DNA from: a virus
Taxonomy: Duplodnaviria > Caudoviricetes
Length of the DNA: 64,000 nucleotides
Virus record (IMG/VR): IMGVR_UViG_3300021399_000133
Coordinates: 24,988 to 88,987 of that record
Strand: one strand, 5' to 3'
The notes below the pieces were generated by a model. That model was not told the DNA's origin. It was given only the letters and a program-made list of their open reading frames with translations, and did not search any database. This document shows, piece after piece, positions 1 through 64,000 of the stretch. The position numbers and the translations under genes are program-made. Every line of letters starts with the position of its first letter. Within the stretch, counting starts at the first letter, position 1.

Positions 1-296
1 CTTCACTGAAGAAAAATGGCTTAGGTAAAATTGGTGAATCTGTTTATCAAAGTGGCAAACAGGGTGTAGCCGATGCAAACTATGTACTTCGTGCAAAAAA
101 TATTGCGAAGGCACAACAGCAAAATCTAGCTAACCGAGCTAAAGCAGCAGGTTTTGATAGTTATAAAGCATATCAAAAATCTGGTAAGGCAGGTATTGAT
201 TCACAGGCTGCAATTGCTCAGGCACAAAAGATAGGAGAACGAAATCAACTTTGGAAAGAAGCTGCTCAACAATGGCAAGCTAATCCTATAATTTAA
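1..296 (+). CDS. 3' part of a hypothetical Ala/Gln/Lys-rich protein (begins upstream of the window)
   Basis: Open frame from position 3 (SLKKNGLGKIGESVYQ...QQWQANPII) to TAA at 294-296; composition resembles the neighbouring orphan genes. Confidence 0.7.
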   Translation, partial: SLKKNGLGKIGESVYQSGKQGVADANYVLRAKNIAKAQQQNLANRAKAAGFDSYKAYQKSGKAGIDSQAAIAQAQKIGERNQLWKEAAQQWQANPII

Positions 297-302
297 TCTA
301 AA

Positions 303-1382
303 ATGAGTGAGATAGTTTATAGAGGTCTCAAACTTACCTCTCTTAAAGGTTGTAAATATTTTTCAGTTAAGGAGGGATCCATCTGCTCTTTGGTAGAAAA
401 TCCGTCTACATCAACACTAACCTTGACCTATACGAGTGGTAGTACTTCTCAATCTCTATCAACTGTTTTAGGAATTCCACAGGTCGGTAAAAGTGTAGAG
501 ATGTTACCAACCAATATAGCAAAACGATTCTCTACAACAACAGTGTCTCTGAATGGTTTGAAGTTAAGGAAAATGACTTCAGATACACATACGATCAATA
601 TTATTATTGTTAGTGATTCAGAGTCTAGAGTAGTTCAAACTTATAATTATACGACAATTGTAGTGTCTGACGAAGATGCTGAAAATGAAGAGTTTATCAA
701 TTATATATTCTATTCAGGTAACCTCACATATCTTCAGCCGGTGGGTCCTAAGCCTAAATGTTGGAAGTTTAGAAATTTTCCCAAGATCACTATAAAGGAT
801 AAAGATTTAGTTCTTGAATCTACTTCCACAACTGTTTATTCTCTTCGCCGTCGTTATGATGATTATGTTATTCGAGCAGTTGATTATCAAGACCAATTCA
901 TACTAGAGATCCGAAAAATTCTCAATGATTATGGCTTGGAACTTGTGAGAATGAACAAAGAAACTACTCTAACTAAAACTTCCCACGTTATTTATCAATT
1001 TTCTCAAACTCCGACAAAAATTCATAATCCTTTCTATGCCAATGAGCTAGATGAGGTTATAAGTCAGAGATTACCTGTCGAATTTTATCTTAGAGCGACA
1101 GATATGGTATTGTTCTTTGACTTTAAAAACAAGTATAATAATGTTGATCTCTTAACTAATTTCTGTGAGTTTAAAACGACAGATAAATATGGAAAGAGGT
1201 GGACAGCTGCAATAAAGTGGGGAGGAATAACAGAAGATTTCAATCACTTGTATCAGTCGGATGATAACTCTAATTTCTCGTTTCAGTGTTCTTTTAGATG
1301 TGAACTTTACTTTTATGAATGTATTGATTCGAGATATGAGTTCCTGCAAGAGATAATTTTAAATCTTGACTCAGATTTATGA
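303..1382 (+). CDS. Virion structural protein, possibly tail terminator/sheath stabiliser (T4 gp15-like C-terminal domain)
   Basis: 359-aa ORF. C-terminal pattern PVEFYLRATD...TAAIKWGGITEDF...FQCSFRCELYFY recalls tail-terminator folds; lies in the neck/sheath module. Family call is inference. Confidence 0.35.
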   Translation: MSEIVYRGLKLTSLKGCKYFSVKEGSICSLVENPSTSTLTLTYTSGSTSQSLSTVLGIPQVGKSVEMLPTNIAKRFSTTTVSLNGLKLRKMTSDTHTINIIIVSDSESRVVQTYNYTTIVVSDEDAENEEFINYIFYSGNLTYLQPVGPKPKCWKFRNFPKITIKDKDLVLESTSTTVYSLRRRYDDYVIRAVDYQDQFILEIRKILNDYGLELVRMNKETTLTKTSHVIYQFSQTPTKIHNPFYANELDEVISQRLPVEFYLRATDMVLFFDFKNKYNNVDLLTNFCEFKTTDKYGKRWTAAIKWGGITEDFNHLYQSDDNSNFSFQCSFRCELYFYECIDSRYEFLQEIILNLDSDL

Positions 1383-1756
1383 TAACTTTTAGACAGAAAA
1401 AGACGCTGGTTCAAGACTTAATGCCGGAAGCTATTCAATACCTGAAAGATAATGGCATTGATGTAAAGATTATAACTCCGAAGGAAGCTGACGCAGTCTC
1501 TAGGGTAAACTCTAAAGCTATGGTTCTAGTCTCCTTTAAGAAAAACGAGTTGGGTTATTATCAAATACAAGTTCAAGATAAGGAGTTATATAATTACACG
1601 CAAAAGTTAATCAGAGATATTCTTAGGATGAGAATTACAAATATCGATAGAGAGCATAGAGTGATTACTGCCGAATGTGATCATAAAGGCATTGCTCTTG
1701 ATATTATTGAGGTTCTCGCTAAGAAGTATGATTTATCAGTTGTTTATAAGAAATGA
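1379..1756 (+). CDS. Hypothetical protein with FRQK leader (MITFRQKK), small alpha/beta domain
   Basis: 125-aa ORF with ATGA-type overlaps to both neighbours; leader shared with nearby genes. Confidence 0.8.
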   Translation: MITFRQKKTLVQDLMPEAIQYLKDNGIDVKIITPKEADAVSRVNSKAMVLVSFKKNELGYYQIQVQDKELYNYTQKLIRDILRMRITNIDREHRVITAECDHKGIALDIIEVLAKKYDLSVVYKK

Positions 1757-2352
1757 TTAAGTTCAGACAAAAAACTTTCTCAGAGTATGATGCAATGAGA
1801 AGTTTATATGTTGAATTGATGAAGGATAAGTTTGCAAAGCAGAAATATGGTGTTATTGATTCTAGTGTTCTTATACCAGTACTGAAGGGAAACAATATAG
1901 TCATTGAACGCTTTGTAATATCTACATCATTCGCTCATAAAGATACTTATCGGATGTACCTTAAGATTGGAGCTAAAGCTAAGTTACCTGATGAAGTTAG
2001 ATTGCCTGGGAAAACTCAATATAAGCCCATTGGCGGTATTAACTTTAATCTTAGTGGATCAACTACTCAGAAACAATTTAGTGATGAAAGTTCTACGCCT
2101 CTATTTCGTCAAAAAGTATTCGGAGGAGGTGGAGGAGATAAGAAGAAAACATTCCCACTAGTTTCAGGTAACTATCAAGGTCCTAATGTCAACTTTGGTG
2201 TAGAAGTAACTAAGTTGTTAGGTGAAGCGATTAAGTATGATAAGAGAGAGCGTAGTCTGGTGTTGGAATTTGACAGTATTGAAGATGCTATTAAAGCTCT
2301 GAATATCCTTCCTTTTGGCATTAATTATAAGATATATTTACTTAACGCATGA
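1753..2352 (+). CDS. Hypothetical protein with FRQK leader (MIKFRQKTFS) and internal motif copies
   Basis: 199-aa ORF; internal QKQFS, FRQKVFG and KKTFP in a Gly-rich loop. Confidence 0.8.
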   Translation: MIKFRQKTFSEYDAMRSLYVELMKDKFAKQKYGVIDSSVLIPVLKGNNIVIERFVISTSFAHKDTYRMYLKIGAKAKLPDEVRLPGKTQYKPIGGINFNLSGSTTQKQFSDESSTPLFRQKVFGGGGGDKKKTFPLVSGNYQGPNVNFGVEVTKLLGEAIKYDKRERSLVLEFDSIEDAIKALNILPFGINYKIYLLNA

Positions 2353-2570
2353 TGAAGATAAAAAGATTCTCTGCCACTAAAATTCTTAACACAAATATGG
2401 GTTTAGGATTTAGACGTGGGCGGAAGTATGATACTGACTTAGATCGACTGGGTAGAATGGATACTTCGCAGAGAGAACTTTCTAGAGTCAATCAGTTAGG
2501 TAGTGAAATGAGGAAACTCAGATCAGAATTAAATAATGAGAGGTTAGGAATATGGCAACATACAGACTAA
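2349..2570 (+). CDS. Small basic hypothetical protein (MMKIKRFS leader variant)
   Basis: 73-aa ORF coupled to both neighbours. Confidence 0.7.
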   Translation: MMKIKRFSATKILNTNMGLGFRRGRKYDTDLDRLGRMDTSQRELSRVNQLGSEMRKLRSELNNERLGIWQHTD

Positions 2571-2884
2571 GAAGAAAAACATTTGGTATGGCAGATGCTG
2601 GTCAAAGAGCTGCTGGTGGTGCAATGGAGGGTATTGGAAAAACAATGGACTCTAACTTGGGTGGTGTTGCTGGTGGTATAGCCGGTGCTGCAACTGTCGG
2701 CTCTGCAATAGGTGCAGGTCTTGGCTCAGCAATAGGCTCAGTTGTTCCAGTTGTAGGTACAGCAATTGGTGGTACTGTTGGTGGAGCTCTCGGTACTGGT
2801 CTCGGTTATATGGCTGGCTCTAAAGTAACTAGAGGAGTCGGTCAAGCTCTTACTGAGTCTGGTCAGGATTTACAAGCAGTTTAA
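2552..2884 (+). CDS. Glycine-zipper membrane-type protein (MATYRLRRKTFG leader)
   Basis: 110 aa, dominated by GxxxG repeats (GGVAGGIAGAATVGSAIGAGLGSAIGSVVPVVGTAIGGTVGGALGTGLG). Confidence 0.75.
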   Translation: MATYRLRRKTFGMADAGQRAAGGAMEGIGKTMDSNLGGVAGGIAGAATVGSAIGAGLGSAIGSVVPVVGTAIGGTVGGALGTGLGYMAGSKVTRGVGQALTESGQDLQAV

Positions 2885-2888
2885 TATT

Positions 2889-3953
2889 ATGATAAGGTTT
2901 AGACAGAAAAATTATAATGCGGCTGCTATTATGACTGGACTGAATGTTCTTGGTTTGGGTGCTACTGGTGCTCAAATGATTCAAGCAGATCAACAAGGAA
3001 AAGAGCAAGAGGCACAGTCAAAAGCAATGGAAGAGCAGATGAAAAGACAAAACAAAGCACTAGAACGTATTGCCCGAAATTCCGCCAAGAATCCTAGAGC
3101 CGCACAACAAGCAGCCGAAGTTGTTTCTCAAAAAGGTTTTTCTAGTAAAGGACACTATATTCTAAAGAGATTTGGTGTTCCGGCCACTGCAGTAAAGAAT
3201 CTTTTTAGCTGGAATAATATAAAAGGCTTGGGAAAAGATTTAGGCAATGTTGTTTGGAATAATAAGAAAACTATTGCTGGATGGGGAACAATGGGAGCAG
3301 GTATTGCTGGTGGTTCTTATATTGCTAATAAGGCAATTCAAAATGATATGGAGAAACATGGAATTGAATTACCTAACAACAATCAACAAAAAGCTTATTC
3401 TGCTGAAGGAACCTTAATTGGTAACTCTTTTAAAACAGGTTTAGGCAAAATTGGTGGTGTTGCTAGTGGTTTAGGTTTTGGTGCAATATCTCCAACTATG
3501 TCTTATTTATCAGAACGCCAGGCTCTTATTGATCAAGCAAACCAAACACGACAGACAGCAAATAATACTAATACGCCTCCTAAATTTAGACAGAAGCAGT
3601 ATGGAATGGCTATGCCTTTGAGGAGTATTGCTAAAGGTTTTCGTGCTTTTAAAAGAAACCCAATGCAAAGTATATTAGGAACGGCTTCTTCCTTTTCTGG
3701 AACTGGTGGAGTGAAAGGATATAACAGTTTTGCAAATAGCTTAGCAAATTCAACTAACAGTGAATTATCTCAGGCTGCAGGTAATTGGTTGAAAAATCAT
3801 AAAACTTTAGGATTAGCTGGAACAACTGTAATAGGCGGTTCAGCCCTTGGAAGTGTTTATTCAGCCGGAGATAAAGCAGTTAGAGGAACAGCTAATGCAC
3901 TTGATCCAAATGCTTTCGCTTATGAAAACTCTAAACAGCAACAAATTCAGTAA
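2889..3953 (+). CDS. Gly/Ala-rich multi-segment protein with FRQK leader (candidate internal virion protein)
   Basis: 354 aa; MIRFRQKNYN leader plus four internal motif copies separating amphipathic Gly-rich segments. Confidence 0.75.
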   Translation: MIRFRQKNYNAAAIMTGLNVLGLGATGAQMIQADQQGKEQEAQSKAMEEQMKRQNKALERIARNSAKNPRAAQQAAEVVSQKGFSSKGHYILKRFGVPATAVKNLFSWNNIKGLGKDLGNVVWNNKKTIAGWGTMGAGIAGGSYIANKAIQNDMEKHGIELPNNNQQKAYSAEGTLIGNSFKTGLGKIGGVASGLGFGAISPTMSYLSERQALIDQANQTRQTANNTNTPPKFRQKQYGMAMPLRSIAKGFRAFKRNPMQSILGTASSFSGTGGVKGYNSFANSLANSTNSELSQAAGNWLKNHKTLGLAGTTVIGGSALGSVYSAGDKAVRGTANALDPNAFAYENSKQQQIQ

Positions 3954-3956
3954 GCT

Positions 3957-5579
3957 ATGATTAAATTTAAGCAAAAAGAATATAATGAGGCTGTCGGAGT
4001 AGGAAAGAAGGTTATCAATTTAATTAAAAAGAATCCACTTCAAACGGCAAGTCTTGGAGTTGCTACTGCTGGTTTAGGTGTTCAAGTACATAGATCTACT
4101 CGAGACAGAAGCTACCAAAAAGATCAGTTAAAAGCAATGAATAACCTTACAAATTCTCTTGGTAAAGTTGACAGATCTTTTAAAGACTTAGGAAAAAAGG
4201 AAGTTGACCGAGAGAAAAAAATGGATGATATGATGAAGAAATTTAGGCTCTTTTCTATTCAGGACGGTGGTTACAAAGGAGGCAAGCGTAGTGCCGGTGG
4301 TATTCGGCCGGTTTTAGTTGGTGCTGGTGTAGGTGGAGCCCTCGGCGGAATCATGGGTGGAGTTGGTGAAAAAACTTCAATAGGCGTCGGAGCATTAATT
4401 GGTGCTGGTCTTGGAGCATTTGTTGGCTGGATGTCTAGTTTGGCCGATAAGAGTGTTTTCAATACTGGTGGATCAACCAATGCAAACTCCTATCTCCTAA
4501 TTAAAGCCATTGAGGAAGCTTATCAGCCTAATTCTTATGATGAAGATGAAACGACTATCTCTGAAACTACAACTGACGAATATGGTCACAGTAGAACAGT
4601 AACAAGAAGAACACAGAATAACAAGAAAGAGGTACCAAATCCTAGGGGTATTGTCTTTGATGTTGATGGTGACCCGAGACGTTATGTAGTGTCAGTCCTT
4701 TATACTGGTAATGTTTTGGTTATGTTCATTAATAATCCAAACAATTATGAGTTAAGAACATTGAACACCCTTCTTGACAGTTATTGCTACGCATATAAGA
4801 ACGCAGACTATTATTCGAATAAAGTTTCTAAAAATGTTTATACTGTTGATGTTAATGTTGTGGCTGGTACTGAAACCTATCTTGCTCAAAAGATAATTGA
4901 AAGTGGTATCAAGATCAATATTGTAACAGGAAACAAATTTAATACAAAATTTAGACAGAAGAATAATAGTGTTTTAACTGATACTATTACTGGGGCTACG
5001 ATTGGTGCTACTGCTGGTGGTTTTACTGGTTCTGTATTTAGAGATAAAACTAAACAAGTTTTTGGAATAAATCAGAATAATAAAAACGGTGATCAGTTAG
5101 CAGCATTGGCAGCTATTGGAACTGGTACTATTATTGGAGCTGCTCTCGGTTTCTTAGGTGGATCTATTAAGGAGGTAGCTACTAAATACAATCGTAAAAA
5201 CAGTGTTGATCAAAGACTTATGAAGGACGTTGTTGAAAACCTTAAGAAATCTAATCTTAAGGAAGGTACACAATTTACTAGAGATCCGAAACAAGCAACT
5301 ACTCTTAAGACGAAGATTAGTATTGTAATTTCTAAGGTTTCTGGTGAGCTTCGTCTTTTGGTTAACACTGTTGCAGATCCTAAACTTGAGAGATTGACTA
5401 AGCAAATGGAGAAGAATATTCCTAACACTAGCGTAGTTAATCATCATGTATCAGATAAATTTAACGATATAACTATTTCAACAATATCAGATTCTTCAGC
5501 AGATTCTGGATTAATTGCAGGCATTGCAGAATTCTATATTCGCAACGGTTACCCAGTATATCTTGTTGAAGTAGGATAA
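3957..5579 (+). CDS. Glycine-zipper plus alpha/beta-domain protein with FRQK-type leader
   Basis: 540 aa; MIKFKQKEYN leader; two glycine zippers, each followed by a globular domain; internal KKFRLFS and KFRQKNNS. Confidence 0.75.
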   Translation: MIKFKQKEYNEAVGVGKKVINLIKKNPLQTASLGVATAGLGVQVHRSTRDRSYQKDQLKAMNNLTNSLGKVDRSFKDLGKKEVDREKKMDDMMKKFRLFSIQDGGYKGGKRSAGGIRPVLVGAGVGGALGGIMGGVGEKTSIGVGALIGAGLGAFVGWMSSLADKSVFNTGGSTNANSYLLIKAIEEAYQPNSYDEDETTISETTTDEYGHSRTVTRRTQNNKKEVPNPRGIVFDVDGDPRRYVVSVLYTGNVLVMFINNPNNYELRTLNTLLDSYCYAYKNADYYSNKVSKNVYTVDVNVVAGTETYLAQKIIESGIKINIVTGNKFNTKFRQKNNSVLTDTITGATIGATAGGFTGSVFRDKTKQVFGINQNNKNGDQLAALAAIGTGTIIGAALGFLGGSIKEVATKYNRKNSVDQRLMKDVVENLKKSNLKEGTQFTRDPKQATTLKTKISIVISKVSGELRLLVNTVADPKLERLTKQMEKNIPNTSVVNHHVSDKFNDITISTISDSSADSGLIAGIAEFYIRNGYPVYLVEVG

Positions 5580-5604
5580 TTAATTTCATATAATTAATAA
5601 TCAC

Positions 5605-7947
5605 ATGGCACAATGGATTAGAACTTCTGAGCCCTATATTAAGGTTCAGGAACAAATTCGCCAAGTTGCTCTTAACCCGGTTGCTGGCGAAGATCTTATT
5701 ATCGGTGTTGTTTTGATTTCTGACGCAGGTCCAGCAGCTCCTACTCTTATTTCTAATCAGTCGGAGTTCTTGGCAACTTATACTAGTCAGGACGTTACAC
5801 GCGATTATCTTGCTTCTCTGAATATGCTTTATAGTGGTGATGATTCCACTTTGGCTTCTCGGATGTGGGCAAATGGTTATCGTCTGGCCGGTTCTAATAC
5901 GCTTTTGGTAGTTCGTGCATCAAAGGCAAAAGATACTTTCTTTGCAAAACCGCTTCAGAAGGATGATCAAAATACTTATGTACTCCGTGATGGTGAGCTC
6001 CTGAAGTCCCTGCCAAAAGTAAAACTGGTATTGGATGTAAATGGAATGTCTGCTAGTCACGAAGGTACTGGTTGGGCTATTAATATCAGCGGTGTTGGTA
6101 TTTTTGGTAATCTCACAACAGATGAAGGTGCTCAATATGACTACTATGTTAATAACTTGGTAGACTTGGTAGAGAGCTTGAATGAAAGTTCTAAGTTTTA
6201 TTCTCCCTCTTTTGAGTTCTTCACTGATGCTGCCGCTCAAGAGAAGATTGACGTAAATAGTGACTCTTCGGATGCTGATAAGGCTAAGGTTGTGTCGGTT
6301 GTATTCAATGAGCTCTATCTTGGTTCTTATGTTCTTGACACTAGTGATCAGAGAGTTCCTGACGGTTTGGCTATGATGAACTTCTGCACGGGTGGCTCTT
6401 ATACTGCTGATACTATTATTGATATTAATGGTGCAGCTTGGTCCGGTTTTGAGCCTGCCGAGTTCTATGCTATTAATGCCAATAACTCAGCTACTACTCT
6501 TAGAGTTCGTATTCGTCGTTTCAATCATGATGCAGTTGTTCAGAAGGAATTGGCAGACTCTGAGGTATCTTCACTGACAGAAAGTGGCAAGTCTCCTTAT
6601 ACTGTTTTGACTGATGTTCTTGATACTTTCACACAGAAGGGAACAGTTGAACCAAGCGACTCTATTAAGGCTCGTGACTTCTTTGAGATTGCTGTATGGG
6701 ATCCAAGTGTAAATTCTGAGGTTAGCTTCTTTAACATTGGCAATATTACTGGTCGTGGTGATATGGAAGTTAGTGAGGTTAACAGTCTTATTCAGATGAT
6801 TCAGGTATCTCTCCCTGATGACCTCCATGATCTGGGTCTTAACTACTATGATTATGTTGAGGATGATAAGAAAACAGTTTATGTATGGGAAGAGGCAGAG
6901 CTCCCAGCAGGTGCATCAGCTGAACGTAAGACTACACTCCCAACGGCAAGTGAAGCATGGGTTGGTAAGTATGTAACTATTGATAATGGTGAAACTTACT
7001 TTACTTGTGTTAGTAATGAGGATCAACCCAATGGCGCAGGTCAACTTTATGCAAATCTGACTATTGATCCTACTGAGTCTAGCATTCTTGATATTAGTGA
7101 CTCTGATTTGAAGAAGGCTTTAGATGAGATTGTACTTGATGAGGTTTATACTGTTGAAGGTCTGTCCGATCTTGGTAATACAGAGCTTTCTTTCCAGAAC
7201 TATATGGCAAATGTAGCTATCAACAGCAACTACTTCTATCCAATTTCGACTGCTAATAGTACTAACTATATGACTATTGGTAATCAAGCAACTAAGATTC
7301 CACAGGATTCTTATAAGCTTTACATGTCGGCTCCTTGGGATATCGACTCTGGTACTCTTGGTTGGAAGTATTATGCATCTCCATCAGTTCTGTATTGGGA
7401 GGCTGTTGCTAGAAACCGTAGAAACAATGAAGAGTTTGCATCTATTCTTGGTTCTAGATACGGTGTAGTTCAGTATTCTCGTCCTGTTACTGAGTTTAAT
7501 AAGAAACAGCGTGAACTCCTTCTTAGCAAGCGAGTTAATACTGTGCTTTGGAATGTTCCTACTCAAGCTTGGAATATGAATGATTGCTTTACTAAGACTT
7601 CTCAGAATAACATCATGAACGAAGATGGTAATTCTCGTCTTGGTATTAGAATTGGCAAAGCTATTCCTATTCTCCTCAGACAGTTCATTGGTCGTAAGAT
7701 TAACCAGAAGATGTGTGATGAGATGCTTAGTGTTCTTGAGTACTGGTTCAAGACTACTATTCTTCCAATGGGTATTACTGTAGATGCTTATCAGATCTTC
7801 GTACCATATAAGGAGGAATTGGCTCGTCAGAATAAACAGCAAGTAACGGTTAATGTTAGATTCGCAAGATCGTTGAAGTATGTAAACGTTTATGAGGACT
7901 ACTATGATGTTGGCATGGATGTTTCTACAGACTATCACAATCTTTAA
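5605..7947 (+). CDS. Contractile tail sheath protein (paralog 1)
   Basis: 780 aa. N-terminal PTLISNQSEFLATY; C-terminal KKQRELLLSKRVNTV...SRLGIRI...VTVNVRFARSLKYVNV typical of sheath C-terminal domains; followed by a terminator-like hairpin. Confidence 0.85.
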   Translation: MAQWIRTSEPYIKVQEQIRQVALNPVAGEDLIIGVVLISDAGPAAPTLISNQSEFLATYTSQDVTRDYLASLNMLYSGDDSTLASRMWANGYRLAGSNTLLVVRASKAKDTFFAKPLQKDDQNTYVLRDGELLKSLPKVKLVLDVNGMSASHEGTGWAINISGVGIFGNLTTDEGAQYDYYVNNLVDLVESLNESSKFYSPSFEFFTDAAAQEKIDVNSDSSDADKAKVVSVVFNELYLGSYVLDTSDQRVPDGLAMMNFCTGGSYTADTIIDINGAAWSGFEPAEFYAINANNSATTLRVRIRRFNHDAVVQKELADSEVSSLTESGKSPYTVLTDVLDTFTQKGTVEPSDSIKARDFFEIAVWDPSVNSEVSFFNIGNITGRGDMEVSEVNSLIQMIQVSLPDDLHDLGLNYYDYVEDDKKTVYVWEEAELPAGASAERKTTLPTASEAWVGKYVTIDNGETYFTCVSNEDQPNGAGQLYANLTIDPTESSILDISDSDLKKALDEIVLDEVYTVEGLSDLGNTELSFQNYMANVAINSNYFYPISTANSTNYMTIGNQATKIPQDSYKLYMSAPWDIDSGTLGWKYYASPSVLYWEAVARNRRNNEEFASILGSRYGVVQYSRPVTEFNKKQRELLLSKRVNTVLWNVPTQAWNMNDCFTKTSQNNIMNEDGNSRLGIRIGKAIPILLRQFIGRKINQKMCDEMLSVLEYWFKTTILPMGITVDAYQIFVPYKEELARQNKQQVTVNVRFARSLKYVNVYEDYYDVGMDVSTDYHNL

Positions 7948-7956
7948 TTAATATAA

Positions 7957-8009
7957 GGAGGGATTTTATGATTTCGGAAGATTCGGGTTGTAAAGTCCCT
8001 CCCTATTTT
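7957..8009 (+). terminator. Intrinsic terminator-like hairpin after sheath 1
   Basis: GGAGGGATTTTATGA (7957-7971) pairs with TTGTAAAGTCCCTCC (7988-8002): 15 bp with 3 G:U, then CTATTTTC. Confidence 0.6.
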
Positions 8010-8095
8010 CTCTTACTCACTAGATAAAGAACTTTAGTAGTGCTATAGTTCTGAGTAAGATTATAGCAAATTGAACACGTAAAACTATTTCTAAC

Positions 8096-8845
8096 ATGGA
8101 TAAAGTCTTATTAACTGATCTTAAGAGGAAAGTATTTATTCGTACCTCTTTGATCGCTATTCCCTCTCTCGATGAAATTCTGGGGTTGAATGATTATCTT
8201 TCCGCAGATGAGATCCTGTTGGAAATATTTAAGAAAGCATTGAGAGAGTATGAAAACACGGTTCCTTTAATCCTTGAAATGAAAATTAACAAGGAGCAGA
8301 TGAGCACGTGTTATGGTATGGATGGATTCTTTGAAGTAAAATCTAACTTTACCCTATGGCTGGACTGTATGATATCGGAAGACCAGATTATTCTAGTTCC
8401 TAATTCTCTTCCACAATGGAGAATCTGTAGTAATGGACTTGGAACTTCCTCTTATCCTACTCCTGGCGCATGGACTTATTTTACTGAGTATAGAAAACCT
8501 TATCTCTTCATGGGGGATATGCCATCTGAGTACCAATTTTTTATGAGAGGTATCTGTTCTAGACCTATTGTACCCGACTTTAGACCAGATAAAACATTTA
8601 ATCCTGATTCTCAAAAAGCCGCTATCTATTGGCTTGATGTAGAGAATGGAGCAAGAGGTAATTTCTTTATGGACCTGGTAATGTGTCATGTATTAGACTA
8701 TATCAGACAGTTGAAAGCCTCTATAACATTACCAACTATGAGTGTAGATGTACTAGGAAACGTTGATGCTGCCTATCAGGATCTTAGACAAAGAACTGAG
8801 GCTTACATCTTACAATCTAGCTGGTATGGGGAACTTTTATACTAA
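8096..8845 (+). CDS. Putative neck/head-tail adaptor protein (T4 gp13-like)
   Basis: 249 aa; ILLEIFKKALREYENTVP helix pattern, size and position in the neck module. Inference. Confidence 0.45.
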   Translation: MDKVLLTDLKRKVFIRTSLIAIPSLDEILGLNDYLSADEILLEIFKKALREYENTVPLILEMKINKEQMSTCYGMDGFFEVKSNFTLWLDCMISEDQIILVPNSLPQWRICSNGLGTSSYPTPGAWTYFTEYRKPYLFMGDMPSEYQFFMRGICSRPIVPDFRPDKTFNPDSQKAAIYWLDVENGARGNFFMDLVMCHVLDYIRQLKASITLPTMSVDVLGNVDAAYQDLRQRTEAYILQSSWYGELLY

Positions 8846-8852
8846 GTTTATA

Positions 8853-9377
8853 ATGATAGTACAAAGACAAAGATGTTATACGGGCCTAGTAAAGAAAGTT
8901 TCGGCAAAGACTCAACGAAGTATATTAAATAAAGCTGAACAATTTTTTAAATCTAAGCCCGGCCAAACATATCTCAAACATCAACTAAAAGCAAGAGAAT
9001 CTGCCCTAGGAAAAGAACTATTAAAAAGATCTGGTAATGTAGAGTCTGGTATGGCTACATTAAGTGGAATAGTAAAGGGGGCTCCATATAATCCAGGAAA
9101 GACTACTAAAGAATTGATTGGTTATGGAATTAAACATCCAGAAGTAGCCTTTGGAGAAGCCGCAGACAAAGCGTTAGGTGTAATAGTGCCCGCCTATAAT
9201 GCTTCACCAGTACCCGTTGGAAAAGCTATTGCATTTGCTTATCCCACTAAAAATCGATATTTTAGATTGGCCGGTCAAAGATGGAATACAGGTGGCGCAG
9301 GAAGAGTCGTTGAACAAGGAATTAACTCAGCCGCTTTGAGTGCTGGGAGACTAGGAAATTCAATACCAATGTTATGA
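8853..9377 (+). CDS. Basic Gly/Ala-rich protein with leader variant MIVQRQRCYT
   Basis: Track ORF 8763..9377. ATG at 8853 follows the upstream stop (8845) and gives the family leader, so it is the likelier start. Confidence 0.7.
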   Translation: MIVQRQRCYTGLVKKVSAKTQRSILNKAEQFFKSKPGQTYLKHQLKARESALGKELLKRSGNVESGMATLSGIVKGAPYNPGKTTKELIGYGIKHPEVAFGEAADKALGVIVPAYNASPVPVGKAIAFAYPTKNRYFRLAGQRWNTGGAGRVVEQGINSAALSAGRLGNSIPML

Positions 9378-10615
9378 TTAAATTTAGACAAAAACAGTAT
9401 ACAATTCAAGAAGGTCATTATACTGGACCTAAAGATATTGATAAAGTCCCTGGCGCAGTAGAAGTAATAGCAAAGACGGCTGGGGCAGGAGCAGGCCTTG
9501 GAGCTGTTGTATCGACAGTTCTTAAAGATACCTCTATGATTGAAGGTGCATTGACAGGAGGTAAATGGGGAGCCGTTGGTGGTGTTCTTCTTAAGCTCTT
9601 TCTCAATTATCTTCACAACCCAATGACAAGAGTTAAGTATCAAGAGGTAGATAAAAACATTCGTCGATCTTTTGGTGTATTTCAAGTTTCTGGTGTAACA
9701 GTCGGTGATTCTATTTCAAAGAGAGCTAGTATTGATGAGAAGTTTAGTTTTAATGATAGGAACGTAACTTCCTATAAACTCAACTTTGCAGTGGCTGATG
9801 ATACTATTACTATGTACACTTTTGGAATGACTAATAAAGAGCTGGTGGATACTTCTAACATTCTTGATTACTATACTAAAAAATATTCAGGTATGAGTTA
9901 TTCATCTAAGTTGTTAAACCAGAAGATGAATTCTTATGCTGTTGATATAGTATTCACTAACTATCAGGTCATTTCTAATTTTATCCTGGAGTTGTCTGAA
10001 AAGTTGCTTACTAAGATTAATCTCCTCGACAACAAAGTAATAGTAACAAATCGCCTTGCATCAACTCTTCCCGCAGATTTAGAGGATGAAGAGAAGACAT
10101 TTTCAGAACCACAAGCCCTTAACAAATATGACTTGATGAAGGTTTTAGGTAAGGGAGGTGCTCAGGCTCTTGGAAACATTAAGCAGGGTTTCAATGCTTC
10201 TATGGGATTTGCTTTACTTGGTATGATTCAGGAGGGTCTTAAGAAGATTGGTATGGATGACCTAGTTAAATCAGGAATGCCAGCACCACGTGAAGCCTTT
10301 GGTAATTCATATCTTAAGGATGCTCTCAATAAACTTTACTATATTGAGGGAGTTCATTATACGATAGGTGACAAGACTGCTCCAGATAACATCTCTATGG
10401 TTAACGGTTTGTTTATTGTCACTATTCAGAAAGACGACAAGAAGAAAGTTGATGCAGTAGATAATAATTTCTATAAAGCTGCCCAAAGGAGTATCAAGAG
10501 GACGGATTCAGGAAAGGTTATTGTCTATACTTATTCAATTAGGTCCAGACAGGAGATGGAATTCTTGTTAAAGAAACTCATGTCAACTAAAATAACCTTT
10601 AATATATTTGAGTGA
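9374..10615 (+). CDS. Glycine-zipper plus alpha/beta-domain protein with FRQK leader; paralog of 3957..5579
   Basis: 413 aa; MIKFRQKQYT. Domain pattern M....EL.....LD.Y...Y....Y.S......Y.VD and L.K....EG..[FY]T are shared with 3957..5579. Confidence 0.75.
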   Translation: MIKFRQKQYTIQEGHYTGPKDIDKVPGAVEVIAKTAGAGAGLGAVVSTVLKDTSMIEGALTGGKWGAVGGVLLKLFLNYLHNPMTRVKYQEVDKNIRRSFGVFQVSGVTVGDSISKRASIDEKFSFNDRNVTSYKLNFAVADDTITMYTFGMTNKELVDTSNILDYYTKKYSGMSYSSKLLNQKMNSYAVDIVFTNYQVISNFILELSEKLLTKINLLDNKVIVTNRLASTLPADLEDEEKTFSEPQALNKYDLMKVLGKGGAQALGNIKQGFNASMGFALLGMIQEGLKKIGMDDLVKSGMPAPREAFGNSYLKDALNKLYYIEGVHYTIGDKTAPDNISMVNGLFIVTIQKDDKKKVDAVDNNFYKAAQRSIKRTDSGKVIVYTYSIRSRQEMEFLLKKLMSTKITFNIFE

Positions 10616-10616
10616 T

Positions 10617-10988
10617 ATGGTTATTCTACGGCAAAAAATTTATTCACAGAAAAAGACAGCAATGATCAGTCGAATTACAAACAAATTGGATAGAGAGAGA
10701 ATTGAGGATTATGATGTTTATGATTATGTTCCAAAAGATTCTATCTCAGTTACTGGTGATCTTGATAATTTTGCTATTTATCTACCCAGGGAATTTGAAT
10801 ATAGTCAGTATAGGATTGATGATAAGATTCGCTCCTTGGCACCACACATTAGAACAACTACTATTTCGGAGCGTGGTTTCTTTATTATGAAACTTTCCTC
10901 CAAGCTTACAGAAGATCAGCTATATAAATTAATTAAGTTTATTATAGCCGAAGAGGAATTCTGTGTTATAGTAGATATGGACGAATAA
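10617..10988 (+). CDS. Hypothetical alpha/beta protein with leader MVILRQKIYS
   Basis: Track ORF starts at TTG 10608; ATG 10617 gives the family leader. Confidence 0.75.
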   Translation: MVILRQKIYSQKKTAMISRITNKLDRERIEDYDVYDYVPKDSISVTGDLDNFAIYLPREFEYSQYRIDDKIRSLAPHIRTTTISERGFFIMKLSSKLTEDQLYKLIKFIIAEEEFCVIVDMDE

Positions 10989-11001
10989 ATAAGAAAACAG
11001 G

Positions 11002-11439
11002 ATGGCTTCAGAAAATATGATTGGTAGCGCCCTAGACAAAGCCAATAAACTCTATGCTATTGGAATGAAGGCGATCAAACTTCAGCTTAAATTGTTAGGG
11101 ACGGATTTTGTAGTGCTAAGACCTAAGGATAATTCAAAATGGAAAAATGTCTTTGGTGGCTCCTATTCATCTGACAGCACTCTTGAAAATGACTATGATC
11201 AGTTTACGACAAGACTCATAGTAAATCTAAATGATATGAGAGATGTATGGAATAGAAACCGGGATACCATTGATTCTTATACTCCTGATGGTTCTTTAAA
11301 GGTTGGTGATGAGTTACAATACACTAGAAATAAAAGAACTTATCGATTTAAGATCATCATGAAACAAGGCTTTTCAGAGGATGCCGATGTTCTCTATTCC
11401 TACACCTTATCTAGCATAATCGAAACTTTGGATGAATGA
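11002..11439 (+). CDS. Putative head-closure/neck protein (T4 gp14-like)
   Basis: 145 aa; LLGTDFVVLRP...VFGGSYSSD...LKVGDELQY pattern of head-closure beta-barrels. Inference. Confidence 0.5.
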   Translation: MASENMIGSALDKANKLYAIGMKAIKLQLKLLGTDFVVLRPKDNSKWKNVFGGSYSSDSTLENDYDQFTTRLIVNLNDMRDVWNRNRDTIDSYTPDGSLKVGDELQYTRNKRTYRFKIIMKQGFSEDADVLYSYTLSSIIETLDE

Positions 11440-14400
11440 TTCGTTTGTAAAAGGTTGTGAAGGATATACACGACCAGAAGAAATTGCTGCCCTATCCAAG
11501 TTTTTAGGTGAGGTTAAGGCAGTACAGGAAGACTATATTGAAAAGTTTGGACTGGATAATGAACCTGATCAAATGCTAGGAGAAAATCCAAATATCAAAC
11601 TAGACAATTATGGGTCTATCTATTCAGCAGATGGGATTAAACCAGAAATAGCACTAGGAGATAAGGTAGATAAAAACAGTCAGGGAATAAAACCAGAACC
11701 AAGTCTAAGTCAAAGTCGTCTAGACATTAACCCTAACCCTACAGAACCTACTAGCCTATCTGATTATCTTGAACTTTTGGAAGGAGCAGAGGAAAACAAT
11801 CAACTCTCTAATACTAAAGTTAAAATTCCCGGTACCAGAGAAGATATTGGTTTAGATAATACAAGGATTAATCTCTCTGACATAAAGGAGGTTGATCTGG
11901 ATAATACTAGGGTTAACCTCACGGATACAAGAGATGCTAATCTGGATGACACTAGAATTAATCTCACCAATATAAAAGATGTTGATCTAGATAATACAAG
12001 GGTTAATCTCTCTGACATAAAGGACGTTAATCTGGATAATACTAGGGTTGATATTGATGGTTATAAAGATATTTCCCTCTCTGATACTAGATTAGGTCTC
12101 GGTGGTGTTAGAACGGATGCTGAATTATCGAACGAAGTGTCAAAGCTCCCAGATAATTTTGTAACTCCTTCAAGTCCAAGTGAAGATAAACCAGATATAC
12201 CAGGGGAGATTAATAATGATAATAAATTAGATATACCAGGTGAAATTAATGATGTTCCACTAAGTGATTATCTAGAGGCATTAAATCCAGATAAAGATAT
12301 AGCACTTCCTGATGTAAAGATTGAGTTAAAAGATGATACTAAAACAAATCTTGATAATACTAGGATTGAGCTTAATGTTGCTGATTTTAACGAGCTCTCT
12401 GAAACTAGACTTGATTTAACAGTACCAGAGACAGAGAAGCTTAGTGATCACATCGAGAGCCTGCGTGTTGAATCTACGGCCGAATTAGGAACGACGTTAT
12501 TAGGGGTACCGGGAGAAACAAAAGATCAGGTACTAGGGGATTACGTCGAGAAATTACGGCCGGAAGATAACACTGAACTTTCCGATGTAACTATTCCATT
12601 ACATATCAACGAAAATAACGAGCTCTCAGATAAAATTATTAACCTCAATCCACCTAAAACAGAGTTAAACCTAGATGAAACGAGAATTAATATTAAAGAT
12701 GATAAAGAAAATAAACTCTCAGAAACTAGGATTGGTCTTGAGGTCGCAGAAGATACCGAACTCTCTCAAACACGTCTAGATTTACATGACACTTCTAACG
12801 TAAAAGAGCTTAGTGATCACATCGAGAGCCTAAGAAACGTAGATGACAAGGATGAATTAAGCCAGACAGTAATAGGATTAGACGTTGAAGAAAACATAAG
12901 CCTCTCTGATACTATCCTACATAAACCGGGGGAAGAACAAGAAAACAAACTTCCCGAAACTAGGATTGACTTAGATGAAGTTCCAGAGGTTGAATTAGGA
13001 GATCACATTGAAGAGCTGAAGGGTGGAGAATTTCAAGAACCTAAGCTGGAGGAAAAGGTTGAGAAGTTAAATGGAATTCCCGATAATAAACTAGGTGAAG
13101 ATAAATTAAATATACCAGGCGAGATAAAAGAAGTAGACCTAAATGATATAAAGCTCAACATTACACCAAAGGAAGTAGAACTCTCAAATGTTAGGCTCGA
13201 TATATCACCGGCCTCTATTGAATCTCTTCCTGATACTAGATTAGATATTACGCCGGAAGAAGTCACGAGCCTAAATTCCACGAGAGTAGAGTTAGGTGGT
13301 GAATTACCTAGCCCAGAATTATCAGAAGTAGTTTTGGGTATTGATGGAACTCTGCCGGAAAATAAGTTAGAGGATAAGGTATTAAATATTTCGCCAGAGG
13401 GTGTAAATTCTCTTCCCGATACTAGGCTTGATATTACACCTAAAGAAGTAGAACTAGATCAAACAAGACTAGATATTTCGCCAGAGGAGGTTGAATTGCC
13501 TGACGTAAGACTCGACATTACACCAAAGGACGTAGAACTCCAAGATGTAAGACTAGATATTACGCCGAAAGAGGTAGAACTTCCGAATGTTAGGCTTGAT
13601 ATTTCACCAGAGGATGTAAATACCTTGCCGAATACTAGACTTGATATTGCTCCGAAGGATGTAGAATTAGACCAAGCTAGACTACAACTGAATCCTTCTC
13701 CCAGTGATGTTGAATTACCAGAAGCAGTCCTAGGTATCGAAACAGAGGATATTCCATTAAGTGACACTATTCTTGAACTCTCGCCTGATAAGAACGATTC
13801 GACAAGAAAGACAGACACAGAGCTTAATGATAGAAAAATCGAACATGAATTACCAGGAACATTACGAGAGGAGGAGCTAGAGAATTATGTAGATCCCCGG
13901 CCGAGTTCATTTCAAGAAGATGATTCAGAGAAGGTATTTAATGAAAGAAAGGTTAAGTATAATATTCCTGAGGAGATCAAAGAGCCAAGTCTTACTACCT
14001 ATATTGATGAACTTGCAAGGGATTCAAATAGTTCTGAGGCAAAAACAGATGAAACATTTGAAGATAGACGCATTCTCTCAGTACCAGGAACATTACGAGA
14101 GGAGGAGCTAGAGAATTATGTAGATCCCCGGCCAATTGATCCTGACCCTAACCACAACATTGAATCCTTAGAAGACTCAATTCTACAACAACCTGAGAAT
14201 ACAAATGAGGAAGTTGAGGAGCTTAATGATGTAATCTTAGAGAGGCCAAGAGAGGAAGGAGAAAGAAATTTTGAACAAGAATCGGAGAGTAGATTTAATA
14301 ATAATTCTGCTGTTCTTCTCCATGCTGATGAAAACGATAATGTTGCTCGGGCGAAGTTGATGGTTCTTGATAGTCTGAATAATACAAGTGATGATGAGTT

Positions 14401-16003
14401 ATTTAATACTGTCATTGGCTTAACTTATCAGACAGACGGAAGTAGAAGCGATTTTGACAAGAAAATAGGAGGATTGATTACATCTTATCTTAGCTCACCA
14501 ATTTTAAGTGAAGATAGAAGTATTGAATTCCAAGATCGATTCGCTAAAGCATTCAATCTCCCCGACTATGTAAACTCTAATGGTCGAAATTGGATTAGAG
14601 ACACAGCAGAGAAAGCTAAAAAACTTGGTTCAAGCCCTCAAAGTAGACGTGAACTCCTTGAAACTACTCTATGGCTCTTATTATCAGCTAGAGATGCAGC
14701 AACGGAAATAATGGGTGTATCTAAATCATCATTACCAGGCGGAGCATCTCAGGCTATGGTAAATGCATCACAAGCTTTACTAGGAGAAAAGACCGTTGGA
14801 GAAGCTATTGGTAGTTCTCTTAAGAGTGCTGCTACTAGTGCTTTAAAGACAGGGGTTAGTTCTTTACTTGGTGGAAGTCCTAGTCACCCTAATCCTCAAA
14901 ACTATCCAGAAGTTCAAAGAATCGGTGGTGTAATATCGACAGGAATTATTGAAACGAAGGGATGGGAAAACGGTAACATGAGACCTTTTTCACCTGGCGA
15001 AGGAATGGGTGGGGGGTTTATGAATGCTCTTAAGTCGGTAGGTCAACAGCTTCTAAAAAGTGTAGCTGGCGATCTTTTAACTAGTAGACCTTATAAATTC
15101 AAAAAACATTACCTTAGCTCTAGCGGAATCAAGAAAACGCTTAAGGATCTCTGTTTTAACTATAATCCCGGGTCAGTAGAAGAGTTGCAGGAATGTCTTA
15201 GACTTAGCCCTTATATTACTACTCCTACTAAATTTGGATCTGTCAAAGACAAATATAGTGCAATGACTCTCGACTCTAATGCTTATTGGGAAGTAGTCTT
15301 AGAGCCTTTCGTTAATAATAAAATGAATGGTGGATTTAGTTACCTCCCATCGATTCAAGAGTTTAATAAGAAAAATATAGAGGAGCACGGAGTTAATACT
15401 GGCTATGATATTTGGATTCCTATTAATGGCTTTGACTTACAGAAATCTAAGACTATCTCCAAAACACTTGATCTCTACGACGGTGAAATATCCTATCCTG
15501 TATCATCAGAATTAAATAATGAGCTTAAATTGACGATAGTAGATGACCAATATAAAACCTGGAAAAGATACTTTGAAACCTGTGCACAAGTGGCAGTATA
15601 TAATTCAACTCCACATCAGATTGGTTATTATAGCTCTACAGGACTTATGATAGAAACTACTAACGTCGATAAAACTAATATATGTGTTGCTCTTTATAAA
15701 AACGTTACCTTTAGATGCAGAATTTATATCATGACACCACAGTTTTCAACAGTTAGATACTATGATCTCCTAGTTGTTCTTAAGGATTATGCTGAGGAAT
15801 ATTCAGGAGAGGTTGATTCGGGTGGGACTGATTTAAATGTTAACTTCTCTATTGTTGGTCAAAATCCAGTTAGTAATGCTGTCAGTGTTTCAAATAAGCA
15901 GAACAAAAAAATTGGATTTGTAGCAAACATGGCAGAATATAAGGTGAAGAAGGTAACAAGTGCAATACAAAAGAAAGCAACTACTCTCATTAGCATCTTA
16001 TAA
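11432..16003 (+). CDS. Large acidic repeat protein with C-terminal tail-tube-like (gp54/gp48-type) domain
   Basis: 1523 aa. About 900 aa of acidic 14-15-aa repeats; C-terminus (YWEVVLEP...ELKLTIVDDQYKTWKRYFE...DLNVNFSIVG) parallels the tube protein pattern at 18524..19111. Confidence 0.6.
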   Translation: MNDSFVKGCEGYTRPEEIAALSKFLGEVKAVQEDYIEKFGLDNEPDQMLGENPNIKLDNYGSIYSADGIKPEIALGDKVDKNSQGIKPEPSLSQSRLDINPNPTEPTSLSDYLELLEGAEENNQLSNTKVKIPGTREDIGLDNTRINLSDIKEVDLDNTRVNLTDTRDANLDDTRINLTNIKDVDLDNTRVNLSDIKDVNLDNTRVDIDGYKDISLSDTRLGLGGVRTDAELSNEVSKLPDNFVTPSSPSEDKPDIPGEINNDNKLDIPGEINDVPLSDYLEALNPDKDIALPDVKIELKDDTKTNLDNTRIELNVADFNELSETRLDLTVPETEKLSDHIESLRVESTAELGTTLLGVPGETKDQVLGDYVEKLRPEDNTELSDVTIPLHINENNELSDKIINLNPPKTELNLDETRINIKDDKENKLSETRIGLEVAEDTELSQTRLDLHDTSNVKELSDHIESLRNVDDKDELSQTVIGLDVEENISLSDTILHKPGEEQENKLPETRIDLDEVPEVELGDHIEELKGGEFQEPKLEEKVEKLNGIPDNKLGEDKLNIPGEIKEVDLNDIKLNITPKEVELSNVRLDISPASIESLPDTRLDITPEEVTSLNSTRVELGGELPSPELSEVVLGIDGTLPENKLEDKVLNISPEGVNSLPDTRLDITPKEVELDQTRLDISPEEVELPDVRLDITPKDVELQDVRLDITPKEVELPNVRLDISPEDVNTLPNTRLDIAPKDVELDQARLQLNPSPSDVELPEAVLGIETEDIPLSDTILELSPDKNDSTRKTDTELNDRKIEHELPGTLREEELENYVDPRPSSFQEDDSEKVFNERKVKYNIPEEIKEPSLTTYIDELARDSNSSEAKTDETFEDRRILSVPGTLREEELENYVDPRPIDPDPNHNIESLEDSILQQPENTNEEVEELNDVILERPREEGERNFEQESESRFNNNSAVLLHADENDNVARAKLMVLDSLNNTSDDELFNTVIGLTYQTDGSRSDFDKKIGGLITSYLSSPILSEDRSIEFQDRFAKAFNLPDYVNSNGRNWIRDTAEKAKKLGSSPQSRRELLETTLWLLLSARDAATEIMGVSKSSLPGGASQAMVNASQALLGEKTVGEAIGSSLKSAATSALKTGVSSLLGGSPSHPNPQNYPEVQRIGGVISTGIIETKGWENGNMRPFSPGEGMGGGFMNALKSVGQQLLKSVAGDLLTSRPYKFKKHYLSSSGIKKTLKDLCFNYNPGSVEELQECLRLSPYITTPTKFGSVKDKYSAMTLDSNAYWEVVLEPFVNNKMNGGFSYLPSIQEFNKKNIEEHGVNTGYDIWIPINGFDLQKSKTISKTLDLYDGEISYPVSSELNNELKLTIVDDQYKTWKRYFETCAQVAVYNSTPHQIGYYSSTGLMIETTNVDKTNICVALYKNVTFRCRIYIMTPQFSTVRYYDLLVVLKDYAEEYSGEVDSGGTDLNVNFSIVGQNPVSNAVSVSNKQNKKIGFVANMAEYKVKKVTSAIQKKATTLISIL
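11848..12090 (+). repeat. Tandem 45-nt (15-aa) coding repeats, DNTR[IV]NLxDxK[DE]V[DN]L
   Basis: About five imperfect units visible in protein and DNA (gataatac(t/a)agg...). Confidence 0.85.
13135..13690 (+). repeat. Tandem 42-45-nt (14-15-aa) coding repeats, LP[DN][TV]RLDI[ST]P[KE][ED]VE
   Basis: About a dozen imperfect units in the translation. Confidence 0.85.
13851..14133 (+). repeat. Perfect 52-bp direct repeat (13851-13902 and 14082-14133)
   Basis: TACCAGGAACATTACGAGAGGAGGAGCTAGAGAATTATGTAGATCCCCGGCC occurs twice, encoding PGTLREEELENYVDPRP. Confidence 0.95.
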
Positions 16004-16005
16004 CA

Positions 16006-18540
16006 ATGTACATAAAACTAGGAAACACAGCCATAAACTATTCATCTACTAACATTGATGATTTCATGATACTCTCAGAGGTAGTAGATTCTGGTTTATC
16101 TTATGAGAGTCCTACTATAGTCAGAGATGTTAATGAATTGGATATTTGGTTTGGACAAGATATAAAGGATCGAGACTTTCTAATTGAACTATTACAAAGA
16201 GGAATATCACTTTATCTCTACAAGCCAATATCAACAGTAGATAACTCAAAACTAGAAGATCAAATCAACAAAGACGATTATATAGCAATTGATCCTAGAG
16301 AGTTTGGTTATGAAAATGCATCTCTCTTAATGTTAGATAATATCACCAAATTCAAAACCACGTCAAACTTAAAATATCGTGGAAAGGATAATAATGGTCT
16401 TTATGTTGCAACTGATCCGAGAACTGGTGAACTTACAAATTTCTCTTATTACTTGTGGACTGGAATAGACTTTGAGAAACAAGCCTCTGATCCAGGAGAA
16501 ACGTTTAGTGAATTTGATTTAGGTGGACCAATCCCTATATTCAACTTTAACTCAGAAACGCAAAAACAAGCACTGATCTATATTAAAGAACAAGAGAATA
16601 TAAAAGTTAGCACCATAAATGATGATGGAACTGAGTGGTATTATTGGGTGTATGGAGAATTTGTGCCAGAATCTAATCTTACTCAGTCCATGGTAAATAC
16701 GAGTGACTCATTAAACCTCCGCTCGACTATTCTTATTTCTCCTCCTCCTCTTCCCAGTGATGATTATGATGATGCTATATCTTATCCGGACTATCTAACG
16801 GGAATGGATGAGCTTGGTATTTACAACAAAGAAGGAAAGAAATGGTTAGAGTTTTCAGTGGATCGGGAGTTTCCATACGATCTTGAGAAGCTGAATAAGG
16901 GGTATCAATCTTTCGTATTTACATTAAACTTAGGGGACTTGAAAGAATGGCCCGAGGATAAATATTTAATTATTCCTTTTCCAGATACTTACAAAGGATT
17001 ATGTTTCTATAATGGAAGTATACCAAAGGAAGCCGCAGGTCATTTTCAAGCTTCCCATAATGTCGCTTCTTCTCCATTAATCTATTATTGGAAAGTTATA
17101 TCACAAATACCAGAGGGAAAAGATTGGACAGAATATGAGGAATTTCCAGGCCCTTCTCAAAATAATGTAGGCTCTTATATTAGAGTTGAGGAAGAATTTT
17201 ATGTCTGTACCAAAACTAAAGACTATAAAGAAGGCATTAAAGAAGGGCTAAGAGAGAATCATTTTCATTTTAACGAAGATTTAACGGGGATATGTAAGAA
17301 TAGTGAAACCGAGACCAATCTACTAAAGTTATTCCCTATTACTAATTTTACCAATATTGATGAAATAAGTCTTATACCAGATCATGCCGCTAATAATGCT
17401 CTCTTGTTTAATACTATGAAGGAAAATAAAGGCATAGAGTTTTGGAGTAAGACAATTGGTTCCGTTAATGAGTTTGATTCCTCCGGTATAATAACAGTAA
17501 CAATAGAACTAATCGAAGGGTATAGATATCGAGTTAAATTACAGAGGTATTCTTATTCAGAGGTATTTGAAGGTACTACCACTAACAAATACGGAGAAGA
17601 AAGGTTGGATTATAAAATTTCAAGAGAATCTAAGCTTTGTCGGTGTACTATCTATAATGAAAATCTTAGACCAGGCACCTATAAGCTATCTAATCCTGTT
17701 GTTGAAACTTATGATAGGGGAATGTGGCAAAGAGCTTTATCCACTATGTTTGTTGAGGATAGGATAGAAGGAGTTTGTCCAGATTATTTTATGGTTTCGG
17801 ATATTGATAAGTACTATGACACCAATTCACAGAGAGAGAAAGAAGATGAATCAGAATATAGTATCTATGAAACTTTTCTGAAATATGCAAAGGAGTCAAC
17901 TTGTCAATTCTTAATCCAGAATAATGATAGGGTAGCTTTTGAAAATGATTATCTTTACAACAAAGTAGATACAGATAAATATAACTATCTTGTCTATTTT
18001 TATAAAGATATGTCAGTAAAGTATAGCCCAAGACCTGGATATTACGCTTTCCTGATTGGTCTATTCGATAATCGATACGAAGTTTCAACAAATACTATTC
18101 TATATGATTGTCCTACCAAAAATCCATATGAAGTAGAGGACATAGAAGAAACCCTAATCAAGTATCGAAGTAATTATCTTGTTTGTGATAATAAGAACTA
18201 CTATTATAAACAATATCTGAACGGTAAGGATTATTCGATGACTCTTTGGATGAGATTTGTGGCGGGAAAAATCTATAGAGAACTTGAGAAGAATAAATAC
18301 CAGTATATAGGCACTAAGTTTATGGGAGAAATGCAGGAGACTGTTGAAAATCTTATAAATCGGATAACAACGTCTTTTGGAATCGTTAACAGAATAGAAG
18401 TAACAGATTTTGATAAAGACGAAGCCAATAACACACTAAACATTTCACTTGATGTTGGTGTAAATGATCTGGTAAATAATAATCTCAAATTGGACATAAC
18501 TATTAATTACACTGATTACTCATATGGCAGCAGTTCGTGA
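16006..18540 (+). CDS. Tail sheath-like protein (paralog 2)
   Basis: 844 aa. N-terminal PTIVRDVNELDIWFG; C-terminal RFVAGKIYRELEK...IEVTDFDKDEANNTLNISLDVGV...LDITINY; directly precedes the tube gene. Confidence 0.7.
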   Translation: MYIKLGNTAINYSSTNIDDFMILSEVVDSGLSYESPTIVRDVNELDIWFGQDIKDRDFLIELLQRGISLYLYKPISTVDNSKLEDQINKDDYIAIDPREFGYENASLLMLDNITKFKTTSNLKYRGKDNNGLYVATDPRTGELTNFSYYLWTGIDFEKQASDPGETFSEFDLGGPIPIFNFNSETQKQALIYIKEQENIKVSTINDDGTEWYYWVYGEFVPESNLTQSMVNTSDSLNLRSTILISPPPLPSDDYDDAISYPDYLTGMDELGIYNKEGKKWLEFSVDREFPYDLEKLNKGYQSFVFTLNLGDLKEWPEDKYLIIPFPDTYKGLCFYNGSIPKEAAGHFQASHNVASSPLIYYWKVISQIPEGKDWTEYEEFPGPSQNNVGSYIRVEEEFYVCTKTKDYKEGIKEGLRENHFHFNEDLTGICKNSETETNLLKLFPITNFTNIDEISLIPDHAANNALLFNTMKENKGIEFWSKTIGSVNEFDSSGIITVTIELIEGYRYRVKLQRYSYSEVFEGTTTNKYGEERLDYKISRESKLCRCTIYNENLRPGTYKLSNPVVETYDRGMWQRALSTMFVEDRIEGVCPDYFMVSDIDKYYDTNSQREKEDESEYSIYETFLKYAKESTCQFLIQNNDRVAFENDYLYNKVDTDKYNYLVYFYKDMSVKYSPRPGYYAFLIGLFDNRYEVSTNTILYDCPTKNPYEVEDIEETLIKYRSNYLVCDNKNYYYKQYLNGKDYSMTLWMRFVAGKIYRELEKNKYQYIGTKFMGEMQETVENLINRITTSFGIVNRIEVTDFDKDEANNTLNISLDVGVNDLVNNNLKLDITINYTDYSYGSSS

Positions 18541-19111
18541 TCTTGTTCGCTCGGCAGGTGGTTATATGGACTTTGTTGACTATATCGGCTATGTACGTGA
18601 TGACAACAAAGAGTTCCTGAGAGGTGATATGTGGGAGTTTTCATTTATCAACCCTCCCAGAATTGTTTACTATCCCGGCGATATTATCTTTAAGACCCGA
18701 CTCACTAATGTTAATATTTCTGTTAACACTAGTACTAATGGTTTTGAGAAGAGAATGCGTGGCAACTATACTCTCTATCAGAAGACGGGTCAGCTTACAA
18801 ACGGCCAACTTGCTCTGACCTTCACTGATAAGGAGGATCAAGCTATTTCTTACTTCACTGATGATTGGAGACAGAAAATTGCCGATCGTGATACTAAGTA
18901 CTCATTTAGAAAGGATGACTTGGTAGCTGATTGCGAGATGTACTATACTAACTCTTCTCGTAAAGCAGTTCGCCACCTTACTTTCTTCAACTGTATTATT
19001 GATGATGCACCACTGGATCTTAATGGTGTAGCTGAAGATGGTACAGACCGCGCAGATGTTCAACTTTCTATGAGCTTTGAACATTACGACGTTGAGTGGC
19101 TTAATGTCTAA
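18524..19111 (+). CDS. Tail tube protein (T4 gp19-like)
   Basis: 195 aa; RGDMWEFSF...GQLALTFTDKEDQAISYFTDDW...FFNCI...VQLSMSFEHY; high-expression codon bias; followed by a terminator. Confidence 0.85.
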   Translation: MAAVRDLVRSAGGYMDFVDYIGYVRDDNKEFLRGDMWEFSFINPPRIVYYPGDIIFKTRLTNVNISVNTSTNGFEKRMRGNYTLYQKTGQLTNGQLALTFTDKEDQAISYFTDDWRQKIADRDTKYSFRKDDLVADCEMYYTNSSRKAVRHLTFFNCIIDDAPLDLNGVAEDGTDRADVQLSMSFEHYDVEWLNV

Positions 19112-19118
19112 ATAAAAT

Positions 19119-19178
19119 AGGGAAGGATAGAAGACTTTGATAATAAATTCAGGGTTAACTGTCCTTCCCTCCTTTTTT
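19119..19178 (+). terminator. Intrinsic terminator after the tube gene
   Basis: AGGGAAGGATAG pairs with CTGTCCTTCCCT (19159-19170), followed by CCTTTTTT. Confidence 0.75.
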
Positions 19179-28827: not shown

Positions 28828-30753
28828 ATGAATAAGATCAATGTAGATATACCAGAAGGAACTGGTTATCTAAGTAATTTAGTAAATTTTAAAGATTATT
28901 TGCCACAAGAAAAGGCAATTATCAACAAAGCTATCTGTGGTTGTGGATGTACTAATTACTTCCTACAACTGCAAGATACACCAGTCTTACTAATTAGCCC
29001 AAGAAAGGAATTGATTAATAGTAAGATGAAAAGTACTAGATTAAATGGACTATATTACTTTGATAGGACAAACTATAGAAGGGTAACAGTAGCGGAATCA
29101 ATAGAAAAACTGGAGGAATATCTTGGGACTACTACATTACCACCTAAAATTCTAATGACATATGATTCTGCAAAGATAGTAATTGATCATTTAATTCGGA
29201 CAGGGAGGATACAAAACTTTCTAATAGTAGTAGATGAGTTTACTTGTATTTTTTCTGACGTTAGGTTTAAAGGTTTTGTTGAGATTAATTTCTTAAAGTC
29301 TATTTTAGCACTAAATAATATTATTTACTTTATTAGCGCTACTCCAATCAAAGAAGTATTTTTGGATATGTTGGATGAGTTTAAAAATCTTCCATACGTA
29401 ACCCTAAATTGGCCGCAGAGTTCAATTGAGACTGTCTATTTTGATTGGAATACGATGAATAGTACTAGGGCTGCTGTTAAAGAAATAATAAATAACTTTA
29501 AGATAGAAGGATTTTTCCATTCCAAAGTTGTAAATGGAGAAGTAGTCAAATCAATAGAAGCAGTATTCTTTGTTAATTCAGTCATAGACATAGCAGCTAT
29601 AATAAATGATATGGATGGCTACTTAAATCCCTCTAATACCATGATTATTTGTGCTGAGGATACAAAAAATAAAAAGAGACTAAGAGAAGTTGGATTTAAG
29701 ATAGGACAGCCTTATAATGAGATAGATTATAAGACTATGAACAAAACCTTTACTTTCGTTACTAGAGCAAGTTTTGAAGGAACTGATTTCTACTCAGATA
29801 ATTCTTCAACCTATGTCTTTGCTGACTCTAATCGGGAAAATATGTGTCTAGATATTTCTATTGACTTACCACAGATTGTTGGTAGGTGTAGAACAATAGA
29901 AAATCCCTTCAGAAATGACATTACTTATTATTTTAAAACAACAACAGATAGGGGTAATGTTGATGATCTTACCGAGTTAGTAAAAAAGAAAAGACTAGAA
30001 ACTATCGAAAGAATTAAAGATTTTAATGAGCTCAAGGCCAACGGTAAAGAAGAGTTTCATAACTTTTTAATGAAGAGATTTATAAATGCTACAGAGAAAT
30101 ACGAGGATTGTTATGTTGATGGACTAGTTACTTATGATCCTGATGGCCAAATAACTAACATATCCGCTGAGTTTAATAAATTAGCTTATGTCGCTGACCT
30201 AAGATCTATAGAAATAAAAAAGAATCAATATAAGAATCGTTACTCTGTTCTAGCAAGTCTCGATGAAAACGGGTTCTTTAATGAAAATCAGAGGCAAGGA
30301 AGCTTATGTAGTGTTTTAGATAAGTTCAAGTCTTTACGAAAGTTTGAACGAAAAATAAAGATATATAGTTTAATAGCCGAAAAAGATAATAAGATCAGAG
30401 AAATGTTAGAAGGATGTTCTGCTATACCAATAAACTATAAAATCTATAGTAGAAATATGAACTTGCGGGAAATGAAAGCAGTTAGGTTTAGAGAGATTGA
30501 TATAAAGAGAAGAGTAGATTATCTCCAAAGTCAAGAGGCTATTAAAGAAGAGCTGTTAAAGGTTTTGGTACCAGGACAGTTTTATTCCTATGGTGAGATT
30601 AAATATTTATTAATGCAGGTTATTAATAAATTAGGTCTCTCAGGTAAACCAAGTGGAAGTGATATCCTTTTAATGCTTCCTCCTGATAAAATCAAGGAAA
30701 TTTCGAAGCGGAGAGGTAAAAATGTTTATAAAGGAATTATTTTGGCAGAATAA
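28828..30753 (+). CDS. SF2 (DExx) helicase-like protein, candidate origin-binding/initiator protein
   Basis: 641 aa; VVDEF (II), ISATP (III), TRASFEGTDF (V), QIVGRCR (VI); Walker A region reads AICGCGCTN, with no Lys. Confidence 0.75.
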   Translation: MNKINVDIPEGTGYLSNLVNFKDYLPQEKAIINKAICGCGCTNYFLQLQDTPVLLISPRKELINSKMKSTRLNGLYYFDRTNYRRVTVAESIEKLEEYLGTTTLPPKILMTYDSAKIVIDHLIRTGRIQNFLIVVDEFTCIFSDVRFKGFVEINFLKSILALNNIIYFISATPIKEVFLDMLDEFKNLPYVTLNWPQSSIETVYFDWNTMNSTRAAVKEIINNFKIEGFFHSKVVNGEVVKSIEAVFFVNSVIDIAAIINDMDGYLNPSNTMIICAEDTKNKKRLREVGFKIGQPYNEIDYKTMNKTFTFVTRASFEGTDFYSDNSSTYVFADSNRENMCLDISIDLPQIVGRCRTIENPFRNDITYYFKTTTDRGNVDDLTELVKKKRLETIERIKDFNELKANGKEEFHNFLMKRFINATEKYEDCYVDGLVTYDPDGQITNISAEFNKLAYVADLRSIEIKKNQYKNRYSVLASLDENGFFNENQRQGSLCSVLDKFKSLRKFERKIKIYSLIAEKDNKIREMLEGCSAIPINYKIYSRNMNLREMKAVRFREIDIKRRVDYLQSQEAIKEELLKVLVPGQFYSYGEIKYLLMQVINKLGLSGKPSGSDILLMLPPDKIKEISKRRGKNVYKGIILAE

Positions 30754-31240
30754 GTTAAATGTTTAATTTTTTTGGTTGTGTGGGGTTACACCCCAATTCG
30801 CTTCGCTCCCCTCTTCCAGATGTTTTTTAGATATATATGTTTAAAAAAGGATGACAAAAACATTATTCCTGCTTATAGTAACCCCTTTTTTGGGAAAACT
30901 ACATAAACATTTGGGTTAGTGCCTCATGACTAAAAAAATTAAACATTTAACTTATTAAGTGTTGTTAAAAAAGTGTCAAAACATTATTTTTCCCTTATAT
31001 TATTAATACAAGTGTTTTATGAAAACAACACTATAAATGTAGTCAAAAAATTGACAAAAACATTATTCCTGCTTATAGTAGACCTATTTTTAGAAAAAAT
31101 TTTACTACACCTAAATGTTAAACTATATAATAATTGTGGATTAGTTCCACATGATCTAATAAGTTCTACATTTAAATTTTGAGATAGTTCTATGTCCAGG
31201 CCAGGGTTGGATGTGGCCTTCTGGCTGGCCTGGATATTGC
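30749..31240. other. Putative replication origin: AT-rich region with inverted repeats, iteron-like direct repeats and hairpins
   Basis: 25-bp perfect IR (30749-30773 / 30932-30956); 29-bp perfect DR (30852-30880 / 31052-31080) plus a degenerate copy near 30975; GC hairpin 31195-31234; flanked by helicase-like and primase genes; skew flips here. Confidence 0.65.
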
Positions 31241-31279
31241 ATTCTATATTTATTAACAACTATAAAAGCTTATTAAACA

Positions 31280-32359
31280 ATGAAAGAGATTACTATTTTT
31301 AAAAACTTGTACACTTCAGATTCTGTTAATGTTGCTTTGACTGAAGCTTGTGAAATGATGAAAGTTTCAGATAATCCAGCAATTGATAGGCTAAGAGAAT
31401 GTACAGATCAGATGGAGAGATTAGAGTTAAAAAAGCGTTTACCTGTTATTATGTGGCAGGGAAAATTTAATGGATCTCGGAAAAATGAGAATCTCACTGA
31501 GTTTTCAGGTTTAATGTGTCTTGACTTTGATAACCTTGATGGAAAAGATTTAGAATCTCTTAAAGACAAGATTTTCGACAAAGGTCATGTACTCTGTGTT
31601 TTTCTCAGTCCTAGTGGAAAGGGATTAAAGGTTATTGAGTATTGTGGGCCTAAGTTAAATTCCAATAATTGGAGACTCTATTATCTATTTTTCAAGAATT
31701 ATTATGAAGATAATTTTGGTCTTCATCTAGATCCTTGTTCAGGAGTTTTAAGTCAAGGGTGTTTCTTGTCAAAAGATCTTAATATCCTATATCGAACCCT
31801 AAATAATGTAGAAGAGGCTTATGTTGATGAGTTAGATTATTATCGATTCATGAGTAGCGCGATCTTTGAAAAAGAATTGGTAGCTTTGCCAGATTTAGTT
31901 TACTCAGATAATGATTTAAAAGCTAAAGAGATCATAGACAAGTTAGACAATGACTGGTCGAAGAATGACTCTTTTTACATGCCTGGTAATAGGACTAGAT
32001 CAATTTTTACCCAAGCTGCCAAACTCAGAGCCGAGGGCATTAGTGAAACCTTAGCGTTAAATTATCTCAAGTCTAAATATTTGTCGAGTGATTATCCTGA
32101 GTCTAAGATCATCGAAGAAGTTCACTCAGGTTATACTAATTCTTCCAAACTATCTATACCAAAGAAAATGTTGGAAGATGTAAATGACATATATGATACA
32201 ATGTTTTTAGCTATGGACCTTTATCCTCATGGTGCTGTTTTTGGATCTATTCGTCAGTTTATAGAATTAGGTTTGTCGGATGAATCGATTAAACACATCA
32301 TGGAGACAGTAGTACTTCCAGATGATATTTGGAAGGAAGTAGGTCCTATAACGTTGTAG
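31280..32359 (+). CDS. BT4734/VirE-N-like primase-polymerase with PriCT-type C-terminal domain
   Basis: 359 aa; LKKRLPVIMWQGKF...FSGLMCLDFDNL...FLSPSGKGLKV and PGNRTRSIFTQAAKLRAEGI motifs. Confidence 0.8.
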   Translation: MKEITIFKNLYTSDSVNVALTEACEMMKVSDNPAIDRLRECTDQMERLELKKRLPVIMWQGKFNGSRKNENLTEFSGLMCLDFDNLDGKDLESLKDKIFDKGHVLCVFLSPSGKGLKVIEYCGPKLNSNNWRLYYLFFKNYYEDNFGLHLDPCSGVLSQGCFLSKDLNILYRTLNNVEEAYVDELDYYRFMSSAIFEKELVALPDLVYSDNDLKAKEIIDKLDNDWSKNDSFYMPGNRTRSIFTQAAKLRAEGISETLALNYLKSKYLSSDYPESKIIEEVHSGYTNSSKLSIPKKMLEDVNDIYDTMFLAMDLYPHGAVFGSIRQFIELGLSDESIKHIMETVVLPDDIWKEVGPITL

Positions 32360-32386
32360 AACAGATCAAGTTGGTCTGACTATTTG

Positions 32387-32420
32387 AAAGGAAAGTCTTT
32401 ATTAAGAGGCTCTCCTTTTT
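32387..32420 (+). terminator. Terminator-like hairpin after the primase gene
   Basis: AGGAAAGTCTTT / AGAGGCTCTCCT stem followed by a T-run. Confidence 0.55.
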
Positions 32421-32441
32421 ACTTTTGAGAGGAGAGAAATA

Positions 32442-32780
32442 ATGAAGTACTTATTATCGACGGGGAAGGCGACTGATAGGTTAGAGTATTATGTGATGGA
32501 TTTATTCCGCTTATACTTATCTATTCAGCCCAGGGATATACCGGGTTCCCCTCAAATTGGTTTTAACTTTACCTTATCTGGGACATTTAAATCGGATCTA
32601 GTTTCAGCCGTTGAGTCGAAGGTAAAGGAATTAGTTTCAGTCATATCGGGTCGTTTTAATTCAAATTCGATAGTGATTGAGATAGAGAGTTTAGAGATAG
32701 TTGATGAGACCTTAGCGAAGTTAGTAGTGTCAGTAAATAAGCTAACGTCGGATGAGATCTTGATTAACTTATATGAATGA
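32442..32780 (+). CDS. Baseplate wedge/sheath initiator (gp25-like)
   Basis: 112 aa; RDIPGSPQIGFNF motif; first gene of the wedge cluster. Confidence 0.7.
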   Translation: MKYLLSTGKATDRLEYYVMDLFRLYLSIQPRDIPGSPQIGFNFTLSGTFKSDLVSAVESKVKELVSVISGRFNSNSIVIEIESLEIVDETLAKLVVSVNKLTSDEILINLYE

Positions 32781-32786
32781 TTTTAT

Positions 32787-34937
32787 ATGAGAACGATACA
32801 AAATTACAGAGCTATATTTTCAGAGATAGGTTCTAATCTTCGTATCAGTGGTGATTCATTAGAGGTTCTTGTTCAACTTCTCGCTCAGGCCACATATATT
32901 TCGGAGGTAGAGCAGATTTCTTATGTACAGGAGGCGTCATTAGAGAAGGCATCTTTGATTAACTCTAAGATTCAGCACTGTATGGACCTGATGTATAGTG
33001 TATGGCGAGGTTCATGTCCGAGGTTGATATTGAACATTAAGCCGATGAGGGTATTTAATTTCAAGCCATACGATCCTATCATTTCCTCCAACAATTTCAA
33101 AGTATATTATCTTGGTTACTGGGATCCTAAGTCTATTACATCGGAAACTACGAGGACGGTTCACACTTACGCTTTTGTTGAGATTTCGGAGTTGCCATTG
33201 GGAGCTTCTTGGATTGATGTTACGCAGAGTGAGTGGGAGAAGATTATACCAAGTTCTACGACTGCCGGAAATTATTATCGAGTTTATTCAGGGAAGGAGT
33301 ATTGGAAAGGTTGTGTTCGGTATATTCCAGAGGCCGTTGAGTCTATTCCCTCCGATATCCCTGAATCTAAGATATACAAGACGATTACATGGCCGATAGA
33401 TTTAGAGGGCTTTTCTGATTCGGACCGGCCAGAATATATTGTTTACATTAAGTATCGTTATTACATTGCTCAGCAGGATGATAATGGTCAGTTTTATTTT
33501 CAGGAGTATTCACAGTGGCCGGAGAGTGTAGTAACTAAGAATTTCGTCCAGACATTACCAACATCACAGGAGGAGATTGCAGCGGCTTGGACTTCTAATA
33601 ATTCGATTGGTTATGCTACGACTGATTCTCGGTTATATTATCAGGTAGTAGTGGAGCCTTATTGGGAGGAGATAGAGAAGTCAGAGAGTTATGATTATCA
33701 GTACGAAAATTCATTACCCGACCCCTCTATTGAATTAAAAGATAGTATAGCTGAGGTAATATTAGTGGTGGGGAAGAAGTGCGTGAAGGATACGACCACT
33801 GAGATTCCCGAGTTGACTGATACTTCTTTATTGGGTGGTTTTGTATTTGGTGAGACCTCGTTACTTCCCTCTGATACTCCTACTCCTATTTTAGGTTTGA
33901 TTGCTAAGGAGACGTATGAGATGGAGAAGACTTTAACATCGTCTAATCCATATTATGTAGAGACTATGGAGGAGGATTTAAGTAATGATGTCTTGGTGGA
34001 ATATGCTGGTGAAGTTAAGCCTGTCACAAGAAACTTTTCAGATCACATCTTAGACGGTGATGTATTTGACCTAACATTACCTTCATTTGGTTCCAGGTTA
34101 TTTGTCAATCCAGGTGAGAATGAGATATCGACGATTAATGAAACTCTCTCGGCTAAATACTTCAAATATTCGGAGTTAGATTCGTATAATACATCGGAGC
34201 TAGCTAAACTCTATGTGAAGGGTGCTGAGTTGGTTTCGTTTGATTCTTGTTATACTTCGACTGATCCGACTTGGGATGTATTTAAGGGTCAGGAAGAGTT
34301 TGGTCCCGGTATTATTGGCATTAAGGAAGGCAGTCGTGATTCATTAGTTAGCATTCATTACAAGGCGAACAGGGATAGATATGATAATTCAATTCTTCGT
34401 TCTAATGCTGATGTTACTTCGATATTAGAGGAGGACTATGCAGATTATATTGTTTCCTCTGGCACATCATATAAATTTACCTACAATGCTTCTTCAGGTA
34501 CGACAGGATTATTTATATGGTATGTGCCGAAGAATAGGAATAACTTACTGCCAGAGTCTAAGATCGAGCAATACAGAGACAAGCGTTCCTCTTATTATAT
34601 AACCACAGACATAACGATAGAGCCTGGTGAGATGATGAATGTAATATATAACTTAGAGATCGAGTTATATACAACGAGTGATACTGAGGACTTGACTGTA
34701 GCGTTAGAGAAGATATTTGATCAGTACGAGAATAAGTTTAATGTTGACTTGATCGCCTCACAGGAAACCATTAAGAGTTCAATTTCCAAGATTTCGAATG
34801 TTAGTCAAATTAAGGGGATAGAGATTTTATGGTTGGATGAAAATGGAGAGCCTGCAGATCAACCGAAGGACCTGACTTATACTTATTTCGAGATATCATT
34901 TAATCTCAATACAACTGTTAAATCTATTATTATATGA
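32787..34937 (+). CDS. Baseplate wedge protein (gp6/baseplate J-like) with an inserted domain
   Basis: 716 aa; LEVLVQLLAQATY...EASLEKASLINS N-terminus; SISKISNVSQIKGI C-terminus; follows gp25-like. Confidence 0.7.
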   Translation: MRTIQNYRAIFSEIGSNLRISGDSLEVLVQLLAQATYISEVEQISYVQEASLEKASLINSKIQHCMDLMYSVWRGSCPRLILNIKPMRVFNFKPYDPIISSNNFKVYYLGYWDPKSITSETTRTVHTYAFVEISELPLGASWIDVTQSEWEKIIPSSTTAGNYYRVYSGKEYWKGCVRYIPEAVESIPSDIPESKIYKTITWPIDLEGFSDSDRPEYIVYIKYRYYIAQQDDNGQFYFQEYSQWPESVVTKNFVQTLPTSQEEIAAAWTSNNSIGYATTDSRLYYQVVVEPYWEEIEKSESYDYQYENSLPDPSIELKDSIAEVILVVGKKCVKDTTTEIPELTDTSLLGGFVFGETSLLPSDTPTPILGLIAKETYEMEKTLTSSNPYYVETMEEDLSNDVLVEYAGEVKPVTRNFSDHILDGDVFDLTLPSFGSRLFVNPGENEISTINETLSAKYFKYSELDSYNTSELAKLYVKGAELVSFDSCYTSTDPTWDVFKGQEEFGPGIIGIKEGSRDSLVSIHYKANRDRYDNSILRSNADVTSILEEDYADYIVSSGTSYKFTYNASSGTTGLFIWYVPKNRNNLLPESKIEQYRDKRSSYYITTDITIEPGEMMNVIYNLEIELYTTSDTEDLTVALEKIFDQYENKFNVDLIASQETIKSSISKISNVSQIKGIEILWLDENGEPADQPKDLTYTYFEISFNLNTTVKSIII

Positions 34938-35479
34938 AACTATACGTACCAGAGAATCTCAAGAAGCTAGAGTTATACGATCAGCTATGTCGTATGATAA
35001 AGGCGTATGGAGATGGTGGTTATTATACAGATCCGACGGAGAGTATTGATGATTATTCTGGATTTTATTTAAGGGTAGATCCGGTAAAGCGTTTTGTGGA
35101 GATGACTTTAGGGCGGGAGAACTTGAGTGATAATGTTGATTGGTCGGGTATAGTTTCTTATGTCACCTCTTTATTCTACAGTGTTAAAGGAACTCCACAT
35201 GTATTCTCGCTTATGAAAAAATACTTGGACATAGATATAGGGTCTGTAGAGTATGATGGTATTATATTGAAATTCTTCATTAACTCAGTCACAACATCAG
35301 ACGAGGGGCATTATTTAAATTGCTTACGTTCTTTTCTTGGGTCCTTATTGTTTTTTAATCCAGACCGTTCTAAGATTGAGATAGGGACAGTGAAATTGAA
35401 GATTATCGATTCCATCAATAGCTCTCTGATGTCCGGTGTTAAAAACTATTTAGAATATATTATTAAAGATGAAAGTTGA
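34934..35479 (+). CDS. Baseplate wedge protein (gp7/gpI-like)
   Basis: 181 aa; LFYSVKGTPHVFSLMKKYL motif; follows the J-like gene. Confidence 0.6.
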   Translation: MKLYVPENLKKLELYDQLCRMIKAYGDGGYYTDPTESIDDYSGFYLRVDPVKRFVEMTLGRENLSDNVDWSGIVSYVTSLFYSVKGTPHVFSLMKKYLDIDIGSVEYDGIILKFFINSVTTSDEGHYLNCLRSFLGSLLFFNPDRSKIEIGTVKLKIIDSINSSLMSGVKNYLEYIIKDES

Positions 35480-37352
35480 ATTAAGAAAGTCAGATAAAAT
35501 TCAGGCCATTCGAGAGGTTAAAATTTCTGGGTCTGAATTATCTCCCATTGTAAAATATAATTCTACTTCATCTACTTTTGCTGGGATATCTGATTTTTCT
35601 GAGTATGACTTCTTATATCGAATCGCCAAGGACAAATTTAATGATACTCCACTTTTATCTTATATTTCCACCGACATACAGGAAAAATTTGATAAAGGAT
35701 TGGAGTCATTAAAGGCCTTGGAGTATTCACTGTTTCCAACTTTCTCTCAATCGGATACTTCAACGTCGGGGGATAATTATTTTGGAATAGTTACAATTTC
35801 GGAGGTTTCAGTTATTCTATTAGATATTCCAGAGGGTTATGATAAGATAGAATTTTATGATCTTACATCTTCAGTAGTTATTGAGGCTAATTTAGATGGT
35901 GATGGTGAGAAGGAATGTCGTAATGTAGTTTGGTTCCTTATTAAGCCAGAAGAAGTAGCGACCCAAGCAATTAATGTATCCTACTCGGCCTATAACTCTT
36001 CTATTAATCCCTGTCGTAATAAGAAGGACCTGTGTTTGAGGAATGATGAGTTATATTCGAGTCCCTCATTAACCTCTCCCTTCAAAGACTTACAGAATGG
36101 TAATATACTAGGTCAGGTTAAGGTTTCTGATTCTATTATTGCTAGGTCTAAACTGGGGATGATTGATGGGTCCTGGCAGAAGAAGAGATATTATCGGGAG
36201 GGTGAAGTAGTGTCTGACAAGTGGTTATCTTTACAGGACGGCTCAGGGAATGTTCCATCAATATCACCTGCCTGGATTGATAAAGAGGTTTTGTCAGGAA
36301 AGGTTTATAAGGCGATTGAGTTTAGGGTTAATGCAGCTCGATATAATACGAAAGGTGAGTTTGTAGGTTACTCGAATTCCACCATTATCTCTCCAGGTAA
36401 TTTTCTGTGTGTCTATAATAATCCAGGTAATAAGATTAAATTTACTGTTGATGTAGAGTCAGGTTATAGTCTTTACTCGCCAACAGGATCAATACCAATA
36501 GCCGGAGAGGATTATAGTCTTGTATTGTCGGAAGATAAGAACACATTTATTTTTGAGATATATTATAATGAAGACTCCGACAGTACCTGGCAGAAAATTT
36601 TGAAAGATCGAGTGTTTGATGTTAGGGTTGATAAGTCTTTGACATATATTCTAATTCAAACCTCTTCCGTTCCTGGTCCTTTCAATTCTTATTCTTTTAC
36701 AACAGAACCAAAGAACACCAGATATTATTTGAATTTAGGAGGAACGATATTTAAGGAAGATGAAATATGGTTAGAGAAGGAAGATAGTGAGGATTCTGGG
36801 TTCTCTGTTCCGACTTCGTCATTTACTCTCCTAACTGTTCATTATAATCCTGCCAACTCTTTAATTCCAGGTCTTTTAACTCCTCAAAACGAAGAATCAC
36901 CCGAGATAGATTCGAACTATGTGCCTAAGAGTAAATTTAATAATACTATGGCCAGTTATTCGTTATCTCTATCTCCTCGTCCAGTAAAAATGTCCTTCCG
37001 ATCTAATAATTTCTTAGGGGTTTTATTGAGTTATTCAGAGCAGGAGGTAGCACCAGATTTCGGAGTTTTATCTGATCTCGCTTACAAATCTTATAACATG
37101 GATTCTAAGTTTGTTTTTCTTCAGGGTCATTCTTGGAGTTCAGACGATACAGATTTAGCGTTTAAAATTACTGCTAAGCTAGGACCGGGGGAGGCTATAG
37201 TTAGAGAGGTAACTGTTGGAAACTTAGCTGCAGAAGTTGAAATTTTTGCTGGGAAGAGTTGGGTTAAATTGGATAAGCTTGAGAATGAAGAGATGTGTTT
37301 AACTTTCACCAATCTCTTTTACGATGTTGATATAGAATTAAATGTAGCATGA
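35469..37352 (+). CDS. Baseplate/tail-fibre attachment protein with a small carbohydrate-binding-like motif
   Basis: 627 aa; WQKKRYYREGEVV...SLQDGSGNVPSISPAW resembles CBM5/12-like aromatic modules. Inference. Confidence 0.45.
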   Translation: MKVELRKSDKIQAIREVKISGSELSPIVKYNSTSSTFAGISDFSEYDFLYRIAKDKFNDTPLLSYISTDIQEKFDKGLESLKALEYSLFPTFSQSDTSTSGDNYFGIVTISEVSVILLDIPEGYDKIEFYDLTSSVVIEANLDGDGEKECRNVVWFLIKPEEVATQAINVSYSAYNSSINPCRNKKDLCLRNDELYSSPSLTSPFKDLQNGNILGQVKVSDSIIARSKLGMIDGSWQKKRYYREGEVVSDKWLSLQDGSGNVPSISPAWIDKEVLSGKVYKAIEFRVNAARYNTKGEFVGYSNSTIISPGNFLCVYNNPGNKIKFTVDVESGYSLYSPTGSIPIAGEDYSLVLSEDKNTFIFEIYYNEDSDSTWQKILKDRVFDVRVDKSLTYILIQTSSVPGPFNSYSFTTEPKNTRYYLNLGGTIFKEDEIWLEKEDSEDSGFSVPTSSFTLLTVHYNPANSLIPGLLTPQNEESPEIDSNYVPKSKFNNTMASYSLSLSPRPVKMSFRSNNFLGVLLSYSEQEVAPDFGVLSDLAYKSYNMDSKFVFLQGHSWSSDDTDLAFKITAKLGPGEAIVREVTVGNLAAEVEIFAGKSWVKLDKLENEEMCLTFTNLFYDVDIELNVA

Positions 37353-38479
37353 ATATAAACGGAAAATCCATTCGAGGTATGTTTCTATATCAGGACACCT
37401 TAGAATTTGAAAAAGGAGATTTTGTAGTTGCCGGGGATTTGATTTATATATGTACTCCAAAATCAGGGGAAGGGTACATAAAGGGTGAAGATCCGGCCAA
37501 CTCCACGAACTACACTCCTTATCCTGGTGAGCTTGGTTCAGTTCAGGATTATCAGGCCTTTCTTGATTTAAAAGATAGTGGTTATAGTGCTCCTGATAAG
37601 TATGTGTCTTCGACTGCTCTATATAAAATCCTTCAGTCTCAGTTTTTTGGGTTGAATGCTCAGGGGATTATTACTAAGATCTTTACTACAAATGATGAAT
37701 TAGCGTCGTTAATGTTGAGTAAAGAATCTAATAATGGTATGGTTTTAGTAGACAGGTCGGTAGTACAGTCGATGTTGCCAGAAATATATAATGAGTTCTC
37801 GGATAATTGTTGGTGTATTGTTCGGCAGAGTACATATTCTTATAATGTTTCTTCTACTATTACAAGGACCATTAGAGTTCAGGAGTTAATTGATCCGACA
37901 ACAGGGGCTTATTTTACTAGGTTCTTAAATTATGGGGTTGATTTTACTCCGTCTGCCTGGGAAAGTGGTATTGAATGTGATGCTTCTTTAATGGACAAGT
38001 TTAGAAGAATTAAGAACTACTATATTGCTTTGGCGGAGGATACTAGGCGTGCAACTGAGAATCTGGTTTCATCTTATTGTATTCAGTCTATCTTCGATTT
38101 AGCCATTTCTGAACCAGATTATGTTAAGATCACCAACCCTAGAACTATTCAGATAACACTAGTATCAGGGTCAAAATTCAAGGAGTTAATTGCACCGTCA
38201 GGAAGATTGCCAATAACTTTAACTATGTCTTCTACTCCTACTAATGATGGTTCTGATGTTCTAGCAACTGAGACTATGACTATTGATGTTCTACAGTTTA
38301 AGCCAGAGGATGGTGCGGATAGTCGTACAGTGAGTTATAGAAGCGGATCAAAGGGGTGGTTAGTTAGTGTTTTATTCGAGTTTTCTGGTACTGATAACAT
38401 AATAACGATAACTTTAGGTGAACAGAATGCCTCGATAGTTGATGCATATGTAAAGACTAAATATCTTACTGAATCATGA
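37349..38479 (+). CDS. Hypothetical tail-associated protein
   Basis: 376 aa; N-terminal FEKGDFVV...IYIC...DPANSTNY module; coupled overlaps. Confidence 0.6.
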   Translation: MNINGKSIRGMFLYQDTLEFEKGDFVVAGDLIYICTPKSGEGYIKGEDPANSTNYTPYPGELGSVQDYQAFLDLKDSGYSAPDKYVSSTALYKILQSQFFGLNAQGIITKIFTTNDELASLMLSKESNNGMVLVDRSVVQSMLPEIYNEFSDNCWCIVRQSTYSYNVSSTITRTIRVQELIDPTTGAYFTRFLNYGVDFTPSAWESGIECDASLMDKFRRIKNYYIALAEDTRRATENLVSSYCIQSIFDLAISEPDYVKITNPRTIQITLVSGSKFKELIAPSGRLPITLTMSSTPTNDGSDVLATETMTIDVLQFKPEDGADSRTVSYRSGSKGWLVSVLFEFSGTDNIITITLGEQNASIVDAYVKTKYLTES

Positions 38480-39396
38480 AGACTTTAACATTAATCAAAC
38501 CAGATGATGCTGTTGAGGTTGGAGAAATAAGAATAGATGATTTGACTCTAGTTAATACTGCTACAAATACTAAAATTCTACCTGGTCAAGATCTATTAAG
38601 ATGTTCAAGACTTTATGATATCTTAGAGAGTAGGTCTTTCAATCTCCCAGGAATAGTCTTTTATAGTGAGCAGTATAAATATCTTCGTCCTAATTACAAC
38701 TTTTTTATTTCTATTATATCTCAATCTGTTTCTTCTGAGGAGTTTGAGGAGATATATTATAAGTATCCTGAGCAAGTTGAAGTAGGGTCAGAAGATGAAA
38801 TCGACATATATAAAATAGGTGTAACCACTTTATACTATTCTTATAATCCAAATGAAGATACTTACTTTATTTATGGGTTAACACTTTCTGGTCCTGGTGA
38901 AATGAATACAGACCCGATGCATGTAGATTATAATGATGGTATCTTATCGACAGAGTCTTCTATTCCCTTTCATCGAGAATTATCAGAGGGAGAGGATGTT
39001 ACAGGGGTTATAGAGACGGAGTATGATAAATTATTTGGTAAGTTGGAGGCGCGTGATTCTCTTTATCAGTATAATATCTCCACATCAAGGGTAAGAAATA
39101 TTAAGTCATCTGGATTTTTGATTTCGCCATCAGACCCTACTTATACTTCGTCATTAGATCTTTCTTCCTACTCTACTGGTTCTGCTCAGGTTAGTTATCA
39201 GTGCTGTAAGAGGAATGATGATGAAATTAGGACTAGCAGTTTTACTTTACCTAGACTAGATGAAAATTATGTATTAAGCTTCCCTGATATTGAAGTAGAA
39301 TACATTGATCGAAAGCTAAGAATCTGGCCTGGGAATGATGATATAACTGAATGTATTATTAGTGAATGTTTTGTAGGTGAATGGAAGCAAACATAG
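38476..39396 (+). CDS. Hypothetical tail-associated protein
   Basis: 306-aa ORF in the operon with coupled overlaps. Confidence 0.6.
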   Translation: MKTLTLIKPDDAVEVGEIRIDDLTLVNTATNTKILPGQDLLRCSRLYDILESRSFNLPGIVFYSEQYKYLRPNYNFFISIISQSVSSEEFEEIYYKYPEQVEVGSEDEIDIYKIGVTTLYYSYNPNEDTYFIYGLTLSGPGEMNTDPMHVDYNDGILSTESSIPFHRELSEGEDVTGVIETEYDKLFGKLEARDSLYQYNISTSRVRNIKSSGFLISPSDPTYTSSLDLSSYSTGSAQVSYQCCKRNDDEIRTSSFTLPRLDENYVLSFPDIEVEYIDRKLRIWPGNDDITECIISECFVGEWKQT

Positions 39397-40916
39397 GTAA
39401 ACCATATACCACACATTTAGTTGGTATTATTAGTTCCATATTACAGTGCACTCATATAGTAGTTTACAATCAAAAGGAATATCTGATAGAAAAAGAAAGT
39501 AAGAGGTTAACAATCTACTCTCTTGATGAAATATATGAGGATTTAATGTCTGGTGGCTTTCCTTGTGTAGAGTTATACCGTCAAGACTTCGATGAAAATA
39601 CCCCTTATTATTACACTCCGGGTTCTTTATCTAATTTTAACGTTATTATTTATGTAGATTCAACTGGTAAACCATTGGGCTACACTGAATTTTCCAATTT
39701 TCAGGGAGGTAGCAAGTTGGAGATTTATACTAGTTTTGATTCTAGTATTACTGGTGAAGCATCTTTAGTAATTAAAATAAAGAACTCATTGTCTGGTGTT
39801 AGAGGAAAGAGGAATACGACAGCTTTGGGAGATAACTTGTGGGAATATTCATCATCAAAGAAAGTATCAGAGTATGTAGAATCCTTACCTCTTCGGGAAT
39901 ATTATAGTGATAGTCTTGGAACGCTTGGAGATGGTAGCCTAGTTTACAATCCAGGTACAGGCTCCTATGATGTTTCTGGTCTGTATTGTCTGGATTTCTT
40001 AAAGGATAAAGAGTTCAATTATCTGGGTTATGATGGTTGGAAACATTGGCAGCTAGGGTTACATAATGCTAACTTTGTAATTTATATGTGGGATGAGACG
40101 TATACTAGGTATTTTATCTCATGTATATCTAAGTCTGGTAATTTCTCTCACTTCAATCGGCCGTTAATGTTGGTTGATACTGAGGGAAAGAAGTATGCAA
40201 CATTACCTAGTTATTCTTCGAGTCTATCTGTTCAGAAAATTGAATATGGTGCAGGTAAGTATCTAGTATGTACCTTATCTGACGATTCTATGGCCATTTA
40301 TGATACACAGCTTAAAGACTGGATAAGGAGGTCAAGGTCAGGGTACGTTATTAATCCTTTTGATCCAACGGCTAAAATATATGAGTGTTTTGAAACTCGT
40401 GAATATTCCAAGGTGACTTCGATGCTTGAGCGATATCCATTTCTTTCTGGTTTGTCTTATGATTTTACTAAGGAAGAGAACAAGTATGGATATCAAATAA
40501 AGCGCTTAGTTGGTTCATGGGTTTTGTTTTGTCGTTTACGTGGAGATGAATCTGTTTGGTTTGTCTCTTCTCCTAATCTGACTGTTATGATTGACTCTTC
40601 TGAAATAGATAAAGTAAGGTTCATTAATGATTCGGCTATTATGATTGATGATGGTGAAACCTATACTCTATTTCAAGGTTCAAGAGGAGAATTATTGCAG
40701 ACGGAAAAATGTATAGATCTTTCTCTGGTCAATAATAATCAGGATAAGGTTAAAGTTATCAATAAAAAGTCCTATGTTTATAAGACTCCACTGAATAATT
40801 ATCGAAGGAATTATATACCAAAATACACATCAGGTAAAGTTCCAGAAATATTTGATTCTTTTGGTGGATTCTTATTTTACATGGACTCTGATCATAATAA
40901 AATTAATTTCTTGTAA
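39381..40916 (+). CDS. Hypothetical beta-rich tail-associated protein
   Basis: 511-aa ORF, aromatic and beta-rich. Confidence 0.6.
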   Translation: MEANIGKPYTTHLVGIISSILQCTHIVVYNQKEYLIEKESKRLTIYSLDEIYEDLMSGGFPCVELYRQDFDENTPYYYTPGSLSNFNVIIYVDSTGKPLGYTEFSNFQGGSKLEIYTSFDSSITGEASLVIKIKNSLSGVRGKRNTTALGDNLWEYSSSKKVSEYVESLPLREYYSDSLGTLGDGSLVYNPGTGSYDVSGLYCLDFLKDKEFNYLGYDGWKHWQLGLHNANFVIYMWDETYTRYFISCISKSGNFSHFNRPLMLVDTEGKKYATLPSYSSSLSVQKIEYGAGKYLVCTLSDDSMAIYDTQLKDWIRRSRSGYVINPFDPTAKIYECFETREYSKVTSMLERYPFLSGLSYDFTKEENKYGYQIKRLVGSWVLFCRLRGDESVWFVSSPNLTVMIDSSEIDKVRFINDSAIMIDDGETYTLFQGSRGELLQTEKCIDLSLVNNNQDKVKVINKKSYVYKTPLNNYRRNYIPKYTSGKVPEIFDSFGGFLFYMDSDHNKINFL

Positions 40917-40919
40917 TCT

Positions 40920-43900
40920 ATGTTAATCAAGTACAATAGTTTATTAAGGGACTTTTCGAACAAAATTGGGAATACATTAAGGCTTGAAGGATATGGCTTC
41001 TCGGAATATACAGACATCGAAAATATAATGGTAACAGGTAAAGAGGTAGAATTTGAATCTATCTATGATGTTCCTACTAGATCTTTACGGTTTAATATTC
41101 CGGCTGAAGTCAAAACTGAGATAAAAGCCATCTATTTTACGGCCAGACTTGATATGAGAACTAAAACATTGTCTCCAGCCTTCGTACTTTACAACGAAAC
41201 AGGTAATATTGAGCTTTGCGCTGGAAATAATTTGTTTACCATTGAGTTCCCAGATAAATTAGATGGCTTTGATTTTAATATACAGAACATAGAATCGTCC
41301 CTAGTAAATATAGATAATGTAGTTAGAGAGGGTTTTGGTGGTGATCCTGGCCGAAATATGTGGCTTTCTGATACTACTTCTCCCAGTACAATCATTACTC
41401 GAGACTCTTTCTACCGTTATCTAATTACTAATACATCTGCTGGAGAAAATAGGGTTAATACCTATGGAGAAAATACAAATTCTTATGTCTATAGTGTAGT
41501 CAAAAGTTTTTCTCTTAGAGCTCCAGGCGTTAAACAATTATCAGACGGTAGGTTTGTAATTTATGGTCTCCCAACAGCACAAGGAGAATGGTACTGGGAA
41601 AGTAAATCTGGAAGTTATGATGGTAATGATTTTGCACTATACTTTAAAAATCCATACCTTAAGATAATTTCATTAACTGGACGAGTAGTTTATGATGAAT
41701 ATCTTATCTCAAATGGAGTTCCTATTGAGAAGATTAGTGAAAACAAAGAAACTACTCTAGAAGAATTATCGGAAGTGAAGATTAGTTTAGAGGATATTCC
41801 TGGTCAACCTTCTTTTTACGAGGATGTAGATTGGCCATGTAAAATTAATAATACTAACAAAACATTTTCTTATTACTCAACAGATACCCTATGTTGTGGT
41901 ATTCTCAAAGCAGGTATAAATGTTCGTGGTATTGTTGAGGTTTCTGAGGGAGTATACCAGTTTGAAAAATCTACTCATGTTTTACAGTCTGATAATGAAA
42001 TTGAATTATACAAAAAACAACTCTTTGATGCGTGGATTGCTCCGACAGGTTATAAAGGCAATAATGATGTCCCTGGTTTAATCTTTCCACCATACGAACC
42101 AAATAACCAACTTCATTTTCAGCTTTGTGTAAGATTCTATGGTTCAAAGGAAGATTTAGTAGGTACCGTTAATTATGATATTATTGATGGTAGTTATATT
42201 TCAGTTAAGTCTGGTATATGGTTTGAATATTTTGAAGATTCGAATCTAGAAGCTTGGGATGAATCAATTTCGTTAAAGTATGGCAGCTCAGATATAAAAC
42301 TTGGAGCAAATATTCCTTGTCCTATAACTGAATGGATACAGGATGAAGAAGATCCAGAGGTTTTCTATACTCCTCTCCCTGATTTTACTTTCTACTATGA
42401 TGAAGAGAAAACAAAAACTATAAATACTTCATCGCTTCCTGCACCACTAGCTGAAGGGTCGGACGGTTTATGGGATTTTTCTCCTGCTCACTTTAAATTT
42501 TATGTCAATTATTTCTTTGCACCAGAGGCATTGAAAAGAGTGGCGGATGTAGAAGAAGTAAATATAGTGTCGTCTGAGGAATGTAGGCCAGAGCTTTATC
42601 TCTCAGAAAAAGCAAATCATTTTGAATCTCGTATAACAACAATAACAGATAGTGATAATTCAACTAGTTTATTGTTTGAGGAATATGACGTCGGATCAAA
42701 GATTTATAATGCTACATTTTATCTTAAACCAGGTGAGGATGAGTGGAATGATTGGCTAAATAATAATAATGAGAATAGAGAGGCTACATATCATGACTAT
42801 AACTTTTTGGGAGAAATCACGATAGAGTCTGATCTTAACTTTACAGAAACTGGTAGTGCTGATTATGTAGGTTGTAATTTGAGCATGAGGAATGAGAGTC
42901 AGGGAAGATGGGGGTCTTGGTGGCCAGTTTATCCAAAAACCAAGACAGCACATAAGATAGTTTTCCCTGCGCCAAGTCAAAGTGATTTAATTTATATAGA
43001 TTGGAATGATAGTGCTGTAATGCTGTCTTATCAACTCTCTTTTAATTTCTCTGGGTTCTCAAATGAAAAACTAGACTCTTTAGAGAATATTGGTATTGTT
43101 AAGGTAAATCGACTTTGTAACGTTCAGAATCTTCAGGAGGAAAGACCAACCGAAAGTGAATTTGAAAGAGAAAGTTTCGTTAATACCTCAAAGACTTACT
43201 CAATACCAATGGTGAAAGACCCATATTGGACTGTTTCTTATAGTACAGAATATTATCATCTTTCATCTACTTCACTCCCATCAGGTCCTGTCTTTGTATT
43301 GCCAGGTGAAGTTCCAGAGGGAGTATCTGATAGAGTTAGAATTCTTAATATCCGACATTACCTGAGATCTGATGAACTTGAAGACTATCAAGATCCTTCA
43401 GTTTCTGATTATTTCTCTTTGAGTTATGATAGAATTTATGAGAGTTTTCTAGGTAATGATTATGAATTGCCTTTTGTATTGGAGACATTATCTAAAAAGA
43501 CGGATGAAAGTGGAAGAGTATATGTAGAAACGTATCTTTCATATTGGTTAGATAAGGCAAATACGGAGCTGAATTGGTACCCTTATGATTATTCCACTAA
43601 AACGTCTACTTTGTCACCAGTTACAATTAAACAGGCAGACACATCAGATAAAGCTTTTCAGACATTTACTTTCTATGTTGTTCAAAATCATCGTGAGGAT
43701 ATAGTTCTTTCTTCTGTATTAATGACTGCTACTTCTACACCGGCTCCTCTTAGTAGTGCCATATTTAATAAGGATCTCACAAGGGAATTTAACCTTCGCT
43801 TTCAATCTCAGTATGAAATTGACGGTAGTTCTCATGTTGTTGATTCTTCTCCTTCGGCATATACAGATTGGAGACTAGATATGACAACTGTTCCTAGTTT

Positions 43901-46900
43901 TTCTATAGTAGATTCTGATACGCAGGAGGAAGTTTCTAGTGGTAGTTTTAGCGATAAGATATACACCTTAGGCTGTTCTAGTCCATCAGATGTGCCTCTA
44001 ACCAACTATATAGGAAGTTTTACTGTTGATAGAGTTCAGAATGATGAATATTTAAATAGTAAAGAGGATTGGGAAAAAGTAGTCTCAACATTCAACACTA
44101 AGCCTACTCAAGTTTCTATTTATAGGACGACTGCAGATAGTACAATTGAGGTAATAAACGCATCTTCTTTATCTAGAACATTTGAGTTTTCAGATTCTCT
44201 TCCATTATTTTTAGCTTATCAAAAAGAAGATGAAGACGGAGATACCGAGATTCCATTTTGTAAGATTATTGTTCATTATCAACCAGTAACAGAAGAATTT
44301 GATCCATCTCAGAATTTCTCTGTATATCTTGATGATGATATTGGTCTTATTGAATATCCTGATGGTTGTCCTGTTGATATAGAAGATGTACCAGGGTGTT
44401 TACAGGTTTATCCTAAAGGAGATCAGATGTGGCAGAAGAAAACAGACTCGGAACATAAAGTCTATTTTGAAGCTGATCTGTTTATAAAGACTAACGTAGC
44501 TAATAATCTTGAATTCTTTAAACCAAGGGATGTATTAATCTCAGGTAGTTATCATAATCTAGTTGTTATTTGTAAGGATGAATCTGGTACTGAGTTTGAG
44601 AATTCTTACGAGTTTCATGCTGTTCAAACATTTAATGAGCTAACATTGCGTGCGGATTTCTCAGAGAATGGTACTGATTATTATTCCAGTGATTCGAAAC
44701 ATATAGTTTTTACGCCGGATAATACTGTTTATATTAAATTCTTTGCTGGTGAATACCTTGAAGACTATTGTTACCTTGAGGAAGATAAAACCTGTTCTGT
44801 TAAATTTAAAGAGGATTGGTTTGTAGTAAATGGGACAGTAGTTTCAGGAACAGAAGTAAAAGACCTTGTATTTAATCAATCTAAGGTAGTTCAGAATCCG
44901 ATAAGATATGAATTTAAACTAATAGATGAATTAATATCGGGCATAGAACTTCCGTCTGAGAATAATTATTTTGAAGTTTTCCGTACTCCAGATATTGTTC
45001 GGATGTATGAGTCACAGCCACTTTGGATTAGAACAGCATATCAGGACGCTCAGGATGGTGATAGAATAAAGCCACTTGCAATATTTTATGATATTCAAGA
45101 AAGCCCAATAATAGAACATACTGAGTCAATCACAGTATCTGAGGTAGGTTTATACTCATTCTATCTTAAGTCTGGTCTTCCGGTAAATATTTCGATTGAT
45201 GTTAACTGGAGAGGTGATTTTGGATTATGTTATTTTCCTGAGTCATCAATTAGTTCTGATATTGATGTTGAAAAGACACGGACCAGCTTAGAAAATATAA
45301 AAACGAAGGACTACAGTAATAGATTCTATATTGCTATTGCGGATCTTCCATTCTATGCTAATTCAGAAGACATAGAAATTGGTCATATTACAATTACTAA
45401 TACAGCTGGGACAGTAGAGACGATTCCAATTTATTTATCCGCCATAAAGAATCCATATGTTCACCTTGAAAATAAACAGCAAGTAGTTAAGATTATTGAG
45501 TTTGGTAATGACTATCAGAGTAAAGAGGCGTTGATATATCGATCTAATTACGGTCAAGTATTTGAAGCCGTCGGTGATTCTTCCTCTTCAACTTCTGATT
45601 TAAGCTATGTAACAACGCATCAATATCTTGTTCTTAATGGTGAAAATAAGTGGGAGCAGAAGACATTGATTCGACTGACTCTTGAAACTGATTATTACCT
45701 AGAGCATAAGGGTCTCCCATTACTTAATCTTGGATATGTTGAGAATTCAGGTATAGATTATTCATCTGGTACTCAGGTTAATACTAGTAGGTTATACCTT
45801 TTTGACAAACCGGATTATACTGACTTATTTACAATTTCATTTGATGGTGTTCGTAAGACAAATAACAGTGAATTCTTAATACGTCAGATAGGAAGTCATA
45901 AAGTTACAATAGAGACAGATCAGCCAGGAATTAAATCTTCTGCTAGAAATGGTTATGCTATTTTCTACTCGATAACACCTACCTTTACTACCTATGATAA
46001 TTACTCGGGTCATACATTCTATTTTACCTATAATGGTTCTCAGTGTTCAAACATTACTCCTGATATGTGGGTGTTGGATACAAGAACTGGATTATATAAA
46101 GTAGAATTGACTCTAGTTGTATCAGGTGGCCTAGTAAATAATTCAGCTGGTCCTTTGGTAGGTAGACTTGATTTAAAATTCGGGCCTGCTCCAAACACCT
46201 TAGCTGGAATAGATGAGATTAAGGGAACGTGGTATGAGATATTCACTCAGCTTCATGGTTATCCTTCTGCAAGTGAGTTTTCTAATCTTACCGGAATGGA
46301 TAGGTACCTGAAAGAGCTTCTGGATGGTTTTAGCCTTTATACTTATTTCCTTACGGTTAGTCCTACTTCTCATACTACGCTTACTTATACTCATTATATT
46401 AATCCTAACAGTATTCCGGGTAGTAGTCTTTTCTCCAATATACATGTTACAGCGGAGAGTTCCTGGGTTAAAAGTGATAATCCAACTATTACGAGCAGTG
46501 TTATTGATCCTGGCGGTGCCTCTAGTTCTGCTCTCTTTAATAATGCTGATTTTGCTGAAGAACCAAATCTCTACCAAACAAGAATAATTTTTGGAAATAG
46601 ATTATTGACAGAGGGTTTAGTCTCTAGTATTCAACTTAATCAGTCTTATGCATTTGGTTCTAACAAACGTCTATTCTCTGGTAAGTACTTATTGAATGAT
46701 AATGGGACTGTTCTGATAAATAATGAGCTAATTAGTGTTTTGCGTCGTGATGGTTACCCTGGTATATTGCTCTATAGACTCTACCTGAATAAAAAAGAAG
46801 AATGGTCAACAGCAATTAATGGTTTTGTCCAAGGCTCTTCTGTTAATACAATGCGACTTAATTGTCATACGAGTCGAGATTTAAAGTTGAGTATTGGTGT

Positions 46901-48857
46901 CTATGAGTTTAAGGAAGACGGTACTGTTATTGAAGAGGGTGGTGGAATATTTTACAGAGATTATTTAGATATTCCTATTGATAGTGGTATTGAAGCTGAG
47001 ATTATAGAAGAAAATTCTGGTTCTATCTTCTCAAATCCAAGACCAAACGTAATATTACATTTCCCTCCCGCTAATACTTCACAGTCAACTCTAATTTCCA
47101 TCAATGTTCCAGAGTCTTCACCCAAATCTTACTTGTCTTCTATCACTGCTGACCTTACAATTTTACAAGATCCAAGTGAAATAGTAGTAAATTATGATGA
47201 TGAGCTGTCTTGTCCTTACTTTGATTGTTCAGGTATAAATAAAGATAGTGGTATTTTCATTCGAACTACTTCTCAAGATTTTACATTGTCTGGAGATTTG
47301 GTTAAGTCAAGTGAGATAGAATCAATAGAAGAAGATAGAGATTCAGGAACGCTTCTATGCAAGGTTAATTTACAGCTCATTCCTAATTGTTCGGCTTCGC
47401 CATGGGACTCTACTACCTCACTGATTAATCTAGTTTCTATCAAGGATCAGAACGGTTCGATTGTAGGTCAGTTCCGTGTATATCAAGATTCTTTCTCTTT
47501 GTGTGTTAGGTCTCACTCTGATGATACTATTTATGATTGGGAGTGGAATTATTTTACTAAGTCCTATCAGTTAACTCCAAATGGTTATATCACTCCAGGA
47601 ACTAGTGAAGAAGAAGCTTATACATTGCCTTCGATTACTAATGTCTCTGACTTTGATAAAACCTTCTCTATTACTGAGGCTGAATGGAATTATTATAATC
47701 TTGAAAGTAAGGTATGGGGAGTTCAGAGTTTTAGTGAAGAAGACATTAGAACATCAGGGGAGTTTAATTTCTTGAGTGAGGAGTTGTGGGATGATTCCGG
47801 TAATAAGATGACTGCCTCCGAGTACTTTAACAGTATCTCTTTGCTTTCGTCTGGTATATCATTTAGGTTATCATATAAAGTGCTTAATTCAAAGATAAGA
47901 GATTGGTTTACCTTTTTCTATAATTTTGGTCTACATTTCTCGATTGATGATATAGATTTAACTACTCCTACCTATTCGATTAAGTACAGAAAAAATTCAT
48001 ATATAGATCAATTAATTTACATTTCTGGTGATATCAATATAGAAACTAGGAATGGTAGTGTTTATTCTAGTATTTGGGGTTTATCGCAGGGCTTACTTCC
48101 TAGTCCTTCCGATGCTCCTAATGCTTTAATCTGCTCTTCCGATGCTCCAGATATTGACACCTCTACTATTAGTTATTTCTTCGATGATAATAGATTGAAG
48201 TATAATTTAAGTTACTCAGACCTTGGTAATATTAAGTTCTTACCTATTGCTAGTAGAACTCCCGGTGTTACCATTGATGCTTCGACCAACAGTGCTATTA
48301 TCTATTGTGGGGGTGCTTCAACTACTCCATCAATAAACATCAGGCATCTTACGTGGTATCAAGACGTTTATGTTAGTACTACGCCAGATGATCCTTCCTC
48401 CACAACACGTATAGTTCGACCTGGTTGGAAATCTACATTAGTTTATAGACGAGGAAATGGAATAAGGGCATACTTCGACGCTGTCACTAAGATTTTCCCT
48501 GAGTATAATAATGTAGAAGGTTTTGAGAATATAGAAGGTGTTAATATTTCGGCAGGTGAGACGATAGAATTCACAACAGTCTGGGGTGATTTAACTCCGG
48601 GCCAACCGATTCCTAATAGTTTTGAAGGTAATACAGTTAAGCCGGTGTTGGTATATGGAGATCCTGATACTATCGGAATTAGTTTAACCAGCTATTCTGA
48701 ACAGTCTTATCTTGATTGTAGAGTACCAGGAAATTCTAATCCGACTTGGTCAATAACTGGCAATGGTGCTCCTGGTGATGTTTGGGTGATTAATCTCTCA
48801 ACAATACGCCACTCCATTGAATTAGTTGGTATCACACTAATAATAACTCAACAGTAA
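40920..48857 (+). CDS. Very large beta-rich structural protein (possible baseplate/fibre protein with Ig-like domains)
   Basis: 2645-aa uninterrupted ORF, S/T/D/E/Y-rich; no catalytic motif recognised. Confidence 0.6.
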   Translation: MLIKYNSLLRDFSNKIGNTLRLEGYGFSEYTDIENIMVTGKEVEFESIYDVPTRSLRFNIPAEVKTEIKAIYFTARLDMRTKTLSPAFVLYNETGNIELCAGNNLFTIEFPDKLDGFDFNIQNIESSLVNIDNVVREGFGGDPGRNMWLSDTTSPSTIITRDSFYRYLITNTSAGENRVNTYGENTNSYVYSVVKSFSLRAPGVKQLSDGRFVIYGLPTAQGEWYWESKSGSYDGNDFALYFKNPYLKIISLTGRVVYDEYLISNGVPIEKISENKETTLEELSEVKISLEDIPGQPSFYEDVDWPCKINNTNKTFSYYSTDTLCCGILKAGINVRGIVEVSEGVYQFEKSTHVLQSDNEIELYKKQLFDAWIAPTGYKGNNDVPGLIFPPYEPNNQLHFQLCVRFYGSKEDLVGTVNYDIIDGSYISVKSGIWFEYFEDSNLEAWDESISLKYGSSDIKLGANIPCPITEWIQDEEDPEVFYTPLPDFTFYYDEEKTKTINTSSLPAPLAEGSDGLWDFSPAHFKFYVNYFFAPEALKRVADVEEVNIVSSEECRPELYLSEKANHFESRITTITDSDNSTSLLFEEYDVGSKIYNATFYLKPGEDEWNDWLNNNNENREATYHDYNFLGEITIESDLNFTETGSADYVGCNLSMRNESQGRWGSWWPVYPKTKTAHKIVFPAPSQSDLIYIDWNDSAVMLSYQLSFNFSGFSNEKLDSLENIGIVKVNRLCNVQNLQEERPTESEFERESFVNTSKTYSIPMVKDPYWTVSYSTEYYHLSSTSLPSGPVFVLPGEVPEGVSDRVRILNIRHYLRSDELEDYQDPSVSDYFSLSYDRIYESFLGNDYELPFVLETLSKKTDESGRVYVETYLSYWLDKANTELNWYPYDYSTKTSTLSPVTIKQADTSDKAFQTFTFYVVQNHREDIVLSSVLMTATSTPAPLSSAIFNKDLTREFNLRFQSQYEIDGSSHVVDSSPSAYTDWRLDMTTVPSFSIVDSDTQEEVSSGSFSDKIYTLGCSSPSDVPLTNYIGSFTVDRVQNDEYLNSKEDWEKVVSTFNTKPTQVSIYRTTADSTIEVINASSLSRTFEFSDSLPLFLAYQKEDEDGDTEIPFCKIIVHYQPVTEEFDPSQNFSVYLDDDIGLIEYPDGCPVDIEDVPGCLQVYPKGDQMWQKKTDSEHKVYFEADLFIKTNVANNLEFFKPRDVLISGSYHNLVVICKDESGTEFENSYEFHAVQTFNELTLRADFSENGTDYYSSDSKHIVFTPDNTVYIKFFAGEYLEDYCYLEEDKTCSVKFKEDWFVVNGTVVSGTEVKDLVFNQSKVVQNPIRYEFKLIDELISGIELPSENNYFEVFRTPDIVRMYESQPLWIRTAYQDAQDGDRIKPLAIFYDIQESPIIEHTESITVSEVGLYSFYLKSGLPVNISIDVNWRGDFGLCYFPESSISSDIDVEKTRTSLENIKTKDYSNRFYIAIADLPFYANSEDIEIGHITITNTAGTVETIPIYLSAIKNPYVHLENKQQVVKIIEFGNDYQSKEALIYRSNYGQVFEAVGDSSSSTSDLSYVTTHQYLVLNGENKWEQKTLIRLTLETDYYLEHKGLPLLNLGYVENSGIDYSSGTQVNTSRLYLFDKPDYTDLFTISFDGVRKTNNSEFLIRQIGSHKVTIETDQPGIKSSARNGYAIFYSITPTFTTYDNYSGHTFYFTYNGSQCSNITPDMWVLDTRTGLYKVELTLVVSGGLVNNSAGPLVGRLDLKFGPAPNTLAGIDEIKGTWYEIFTQLHGYPSASEFSNLTGMDRYLKELLDGFSLYTYFLTVSPTSHTTLTYTHYINPNSIPGSSLFSNIHVTAESSWVKSDNPTITSSVIDPGGASSSALFNNADFAEEPNLYQTRIIFGNRLLTEGLVSSIQLNQSYAFGSNKRLFSGKYLLNDNGTVLINNELISVLRRDGYPGILLYRLYLNKKEEWSTAINGFVQGSSVNTMRLNCHTSRDLKLSIGVYEFKEDGTVIEEGGGIFYRDYLDIPIDSGIEAEIIEENSGSIFSNPRPNVILHFPPANTSQSTLISINVPESSPKSYLSSITADLTILQDPSEIVVNYDDELSCPYFDCSGINKDSGIFIRTTSQDFTLSGDLVKSSEIESIEEDRDSGTLLCKVNLQLIPNCSASPWDSTTSLINLVSIKDQNGSIVGQFRVYQDSFSLCVRSHSDDTIYDWEWNYFTKSYQLTPNGYITPGTSEEEAYTLPSITNVSDFDKTFSITEAEWNYYNLESKVWGVQSFSEEDIRTSGEFNFLSEELWDDSGNKMTASEYFNSISLLSSGISFRLSYKVLNSKIRDWFTFFYNFGLHFSIDDIDLTTPTYSIKYRKNSYIDQLIYISGDINIETRNGSVYSSIWGLSQGLLPSPSDAPNALICSSDAPDIDTSTISYFFDDNRLKYNLSYSDLGNIKFLPIASRTPGVTIDASTNSAIIYCGGASTTPSINIRHLTWYQDVYVSTTPDDPSSTTRIVRPGWKSTLVYRRGNGIRAYFDAVTKIFPEYNNVEGFENIEGVNISAGETIEFTTVWGDLTPGQPIPNSFEGNTVKPVLVYGDPDTIGISLTSYSEQSYLDCRVPGNSNPTWSITGNGAPGDVWVINLSTIRHSIELVGITLIITQQ

Positions 48858-48894
48858 AATTAAACTTCAAAATAAGAAAAGATGAAGGTTAAGT

Positions 48895-49617
48895 ATGGTT
48901 GAAGCTATAATTAATTCTTTCTATAAAATCTCGAAATCCATTGCCTTCTTAGATGAGCGCTTAGGATTCAAAAAGATTCTGAAGTACTCTCTGTTTGTAA
49001 CGGTTATGTTCGCGATTTTCAATATTAGGGAAGTGATTAAGAGTACGATTGAATTTGTTGATGAGCTGAATGAGGAGATACATAGTGCGAAGATGGGAAA
49101 GAGGGATGAGCTCTTAGCGAAATTGTACCCAACACTTGTAGAAATGAGAAGCTCCACCAACGCAGATCGACTCCTATACTTTGAATATCATAACTCGAAA
49201 GAAAACTTAGTTGGAATTCCTTTTAAGTATATTGATCTAGTTATGCAAACGACAAAATATGGTGTTCACAAGTGCCCTAGCGGTATGTTACATGATATTA
49301 ATGTCGGTAATATTACTTCTTTATATGATCACCTAAGACAGGATCCTAATTCTGTTGTATTCTGTAGTGGCGCAAGGGATTATGCTTTTATTAATGCTTA
49401 TCCAGGTATTGAGGAAATCTTTAGTCCCCAAGCTACAGAAATTAAACAGGATTATAGACTGGCATTCGTATCTATTCCAGGTATAGAACAGCCAATCGGA
49501 CTCATAGTTTTAGAATGGTTTGATCCAGAAGAAGATGAATATGATCCTAGTAAAATTAAGACTATTGTTAATCAAGAAATTTCTAGAATCAATGCACTAA
49601 TTTTATCAAAACGATGA
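48895..49617 (+). CDS. Putative holin of the T4 gpT type (one TM helix plus a soluble GAF-like domain)
   Basis: 240 aa; TM ILKYSLFVTVMFAIFNI, then DRLLYFEYHNSKENLVGIPFKYID...PIGLIVLEW. Inference. Confidence 0.5.
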   Translation: MVEAIINSFYKISKSIAFLDERLGFKKILKYSLFVTVMFAIFNIREVIKSTIEFVDELNEEIHSAKMGKRDELLAKLYPTLVEMRSSTNADRLLYFEYHNSKENLVGIPFKYIDLVMQTTKYGVHKCPSGMLHDINVGNITSLYDHLRQDPNSVVFCSGARDYAFINAYPGIEEIFSPQATEIKQDYRLAFVSIPGIEQPIGLIVLEWFDPEEDEYDPSKIKTIVNQEISRINALILSKR

Positions 49618-50006
49618 AGAAAGTAGAAGATCTTTTGTTAGTTCAGGCACTTAGAGTTTCAGGTGCTTGGCAAGGAGATGATGAAAGCCTCTGGTATGAT
49701 TTTAATACAGATAAGGCTCCAAGTGAAATCTCTTTAGTTGATCAGGACGGTAATGAAGGTTCTGAAATCTGGGCGAATAAGTATGGCGAATTTGGTGTAA
49801 TGTCAACTGTTACTGTTAATCTTACACCCTCTCCCGAACTTAAAGAGGAGTATCCATTCGCTATCGTTAAGATTGATGGTAAAGAATTCGACCTGGCTAA
49901 ACTGGAGAATCCCATTGAGTTTAATATGATGAATAACCATAGAATCTCAATTGAATGGGTTCCTGGTCTGCTTGTCGAAACTTTCCGTGTAATTTTCAAA
50001 AAGTAA
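49614..50006 (+). CDS. Hypothetical protein
   Basis: 130-aa ORF coupled to the upstream gene. Confidence 0.7.
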   Translation: MKKVEDLLLVQALRVSGAWQGDDESLWYDFNTDKAPSEISLVDQDGNEGSEIWANKYGEFGVMSTVTVNLTPSPELKEEYPFAIVKIDGKEFDLAKLENPIEFNMMNNHRISIEWVPGLLVETFRVIFKK

Positions 50007-50011
50007 GCTCC

Positions 50012-50060
50012 TGAAATGAACAAAACGCAGGTATAAGGTTCTTCGATTTCTTATACTTGA
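50012..50060 (+). promoter_or_regulatory. Putative bipartite promoter TGAAATGAACAAAACGCA-N21-TTATACTTGA
   Basis: Matches 28748-28796 in both boxes and in spacing. Confidence 0.6.
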
Positions 50061-50070
50061 TAGATGACAA

Positions 50071-50119
50071 AGGAGAGTAGATTAATGATTAAAAAAGTTA
50101 GTTTACTCTCCTCTTTTTT
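50071..50119 (+). terminator. Terminator-like hairpin immediately downstream of the putative promoter
   Basis: AGGAGAGTAGATTAA pairs with TTAGTTTACTCTCCT (15 bp), followed by CTTTTTT. Confidence 0.6.
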
Positions 50120-50141
50120 AACCCTTTATAAACTATATACA

Positions 50142-53100
50142 ATGGCATTAGAAGCTAAAAATATAATTAGGTTTGCAAGGTGTTCTACAATAGAGCCATC
50201 CCGTTCTCAGGCCGTCCTTGCACTTGATAATTTTTTTAATAGAGTTGGCCAGCCTGTCGTAGTTAGATATTATAGAGACTTAGATAATGATCCGACGGAA
50301 ATTGATCTTATCTTAGCTATCGGTCTAGAAAATGGCGTTGGACGAAATACCTATAAAATCATCTTTTCCGGAGCTCTTGAATCTCTAATTGAAGATGTCT
50401 GGACTACACCTGGAGAATATCCTGATGTATCTCTCTTGTCTCATGGTGAAATCTATATTGTTAAAAATGAAGATGACCAGCCGTGTTATTGCTATGCAGT
50501 CAATAATGAGAGGCAGCTAGAACCTATTACTGGTGGTCCTTTCAGATATGTTAACCTCTCTGATGGCTTAATTTGGTATTATAAGGATGGTGGTATTAGA
50601 TGTTCTGCTGATATCTATTCACAAGAGGAAATTGATGAAAAGATTGAGAACGGAAGTCAAGCTCTTGAGGATGTTGTTGCTGAACTTCGACAACTTATTT
50701 CTGATACCAAAACCCAACTTACTAATGAGAGGATTGAGGGTGATGAAGCTCTAGATAGGAAAATTGATGCACGAGAAACAGCAATCAGAACCGACTTTAC
50801 TGCTGCCGATAATCAACTCTCCGCTAACATTTCCGAGGTAGATAGTAGACTGGCAGGCGATATTCAAGTAAAGGTCGAACAGATTTATGCTGACTTGGGT
50901 GATTTTAATATATATGAATGGCAACGCGAACTTCTACCTGACGGAGAAACAGCTATAGAAGTTACCTCTCTACCTACTCCTTCTGCTCAGTGGCTCGGTA
51001 AATATGTAACTTATAATCACGGCCTAACTTACTATCTTTGTATTGATACCGAAAGAAGAATTACTGTCTCTGATAAAATTGCAGAGGTAGATAACAGATA
51101 CGATACAAAGATTAATGAAGTCTATAACAAGATTGGTGAAATTGGCGAGTCGACTGTTGCTGAAGTTATTGCTGGAGTTGATCATGCCTGGAGAGAAAAG
51201 GTAGGTGATATTGGCGAAAGCACTGTGGCAGAAACTATTGCTACTGTTGACGCTAATCTTCGAAATAAAATTGGTGATGTTGGAGAAGGTTCTGTTGCTG
51301 ATGCCATTACTGAAACTAAGGACTATCTTGAGGAAAAGATAGATTCAAATACCAATCGAATTACTGCTATTGAAGAAGGGACTGAAGCTTTCCAGACTGA
51401 GATTAGAGAAGAAGTAGAAACGTTTGAGAAGAATGTTACAGAGACTATCGATGGTTTTGATGAGACTCTTGATCGCTCATTGTCTAAGATTGGTGTCTGG
51501 AATTACCTTCTTAACTCTTCTTTCTGTGGTGATTATGAGACAGTTGAGTTTGATGAAAGTTCTCCTGTTTCTGAACACTCTGAAATTTATAGTGATGCTG
51601 GCAAATACTGGAATAATGTTGGTGAAGATCAGATTATACCAGAACCAGAAGCACAATCAGGCTTTGCTATAAAACTTCCTGCTTCAACTAATTCACTTTG
51701 GCAGACAATTTCTTCTCCCTCTTTTGAACTTGATGAGTACTATACTGTCTCATATAAAATCAATGGTTCAGCTACCGTTTCGTTTGATGAAAATGAATGG
51801 ACAGATACAACAAGAATTAGTCACTATCATTGGACAGAAGTAACTAAGGAAGAAGCTCAGGAACATGGAATCTATGAGACTATTAATGTTGAAGAATTCC
51901 CTGCCGCCGAAGTTGAGTATTATGGTAAGTACCTAGCACATATCTATACTCATTATGTATTAGAACCTTACTATGACTATGATGAAGTAGATCCAGACAG
52001 CTATGATCAAGAATGGCGAGATGCTTTTGAAGACCCTGAAGACCCAACTCATCATACTGTAGCTGAATTACCTGCTCCTGATGAACATAACTTAGGCCAA
52101 TTCTTCCGCTATCTCTTTACTCCAGATCCAACTATTTCTAAAGTATGGGAAGATCTGCCAGAACCAACGGAAGAGCAAATGGAATCAGCTATTAAACAGG
52201 AAGGTGAAGCTAGTCAATATCCTGTTGGTACTGTATCTTATATTGAATCAGAGGATGTTAAAGTATATTACATCGTAGCAGAAGTAGAAATTCCTGCCGA
52301 TCCTTACTATAGATATTTCTTAGAGGTTGAGAAAGAAAGAGAAGTTTCTGTTGAGGTTGAGAAATACTATAGATGTGATGAAGAAGTAGAAGATCTGGGT
52401 TGGGAAGTATTTAGACATACTCTGCAATGGAAAGGACATAATACTACCTTCTCTATCTATGGTACTGGTGAATTGATTGAGCCTAAAGTTGAAATTGGTA
52501 GCGTTGGAACATCATGGGCTCCTAATGCTGTTGATACTGATCCTGTTGCAGCTAAATTCAATGACTATAAGTACCTGACATCAACTTTCGCTAAGGAACA
52601 GAACCAAATCACTTTCAATAATATAGCTAGTGTTGGTAAAAGAGGAGTAGATAGTTTCACAGTCAAAGGTGGTTTCTCTGGTTCTTATAATGACGATTCA
52701 GATGCTTTCATTTGGTCTGGTTCTGATTATAATACAGTTCAAGCCTTTATCCAAGACAACAACGATAAGAAAGAGGAGAATCCACATTGGTTCGTTGAGG
52801 AAAATACAGTGGATGCTCCTAACTCTTATATTCCTTTCTCTGGCCAATCTATGTTCAATAATGTAGCAGCCAGAGGTGAATTTAGAGGCTTGTTCGTTGA
52901 TGGAGAAACAGGAGAAAAACTAGAATCATCAGAGGTTGGTATTTCTGGTTTGATTGATGCTGGTGCTGTAGTTAGAGTTGATAGCTTCGCACAAGGCTTC
53001 GATTATATTCTTCAATCTACTCATGCTGTATTTAAGTTTGAGAAAGGATACCTGACAGATGTATTCGATTCAGAAGCGGAAGCAGATAAACTCTCTATTC

Positions 53101-53444
53101 AATATAACTTAACTTCAATCCTTCCTGAAATTTGCAAACCTACCTCAGAGAATTATAAGATTGATTTGATGGTTAATCTCTCAAGCTGTCCTATCTATAC
53201 TCATTATGATTCGACAAGTCTTACTAGTATTTCTGGTATTGAATTTGTAAAGGGAAGATTAGTGACAGTGGCGCAAGGCTATAAGGATGCTTCAACTACA
53301 CCTCAGACGGAAAACCAAAAGCAGGGATTTAATGGATGTATTCAAATCTATAATACAAATAAATTCTTGCTGTTTGCTAAGGGAAGATTAGTTAAGATCC
53401 TTGATTCTATATCTGAACTCAACAACGGATTATTTACATACTAA
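50142..53444 (+). CDS. Tail fibre-like protein (coiled-coil repeats, CBM-like domain, acidic inserted modules)
   Basis: Track ORF 50064..53444; ATG 50142 after the hairpin is likelier. 22-aa repeats (IG[ED][IV]GE[SG][ST]VA[ED]), NYLLNSSF...PKVEIGSVGTSWAP domain, three F[EVA]KG[YR]L repeats. Confidence 0.65.
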   Translation: MALEAKNIIRFARCSTIEPSRSQAVLALDNFFNRVGQPVVVRYYRDLDNDPTEIDLILAIGLENGVGRNTYKIIFSGALESLIEDVWTTPGEYPDVSLLSHGEIYIVKNEDDQPCYCYAVNNERQLEPITGGPFRYVNLSDGLIWYYKDGGIRCSADIYSQEEIDEKIENGSQALEDVVAELRQLISDTKTQLTNERIEGDEALDRKIDARETAIRTDFTAADNQLSANISEVDSRLAGDIQVKVEQIYADLGDFNIYEWQRELLPDGETAIEVTSLPTPSAQWLGKYVTYNHGLTYYLCIDTERRITVSDKIAEVDNRYDTKINEVYNKIGEIGESTVAEVIAGVDHAWREKVGDIGESTVAETIATVDANLRNKIGDVGEGSVADAITETKDYLEEKIDSNTNRITAIEEGTEAFQTEIREEVETFEKNVTETIDGFDETLDRSLSKIGVWNYLLNSSFCGDYETVEFDESSPVSEHSEIYSDAGKYWNNVGEDQIIPEPEAQSGFAIKLPASTNSLWQTISSPSFELDEYYTVSYKINGSATVSFDENEWTDTTRISHYHWTEVTKEEAQEHGIYETINVEEFPAAEVEYYGKYLAHIYTHYVLEPYYDYDEVDPDSYDQEWRDAFEDPEDPTHHTVAELPAPDEHNLGQFFRYLFTPDPTISKVWEDLPEPTEEQMESAIKQEGEASQYPVGTVSYIESEDVKVYYIVAEVEIPADPYYRYFLEVEKEREVSVEVEKYYRCDEEVEDLGWEVFRHTLQWKGHNTTFSIYGTGELIEPKVEIGSVGTSWAPNAVDTDPVAAKFNDYKYLTSTFAKEQNQITFNNIASVGKRGVDSFTVKGGFSGSYNDDSDAFIWSGSDYNTVQAFIQDNNDKKEENPHWFVEENTVDAPNSYIPFSGQSMFNNVAARGEFRGLFVDGETGEKLESSEVGISGLIDAGAVVRVDSFAQGFDYILQSTHAVFKFEKGYLTDVFDSEAEADKLSIQYNLTSILPEICKPTSENYKIDLMVNLSSCPIYTHYDSTSLTSISGIEFVKGRLVTVAQGYKDASTTPQTENQKQGFNGCIQIYNTNKFLLFAKGRLVKILDSISELNNGLFTY

Positions 53445-53450
53445 TATTAT

Positions 53451-54140
53451 ATGAAGTTTAACCCAATTCCACAAGAAGGGAAAATTACCTGGGATAGAAT
53501 TGCAAGTTTAATAGATTATAATTTTAGATCCATTCAAACAAAATATCCACAAGTTGATAGGTACGAAACAGCACATAAGGGAGTCTTCAATAACCTAAAT
53601 GAAGTAATTGATAAGATCACCAATCCTGTCAACGGTAATTATGTTTTTGTTAGAGGAGGTAGTGATTTTAGTTCTTTTAAGATCTACTATTATATGGAAG
53701 GTCAATGGAAAGAACTAAGTAATCAATATAATCCCGACTTGAACCCAGATGATTATATCGAAACTGAGGCTATATCTGATTACTATTTTAAATCCTTAGT
53801 TGGTCTGGATCTAGATTTTAATTTCTATGATTCAAGTAGCAATCTATTATCACCAGTCTCAAGCTCTATTGGCGCCGATACAGTCATTATTCCTAGGGGT
53901 GCAGTAAAGTTCCAGATATCTAAGATTCTAATGGCAGAAGAAGATAGTACCGAGAGTGTTCAGAATATTAATACTAAAGCTACATTGATTAGTACTGGCA
54001 CTGTTATTACTGGATTATGTGGCCAGTTTAATGTATTCTACCGGTTTGATGTTCCTAATCTAAGCATTGGGGATTTTAAATTGGAAATCACAGCACTCGA
54101 GGACACTACCTATAAAATTTTTAAACCAGAAACAACCTAG
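53451..54140 (+). CDS. Tail-fibre-associated hypothetical protein
   Basis: 229 aa; WDRIASLIDYNF and GVFNNL...P..GNYVFV...EGQW motifs. Confidence 0.65.
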   Translation: MKFNPIPQEGKITWDRIASLIDYNFRSIQTKYPQVDRYETAHKGVFNNLNEVIDKITNPVNGNYVFVRGGSDFSSFKIYYYMEGQWKELSNQYNPDLNPDDYIETEAISDYYFKSLVGLDLDFNFYDSSSNLLSPVSSSIGADTVIIPRGAVKFQISKILMAEEDSTESVQNINTKATLISTGTVITGLCGQFNVFYRFDVPNLSIGDFKLEITALEDTTYKIFKPETT

Positions 54141-54142
54141 TC

Positions 54143-54487
54143 ATGGAATTACATTATATATCAAGACAGAAATATTGGAGGGACGCAGCAGATTCCATAA
54201 ACTCTAATTTTACTTCTGTCGGAACTAGTATTGATGAGCTGTTGAAGAATACCAAACTATCTAAAGGTATATTTTCTAACGTCACTGAACTGAAAGAAGC
54301 ATATCCCAATCCACCCGAAAATTCATGGGCTGCAGTAGAAAGTCTTGATAGCTTCTATTTGTTTATTTTCGAGGAAGGTAACTGGGAGAATACAGGACAA
54401 AAGATGAGTTTCGATGATATGGAACTAGAAGATTATACCATGTCTGAATATATGTCTGATCCTGTTGATATTCTCGATGACTATTAA
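54143..54487 (+). CDS. Tail-fibre-associated hypothetical protein, paralog of 53451..54140
   Basis: 114 aa; WRDAADSINSNF and GIFSNVTELKEAYPNP...WAAV...EGNWENTG. Confidence 0.65.
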   Translation: MELHYISRQKYWRDAADSINSNFTSVGTSIDELLKNTKLSKGIFSNVTELKEAYPNPPENSWAAVESLDSFYLFIFEEGNWENTGQKMSFDDMELEDYTMSEYMSDPVDILDDY

Positions 54488-54491
54488 TTCT

Positions 54492-54537
54492 ACAAAAGGA
54501 GGGTTGATATGTAAAAGTATTAGCTCTCCTCTTGTTT
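54492..54537 (+). terminator. Terminator-like hairpin
   Basis: AGGAGGGTTGATAT pairs with GTATTAGCTCTCCT (14 bp with G:U), followed by CTTGTTT. Confidence 0.55.
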
Positions 54538-54547
54538 CTAAAAAATC

Positions 54548-55066
54548 ATGTCCGCAATAGATACATTACCATTTAAAACAGAAGAACAGTGCATAGAATA
54601 TCTTAGACTGTTTCGTGAGAAGAATAACCTTGTCTGTGATAAATGTGGTGGAGATAGGTTTACTTGGTGTGAAGCTGAAAGAAGATGGACATGTAGGAGT
54701 TGTAAACATGTAACCTATCTGACAGGTGGAACTATAATGCATGGCTCTAATCTGCCACTTCTATACTGGTTTACTGCTATCCATTTACTATCTGAAAATC
54801 CAAAAATATCATCAAAAGAAGTCCAGAGGGTATTAGGTCATAAACGATACCAACCAATCTGGGAAATGATGAATAAAATAAAAGCAAGGAACGTTAAGTC
54901 TTATACTGATGTCTTGGAAAATCAGGAATGGTCTGAACTCGACATTGATGAACTTGATGATATCTTAATTAAAGAGGCTGACTTTGCTGAGATACTTGAG
55001 GATGGTATGGATGGAAGGTCAGTGTTTAAACATAAATTATATAATAAGAATGGGAACAATTCATAA
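54548..55066 (+). CDS. IS1595-family transposase N-terminal fragment (Zn ribbon plus HTH, no DDE domain)
   Basis: 172 aa; FKTEEQCIEYL...CDKCGG...WTCRSCK...LTGGTIMHGSNLPLLYWFTAIHL...ISSKEVQRVLG...W.MMNKIK is the canonical IS1595 N-terminus; ORF ends soon after ELDIDE. Confidence 0.8.
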   Translation: MSAIDTLPFKTEEQCIEYLRLFREKNNLVCDKCGGDRFTWCEAERRWTCRSCKHVTYLTGGTIMHGSNLPLLYWFTAIHLLSENPKISSKEVQRVLGHKRYQPIWEMMNKIKARNVKSYTDVLENQEWSELDIDELDDILIKEADFAEILEDGMDGRSVFKHKLYNKNGNNS

Positions 55067-56030
55067 GTTGACCAAAGCGGGAGCAACCATCTTCCCGGCC
55101 ACTGTGACTGACGCCGTAGTACATCCAAATACTAAAACCGTCTTGTCCAATATGATTAATGTTTTCAATCTTTCAAGTCTCTATCCAACTTCAGGAATCG
55201 ATGGCACTAGATACTATGATCTGACTGGTGCTGTTGCTAAAATTGATTCTGTATTGCCTAGTGAATTGAAAGTACTTGGAACTAAGATCTATTTTGAGAC
55301 GAAGGATGCTCAGGATAATGTGTCAGTTCTTTGTTATAACTTTACGGGGAGCACTTTTTCTCTTCCCGCTTCTTGGACTAAAACTATTCTGTCAACTGAA
55401 GAAATTGAGAGATCAGTTAAAATTCATGAAGAGGAGCTAACTGTCCTGGCGCAAGGAGTTAATATCACTTTAACCGCTACTCCTACTCGTGTAATTTCTG
55501 GAACGCAAACTACTATTACTGTCACTGCTCATGTTGATAATATTGTACCAGACAGAATTGAGCTTTATCAAAATGACAGTGTAACTCCTTTTGCGACTGG
55601 TACTAATGTTGCAACCTTTAGCGGATCAATTACTGATACTTTCTCAGCAACTCAGTTATTCTATGTAGAAATAGTATATAAAGAAATTGAATTCACCAAG
55701 AGCATTTCTGTTCCTGTTACATATGGTGATGCAGTTTATGGTTTTGGTAGCGCAATCTCTGATATTTCTACTCCTATTACAACGGCTCAAGTTGCTGGAG
55801 TCTATACAGTATCTACCTCTGCTAATAATCAATGGTTCTTCCTTAAAGTACCTATCGAACTCACTCAACCTACTCACTTTATCGTTAATGGTGTCGAAAT
55901 GGAAATAACTAAATTCCAAATCTCAGAAGGAGGAGAAGAAGGTGAGGAAATTGAACATTATACACATTGGGTTTATCAATCTGGAGCCCAATACAATACA
56001 GGTACAACGCTGGTTATTAATATCAGCTAA
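55050..56030 (+). CDS. Tail-associated protein (IFPATVTDAV motif, Ig-like segment)
   Basis: Track ORF 54984..56030; ATG 55050 (MGTIHKLTK...IFPATVTDAVVHP) is likelier. Confidence 0.65.
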   Translation: MGTIHKLTKAGATIFPATVTDAVVHPNTKTVLSNMINVFNLSSLYPTSGIDGTRYYDLTGAVAKIDSVLPSELKVLGTKIYFETKDAQDNVSVLCYNFTGSTFSLPASWTKTILSTEEIERSVKIHEEELTVLAQGVNITLTATPTRVISGTQTTITVTAHVDNIVPDRIELYQNDSVTPFATGTNVATFSGSITDTFSATQLFYVEIVYKEIEFTKSISVPVTYGDAVYGFGSAISDISTPITTAQVAGVYTVSTSANNQWFFLKVPIELTQPTHFIVNGVEMEITKFQISEGGEEGEEIEHYTHWVYQSGAQYNTGTTLVINIS

Positions 56031-56053
56031 ATTATTAAAGAAAGAATTGTAAT

Positions 56054-56293
56054 ATGCCAGTTAATATTAGAAAAACAAAGCTAGCCAATGCAATTACGTC
56101 TGCTGCTAATGATCATATTATTGCTACTTCCTCTGATATCTATGATGAAACTGTCGGTCAATATCAAAGCGCTATCAATGGTCAAGTTACTCTGAATACT
56201 ATGATCTTTATGACAGAAGAAGAGTATGAAGCGGCTAAAGAGGCTGGCCAAATTGATCCAACTCGTCTCTATGCCGTTTATGAGGAAGAATAA
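56054..56293 (+). CDS. Small tail-fibre cassette protein
   Basis: 79 aa; MTEEEYEAAKEAGQIDPTRLYAV motif common at phage fibre termini. Confidence 0.7.
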   Translation: MPVNIRKTKLANAITSAANDHIIATSSDIYDETVGQYQSAINGQVTLNTMIFMTEEEYEAAKEAGQIDPTRLYAVYEEE

Positions 56294-56305
56294 AGTTTAA
56301 TCAAT

Positions 56306-56503
56306 ATGGCAATCTTTAAAAATAATTCGGGGTTTGATTACTTCTATTATGGTACTCAACCTCTACAAACCATTTATCAAGGAACTAAGATTATTTGGGA
56401 AGGTATCAGATCATGCTATGGTGCTGGTTACTGGGTCCCAACAAAGCCCTGGTTGGAAAACGAAGGCTGGAAATACTATAATAAAAACGTAAATAATGGC
56501 TAA
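56306..56503 (+). CDS. Small tail-fibre cassette protein
   Basis: 65 aa; IYQGTKIIWEGIRSCYGAGYW...KPWLENEGWK. Confidence 0.7.
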   Translation: MAIFKNNSGFDYFYYGTQPLQTIYQGTKIIWEGIRSCYGAGYWVPTKPWLENEGWKYYNKNVNNG

Positions 56504-59500
56504 AAGTATTATAACTGATCCAATTCCATCGATGGATACGCCTTGGGAGAACTATGCGGGCCAATGTGTAGAAGATTTTATTAAGGAAAATTTGACTGAT
56601 CTCGAAACAAATAAGTATGGATGTATAATGTTGTCAGAACACCCAGACGCAGATTCATACTATCATATTTGGTGCTTTGCTAATAGACAAGCATTCGACG
56701 ATTGGCATGATCCTGAACATGGTTATAGCACAGATACTCTCGATAATACCTCAGAACAATATCGAGACCTCCTTTTGCACTCTCTCGTACTCCAGATTAA
56801 GGCAGATCCAGGTAACATCTATACTGCTGAAATCTTTACTTACTTTAACCCAGGTAGTGCAATCGTTTGTAAAGAAAAACAGTATCTCATCCCTTACTAT
56901 TTCAGAGCTCTTTATCAGGATGCTTTGTCAGGCGAAAGAGATGACTATAGTACAAATGGTACTATCACTATTCAACGCTCTGTCGATCATGGTGCATCTT
57001 GGGTAACGGTTGGAACTCAAAGTGCTATCAGCCGTAAAGGTGCTCCAAAACGAAATGAAGATGGCTCATATTCATCCGAGTCGTTCTTCGCTGAGGATAT
57101 GGTTGATATTGGTAAGTATTTCACTGAGACTAATCCACAATACTTCAGATTCCGTGTTTCTTATGACGTTTTGAGCGATTCTGGTGCACTCCTTTCTTCG
57201 GCTGTTTCACCATGGATCCAATTTACTAACGTTACTTACACTGAACTCTTGTGTAACTTCTCGGATCAATCTAGTACATCCACCATCATCGACCTTAGTA
57301 AGACACCAAATCTTCCTGTTGACTTGACTTTGAAGTGCGATGTAACAAAGCATGTATTTGTAGAAGTAACTGGATCAAATGGCACATATTCAACTGATGC
57401 TGTCCTAGACGCTGTCACCAATACTGCTCACTTTAATATTACACCTGATATTACAGCAGCTAATGAGGCAGGACTCTTTACTCATGGTGTTAAAACAATT
57501 AGAGCTTGGATTACAGCTGATGGCGGAACTAATGGGACTCTTTCTTCTGAAGTTGCAATGACTCAGAGAATGGTGGTCAATATTAACGACCAAGAAGCAG
57601 ATCTGTATAAGCCCTGTGTGATGATGCAAGGCTTGACAAATACAGTGGAAAACTATATTAGCATTCCTCAGTTCTGTTCTTACTCAGTCTGGATTCCATC
57701 AAATATCGATCCTACTCTGCCTGCTTCTTCTTCAATTGACCTTAGATTTGTAGTTTCATCTTCACCCGATTCTCAGAGTCTTGGTAATTCTTATATGCTT
57801 CAAACTGCATCAGACCGTATTAATGGACAAATCTATGCATTCGGCTGTACTATTGAAGCAGAATCGTCAGAAGAACAGCTCCAAGGTTATCTTCATGTCT
57901 TAGATACTACCGATGAAAGAAATATAGTTGATATCCTCTATAACTCAATCGGCGAAGAATATATAGAAATTGACATTAACAACTCGTATAAATTTGCGCC
58001 AGTCGGAGATGCTGATTTCTACCTTAATCCTCGTGTTCGTGATAACTCTGAGGCTAATCCAACTAAGATCTATAATGAAGCACTAGCAAGCCGTGATGAA
58101 ATTCCTTCTCACTGGTCAGGCTTTGGTGCTATTAATGATGCCTGGATTACTTCCGATGTTGATGGTCAGAAAGTACTTAGAGTTGTATCTGGTCAAACTA
58201 TCTCTATCGAATATGACTGGCTGGCTACTTTCGCTAACCTCTCTGCCGATACGATGAAATCTCTGACCTTCGAAATTGATTATCGCGTTAGAAATGTAGT
58301 TGATGAAAATATACCAATCATTAGAGCTGGTTCTTTCATTGGCTCACAGTTCGTTGGCATTACCCTGAACTCTATGAATGGTACTGTCTGCTCTACGAAC
58401 TATGCTAACGTTCCTATGCAAGACTTTAGATTCCAAGAAGATGAGAGAACACATCTTGTCGTAAATCTTAGCACTCGTTATGATGCAGGTGCGGGCGGTG
58501 CTAATTATCTTCCTCTCTGTCAAGTCTTTATCAATGGCGTAATCAATAGAGAGTTCCTTTTCGGTACAGCAGGCGGATCTATTAATAACACTGAATGGTA
58601 TACCGCAGGAAATCCATCAACTATTGTAATTGGTAATGGTGAACTGAAGGCAGACATCGATATTTATTCTATCCGTGTCTATTCTTCTACTAACTCCTCT
58701 CACGTATTTACAGAAGCTGATGTCCTCCAAAACTATATCACTTCTCTGCCTACTACTAATGAAAAACTTACCTGCCGTCAAGAAAATGATATCTTGGCAG
58801 TAAACGGTAAGGTTAGTGCTGAAAAGCTTGAACAACTTGGCAAAAACGTTATCATCTGGCATGGAACACAGCCTACTCACTCTGACCCTAACTCTAAGAA
58901 AGGATGGTGGGAAATCTTTGTTTATAATGCAGATGGAACACTTGATAAGGCTCACTCTGGTACTATCGCTAAGGAAACAGGACAGGCAGGAAATGGTCTT
59001 ACTGCCACCAGACAAGGTACTACGGCCAATACATATTTCTATTCTAACATCCAAACTAAACTTAAGGATCTGTCTAAAGAAAAGGATGGAAAACCGGTGA
59101 ATCCTAAAATCTTCGTTAGACTTGAAAATATTGCTCCAGACTTCGCCTATGACCCAGAAGAGGTTGTAACTGAACAGGGACATGATGGTATCTGGACTTG
59201 GGATGGTTGGATAGACGGCAACAATATGTATCATGGACCCTTCTACCAACTCTCTAATAATACCCCACTCGGCCAGAAGATGGTGCTGAAGATTAACTAT
59301 GCTTCTTCTCAGCAATCACACCTTATGGGATCTTGTAACCTTTATAACGACCTGCATAAGAGATTGGTTACTGCTAACGCAATGATCCAATTCAACTCTA
59401 ATGCTCGTGTATGTAAACAACAACTTCCTTTCCACTATTTTACTGATGACTCTAATGGCATAGTTTTCCAAGGTATGGGTACATTTGGTCCTGGTAAAAT

Positions 59501-62500
59501 GGATGATCTGACTTGGGGTGTAACGAAAGATAAAGATCCCTCTACAAACAAGAAGAGATTTGGTAAGTTTATAATGCTTGAAGGTGCAGATAATAACTTG
59601 CCACTTACTGACTTCCGTGTGCCTTGGGATTGGAATAGAATTACCAGAGAAGTGGAAGATGGTGAAACTGCTGGCTATAACTTTAACTGGGGTGGAACAT
59701 GGCAAACTTCTCTCGATGTTGATAAGTACGTAGACTCTAAAACTATCACGGACTCTCTGGAAAATGAATATACTGCTCCTGTTGATGAAGTTGAAAATGC
59801 TATCGAGTCTACTGTCAACTTCCTCTATAATCATAATCCACATCTGAAAGTCTATGATGGTACCTGGGATCAATTCTTGGCTTACTTTAATGCTCTTTCA
59901 GAATCAGAACAAACAGATGCTAAATTGTGGAACTGGTGGGTAACTGATGACTGGGGAATTAGACGATATGATGAAGGAACTGGCCATAATGACGCTGGTT
60001 GGGTTGGTATTGGTTGGAATCCTAGTGCAGCTCAAAGAACTTTCGTGAGATATATTAATGATAGTAAAGATATCTACTACGCTGCTTATCAAAAGTATGA
60101 ATGGTGCAATGATAACCCAACAACTGACGAAGCTGCTAGATATGGTACTTATAATTCAGAAACAGGAACCTATACTATCGACTGGAACCAAATCAATGAC
60201 TATGTAATTTCACTGATTGCTCTTGATGGTAAAACCGGAGCCGATAAGTTCTCAGATCACTTTAATACTAACTCGGCTATCTTCCACTATACCTTCTGTA
60301 ATACCTTCATTGCTGGTACCGATAACTGCTCAAAGAATACCTACTATGTTCTTGATCCAGGTACTATGAAGTTCGAGTTACACCAGGACGATATGGATAC
60401 TATTTTTGCAACCGATAACTCAGGCTTCCAAACTAAGCCTTACTATATCGATCGTGAAAACCCAGCATCCGACGACAATCCTACTGTATCTCTCTATGAA
60501 GGTAAGAGCAATGTCCTCTTTAATCTGATGGAAGTAATGTTCAGCGAGGATAGAACTGGATCTGGTAGTAAGAAATATCTCTCTTCTCCAACTTCTGGAG
60601 TCGATTGTGAGATTAAAGCTATGTTCAAGTCTATCTTCAGAATAATGCCTACCCTCGTAACTGACCGTGAACAAACTCAAGGACTCTATAAACAAACTGT
60701 CTGGGGTTGCTTGCAGAAATACTTCTTCTCAACTCAAGATTATTTCTCACAGACTGCCTATAATCAACAGGCTCTGATTCGCTATGAGTATCCTGAAGCT
60801 CTGAAGTTTAAGTCAGATGGTAGACAAGTTGCTCCTATCTCTCAGTCCCTCGGTGATCAGCTTGAATCAGAGGAACAATATATGAAGAGACGTTTGGTTC
60901 TGTTTGCTTCTTATGCTTATTTCGCTGCATTTAATCATATGAATGCTGGTAGCGATGGCAGTATTGGTCTTGAAGATACAGATCATGACGACAAGATCTC
61001 ATTTGCTAACCCAAATACAACACCAACAAATAATCATCTTGTATTTGACCTCGTTCCACATCAATATATCTACCCGACAGGATTTATTGGTAATACCTCA
61101 GTCAGATATAATGTTAGATGCCACCCAGGAGAAACATATCATTGGGACTTCTCAGTGGCTAGTGCAGGTGATACTGGTATTGGTATTTGTGGTGCTAACT
61201 TCTATCGCGAAATTGGTAATCAGAAATACGTCTATATTAAGGAAGGTTCTGAATTCCAAGTATATGGCCGACGTCTTACTAAATTCGAAGCTTGTGACGA
61301 GGCAGATCCAACTACCGTAAACTTCAACCCAGCATCTGTTACACTCGGTACTAAAACAAATAATATCGAAGTCTTTAATCTCAATGGTGCTACTGGTGTG
61401 AAGGGCGCAGTTGATGTTCATTCCTGTACACGACTCAGAACACTCGATATTAGAAATACTGGCGTTACTAGTGTTACCTACCCAGAAACAGCTACATTAA
61501 CGACTATCCATAATAACGATGCTCTGACTTCTTCTACATTCAGAAACCTTCCTAATTGTAGTATATTCGATTTCCAAGGTATCTCTAATCTTACATCAGT
61601 TACTTGGGCATTCGGCGGTAATAATGTCTTCCACGAAACAAAGGAAAGAATTAATGCCCTTCGAACAGCAGCCGTCCCACTCGTATCTTCTAACATTAGC
61701 GGTATTAGATGGTTTACCGGGGCTTCTGAAGCTAAACTGACTGATGCTAATATCTTGGACTACCTCGTTGGAATCCCAGAAACTCACCTTAAGGGAGCTA
61801 TCGAAATCTCTGGTACTTCCGTGATGACTTATGATAGAAAACTTAAGTATACAGCTGCTTGGGGTAATATCGACTCTGCATCTGGCGACCTCTATATTAA
61901 ATACGATAGAAACTCCGCCAACCTTACCTACTATGTCGATATCACAGGACGACCAAACATCTTCCCATTTAAAGATCTTATTGGCGCAGAAGGTGGTCTT
62001 AATCCATATAACGAAATTAAGATCGATGCACAAAATCCAGCAACTCATACCTATAGCCTAATCCCTTATAAGTCAGACCATACACTGAACGCAAACTCTA
62101 ATGATATTTATCAGATCCGATGGACTTATACCGACTCTATCTCTGGCTCTAGAAATAGTATTAACGCTACAACTGGCGCCCTTACTGTCTATGATGCCTC
62201 TGAAAAAGATAGCCTCGGGAATGATCACACCGGTACTATATCTGTGACAGCTTGGGTTAGTGATGATAAGGGCAATCCACGTACAACACTCACTAATACC
62301 TTTACCGTTAATTATAAACGTCGTGAGGCTGAAGTGGGCGATTATGTGTATGCTGATGGCTCATGGTCTCCTAATTATGAAACAGATAGAACAGTTGTAG
62401 GTATCTGCTTCTTCGTTGAACCTGAATTTAATACGGGCGGAAATGAATCTTCACAACTTCATAGACTCTGCTGCAGTGTTAAAAACTTAGGCTCACACGT

Positions 62501-64000
62501 CTGGGGTCTCTATAATAATGCCTCCTATATGTCTGGTATTACTCTCGATGCTGCCGCTCAAGGTTACTCTATCTATGACCTGGCTAATCTGGGTAATATC
62601 TCAGGCGTTCCATTCGTTACCTCTGTTGATGATATTCCTAGTGGTGGTACTCCTGGAAACTATGTACGAAGAGATAATATTAAGAATATCCTTAAAAATG
62701 TCTCTGAATGTACTGAACAAACTAGCCGTACACTCTACTATTGGGAAGTAACAGAAACTACTACTGGGGCTATTGATAAGGATGCATTAACCGAACCTAA
62801 CGTAAGCATAGTCGGACAAATCTGGCATGTTGGAGACGTATATTATCTGTGTTCTGGTGGTGCTGGTATTACCTACTACACTTGGAATGAAGATAATAAG
62901 ATCTATTTCTTTGAGGGAGCAGATGGTGCACATAACTACTATCGTGCCTATAATCCTCTTACTTGGATCGCCGGCAATAAGTACTACCTGAAAACTAAGA
63001 GCGTAATTAATAAGCAAGGAATCTCTAAAAACATAACTTATTACTGTACCTCTAATGACTCTGGTGTTACTCCTCTTGTCGAATATTACCAAGGCTCTGA
63101 TGGATTCTACGACTATAAGATTAGATTTAGAGGAGAACGTGGCGCTGACCCATATACCTATTCTAAAACTAACTATAGCCAGCCATTAGTAGCTCCAGTT
63201 CATCAAGGCTTCTGTAAGAGTGTCGAAGATGTCCCAACAACAGGTAGCTCTATCTATTGCAAACTGAAAGATAATAACCACGTGATTCCGCAGGGTACTT
63301 GGTGTCCTTATGGCTACCTCGAAACCCAATATATCGTAAATCACCGAAATTATCTTATCGAACATATCGTCCAAAGAGATCCTAATACTGCAGAAGAAGG
63401 TGATGAAAAGATATTGACTTGGGGAACAGCTCCTTATGTGGATAAACCGGGTGATGGAGCCAAGAAGAAGAGTGGATGGGGAGCAGATTATCCTGACATG
63501 ACTAAAGCAAATGAATGGGATTATCTGACTTACCTCATCTCTGGTATCTCAAGTACATATGGAAGTGCCTACCAAGAACTTTATTATCCTGCGGCCTCTA
63601 AGTGTTATGCCTATAGCCCGGATATTAAGCTCTCTGGCCAACCCTATGATGTAAAAGCCACTGAGAAACTATCTAAGATCTTCGCCGCTAATAACTGGTT
63701 CTTGCCATCAGCCGGCGACCTCGCTAGAATATATTGGTATCATAGAGCCTCTTGTAACAATAGTAGTGCAACATCTTATACAGATAGAGATAGTGCTGCC
63801 TTTGTTAATGATAAAGAGATTTACAATGATGCTATTTTCTCAAAGGCCTACTTCGGTATGGGCACAACAAATGGAGTTAGAAATTTCACCATCTTTCCTA
63901 GTGGATCAGGACGATATCTTTGGACAGGTATGCAACACTTACCTACTCATAGTTGGGTAACGCATTTTACGGCGGGTGATTCTAGGGCTGCTGGATACTG
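56496..64000 (+). CDS. Giant (>2500 aa, 3' incomplete) fibre/adhesin-like protein with LamG-like, CotH-kinase-like, LRR and Lcl/DUF1566 lectin regions
   Basis: ATG 56496 (MAKSIITDPIP). Segments translated by hand (56496-59640, 60240-60480, final lines) stay in one frame without a stop, and the frame reaches the window end, which explains its absence from the track. Motifs: SLTFEIDYRVRNV, IDIYSIRVY, LKINYASS, GTDNCSKN, DDMDT, RLRTLDIRNTGVTSV, WFLPSAGDL, LWTGMQ...SWVTHFTAG. Confidence 0.88.
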   Translation, partial: MAKSIITDPIPSMDTPWENYAGQCVEDFIKENLTDLETNKYGCIMLSEHPDADSYYHIWCFANRQAFDDWHDPEHGYSTDTLDNTSEQYRDLLLHSLVLQIKADPGNIYTAEIFTYFNPGSAIVCKEKQYLIPYYFRALYQDALSGERDDYSTNGTITIQRSVDHGASWVTVGTQSAISRKGAPKRNEDGSYSSESFFAEDMVDIGKYFTETNPQYFRFRVSYDVLSDSGALLSSAVSPWIQFTNVTYTELLCNFSDQSSTSTIIDLSKTPNLPVDLTLKCDVTKHVFVEVTGSNGTYSTDAVLDAVTNTAHFNITPDITAANEAGLFTHGVKTIRAWITADGGTNGTLSSEVAMTQRMVVNINDQEADLYKPCVMMQGLTNTVENYISIPQFCSYSVWIPSNIDPTLPASSSIDLRFVVSSSPDSQSLGNSYMLQTASDRINGQIYAFGCTIEAESSEEQLQGYLHVLDTTDERNIVDILYNSIGEEYIEIDINNSYKFAPVGDADFYLNPRVRDNSEANPTKIYNEALASRDEIPSHWSGFGAINDAWITSDVDGQKVLRVVSGQTISIEYDWLATFANLSADTMKSLTFEIDYRVRNVVDENIPIIRAGSFIGSQFVGITLNSMNGTVCSTNYANVPMQDFRFQEDERTHLVVNLSTRYDAGAGGANYLPLCQVFINGVINREFLFGTAGGSINNTEWYTAGNPSTIVIGNGELKADIDIYSIRVYSSTNSSHVFTEADVLQNYITSLPTTNEKLTCRQENDILAVNGKVSAEKLEQLGKNVIIWHGTQPTHSDPNSKKGWWEIFVYNADGTLDKAHSGTIAKETGQAGNGLTATRQGTTANTYFYSNIQTKLKDLSKEKDGKPVNPKIFVRLENIAPDFAYDPEEVVTEQGHDGIWTWDGWIDGNNMYHGPFYQLSNNTPLGQKMVLKINYASSQQSHLMGSCNLYNDLHKRLVTANAMIQFNSNARVCKQQLPFHYFTDDSNGIVFQGMGTFGPGKMDDLTWGVTKDKDPSTNKKRFGKFIMLEGADNNLPLTDFRVPWDWNRITREVEDGETAGYNFNWGGTWQTSLDVDKYVDSKTITDSLENEYTAPVDEVENAIESTVNFLYNHNPHLKVYDGTWDQFLAYFNALSESEQTDAKLWNWWVTDDWGIRRYDEGTGHNDAGWVGIGWNPSAAQRTFVRYINDSKDIYYAAYQKYEWCNDNPTTDEAARYGTYNSETGTYTIDWNQINDYVISLIALDGKTGADKFSDHFNTNSAIFHYTFCNTFIAGTDNCSKNTYYVLDPGTMKFELHQDDMDTIFATDNSGFQTKPYYIDRENPASDDNPTVSLYEGKSNVLFNLMEVMFSEDRTGSGSKKYLSSPTSGVDCEIKAMFKSIFRIMPTLVTDREQTQGLYKQTVWGCLQKYFFSTQDYFSQTAYNQQALIRYEYPEALKFKSDGRQVAPISQSLGDQLESEEQYMKRRLVLFASYAYFAAFNHMNAGSDGSIGLEDTDHDDKISFANPNTTPTNNHLVFDLVPHQYIYPTGFIGNTSVRYNVRCHPGETYHWDFSVASAGDTGIGICGANFYREIGNQKYVYIKEGSEFQVYGRRLTKFEACDEADPTTVNFNPASVTLGTKTNNIEVFNLNGATGVKGAVDVHSCTRLRTLDIRNTGVTSVTYPETATLTTIHNNDALTSSTFRNLPNCSIFDFQGISNLTSVTWAFGGNNVFHETKERINALRTAAVPLVSSNISGIRWFTGASEAKLTDANILDYLVGIPETHLKGAIEISGTSVMTYDRKLKYTAAWGNIDSASGDLYIKYDRNSANLTYYVDITGRPNIFPFKDLIGAEGGLNPYNEIKIDAQNPATHTYSLIPYKSDHTLNANSNDIYQIRWTYTDSISGSRNSINATTGALTVYDASEKDSLGNDHTGTISVTAWVSDDKGNPRTTLTNTFTVNYKRREAEVGDYVYADGSWSPNYETDRTVVGICFFVEPEFNTGGNESSQLHRLCCSVKNLGSHVWGLYNNASYMSGITLDAAAQGYSIYDLANLGNISGVPFVTSVDDIPSGGTPGNYVRRDNIKNILKNVSECTEQTSRTLYYWEVTETTTGAIDKDALTEPNVSIVGQIWHVGDVYYLCSGGAGITYYTWNEDNKIYFFEGADGAHNYYRAYNPLTWIAGNKYYLKTKSVINKQGISKNITYYCTSNDSGVTPLVEYYQGSDGFYDYKIRFRGERGADPYTYSKTNYSQPLVAPVHQGFCKSVEDVPTTGSSIYCKLKDNNHVIPQGTWCPYGYLETQYIVNHRNYLIEHIVQRDPNTAEEGDEKILTWGTAPYVDKPGDGAKKKSGWGADYPDMTKANEWDYLTYLISGISSTYGSAYQELYYPAASKCYAYSPDIKLSGQPYDVKATEKLSKIFAANNWFLPSAGDLARIYWYHRASCNNSSATSYTDRDSAAFVNDKEIYNDAIFSKAYFGMGTTNGVRNFTIFPSGSGRYLWTGMQHLPTHSWVTHFTAGDSRAAGY

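What the first reader, a model, noticed from the sequence alone, without database searches (positions are those of the whole stretch)
1379..10988. Shared 'MIKFRQKx[FY]' leader on a block of orphan proteins: candidate capsid-targeting/maturation signal system
Seen: eight genes start with variants of one peptide: MITFRQKK (1379), MIKFRQKTFS (1753), MATYRLRRKTFG (2552), MIRFRQKNYN (2889), MIKFKQKEYN (3957), MIVQRQRCYT (8853), MIKFRQKQYT (9374), MVILRQKIYS (10617). MMKIKRFS (2349) is a looser ninth. Codons vary synonymously (AAA/AAG, TTT/TTC, CAA/CAG, AGA/CGT), so selection is on the peptide rather than the DNA. The recognisable sheath, neck, tube and baseplate genes lack it. Established: T4 internal proteins use a ~10-aa N-terminal capsid-targeting sequence removed by the gp21 prohead protease, which cuts after Glu. 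Inference: this is an analogous but chemically different (basic, K-x-F/Y) address and/or cleavage tag marking a set of internal, possibly ejected, head proteins.
Basis: partly seen in the sequence, partly recalled or inferred. Interest (0 to 1): 0.85.

Follow-up and report, generated by a model that had tools for sequence, protein, structure and literature searches.

The report
Shared leader tags phage head cargo
About 25 otherwise unrelated small proteins of an uncultured gut jumbo phage begin with the same 9-11-residue peptide, which is probably the cutting (and perhaps loading) signal of the phage's T4-like head protease, with a Phe/Tyr-Ser specificity not reported for this enzyme family.

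Summary
All nine leaders lie at the stated coordinates. The contig (88,987 bp, window = 24988-88987) holds about 26 such genes, all before window position 10988. The consensus is M-I-x-[LFI]-[RK]-[QR]-K-x-[FY]-[S/G/T], with the aromatic residue most often at position 9.

- **Distribution:** in a complete 353-kb relative, 23 of 50 ORFs in one 43-kb head/tail block carry it, against 0 of 414 elsewhere (p = 2e-25).
- **Level of selection:** codons vary synonymously and the mature parts are unrelated, so selection acts on the peptide.
- **Same core elsewhere:** it is invariant twice in the capsid protein's N-terminal 67 residues. It occurs 13 times in a hyper-acidic scaffold-like protein and in the disordered linkers of a protease-scaffold fusion. 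That fusion's N-domain has the T4 gp21 fold (Z 11.1), with His and Ser aligned to the T4 catalytic residues.
- **Leader equals internal site:** two leaders align to internal sites of fused orthologues.
- **Distant lineages:** phages with the same protease family carry a different leader with the same [KR]-x-[FY]-[STGA] core.

Best reading: a T4 CTS-like propeptide cut after Phe/Tyr rather than Glu. Cleavage, encapsidation and ejection are untested.

This scan had already reached the same conclusion on overlapping stretches of this genome. I found no publication describing it.

The parts
1379..1756 (+). 125-aa gene with a degenerate leader MITFRQKKTL (no aromatic residue here; orthologues have K-K-Y or K-T-F)
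1753..2352 (+). 199-aa gene: leader MIKFRQKTF|S, plus an internal site PLFRQKVF|G at residue 123 (nt 2119-2121)
   Evidence: The internal site is conserved as [KR]-x-F-small in 22 of 25 orthologues.
2349..2570 (+). 73-aa gene: short leader MMKIKRF|S
   Evidence: Orthologues carry full leaders.
2552..2884 (+). 110-aa glycine-zipper protein: 11-residue leader MATYRLRRKTF|G
2889..3953 (+). 354-aa basic protein (net +24): leader MIRFRQKNY|N, internal site PKFRQKQY|G at residue 238 (nt 3600-3602)
   Evidence: The internal site is conserved in 35 of 35 orthologues.
3957..5579 (+). 540-aa protein with glycine zippers: leader MIKFKQKEY|N. The internal TKFRQKNN|S (residues 330-338, nt 4944-4970) aligns to the N-terminal leader of stand-alone 202/227-aa orthologues, so this gene is a fusion of two cargo modules.
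5605..7947 (+). 780-aa sheath-like protein without a leader (context inside the block)
8096..8845 (+). 249-aa conserved protein without a leader (context)
8853..9377 (+). 174-aa basic protein (net +18): leader MIVQRQRCY|T
9374..10615 (+). 413-aa protein: leader MIKFRQKQY|T, conserved internal EEKTF|S at residue 243
10617..10988 (+). 123-aa protein: leader MVILRQKIY|S. In the complete relative it is fused to the preceding gene, and its leader aligns to the internal AFKKKKLF|S.
1..296 (+). 3' part of a 174-aa gene that starts 228 nt before the window, with a double leader (MASTFTLKRKLY|S ... RIKLF|S)

Best explanation
The shared N-terminal peptide is a propeptide that carries the recognition and cleavage site of the phage's own prohead protease. 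That enzyme is a 409-aa fusion of a T4 gp21/herpes-assemblin-fold serine protease domain and a helical scaffold-like domain, encoded 6.4 kb upstream of the window. The site reads [LFI]-[RK]-[QR]-K-x-[FY] followed by S, G or T. The cut is most likely between the aromatic residue and the small residue, because P3-x-P1|Ser is the layout of known sites in this protease clan: T4 and P1 L-x-E|, SPN3US A-x-E|S, herpes V-x-A|S. The same core marks the capsid protein's propeptide, a hyper-acidic scaffold-like protein that would be chopped into peptides, and the protease's own linkers. The leader therefore marks about 26 mostly small, basic, mutually unrelated proteins as substrates processed inside the prohead. 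By analogy with the T4 CTS and the P1 DarB signal, the leader probably also brings them into the prohead core, for example by binding the protease-scaffold or the acidic scaffold. They would stay there as internal proteins, some with glycine-zipper membrane segments, that leave with the DNA. What is shown: the distribution, conservation and peptide-level selection of the motif; its sharing with head-maturation proteins; the protease fold with aligned catalytic His and Ser; the equivalence of leaders and internal sites; and co-occurrence with the protease family in distant lineages. What is inferred: that cleavage happens, which bond is cut, the targeting role, virion residence and ejection.
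For: Enrichment and restriction. In the complete 353-kb relative, 23 of 50 block ORFs carry the leader against 0 of 414 elsewhere, p = 2e-25; with a neutral core regex the rest of that genome shows 15 hits against 15.2 expected. Peptide-level selection. Mature parts unrelated: only 3 similar pairs among 26 proteins. Conserved on orthologues of 24-76% identity in 78 loci. Capsid protein: tblastn to an annotated capsid protein at E 1e-6 and top Foldseek hits to the P1, S6 and T4 capsids; K42-x-F44-S45 and K65-x-F67-S68 are invariant in 24 sequences of 64-88% identity. Scaffold-like 739-aa protein: net charge -197 with 13 sites. Protease: Foldseek hit to T4 gp21 5jbl at E 4.5e-4; VIA Z 11.1, rmsd 2.6 over 131 residues, with assemblins at Z 7-8. 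hhalign puts H49 and S135 on T4 H85 and S140, and both are invariant in a distant subfamily. Linker sites Y192, F205, F233 and Y254 lie at low-pLDDT segments, and [FY]-S is conserved in 80-90% of 120 homologues. Leader equals internal site in two gene fusion/fission cases, and internal sites are conserved. Distant protease lineages L104 and L105 have other leaders with the same core: 10 and 6 N-terminal hits against about 1.5 expected. A canonical Glu site is absent from most leaders: 10 of 23 have any Glu within 10 residues and 6 of 23 have [LIVA]-x-E. Literature: SPN3US A-X-E|S (PMC10052503); P1 gp23 cut ...MLE|SVAAEM (PMC9024508); herpes protease-linker-scaffold architecture with R and M sites (PMC4498786).
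Against: There is no biochemical or proteomic evidence: no cultured relative exists and none of these proteins is shown to be in a virion. The phage members whose sites I could check (T4, P1, SPN3US) cut after Glu, while herpes assemblins cut after Ala, so an aromatic P1 is a prediction. The Peptidase_S77 HMM does not detect the enzyme, and hhalign probability is only 39%. The capsid model is poor (pLDDT 51), so I could not show that the fold begins right after residue 67. The residue after the aromatic one is not always small (F, V or W in the 354-aa family). One internal site in the window has lost the aromatic residue. Leader genes sit among tail genes as well as head genes.
Confidence: 0.68

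Rival explanations
1. The motif is a docking or loading peptide that is not cut. It would bind the scaffold, the capsid interior or the portal, as encapsulin cargo-loading peptides or the P1 DarB N-terminal signal do. Its presence in capsid, scaffold and protease proteins would then reflect assembly contacts rather than scissile bonds.
For: Cargo is mostly basic and the scaffold-like protein has net charge -197. The part of the leader upstream of the core is lineage-specific, as expected for a co-evolving binding surface. The aromatic residue sits at a fixed distance from Met1, at position 9 in 53% of leaders.
Against: The motif lies in disordered linkers between domains of the protease and of fused cargo. 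It repeats 13 times in the scaffold-like protein. It sits at the position where capsid propeptides are removed. The P3-x-P1-Ser layout copies known cleavage sites of this protease clan.
Confidence: 0.15
2. The site is cut by a different enzyme. Candidates are a host protease mimicked by the phage (as staphylococcal phage 80alpha capsid and scaffold proteins mimic the L27 site cut by host Prp after Phe), or another phage enzyme such as the 524-aa protein with a weak zinc-peptidase match.
For: Prp also cuts after Phe before a small residue (PMC5744158). There is a weak Zn_peptidase_2 hit at L001:7831-9402, E 8.5e-4 and below the cut-off.
Against: The complete relative has no Prp-like gene. The 524-aa protein has no homologue in the complete relative, whereas the leaders are there. 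The motif is conserved in the gp21-fold protease's own linkers across 23-50% identity, and it travels with that protease family into distant lineages.
Confidence: 0.08
3. The leader has nothing to do with the virion. It would be a membrane or secretion signal, an N-degron, or a nascent-peptide or mRNA element that controls late-gene translation.
For: A few members have hydrophobic or glycine-zipper segments just after the leader. All members are co-oriented late-type genes.
Against: Most leaders are followed by polar or acidic sequence. Codons vary freely and the upstream DNA is unrelated. Identical motifs occur internally without a start codon and align to leaders of split orthologues. The motif is shared with the capsid, scaffold and protease proteins.
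Confidence: 0.04

Closest known systems
T4 capsid targeting sequence (CTS) on the internal proteins IPI-III and Alt, removed by the gp21 prohead protease (Mullaney and Black 1996; reviewed in PMC9026906 and PMC9958956)
   Same: A leader of about 10 residues at the extreme N-terminus of several unrelated, small, basic proteins. It ends in the same motif that the prohead protease uses on the capsid propeptide and scaffold. The protease has the same fold and aligned catalytic His and Ser.
   Different: The motif is K-x-[FY]|S rather than [LI]-x-E|. There are about 26 tagged genes rather than about 4-6. The protease is fused to a scaffold-like domain through cleavable linkers. There is no detectable sequence similarity to S77. 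Targeting and cleavage are not demonstrated here.
Proteolytic maturation in giant phages of the phiKZ/SPN3US type (SPN3US gp245, motif A-X-E|S; PMC10052503, PMC5694885)
   Same: Jumbo myovirus heads with many internal or ejection proteins processed by a gp21-like protease. Several sites occur per propeptide, Ser is preferred at P1', and the cargo set turns over between relatives.
   Different: In SPN3US the propeptides are long and varied, not a uniform 9-residue leader. P1 is Glu. Most SPN3US head proteins (42) are not cut.
Herpesvirus assemblin pUL26: protease, linker with release site, scaffold (PMC4498786)
   Same: N-terminal protease of the same fold, a flexible linker with self-cleavage sites, and a C-terminal helical scaffold domain. 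Sites have the form P3-x-P1|Ser/Thr.
   Different: P1 is Ala and the catalytic triad is Ser-His-His. There is no family of N-terminally tagged cargo proteins.
P1 Dar system and the DarB N-terminal capsid signal (PMC9024508)
   Same: The capsid protein is the nearest structural match (P1 head). An N-terminal signal is sufficient for loading a cargo protein into the head.
   Different: The P1 signal is about 30 residues and is not a shared motif. P1 gp23 is cut after Glu.
Prp/L27-mimic leaders on capsid and scaffold proteins of staphylococcal phage 80alpha (PMC5744158)
   Same: A short shared N-terminal leader cut after Phe before a small residue.
   Different: A host cysteine protease does the cutting. 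Only the capsid and scaffold proteins are tagged. The motif is LNLQFF|AS. No Prp homologue is found here.

Membership tests
T4-type capsid targeting sequence / internal-protein system | Short N-terminal peptide shared by several otherwise unrelated proteins | tested here: met
   About 26 genes carry it. After the leader is removed, only 3 pairs are similar.
T4-type capsid targeting sequence / internal-protein system | The leader ends in the motif used at maturation sites of the capsid protein, scaffold and protease | tested here: met
   The K-x-[FY]-S core is invariant in the capsid propeptide, occurs 13 times in the acidic scaffold-like protein and is conserved in the protease linkers.
T4-type capsid targeting sequence / internal-protein system | The leader is removed by the prohead protease inside the prohead | not testable with these tools
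   Needs N-terminal sequencing or mass spectrometry of virions, or an in vitro cleavage assay.
T4-type capsid targeting sequence / internal-protein system | The leader is sufficient to load a foreign protein into the capsid, and the proteins are present in virions and ejected | not testable with these tools
   There is no cultured relative.
gp21/assemblin-type prohead serine protease (MEROPS S77/S21 fold) | The protease fold | tested here: met
   Model pLDDT 86. Foldseek top hit is T4 gp21 5jbl at E 4.5e-4. VIA Z 11.1 with rmsd 2.6 over 131 residues, followed by herpes assemblins at Z 7-8.
gp21/assemblin-type prohead serine protease (MEROPS S77/S21 fold) | Catalytic His and Ser present at equivalent positions | tested here: met
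   hhalign aligns H49 and S135 with T4 H85 and S140. S135 is 99% conserved, and the equivalent His49 and Ser126 are invariant in the distant subfamily.
gp21/assemblin-type prohead serine protease (MEROPS S77/S21 fold) | Match to the Pfam Peptidase_S77 profile (PF03420) | tested here: not met
   No hit at E 10 or below in this contig or in the complete relative. hhalign probability is 39%. This is therefore a structural relative, not a member of the sequence family.
gp21/assemblin-type prohead serine protease (MEROPS S77/S21 fold) | Cleavage C-terminal to Glu (S77 members T4, P1, SPN3US) | tested here: inconclusive
   The only element shared by all putative substrates lacks Glu. Of 23 leaders, 10 have any Glu within 10 residues. 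The actual scissile bond is not determined.
Prp/L27-mimic leaders | A Prp-type cysteine protease available, and an L27-like LNLQFF|AS motif | tested here: not met
   No PF04327 match in the complete relative. The motif differs, with the Gln register shifted and basic residues required. The host genome was not examined.

The most novel reading that the evidence does not exclude
A branch of the gp21/assemblin protease clan has switched its P1 specificity from Glu/Ala to Phe/Tyr. It has co-evolved with a portable 9-12-residue tag that defines a large, fast-turning-over arsenal of capsid-loaded, host-injected proteins in abundant uncultured gut jumbo phages (probable relatives of the Jug phages of Bacteroides/Phocaeicola) and in more distant lineages. 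If so, the tag alone would let one read the 'ejectome' of these phages from sequence, and it could serve as a loading tag for foreign proteins.
Probability: 0.5. Interest if true: 0.8.

Novelty: new variant of a known kind. Interest (0 to 1): 0.7.

Why it matters
Prohead proteases of the T4 type are textbook 'cut after Glu' enzymes, and an aromatic-P1 branch would widen the known specificity range of the whole gp21/assemblin clan. The tag also gives a sequence-only way to list the likely head-internal proteins of uncultured jumbo phages. These phages appear to be relatives of a clade reported at about 1% of human gut metagenome reads (PMC12880540). More than 20 orphan genes per genome would move from 'hypothetical' to 'probable capsid cargo'. 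The gene fusion and fission events show how such cargo is shuffled as modules. It also suggests a short tag for loading proteins into large capsids.

Tried and rejected
- **Family searches on the nine window proteins and neighbours:** PHROGs and Pfam gave only glycine-zipper and tape-measure-like low-complexity hits. The protein atlas gave nothing usable for the 413-aa cargo protein.
- **Profile searches of the contig and the complete relative:** Peptidase_S77, Gp23, Portal_T4 and Prp profiles found nothing. The 566-aa 'portal' and the 627-aa 'terminase' therefore remain unnamed guesses.
- **Sequence searches against solved structures:** phmmer of the protease and the capsid protein gave only chance hits.
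- **Search of the GenBank phage collection with the region's DNA:** megablast found no match.
- **Homologue search with the capsid protein:** The search for homologous proteins listed only close, unannotated relatives, so the alignment stayed shallow. The capsid model was poor (pLDDT 51); its Foldseek hits point to capsid proteins but with TM-scores of about 0.2.
- **Pfam on ten distant protease homologues:** nothing.
- **Genomic context of distant protease homologues:** I used an alignment query instead.
- **Rejected: whole-gene paralogy**.
- **Rejected: a DNA or RNA signal**.
- **Rejected: a Sec or lipoprotein signal,** because most leaders lack a hydrophobic region after them.
- **Rejected: a hidden canonical Glu site just after the leader**.
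- **Rejected: the E. coli phage IME392 capsid protein as a source of the motif,** because its N-terminal region has no K-x-F-S.


Full report
**1. Observation**

The window is bases 24988-88987 of a single 88,987-bp IMG/VR virus contig, classed as linear and about 24% complete. The tetrapeptide F[RK]QK occurs nine times in + strand coding frames between 1379 and 10988, five times at residue 4 and three times internally. It occurs essentially nowhere else in six frames of the contig.

The set is larger than reported. Simple gene calling over the whole contig shows the same leader on about 17 further genes in the 25 kb upstream of the window. Aligned on the aromatic residue, the consensus is M-I-x-[LFI]-[RK]-[QR]-K-x-[FY]-[S>G,T,N]. 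Over 247 leaders from this phage and its relatives, the aromatic residue is at position 9 in 53%, position 11 in 18% and position 8 in 12%.

A PSSM gives 23 N-terminal hits at score 14 or more, against 0.05 expected from shuffled proteins. It also gives 12 internal hits at score 10 or more, where shuffles predict 1.9 hits of any kind. All of these lie before window position 10988.

**2. Selection acts on the peptide**

Ser at +1 uses TCT, TCA, TCG and AGT. Lys uses AAA and AAG. Arg uses AGA, CGA, CGT and CGG. Phe uses TTT and TTC. The 25 nt upstream of the starts share nothing. After the leader is removed, only 3 of the pairs among 26 proteins show any similarity at E < 0.01. The leader is therefore a module on unrelated proteins, not a trace of paralogy.

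**3. Relatives**

The sheath-like and capsid proteins recover 3 and 78 loci from IMG/VR. Many come from contigs of 350-400 kb in gut samples. These are probably relatives of the 'Jug' phages of Bacteroides/Phocaeicola (PMC12880540); that paper's text, searched by keyword, does not mention such a motif.

- Orthologues of the window's leader genes are 24-76% identical and keep the leader, with substitutions that preserve the pattern.
- One relative (353,025 bp, terminal repeats, 100% complete) was fetched whole. There, 23 of 50 ORFs in a 43-kb block carry the leader at score 10 or more, against 0 of 414 ORFs elsewhere (Fisher p = 2e-25).
- With a neutral regex, the rest of that genome shows 15 N-terminal hits against 15.2 expected, while the block shows 24 against 4.0.

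**4. The same core on head-maturation proteins (all just upstream of the window)**

(a) *The capsid protein.* The 487-aa protein at contig 22951-24414 is the most conserved gene of the block. It matches an annotated major capsid protein by tblastn (27% identity, E 1e-6). Its model is poor, but the model's best Foldseek hits are the phage P1, S6 and T4 capsid proteins. In 24 sequences of 64-88% identity, K42-x-F44-S45 and K65-x-F67-S68 are invariant. This is where T4-type capsid propeptides end.

(b) *The scaffold-like proteins.* The preceding 739-aa protein is 32% Asp+Glu, has net charge -197 and contains 13 [RK]-x-[FY]-[S/A/N] sites. The 286-aa protein before it has six. This is what a scaffold destined for degradation would look like.

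(c) *The protease.* The 409-aa protein at contig 18606-19835 has 181 homologues among 1.8 billion representatives. Its model has pLDDT 86 and shows an N-domain (1-188), disordered linkers and a helical C-domain.
- The N-domain's best match is T4 gp21: Foldseek E 4.5e-4 and VIA Z 11.1, rmsd 2.6 Å over 131 residues, followed by herpesvirus assemblins at Z 7-8.
- hhalign places H49 and S135 on the T4 catalytic residues H85 and S140. S135 is 99% conserved, and the corresponding His and Ser are invariant in a distant subfamily.
- The sites Y192|S, F205|S, F233|S and Y254|S fall at the edges of the low-confidence linkers. [FY]-S at three of them is conserved in 80-90% of 120 homologues that are only 20-49% identical.

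The layout of protease, cleavable linker and scaffold-like domain is that of herpes pUL26 (PMC4498786).

**5. Leaders and internal sites are interchangeable**

- The window's 413-aa and 123-aa genes are one 535-aa gene in the complete relative. The 123-aa gene's leader MVILRQKIY|S aligns to the internal AFKKKKLF|S.
- Residues 331-540 of the window's 540-aa protein form a stand-alone gene in two relatives, beginning MIKFRQKQF|G and MIKFKRKEF|S. These leaders align to the window's internal TKFRQKNN|S.
- The internal sites of the 199-aa and 354-aa proteins are conserved as [KR]-x-[FY]-small in 22 of 25 and 35 of 35 orthologues, inside otherwise unalignable linkers.

This is hard to explain unless the motif is a processing site that frees the downstream module.

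**6. Co-occurrence with the protease family**

Two loci with proteases from the distant subfamily (36% identical to that subfamily's lead sequence) have neighbours with a different leader. Examples are MIQFDQETRQF|S, MNLIEYTKLF|S, MSYYTYIPETRSF|S and MNRLIQRIF|S. The core [KR]-x-[FY]-[STGA] is kept: 10 and 6 N-terminal hits against about 1.5 expected. The core therefore travels with the enzyme, while the upstream part is lineage-specific and is acidic there rather than basic.

**7. Which bond is cut?**

The phage members whose sites I could check cut after Glu:
- SPN3US cuts at A-X-E|S (PMC10052503).
- P1 gp23 is cut at ...MLE|SVAAEM (PMC9024508, read against the P1 sequence).
- T4 cuts at [LI]-x-E (from my own knowledge of the literature).

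Assemblins cut at V-x-A|S (PMC4498786). All share a conserved P3, a free P2, a conserved P1 and a small P1'. K-x-[FY]|S fits that register. No Glu is shared downstream of the leaders: 10 of 23 have any Glu within 10 residues, and 6 of 23 have a [LIVA]-x-E. I therefore infer cleavage after the aromatic residue. This is a prediction, not a result.

**8. What the tagged proteins are**

Twenty of 26 have positive net charge, many between +10 and +32, like the T4 internal proteins. Several in the window carry glycine-zipper segments. None has a recognisable family. The set turns over between relatives: about half of this contig's tagged genes have no homologue in the complete relative. That relative in turn has a cassette of about ten tagged genes between two tail genes that this contig lacks. 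The tagged genes flank a sheath-like gene, so gene position alone does not say 'head'.

**9. Verdict**

The best description is a T4 CTS-like propeptide system with a new predicted protease specificity, so I class it as a new variant of a known kind. The targeting, virion-residence and ejection steps rest on analogy only.

Earlier notes of this scan on overlapping stretches of the same genome (e1-5846558, e1-5846557, e1-5846574) reached the same reading. I tested the protease fold, the capsid, scaffold and linker sites and the internal-site idea independently here.

Noticed in passing
L002:2717-4936 (contig 20717-22936, upstream of the window): A 739-aa protein that is 32% Asp+Glu, with net charge -197 and 13 regularly spaced [RK]-x-[FY]-S sites. 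It looks like an extreme acidic scaffold or a source of internal peptides. Its orthologue in the complete relative is 929 aa.
   Followed up: partly
window 9374-10988 versus G001 278667-280274; window 3957-5579 versus L004:3805-4413: Cargo modules are fused in one genome and split in another, and the leader becomes an internal site in the fused form. In the window's 540-aa fusion the site has lost its aromatic residue (KFRQKNN|S), so it may no longer be cut.
   Followed up: yes
G001 288118-293798 (L098): The complete relative has a cassette of about ten leader-tagged genes between two tail-region genes. This contig has only an 80-nt gap at the corresponding place (window 19111-19192).
   Followed up: partly
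L104 and L105 (IMG/VR contigs of 68 kb and 201 kb): More distant phages with the same protease family use another leader family (MI-x-F-D-Q-E-T-R-x-F-S, M-x-L-I-E-Y-T-K-x-F) on many neighbouring small genes.
   Followed up: partly
L001:6323-7012 and L001:11795-12598: Two peptidoglycan hydrolases sit among the tagged genes but have no leader: an Amidase_3, and a muramidase with a PG-binding domain whose PHROG is filed under 'head and packaging'.
   Followed up: no
L001:7831-9405: A 524-aa protein with a weak, below-threshold match to a zinc metallopeptidase family. It has no homologue in the complete relative.
   Followed up: partly
L001:18044-18226: A 60-aa ORF with a lipoprotein-like signal (MKKAVISLFCLLTLSVVLGSC) lies just upstream of the protease gene.
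   Followed up: no
window 11432-16003: A 1523-aa, very acidic protein (net -135) with many tandem copies of a D-x-T-R-[IVL]-x-L type repeat. It has no leader and lies just downstream of the tagged block.
   Followed up: no
window 303-1382: A conserved 359-aa protein right after the capsid region has K-Y-F-S at residues 18-21. The Ser is Gln in relatives, so this is probably not a site.
   Followed up: partly

Follow-up and report, generated by a model that had tools for sequence, protein, structure and literature searches.

Internal copies of a head-protein N-terminal tag in a jumbo phage: predicted prohead-protease sites, some of them at points of gene fusion

A short tag that opens many phage head proteins reappears internally in several of the tagged proteins, at domain borders, and fused and split forms of these proteins among relatives break exactly at the tags; alignments with the relatives identify some of the internal copies as fusion points of separately tagged genes. 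Open reading frames (ORFs) 1753, 2889, 3957 and 9374 are probably precursors cut after Phe or Tyr by the phage's own prohead protease, an enzyme of T4 gp21 type whose cutting rule would differ from that of T4 and phiKZ, in which the cut follows Glu. Under this proposal the protease would recognise and cut the internal copies within the prohead, yielding two to five pieces from each precursor, which may then act separately. The tag probably carries a protein into the prohead core, as the capsid-targeting sequence does for internal proteins of T4, and would then be removed. Since the tag brings its own cut site, gene fusion or splitting would leave the mature products unchanged, and fused and split states are seen among relatives for the three modules of ORF 3957 and for ORF 9374 with its downstream neighbour. 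To our knowledge, the characterised gp21-type phage proteases all cut after Glu, and an aromatic P1 would be without precedent for this fold among phages.

The tag and its internal copies

About 22 ORFs, some two dozen proteins of the head region of the contig, open with the tag, which is nine residues long (Met, hydrophobic, Lys or Arg, hydrophobic, Arg or Lys, Gln, Lys, any residue, Phe or Tyr). The source is an uncultured jumbo phage, and its contig spans 89 kb. A search for the tag in a complete relative of 353 kb (G001) placed 22 of 26 matches within 251-294 kb, the other four being unlike the tag. Leader codons vary synonymously, implying selection on the peptide, and no Glu at a fixed position was found in the leaders.

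All ten motifs named within four ORFs in a preliminary description were recovered at its coordinates, in the ORF and frame given (Table 1), and most of them do share one motif, the exceptions being KKTFP, with Pro after the aromatic residue, and KFRQKNNS, which has no aromatic residue. Leaders and conserved linker sites share [RK]-x-[FY] with a small residue after it. The cut rule first suggested, K-x-[FY] before Ser or Gly, captures this recurring core but is too narrow, as in relatives the aromatic residue is often followed by Ala; the rule proposed here would require a basic P3, an aromatic P1 (Phe or Tyr) and a small P1' (Ser, Gly or Ala), the bond being cut after the aromatic residue.

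Table 1. Tagged ORFs, internal motifs and the candidate protease gene. Positions are those of the window, the whole 64,000-nucleotide stretch of DNA analysed, unless given as genome positions; a slash within a motif marks the predicted cut
Feature	Position	Strand	Description
ORF 1753	1753..2352	+	199 aa; tag MIKFRQKTF/S; two conserved domains and a linker with internal sites
QKQF/S (F109)	2068..2082	+	residues 106-110; opens the ORF 1753 linker
FRQKVF/G (F123)	2104..2124	+	residues 118-124; leader-like, ORF 1753 linker
KKTFP	starts 2143	+	residues 131-135 of ORF 1753; Pro after the aromatic
ORF 2889	2889..3953	+	354 aa; tag MIRFRQKNY/N; Gly-rich amphipathic segments with four internal sites between them
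SQKGF/S (F84)	3126..3143	+	residues 80-85; internal, ORF 2889
YILKRF/G (F95)	3156..3176	+	residues 90-96, ORF 2889; like the second leader type (LKRKxF)
QQKAY/S (Y170)	3384..3401	+	residues 166-171; internal, ORF 2889
KFRQKQY/G (Y238)	3582..3605	+	residues 232-239; leader-like, ORF 2889
ORF 3957	3957..5579	+	540 aa; modules A (1-99), B (100-330) and C (331-540)
KKFRLF/S	4236..4256	+	residues 94-100; A-B junction of ORF 3957; ATG ATG just before
KFRQKNNS	4947..4970	+	residues 331-338; B-C junction of ORF 3957; P1 aromatic missing
ORF 9374	9374..10615	+	413 aa; tag MIKFRQKQY/T; B-like module, linker, C-like module
EKTF/S (F243)	10091..10105	+	residues 240-244; variable linker between the ORF 9374 modules
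Next tagged gene	10617..10988	+	MVILRQKIY/S; follows ORF 9374
Candidate prohead protease gene	genome 18606-19835		about 6.4 kb upstream of the window

Conserved sites in variable linkers

Traits of polyproteins are evident in ORFs 1753 and 9374, each with two conserved domains and a variable linker, and in ORF 3957, with its modules and disordered segments. The motif stands at the A-B junction of ORF 3957 and in the linkers of ORFs 9374, 1753 and 2889, the B-C junction of ORF 3957 reading K-N-N-S. Its placement at linkers and domain borders, as had been claimed, is borne out by the ORF 1753 sites, which lie in the variable linker, and by the AF2 model of ORF 3957, where both motifs fall in segments with pLDDT<50.

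In the ORF 1753 family the linker between the two conserved domains is hypervariable in length and sequence. Across 20 sequences the QKQFS site has an aromatic column in 75% and a small residue next to it in 85%, and FRQKVFG has a basic P3 in 85%, an aromatic P1 in 85% and a small P1' in 55%, the top-residue frequency averaging 35% over the 20 reference columns that flank it; this second site is absent from L055, L057 and L069. Cleavage at KKTFP is unlikely.

ORF 2889 contains four loose core sites against 0.59 expected. Conservation is strongest at KFRQKQYG (19 sequences), with P3 basic and P1 aromatic in 100% and P1' small in 95%, the flanking columns averaging 18%; SQKGFS (19 sequences) has an aromatic P1 in 84% and a small P1' in 95%, and QQKAYS a basic P3 in 84%, an aromatic P1 in 68% and a small P1' in 95%. 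The YILKRFG site occurs in approximately half of the relatives, as ITLKRKTF/A, RRKLF/A or NLKRKLF/G. In ORF 9374 all six aligned relatives retain [KR]-x-[FY]-S at the linker site. Across relatives at 23-60% identity, ORFs 1753, 2889 and 9374 keep their internal sites in linkers that are otherwise variable, so that the expected conservation of internal copies holds for these three ORFs, but not for KFRQKNNS of ORF 3957, which has drifted.

Homologues of ORF 1753 (178-250 aa, 36-61% identity) and of ORF 2889 are single genes in all relatives examined; no split homologues of either were found among the relatives, and searches for shorter forms returned nothing or fragments on tiny contigs only.

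A candidate prohead protease and its predicted substrates

The head genes run in the order protease, small Zn-ribbon protein, scaffold, capsid, the capsid being assigned by its weak similarity to a gene annotated as putative capsid (26.7% identity, E = 1e-6). Among PDB structures, the AF2 model of the protease N-domain matches T4 gp21 best (5JBL; probability 1.00, target TM 0.55, E = 2e-4), the structure matches after it being unrelated; this phage-encoded protease of predicted gp21/assemblin fold adjoins the scaffold and major capsid genes. In the sequence alignment H49 and S135, candidates for the catalytic His and Ser, and D112 and D161 of the predicted protease are invariant across 12 homologues. 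The protein gave no match to Pfam or PHROG families, and a profile search of PDB sequences returned nothing at E <= 10.

The same core motif recurs in the scaffold, the protease and the capsid protein. The scaffold has 10 core sites against 0.27 expected, with 11-19 in relatives, and prohead proteases typically break a scaffold down at many positions within it. Four core sites lie in the protease's own linker (residues 181-255, pLDDT<50) and are present in every relative with a single-ORF gene, and the capsid N-terminus bears YAKMF/S near residue 37 and LQKTF/S near residue 60 in 18 of 18 relatives examined. The earlier proposal of processing sites is supported indirectly by these copies, together with linker conservation and the gp21-fold protease, but does not extend to KFRQKNNS or KKTFP.

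It is unlikely, although the best placed of the alternatives, that the tag is an uncut docking or targeting peptide, binding for example to acidic scaffold repeats or the portal, with internal copies that are inert scars of fusion or duplication. The drifted KFRQKNNS junction is scar-like; the hydrophobic-[KR]-Q extension, present in leaders and absent at scaffold sites, may serve binding; and targeting and processing determinants are separable in the T4 capsid-targeting sequence (PMC9026906). Such a peptide would, however, leave unexplained the 10-19 scaffold copies and those of the protease linker (four) and capsid N-terminus (two), and ORFs 1753, 2889 and 9374 retain their internal sites despite the absence of split homologues. 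Cutting by a host protease, as by Prp in Staphylococcus phage 80alpha, is a little less probable again: there, too, a short N-terminal extension has Phe at its end and a small residue after it (PMC5744158), but here a gp21-fold protease of the phage's own adjoins the scaffold and capsid genes and bears a cluster of the same sites, a Prp-like gene was not found in the contig or in G001 (PF04327, no match at E <= 1 in a search of the phage genomes alone), and 80alpha Prp is described only for N-terminal cuts of capsid and scaffold (PMC5744158).

Fusion of tagged genes

Comparison with relatives shows directly that three tagged modules have fused in ORF 3957, each of which exists as a separate gene among relatives. 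In the AF2 model the modules are folded and are split by segments of pLDDT<50 at residues 96-172 and 290-337. Module C is its own gene in most relatives, with the N-terminus M-I-K-F-R-Q-K-D-F-S, and module B in two relatives, where the tag is followed by S-I-Q-D/E-G. By profile comparison, modules B and C are paralogues of each other (hhalign probability 94.5%, E = 8e-8), and module C also matches the second half of ORF 9374 (probability 70%, E = 4e-5). A further fusion is seen in G001, where a 535-aa protein (278667-280274) joins the ORF 9374 homologue to the next tagged gene through FKKKKLF/S.

At the A-B junction, KKFRLFS aligns with the N-termini of separate genes, MVKFRLKNFS-IQDG (L068) and MIKFRQKEFS-IQEG (L070), and with the intact internal KFRNKLFS of L067; as aligned, it is the retained start and leader of a formerly separate gene. 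At the B-C junction, KFRQKNNS matches column for column the M-I-K-F-R-Q-K-D-F-S that opens module C where at least 11 distinct relatives have it as a separate gene. Its counterparts in the fused forms L067, L003, L037, L047 and L078 are internal copies that are still intact. In the present genome KFRQKNNS is probably a relic leader only, with cutting unlikely; lacking the aromatic residue, it probably leaves modules B and C joined, and its drift shows that selection does not act on every internal copy. The preliminary description had offered relics of fused tagged genes as its other possibility, with split homologues as a check, and this fits ORF 3957, which splits exactly at the tags, and ORF 9374 with its neighbour, but not ORFs 1753 and 2889, for which the relatives gave no split homologues.

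That the internal copies are translation starts of nested genes, made in long and short forms, is very improbable. The ATG ATG before the tag at the A-B junction and the Met retained ahead of the internal tag in the fused forms L003, L037 and L047 are compatible with internal starts, but no start codon is present at FRQKVFG, KFRQKQYG, KFRQKNNS, QQKAYS or EKTFS, and the scaffold, capsid and protease sites would be left unexplained.

Site counts in and outside the head module

Counts were scored for a loose core, [RK]-x-[FY]-[STG], and for an extended form, internal F[RK]QK, with expected values from composition-preserving shuffles. Internal F[RK]QK occurs three times in ORFs 1753, 2889 and 3957 against 0.02 expected (0 of 20,000 shuffles; Poisson 1e-6), with no copy in the remaining 27,493 residues of the contig, and the loose core occurs 10 times in these ORFs and ORF 9374 against 3.6 expected (P = 0.004). 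Across the head module of the contig the loose core was counted 49 times against 22.6 expected (0 of 500 shuffles), with no enrichment outside it (31 against 32.4); the corresponding core counts for G001 are 54 against 27.4 in the head module (0 of 300 shuffles) and 203 against 186.6 elsewhere. An origin by chance, or by the composition of low-complexity linkers rich in Lys, Phe, Ser, Gly and Gln, retains next to no probability and is refuted by the shuffles of the contig and G001 and by positional conservation: K-x-[FY]-[SG] is short, and ORF 3957 by itself shows no excess of the loose core (1 against 1.26 expected), but the observed counts are never reached by the shuffles, enrichment is absent outside the head module, and site positions are conserved across relatives at 23-60% identity.

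Comparison with known systems

A close parallel for the proposed cleavage by a phage protease is T4 (gp21; IPI-III, Alt, gp22, gp23), in which a 10-residue capsid-targeting sequence has a gp21 site at its end (PMC9026906). Shared with T4 are an N-terminal peptide of about 10 residues on unrelated small basic head proteins with the cut site last, a scaffold with many cut sites (predicted here), a protease with sites beside its own catalytic domain (PMC9026906), a capsid protein shedding approximately 60 N-terminal residues (here predicted from the site near residue 60), and a protease fold matching gp21 in the AF2 model. In contrast to the Glu rule of T4 (L/I-x-E), cutting is predicted here after an aromatic P1 (Phe or Tyr) with a basic residue at P3; tagged genes number about two dozen rather than a handful; full tags lie inside proteins at gene fusions, an arrangement not found described for T4 in PMC9026906; and the protease is without sequence-profile similarity to gp21.

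The jumbo phages phiKZ (gp175) and SPN3US (gp245), whose head proteins have multiple cleavage sites (PMC10052503), likewise process many head or internal proteins, as predicted here, and have paralogous head-protein families and several motif copies per substrate (PMC10052503, PMC9026906). Their proteases, however, cut at S/A/G-x-E, mostly removing N-terminal propeptides of 111-254 residues, and neither a common nine-residue leader nor fusion at tags is described for them in PMC10052503 and PMC9026906. In 80alpha the host L27-processing protease Prp cuts capsid and scaffold between Phe and Ala, removing 13-14 N-terminal residues (PMC5744158), and the likeness lies in a short Phe-ending N-terminal extension, followed by a small residue, common to non-homologous virion proteins (PMC5744158). 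Prp is a cysteine protease of the host, with ribosomal protein L27 as another substrate, and only N-terminal sites are involved, whereas the phage here has a protease of predicted gp21 fold, and the phage genomes searched yielded no Prp gene.

With the polyproteins of RNA viruses and retroviruses, the ORFs described here share several independently folding products per ORF and linkers bearing the motif of a viral protease, as predicted. Processing in this case would take place in the prohead of a dsDNA phage, and, unlike in those polyproteins, the predicted cut site is also part of the N-terminal tag, and close relatives differ in whether the genes are fused or separate.

Recurrence of the tag motif in the head module

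All ten motifs listed in the preliminary description are present in the ORFs (named by window start) and frames assigned to them, and, with Arg allowed in place of Lys, most fit its proposed cleavage rule, K-x-[FY]↓[SG], the exceptions being KKTFP, with Pro after the aromatic, and KFRQKNNS, which lacks the aromatic. On the whole contig, ∼22 ORFs open with the tag that these motifs resemble (M, hydrophobic, K/R, hydrophobic, R/K, Q, K, x, F/Y, the next residue being small or polar) or with a second form based on LKRKxF; in the complete relative G001, 22 such tagged ORFs all lie inside 251–294 kb of 353 kb. The second leader type, M-A-T-Y-R-L-K/R-R-K-x-F, is found at the start of small glycine-zipper proteins, and the internal YILKRFG of ORF 2889 (ITLKRKTFA in relatives) is closer to this type than to the FRQK type. 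ORF 8763, listed with a TTG start, reads M-I-V-Q-R-Q-R-C-Y-T from residue 31, a tag-like sequence that probably marks the true start of the gene; its G001 homologue begins with the tag MIILRQKEY.

Eight copies of F[RK]QK lie in coding frames on the + strand of the window, always within positions 1388–9383: five stand within a few residues of an ORF start and the other three are internal, against 0.02 internal copies expected from composition (0/20,000 shuffles), with none inside any other contig protein (27,493 residues). The looser core, [RK]-x-[FY]-[STG] (basic P3, aromatic P1, small P1′), occurs ten times inside ORFs 1753, 2889, 3957 and 9374 where 3.6 are expected (P = 0.004); ORF 3957 by itself shows no enrichment of this core. 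Enrichment of internal core copies is limited to the head module, both in this contig (49 versus 22.6 expected, 0/500 shuffles; elsewhere 31 versus 32.4) and in G001 (54 versus 27.4, 0/300 shuffles; elsewhere 203 versus 186.6), and chance recurrence is ruled out by the shuffles. Leaders and three of the internal copies also have a hydrophobic-[KR]-Q extension of the core, which is absent at the scaffold sites.

Clade and genomic setting

The contig totals 88,987 bp (estimated completeness ∼24%), of which the window covers bases 24988–88987, and relatives of its capsid protein, at 63–85% identity, were identified at 78 IMG/VR loci on contigs of up to ∼400 kb, one of them the complete 353-kb genome with terminal repeats. 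Tblastn against GenBank phages returned no match for the 780-aa product of ORF 5605 and, for the capsid protein, solely an Escherichia phage putative capsid gene at 27% identity; these comparisons place the phage in a clade of uncultured jumbo phages that lacks a cultured relative among GenBank phages. The head module is almost wholly unrecognised by Pfam and PHROG, scans of ORFs 1753, 2889 and 3957 and their neighbours giving glycine-zipper matches only, and those of the upstream head genes giving no match for protease, scaffold, capsid or portal. Tblastn matches to the sheath-like ORF 5605 product are broken by gaps of 150–700 nt in many relatives, which suggests variable inserts or intervening sequences.

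Conserved internal sites in ORFs 1753, 2889 and 9374

ORFs 1753, 2889 and 9374 are single genes in all relatives examined, and they keep their internal sites. A search for shorter homologues of ORF 2889 found none, and that for ORF 1753 recovered only truncated-looking fragments on contigs of 3.2 kb or less; the splitting at internal sites for which the preliminary description proposed to look is not borne out for these two genes. Conservation of the internal copies, on which that description had staked its proposal, is observed in all three families, where the sites appear as islands of conservation: overall identity in the ORF 2889 family is 23–35%; ORF 1753 comprises two well-conserved domains joined by a linker widely variable in length and sequence, in which 75% of sequences have an aromatic at the F109 column; and the [KR]-x-[FY]-S of ORF 9374 is kept in 6/6 relatives within a variable linker. 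Ala is common after the aromatic in relatives, and the rule therefore becomes [RK]-x-[FY]↓[S/G/A], retaining the original core and widening both the basic position and P1′. Two ORF 2889 homologues are enlarged by segments that have additional tag-like motifs at their limits (MTKFRKKIFS ... YEKSFG in one, an internal NIKFRQKIYV in the other); this family too seems to gain or lose modules at tags.

Positions of tag-related features, predicted products and homologues
Feature	Location	Remarks
ORF 1753	residues 10-109, 110-123, 124-199	predicted pieces
ORF 2889	residues 10-84, 85-95, 96-170, 171-238, 239-354	predicted pieces
ORF 3957	residues 10-99, 100-540	predicted pieces
ORF 9374	residues 10-243, 244-413	predicted pieces
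ORF 2889 site	Y238	basic P3 100%, aromatic P1 100%, small P1′ 95%; flanking columns 18%
ORF 2889 site	Y170	basic P3 84%, aromatic P1 68%, small P1′ 95%; flanking columns 44%
ORF 2889 site	F84	basic P3 47%, aromatic P1 84%, small P1′ 95%; flanking columns 35%
ORF 2889 site	F95	basic P3 58%, aromatic P1 58%, small P1′ 58%; flanking columns 32%
ORF 1753 site	F123	basic P3 85%, aromatic P1 85%, small P1′ 55%; flanking columns 35%
ORF 2889 homologues with extra segments	L058 15595-16941; L067 14975-16687	MTKFRKKIFS ... YEKSFG in L058; NIKFRQKIYV in L067
ORF 3957 modules	residues 1-99 (A), 100-330 (B), 331-540 (C)	
Module arrangement	L067	three-module fusion as in window; both internal tags intact
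Module arrangement	L003, L037, L047, L078	A fused to C; internal Met + tag
Module arrangement	L049, L054, L060	A and C separate genes
ORF 3957 alpha/beta domains	window 5217-5579 (residues 421-540); 4650-4865 (232-302)	
Tagged gene next to ORF 9374	window 10617-10988	
Second-leader-type genes	window 2552-2884; genome 24528-25283	second is just upstream of window
ORF 8763	window 8763-9377; G001 278093-278647	probable true start ∼8853
Sheath-like protein	window 5605-7947; homologues e.g. L055 14598-16988, L003 17539-20017	
Protease homologues split into 2-3 ORFs	L003, L037, L054	∼5000-6650 per locus
Zn-ribbon protein	genome 19838-20698 (upstream of window); L002 1838-2698	between protease and scaffold

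Fusion of tagged genes in ORF 3957

The alternative suggestion of the preliminary description, that internal copies are relics of fused tagged genes, finds no support in ORFs 1753 and 2889, for which the searches gave no convincing split forms, and holds for ORF 3957, which, as alignment with relatives shows, joins three tagged genes in one. Module C aligns with a separate gene in most relatives, the N-terminus of which (M-I-K-F-R-Q-K-D-F-S) matches column for column the internal T-K-F-R-Q-K-N-N-S of the window; module B is a gene of its own in two relatives (L068, L070), starting with the tag followed by S-I-Q-D/E-G, as in the internal M-M-K-K-F-R-L-F-S-I-Q-D-G, and the copy at the A–B junction is still preceded by two ATG codons. 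Both junctions lie in segments of the AF2 model with pLDDT below 50 (96–172 and 290–337), in keeping with the disordered linkers anticipated for such sites, and the C-terminal alpha/beta domain is confidently modelled (pLDDT above 90).

Modules B and C are paralogous (hhalign 94.5%, E = 8e-8), and ORF 9374 resembles module C in its second half (70%, E = 4e-5). A comparable fusion is seen in the complete relative, where one ORF joins the counterparts of ORF 9374 and of the tagged gene that follows it, via an internal FKKKKLF↓S. A capsid-protein tree meant to count fusions has an unresolved backbone compatible with a single origin per fused form, and only three distinct junction events, not recurrence, are claimed. 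The two alpha/beta domains of ORF 3957 are beta-beta-alpha type sandwiches, for which a fold search gave generic two-layer sandwiches (eIF1/SUI1, Prp/DUF464, designed proteins) at Z ∼6–8, within the stated noise range of the tool; because no conserved Cys or His is found in these domains, no enzymatic role is assigned to them, nor are the C modules read as Prp-like enzymes.

Protease, scaffold and capsid

The strongest carriers of the motif are the usual substrates of a prohead protease. The acidic scaffold contains ten core sites against 0.27 expected (11–19 in relatives), and in each of the 18 relatives examined the capsid protein has two sites, YAKMF↓S at about residue 37 and LQKTF↓S at about residue 60. 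Ahead of the scaffold block, the protease gene (genome 18606–19835) has four sites (residues 189–255) in every relative with a single-ORF gene. Its AF2 model consists of a confident N-domain (1–180), a site-bearing linker with pLDDT below 50, and a helical C-domain; the top PDB match of the N-domain is T4 gp21 (5JBL; probability 1.00, target TM 0.55, E = 2e-4), far ahead of unrelated helical matches, and H49, S135 and D161 are invariant among the homologues aligned. When the protease alignment was used as a profile against PDB sequences, no match was returned. By the modelled N-domain, the phage has a protease of the gp21 fold, and the border between the domains of this protease carries the motif; self-cleavage is also presumed for T4 gp21 (PMC9026906).

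In several relatives the protease homologue is split into 2–3 ORFs, which could be due to an intron, insertion, frameshift or assembly error; it is intact in others. Between protease and scaffold lies the gene for a 286-aa protein that has a Zn-ribbon motif, two copies of the tag at its N-terminus and, in all relatives, 4–9 internal core sites.

Proposed processing and alternatives

In T4, internal proteins carry a 10-residue capsid-targeting sequence ending in a gp21 site, the scaffold is cut to pieces, and ∼65 residues are removed from the capsid protein (PMC9026906), and in phiKZ and SPN3US many head proteins are processed, often at several motif copies (PMC10052503). Given the likeness of the motif pattern to this established processing, the internal copies are read as sites at which the phage protease is predicted to cut, and ORFs 1753, 2889, 3957 and 9374 as putative precursors; the K-N-N-S junction of ORF 3957 is probably no longer cut. 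By analogy with T4, the hydrophobic-[KR]-Q part may serve targeting and the core cutting. For an uncultured phage, the cut-site reading is for now a well-supported prediction.

Cleavage by a host protease has a precedent in phage 80alpha, where F↓A is cut by the host enzyme Prp (PMC5744158), and is less likely here because the phage has its own protease and no Prp gene, a search for the Prp family having found none in the contig or the complete relative. A docking signal that is left uncut cannot explain the sites in scaffold, protease and capsid, and internal translation starts would be an option at the A–B junction of ORF 3957 alone. A signal peptide is rejected since many tagged proteins (ORF 1753 and the scaffold, for example) have no hydrophobic segment behind the tag, and a DNA-level repeat or translation signal is rejected on the synonymous variation of leader codons, which implies selection on the peptide, not the DNA, and on the location of internal copies in linkers.

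Significance and comparison with known systems

Predicted phage-protease cleavage at the tag core can be extended to a broader, tentative if plausible, proposal: that the tag is a cassette for capsid loading and release by cleavage, and, being self-contained, allows tagged genes to fuse, split or shuffle with mature products unchanged; that the cargo set of the clade recombines freely and consists in part of true polyproteins; and that a gp21-fold protease has switched from Glu to an aromatic P1. Comparison of relatives has brought out both fused and split forms of tagged genes, conservation of internal sites, the same enrichment in a complete genome and one apparently decayed junction. If the cut-site prediction holds, the proteins packaged, and probably ejected, by a large clade of jumbo phages (350–400 kb), uncultured and from gut and rumen, could be read from sequence alone, and natural fusion and fission experiments would show how a dsDNA phage evolves genes organised in the manner of polyproteins. 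As was done with the T4 targeting sequence, the tag could also be tried out for loading capsids in laboratory phage systems.

To our knowledge, characterised phage capsid proteases of the gp21/assemblin fold all cut after Glu, and basic-x-aromatic↓small would, if true, be a new specificity for this fold; no report of the motif or of an aromatic-P1 prohead protease was found in the literature. Gene fusion or fission at tag boundaries is not described for T4 or phiKZ-like phages in PMC9026906 or PMC10052503. Set against T4 and phiKZ head maturation, the present system differs in its predicted P1, aromatic rather than Glu, and in a protease without sequence-profile similarity to known proteases, whereas the predicted way of working is alike.

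Follow-up and report, generated by a model that had tools for sequence, protein, structure and literature searches.

A putative helicase–primase gene pair and a repeat-bearing spacer inserted in the baseplate operon of a gut jumbo phage

Introduction

Freestanding homing-endonuclease genes of T4-like phages, such as seg and mob, are inserted between conserved genes. The primary origin of phage T7 comprises two tandem promoters. The T4 origins oriF and oriG consist of a promoter of the middle mode together with an AT-rich unwinding element and are primed through an R-loop (PMC3016281). The alpha protein of phage P4 and other primase-helicases of mobile elements carry a C-terminal winged-helix domain that binds the origin (Kazlauskas et al. 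2018, PMC5862659).

Here we analyzed a locus that shares features with each of these systems, located in a 64,000-nucleotide stretch (the window) of an 89-kb contig from a gut jumbo phage with a genome of ~330 kb. A first-pass annotation of the window had proposed that a helicase-like gene, a repeat region and a primase gene form a self-contained replication-initiation module, which would be either the phage origin or a captured plasmid- or satellite-type replicon. We compared the locus with related phages, prophages and integrated elements and, on balance, favor a laterally acquired gene pair to which a promoter-like spacer was probably added later.

Results

The block is inserted between two baseplate genes

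A 3.7-kb block (28751-32441) separates two baseplate genes and contains, in this order, an SF2 helicase-like gene (ORF1), a spacer and a BT4734-type primase gene (ORF2). The features of the locus are as follows.

28208..28750, plus strand: last baseplate-hub-side gene before the insert, 180 aa
28751..28827, no strand: left junction, 77 bp, 14% GC
28828..30753, plus strand: ORF1, intact, 641 aa, SF2 helicase-like
30754..31279, no strand: spacer, 526 bp, 29% GC
31280..32359, plus strand: ORF2, intact, 359 aa, BT4734-like archaeo-eukaryotic primase (PrimPol) domain and PriCT-like helical domain
32360..32441, no strand: right junction, with a hairpin near 32410-32437
32442..32780, plus strand: first baseplate gene after the insert, 112 aa, product 49–55% identical to homologues of related phages

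The first-pass annotation had described hub-side and wedge-side baseplate genes split by an insert and had suggested a synteny check, which bore this out: the flanking genes abut or overlap in L019, L020 and ~25 other distinct loci. Because these relatives show an empty site, the block is an insertion, and it lies exactly where the stop of the 180-aa gene homologue overlaps the start of the 112-aa gene homologue in the empty-site relatives. The left junction is the most AT-rich intergenic stretch of the contig. In related jumbo phages, the site is empty, is occupied by a helicase-like gene of another clade, or adjoins GIY-YIG genes, whose point of insertion in L035 and L063 is one gene farther upstream; the site is thus a mobile-gene hotspot.

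No target-site duplication or terminal repeat was found on the block, and it encodes no nuclease or integrase. We rejected an intron splitting one gene, because the natural ends of both genes align with full-length relatives and no intron model matched, and also a miniature transposon, given that a 23-bp inverted repeat in the block has no second copy in 89 kb and that the block is free of target-site duplications and terminal repeats. A blastn search of GenBank phages gave no nucleotide match, an Rfam search of the window and six related loci gave nothing at the gathering score (chance-level matches only, E up to 10), and no tRNAs were found. The upstream promoter and downstream terminator that the unit had been said to own did not hold up: no plus-strand terminator was found in 28-33 kb, and the hairpin near 32410-32437 has no T-run. 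The loop of this hairpin carries TACTTTTG at 32420, 22 nt 5' of the next gene, which is the sole Bacteroides-type -7 box adjoining the module.

ORF1 has an SF2 fold and a displaced P-loop lysine

The AF2 model of ORF1 (mean pLDDT 85) predicts two RecA-like domains, as in DEAD/DEAH-like SF2 helicases, a middle part that is helical and a C-terminus (~residues 568-641) that is probably a winged helix. The model matched Prp2, eIF4A, DbpA, BLM and WRN with Z scores of 16–19 over 310–355 residues (VIA-align), which confirms the original description of the gene as SF2 helicase-like. Motifs II (DE), III (SAT) and VI (QxxGRxR) are retained, and D136-E137, A171-T172 and Q349..G352-R353..R355 are invariant across 26 sequences. 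The P-loop reads NKxxCGCGCT and thus departs from the Walker A sequence GxGKT in that the catalytic lysine is missing. The family motif is (N/D/S)KxxxGCG[C/M/F/A/Y]T: in 32/32 sequences inspected, the lysine position is C, M, F, A or Y, and a lysine four residues ahead of the first P-loop glycine is kept.

ORF1 scored 22.2 bits against Pfam DEAD (PF00270), below the gathering cut-off of 26, and had no match in PHROGs, NCBIfam or PADLOC. A search for relatives returned more than 690 cluster representatives, for which there is no Pfam model, and all 18 matches in genomes were in Bacteroidales. In a quick tree, in which ORF1 sits on a long branch, it groups with the prophage type and is separate from six jumbo-phage genes of the same site (SH-aLRT 100). 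Locus searches of viral contigs using ORF1 or the 716-aa gene singly found nothing. The winged-helix-like C-terminus weakly matched the phage P4 origin-binding domain and Orc1/Cdc6 (Z 5.0–5.8), and the HSV-1 origin-binding protein was among the SF2 matches found by Foldseek. The tails of ORF1 and ORF2 have no significant similarity to each other.

ORF2 and the helicase–primase pair of Bacteroidales elements

ORF2 matched PF08800 with 80 bits (cut-off 22.4; profile positions 2-134 of 134) and PADLOC PrimPol with E 4e-25. D82, D84, S110-P111-S112 and G115-L116-K117, which correspond to the acidic metal-binding motif I (DxD) and the SPSGxGLK block, are invariant in 13 sequences including ORF2. 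By family membership, ORF2 is classified as a BT4734-type primase-polymerase, in agreement with the BT4734/VirE-N primase first named at this position. It also has a C-terminal extension of ~60 aa that was found only in this phage.

A downstream PF08800 gene lies -4 to +13 bp from the helicase gene or is fused to it in 23/24 related loci (two fused loci counted), and a fused helicase–primase cluster is also present in Atlas. The neighbors of the pair in related loci include integrases, a Sak-type annealing protein and a PD-(D/E)XK nuclease. Judged by this conservation, the helicase gene and the BT4734-type primase gene constitute a module that is conserved in prophages and integrated elements of Bacteroidales. 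The pairs in these elements (e.g., L006-L011 and L106-L122; fused form P0088, 959 aa), whose hosts are Prevotellaceae, Muribaculaceae, Alistipes and Bacteroidaceae, are 38–45% identical to ORF1 and 26–32% identical to ORF2 and have the same gene order and all family-invariant residues. In these elements, the two genes are adjoining, overlapping or fused and are found next to integrases, within early or recombination regions, whereas those of the window are 526 bp apart in a jumbo-phage baseplate operon. These similarities support capture of the pair from Bacteroidales temperate or integrated elements, and this part of the proposed captured replicon stands. The proposed order of initiator, iterons and primase is not conserved, given the spacing of at most 13 bp or the fusion in 23/24 loci. 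Strain variants in the two genes comprise 9 synonymous and 2 non-synonymous changes, and both genes are under purifying selection.

The spacer contains a tandem duplication with promoter-like 29-mers

Within the structural part of the contig, no intergenic region is larger than the spacer, which contains the following elements.

30749..30771, plus strand: left arm of an inverted repeat, perfect over 23 bp, with an imperfect extension to 30783; overlaps the ORF1 stop codon
30832..31178, plus strand: diverged tandem duplication, units of ~200 bp starting at 30832 and 31032
30852..30880, plus strand: 29-mer copy 1; from 30851, ATGACA-17-TATAGT, 10/12 to the sigma-70 consensus
30934..30956, minus strand: right arm of the inverted repeat, perfect over 23 bp; the arms flank the first 29-mer
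30973..31001, plus strand: degenerate copy, GTGTCA-17-TATATT, 9/12
31052..31080, plus strand: 29-mer copy 2; from 31051, TTGACA-17-TATAGT, 11/12
31192..31237, plus strand: GC-rich hairpin, 13-nt arms, 92% complementary

The AT-rich repeat region of ~530 bp and its 29-bp repeat, present twice 200 bp apart with a degenerate copy between, were thus as first described; the 29-mer TGACAAAAACATTATTCCTGCTTATAGTA occurs exactly twice, and 0/100 shuffles gave two matches. The 29-mers are the sole perfectly kept part of the duplication, the flanks of which are 74–79% identical between units, with a 24-nt insertion in unit 2. One strain SNP lies in the loop of the GC-rich hairpin. The exact 29-mer was found in no viral contig; a relaxed pattern gave one match in metagenome contigs, which lies within a signal-peptide coding region and was taken as chance.

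The reading of these repeats as iterons was not sustained. An iteron array would have at least three short direct repeats in helical phase, kept alongside the initiator gene in relatives; the spacer holds two exact copies and one degenerate copy, and the arrangement is not kept. The spacer is missing from 23/24 related helicase–primase modules and, because the genes in relatives are at most 13 bp apart, overlapping or fused, it is specific to this phage and no part of the module. On this evidence, the 29-mers are best described as tandem-duplication products that match a promoter consensus, not as a phased iteron array. AAACATT/AATGTTT occurs six times in the spacer, with 0.23 expected. One 8/9 match to a DnaA box was seen by eye near 31135 (an estimated ~0.1 expected by chance) and was given no weight.

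No sites in 5 kb are more sigma-70-like than the 29-mers, and copy 2 is the best promoter-like site within 28-33 kb. The consensus that the 29-mers match, TTGACA/TATAAT, differs from that of the inferred Bacteroidales host: Bacteroidales promoters use TAnnTTTG (PMC7366714), and no box of this type was found in the spacer. A genome-wide phage promoter was rejected, as neither the rest of the contig nor the 20-kb related loci contain the motif. The 17 nt between the hexamers are perfectly conserved too, which would suit a site bound by a protein more than a promoter alone.

Third-position skew changes at the module

The largest third-codon-position skew steps of the contig (GC3 +0.62, AT3 -0.34) map to 29.2-29.6 kb, and the sign changes at the left junction, 28.75-28.83 kb, outside the spacer. 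Whole-sequence GC skew has no inflection at the module. Hence, the check for a skew inflection that had been suggested gave a positive answer at third codon positions but not in the whole-sequence curve. Steps of +0.62 to +0.86 are far beyond the gene-boundary spread of a related genome (sd 0.11; none ≥0.4). A similar step was seen in L018, L035 and L050 and in 0 of ~25 empty-site loci. In the complete related genome G002, the four testable helicase-like copies have no GC3 step, and whole-genome skew tracks gene orientation. A strong transcription restart explains much of the skew signal, but the negative GC3 skew upstream of the module, down to -0.65, is hard to get from transcription alone.

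Helicase-like genes are multi-copy in related jumbo phages

Related complete jumbo-phage genomes have 2–8 helicase-like copies (matches: 2, 6–8 and 7–10) and no PF08800 primase, so that such a primase is no core need of the phage group; the 89-kb contig has a single helicase-like copy. The multi-copy family argues against ORF1 as the sole initiator of a single origin, a role that it had been given at first and that was not borne out. Each copy in the related genomes has a leader of ~0.2–0.6 kb (one of 1.6 kb), the leaders within each genome share similar stretches, and the downstream partner genes of some copies encode T5orf172/MUG113 domains. TGACRAA occurs 10 times in jumbo-type cassette leaders, with 3 expected, among related copies and with one genome lacking it, and we note it as a lead; it is not enriched upstream of prophage-type genes.

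Discussion

The explanation that we favor as a whole, with modest confidence, is as follows. A replication gene pair consisting of an SF2-type helicase-like ATPase with a winged-helix tail and a BT4734-type primase-polymerase, the kind of pair that makes up the replication module in temperate phages and integrated elements of Bacteroidales, was probably acquired laterally and landed at a variable, mobile-gene-prone junction in the baseplate operon of the jumbo phage. ORF1 and ORF2 are selectively kept and most likely act jointly as a helicase–primase, as suggested by the fused relatives. The 526-bp spacer would have been added later in this lineage through tandem duplication, and its two exact 29-mers would serve as -35/-10 promoter-like elements, not as iterons. 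Most likely, the primase gene and the downstream baseplate genes are transcribed from a restart in the spacer, which may double as a promoter-dependent initiation zone like T4 oriF/oriG. The module may thus include an origin, perhaps promoter-dependent as in T4.

A classical iteron origin, at which the initiator ORF1 would bind the 29-bp repeats through its winged-helix tail, melt AT-rich DNA and load the primase, for the phage or for an autonomous replicon, seems unlikely to us. It would agree with the GC3 and AT3 skews, which reverse sign at the module in the sense that a bidirectional origin would produce and strengthen toward the module, with conservation of the entire 29-mer including the part between the hexamers, with the excess of AAACATT/AATGTTT, and with the resemblance of ORF1 to origin-binding proteins of P4 (weak), Orc1/Cdc6 (weak) and HSV-1. 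Nevertheless, the sites are few and unphased, their 200-bp spacing stems from the duplication, 23 related modules do without the spacer, the skew changes sign outside it with no inflection in the whole-sequence curve, and the helicase family is multi-copy, with no GC3 step at the four testable G002 copies.

The block could also be a purely selfish passenger, one of a set of mobile helicase-like cassettes that move between and inside jumbo-phage genomes, often accompanied by a GIY-YIG-type nuclease, and would then play no part in replication of the phage; the spacer would be a regulatory leader of the cassette or debris and the skew a result of module mosaicism. We doubt this reading. Intergenic insertion and patchy presence among close relatives are what a freestanding homing-type cassette would show, and the multiple leader-bearing copies, the T5orf172/MUG113 partners, the nearby GIY-YIG genes and the complete relatives without a PF08800 primase all favor it. 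However, such a cassette would have its own site-specific nuclease, and T5orf172/GIY-YIG partners were found only in relatives; the block has no nuclease, integrase, target-site duplication or terminal repeats and a single copy on the contig, both genes are under purifying selection, and the skew step far exceeds the ordinary variation at gene boundaries.

An even more tentative idea, to which we assign a low probability, is that the helicase-like gene and a non-coding partner region constitute a mobile, self-spreading "origin cassette" that seeds new replication starts in jumbo-phage genomes. This would account for the 2–8 copies per genome and the origin-like third-position steps at four cassette-bearing loci, and the window would then hold a unit re-built from a prophage helicase–primase pair.

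It is highly improbable that the spacer codes for short hydrophobic peptides or for small RNAs, such as a tandem type I toxin-antitoxin-like pair with the 29-mer as frame start (ATG ACA AAA ..., MTKTLFLLIV). In favor of this reading, frames of 22 codons (from 30851) and 69 codons (30973-31182) are present, the three copies each follow an A-rich run and start with ATG, GTG or TTG, the 24-nt indel between units preserves the frame, and a 33-bp long-range stem surrounds the first frame (RNA fold z-score -5.8). Against it, the hydrophobic stretch spans just ~11 residues, with D, E and K breaking it up in copy 2, the frame correspondence between units is disrupted by a 1-nt indel, every synonymous position is identical, which indicates constraint on the DNA or RNA, and no homologues or Rfam match were found.

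A laterally acquired pair with a later promoter-bearing spacer, the reading that we favor, represents a clear gene capture at a defined hotspot and connects gut jumbo phages with the replication modules found in temperate elements of Bacteroidales. The comparison also defines a large unnamed SF2-like helicase family in which the Walker lysine has moved and whose partner is a primase or a GIY-YIG nuclease. The spacer is a candidate initiation or transcription-restart site for a phage group with no cultured member or known origin; if it is true that the cassette makes origins, the locus would be relevant to the way in which very large phages acquire replication starts and position them in their genomes.

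Compared with the P4 alpha type, the locus likewise combines a mobile-element-encoded archaeo-eukaryotic-type primase, a helicase and a winged-helix domain, the last with a putative role in origin binding. The P4 alpha type has an SF3 or DnaB-like helicase, whereas that of the window is SF2-like, has a P-loop without the Walker lysine and is encoded ahead of the primase. Like seg and mob, the block lies between conserved genes and is patchy among relatives, in which GIY-YIG genes occupy or adjoin the same junction; unlike these nucleases, it carries a helicase–primase cargo. With T4 oriF/oriG and the T7 origin, the locus shares promoter-like elements in AT-rich DNA adjoining replication genes of a large lytic phage, and several origins are present in T4, where the SF2 helicase UvsW acts on R-loops. 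The 29-mers, with 11/12 and 10/12 sigma-70 matches within 29% GC DNA, might act as promoters of the oriF/oriG type; their consensus mismatches the RNA polymerase of the inferred host.

Insertion of a helicase-primase module in the baseplate operon

The block at 28751–32441 is well supported as a Bacteroidales-type helicase-primase module that was captured at a mobile-gene hotspot. It contains two genes.

28828–30753: ORF1, SF2 helicase-like gene, 641 aa, intact
31280–32359: ORF2, BT4734-type primase gene, 359 aa, intact, 526 bp after ORF1

The surrounding gene order (tape measure, 374, 101, 373, 223, 180, block, 112, 716, 181 aa onward) is common to 67 related loci. The first-pass annotation regarded the baseplate genes as split by an insert, and synteny confirmed this: in empty-site relatives (L019, L020, and ~25 further distinct loci), the homolog of the 180-aa gene abuts or overlaps that of the 112-aa gene (ACATGA in L019), and the block lies exactly between the stop and start codons that meet there. 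Neither a target-site duplication nor terminal repeats were found for the block. The private promoter and terminator also ascribed to the unit were not borne out, as the scan gave no + strand terminators and the hairpin 3′ of ORF2 has no T-run. This hairpin (32410–32437), directly before the 112-aa gene, carries TACTTTTG in its loop (32420), a Bacteroides-type −7 box 22 nt ahead of the start codon of this gene; comparable GGAGGG...CCCTCC hairpins are present between genes at several other places on the contig.

ORF1 scored under the Pfam DEAD cut-off, and its confident model (pLDDT 85) aligns with many SF2 helicases (Z 16–19). None of its more than 690 relatives (~633 aa each) has a Pfam family. 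In place of the Walker A lysine, each of the 32 inspected family members has C, M, F, A, or Y; each also has a lysine four residues before the first glycine, which may be a relocated catalytic lysine. Motifs II, III, and VI are unbroken in 26 aligned relatives. The last ~75 residues align structurally with winged-helix DNA-binding domains, including the phage P4 origin-binding domain and Orc1/Cdc6, at Z values (5.0–5.8) that indicate a common fold and no more. ORF2 has a full-length BT4734-like primase domain and retains all residues invariant in 12 relatives, among them the DxD motif and the DGNRT block of a PriCT-like domain.

In Bacteroidales contigs, ORF1 homologs reside in prophage-like or integrated regions with tyrosine integrases, a Sak-type annealing protein, a PD-(D/E)XK nuclease, and methyltransferases as neighbors. 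Of 24 loci, 23 have a PF08800 gene −4 to +13 bp behind the ORF1 homolog or fused with it. The fused protein P0088 (959 aa) aligns with ORF1 residues 1–629 and then with ORF2 residues 3–285, and another fused cluster, with 79 members, is in the Atlas. Given this adjacency and these fusions, the ORF1/PF08800 pair is, judged by sequence, a conserved helicase-primase module whose two proteins would work together, as argued by their fusion in relatives. Between two strain variants (99.8% identical), ORF1 has four synonymous and no non-synonymous changes, and ORF2 has five synonymous changes plus two non-synonymous ones that both fall in its unique tail; the two genes are thus under selection in the phage.

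Hotspot and multi-copy relatives

At the same junction, six related phages (L018, L035, L050, L057, L079, and L085) have a helicase-like gene that is only 29–32% identical to ORF1 and has no primase beside it in any of the six. In a quick tree, these genes form their own clade (SH-aLRT 100), and ORF1 falls among prophage-type genes on a long branch. One gene upstream of this insertion site, between the 223-aa and 180-aa homologs, two loci have GIY-YIG homing-endonuclease-like genes (L035:4952–5983 and L063:7837–9153); L066:7814–9145 is an ORF of similar size in the same place. The leaders of three same-site helicase genes (L018:6847–7409, L035:6494–7170, and L050:5581–6135) open with a conserved 40-nt block, AAAATGACGAAAAAATGTCA...CCTTATA, followed by hairpins with changes on both stem sides. 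This leader may be a structured RNA; it had no Rfam matches. The L057 baseplate region has few long ORFs under table 11 and TAG codons visible in frame, and a stop codon may be recoded in this phage.

Among wider relatives, two complete genomes (353 and 401 kb) and one 83%-complete genome (305 kb) have no PF08800 gene and have 2, 6–8, and 7–10 helicase-like matches.

Dispersed helicase-like copies (2 to 8 or more per genome) in three related genomes
G001: L089, L092, L103, L104
G002: L087, L090, L093–L098
G003: L088, L091, L099–L102

Every copy has a non-coding leader upstream, mostly of 0.4–0.6 kb, and similar stretches are common to the leaders within each genome. The leaders have long pyrimidine/purine hairpins as well as conserved boxes, e.g., AAAACCTGAATAATGAAA and AACTGGAATCTGTATTAA. 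Some partner genes downstream encode a T5orf172/MUG113 (GIY-YIG-type) domain; several copies are followed by such a gene with a tail similar to the helicase tail. The copies with their leaders and GIY-YIG partners behave as mobile, selfish cassettes of large phages. This behavior of a multi-copy family weakens the case for the helicase-like protein as sole initiator at one origin.

Source phage and host

The 88,987-bp IMG/VR virus record, of which the window covers bases 24988–88987, is 24% complete (CheckV). A protein identical to that of the 716-aa baseplate gene is present on a 330-kb contig, and relatives are on 300–400 kb contigs, several with terminal repeats; the element is thus a piece of a jumbo phage. 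Since all ORF1 relatives in genomes are from Bacteroidales and a Shine-Dalgarno-like core is present for just 9 of 84 ORFs, the host is most likely a Bacteroidales bacterium. The window also contains a 2,645-aa gene (40920–48857) and a single open reading frame exceeding 2,500 codons (56496–63998) that continues past its end. Upstream of the window, intergenic tRNA-like candidates with TTCGAGTCC T-arms are found at 4135–4276 and 6161–6322 of the contig.

Spacer and 29-mers

The 526-bp spacer between ORF1 and ORF2 (29% GC) has no counterpart in any related helicase-primase module, and hence is an addition specific to this phage's lineage. Its repeats are as follows.

30852 and 31052: starts of the exact 29-mers
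30973: degenerate 29-mer copy
30749–30771 / 30934–30956: perfect inverted repeat, 23 bp, enclosing the first 29-mer
31192–31237: GC-rich hairpin

Two 29-mer matches were reached in none of the shuffles. The spacer is a diverged tandem duplication with units starting at 30832 and 31032, flanks 74–79% identical, and a 24-nt insertion in unit 2. Within it, perfect preservation is limited to the 29-mers, which suggests constraint or gene conversion. AAACATT/AATGTTT occurs six times in the spacer (0.23 expected), and the + strand RNA fold z-score is −5.8.

With one preceding base, the exact 29-mers read ATGACA-17-TATAGT and TTGACA-17-TATAGT, and the degenerate copy reads GTGTCA-17-TATATT. Over 5 kb of the + strand, the exact copies rank as the top two sigma-70-like sites. 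Three observations speak against simple promoters: the consensus of Bacteroides promoters, TAnnTTTG (PMC7366714), is absent from the spacer; the motif is used nowhere else on the contig; and the stretch between the two hexamers is perfectly kept too. That the 29-mers start short reading frames (MTKTLFLLIV...) is a weak alternative. Tandem promoter-like repeats in a lineage-specific spacer describe them better than the iterons originally proposed.

Strand skew and the origin question

The first-pass annotation would have counted a missing skew inflection at the module, among other outcomes, against an origin. Whole-sequence GC skew is positive on either side of the block, but an inflection is present at third codon positions. 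There, the + strand norm of the contig (G over C, T over A) is reversed from ~18.5 kb to 28.75 kb, more strongly toward the block, with GC3 skew values of −0.09, −0.28, −0.38, −0.65 and, after a jump at the block, +0.15, +0.23, +0.46, +0.41. In a sliding comparison, 29.2–29.6 kb has the largest GC3 (+0.62) and AT3 (−0.34) steps of the contig; at the gene boundaries of a related genome, the spread is only 0.11 and none reaches 0.4. The sign changes at the left junction (77 bp, 14% GC), not in the spacer, and the cumulative AT skew maximum is at 30736. The same kind of GC3 step occurs in L018, L035, and L050, of the other helicase clade. It is missing in L057, L079, L085, and the four testable helicase-like copies of G002. 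None of the ~25 distinct loci with an empty site has it either, and in most of these the step is in the opposite direction. Across window 1–56000 and the upstream contig, where all genes are on the + strand, GC3 skew forms a saw-tooth, falling slowly from ~+0.35 to −0.65 over ~50 kb, jumping at the module, and falling again to ~−0.1 by 55 kb.

The third-position step has the direction expected of a bidirectional origin, and the skew thus does not speak against the origin reading. A jump would likewise arise from saw-tooth skew that is reset by a strong promoter, but this fits the negative GC3 values less well. Overall, it is possible, though less likely than not, that the block fires as an origin of any kind, and a classical iteron mechanism there is unlikely. 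In T4, oriF and oriG illustrate that a promoter with AT-rich DNA can serve as an origin (PMC3016281).
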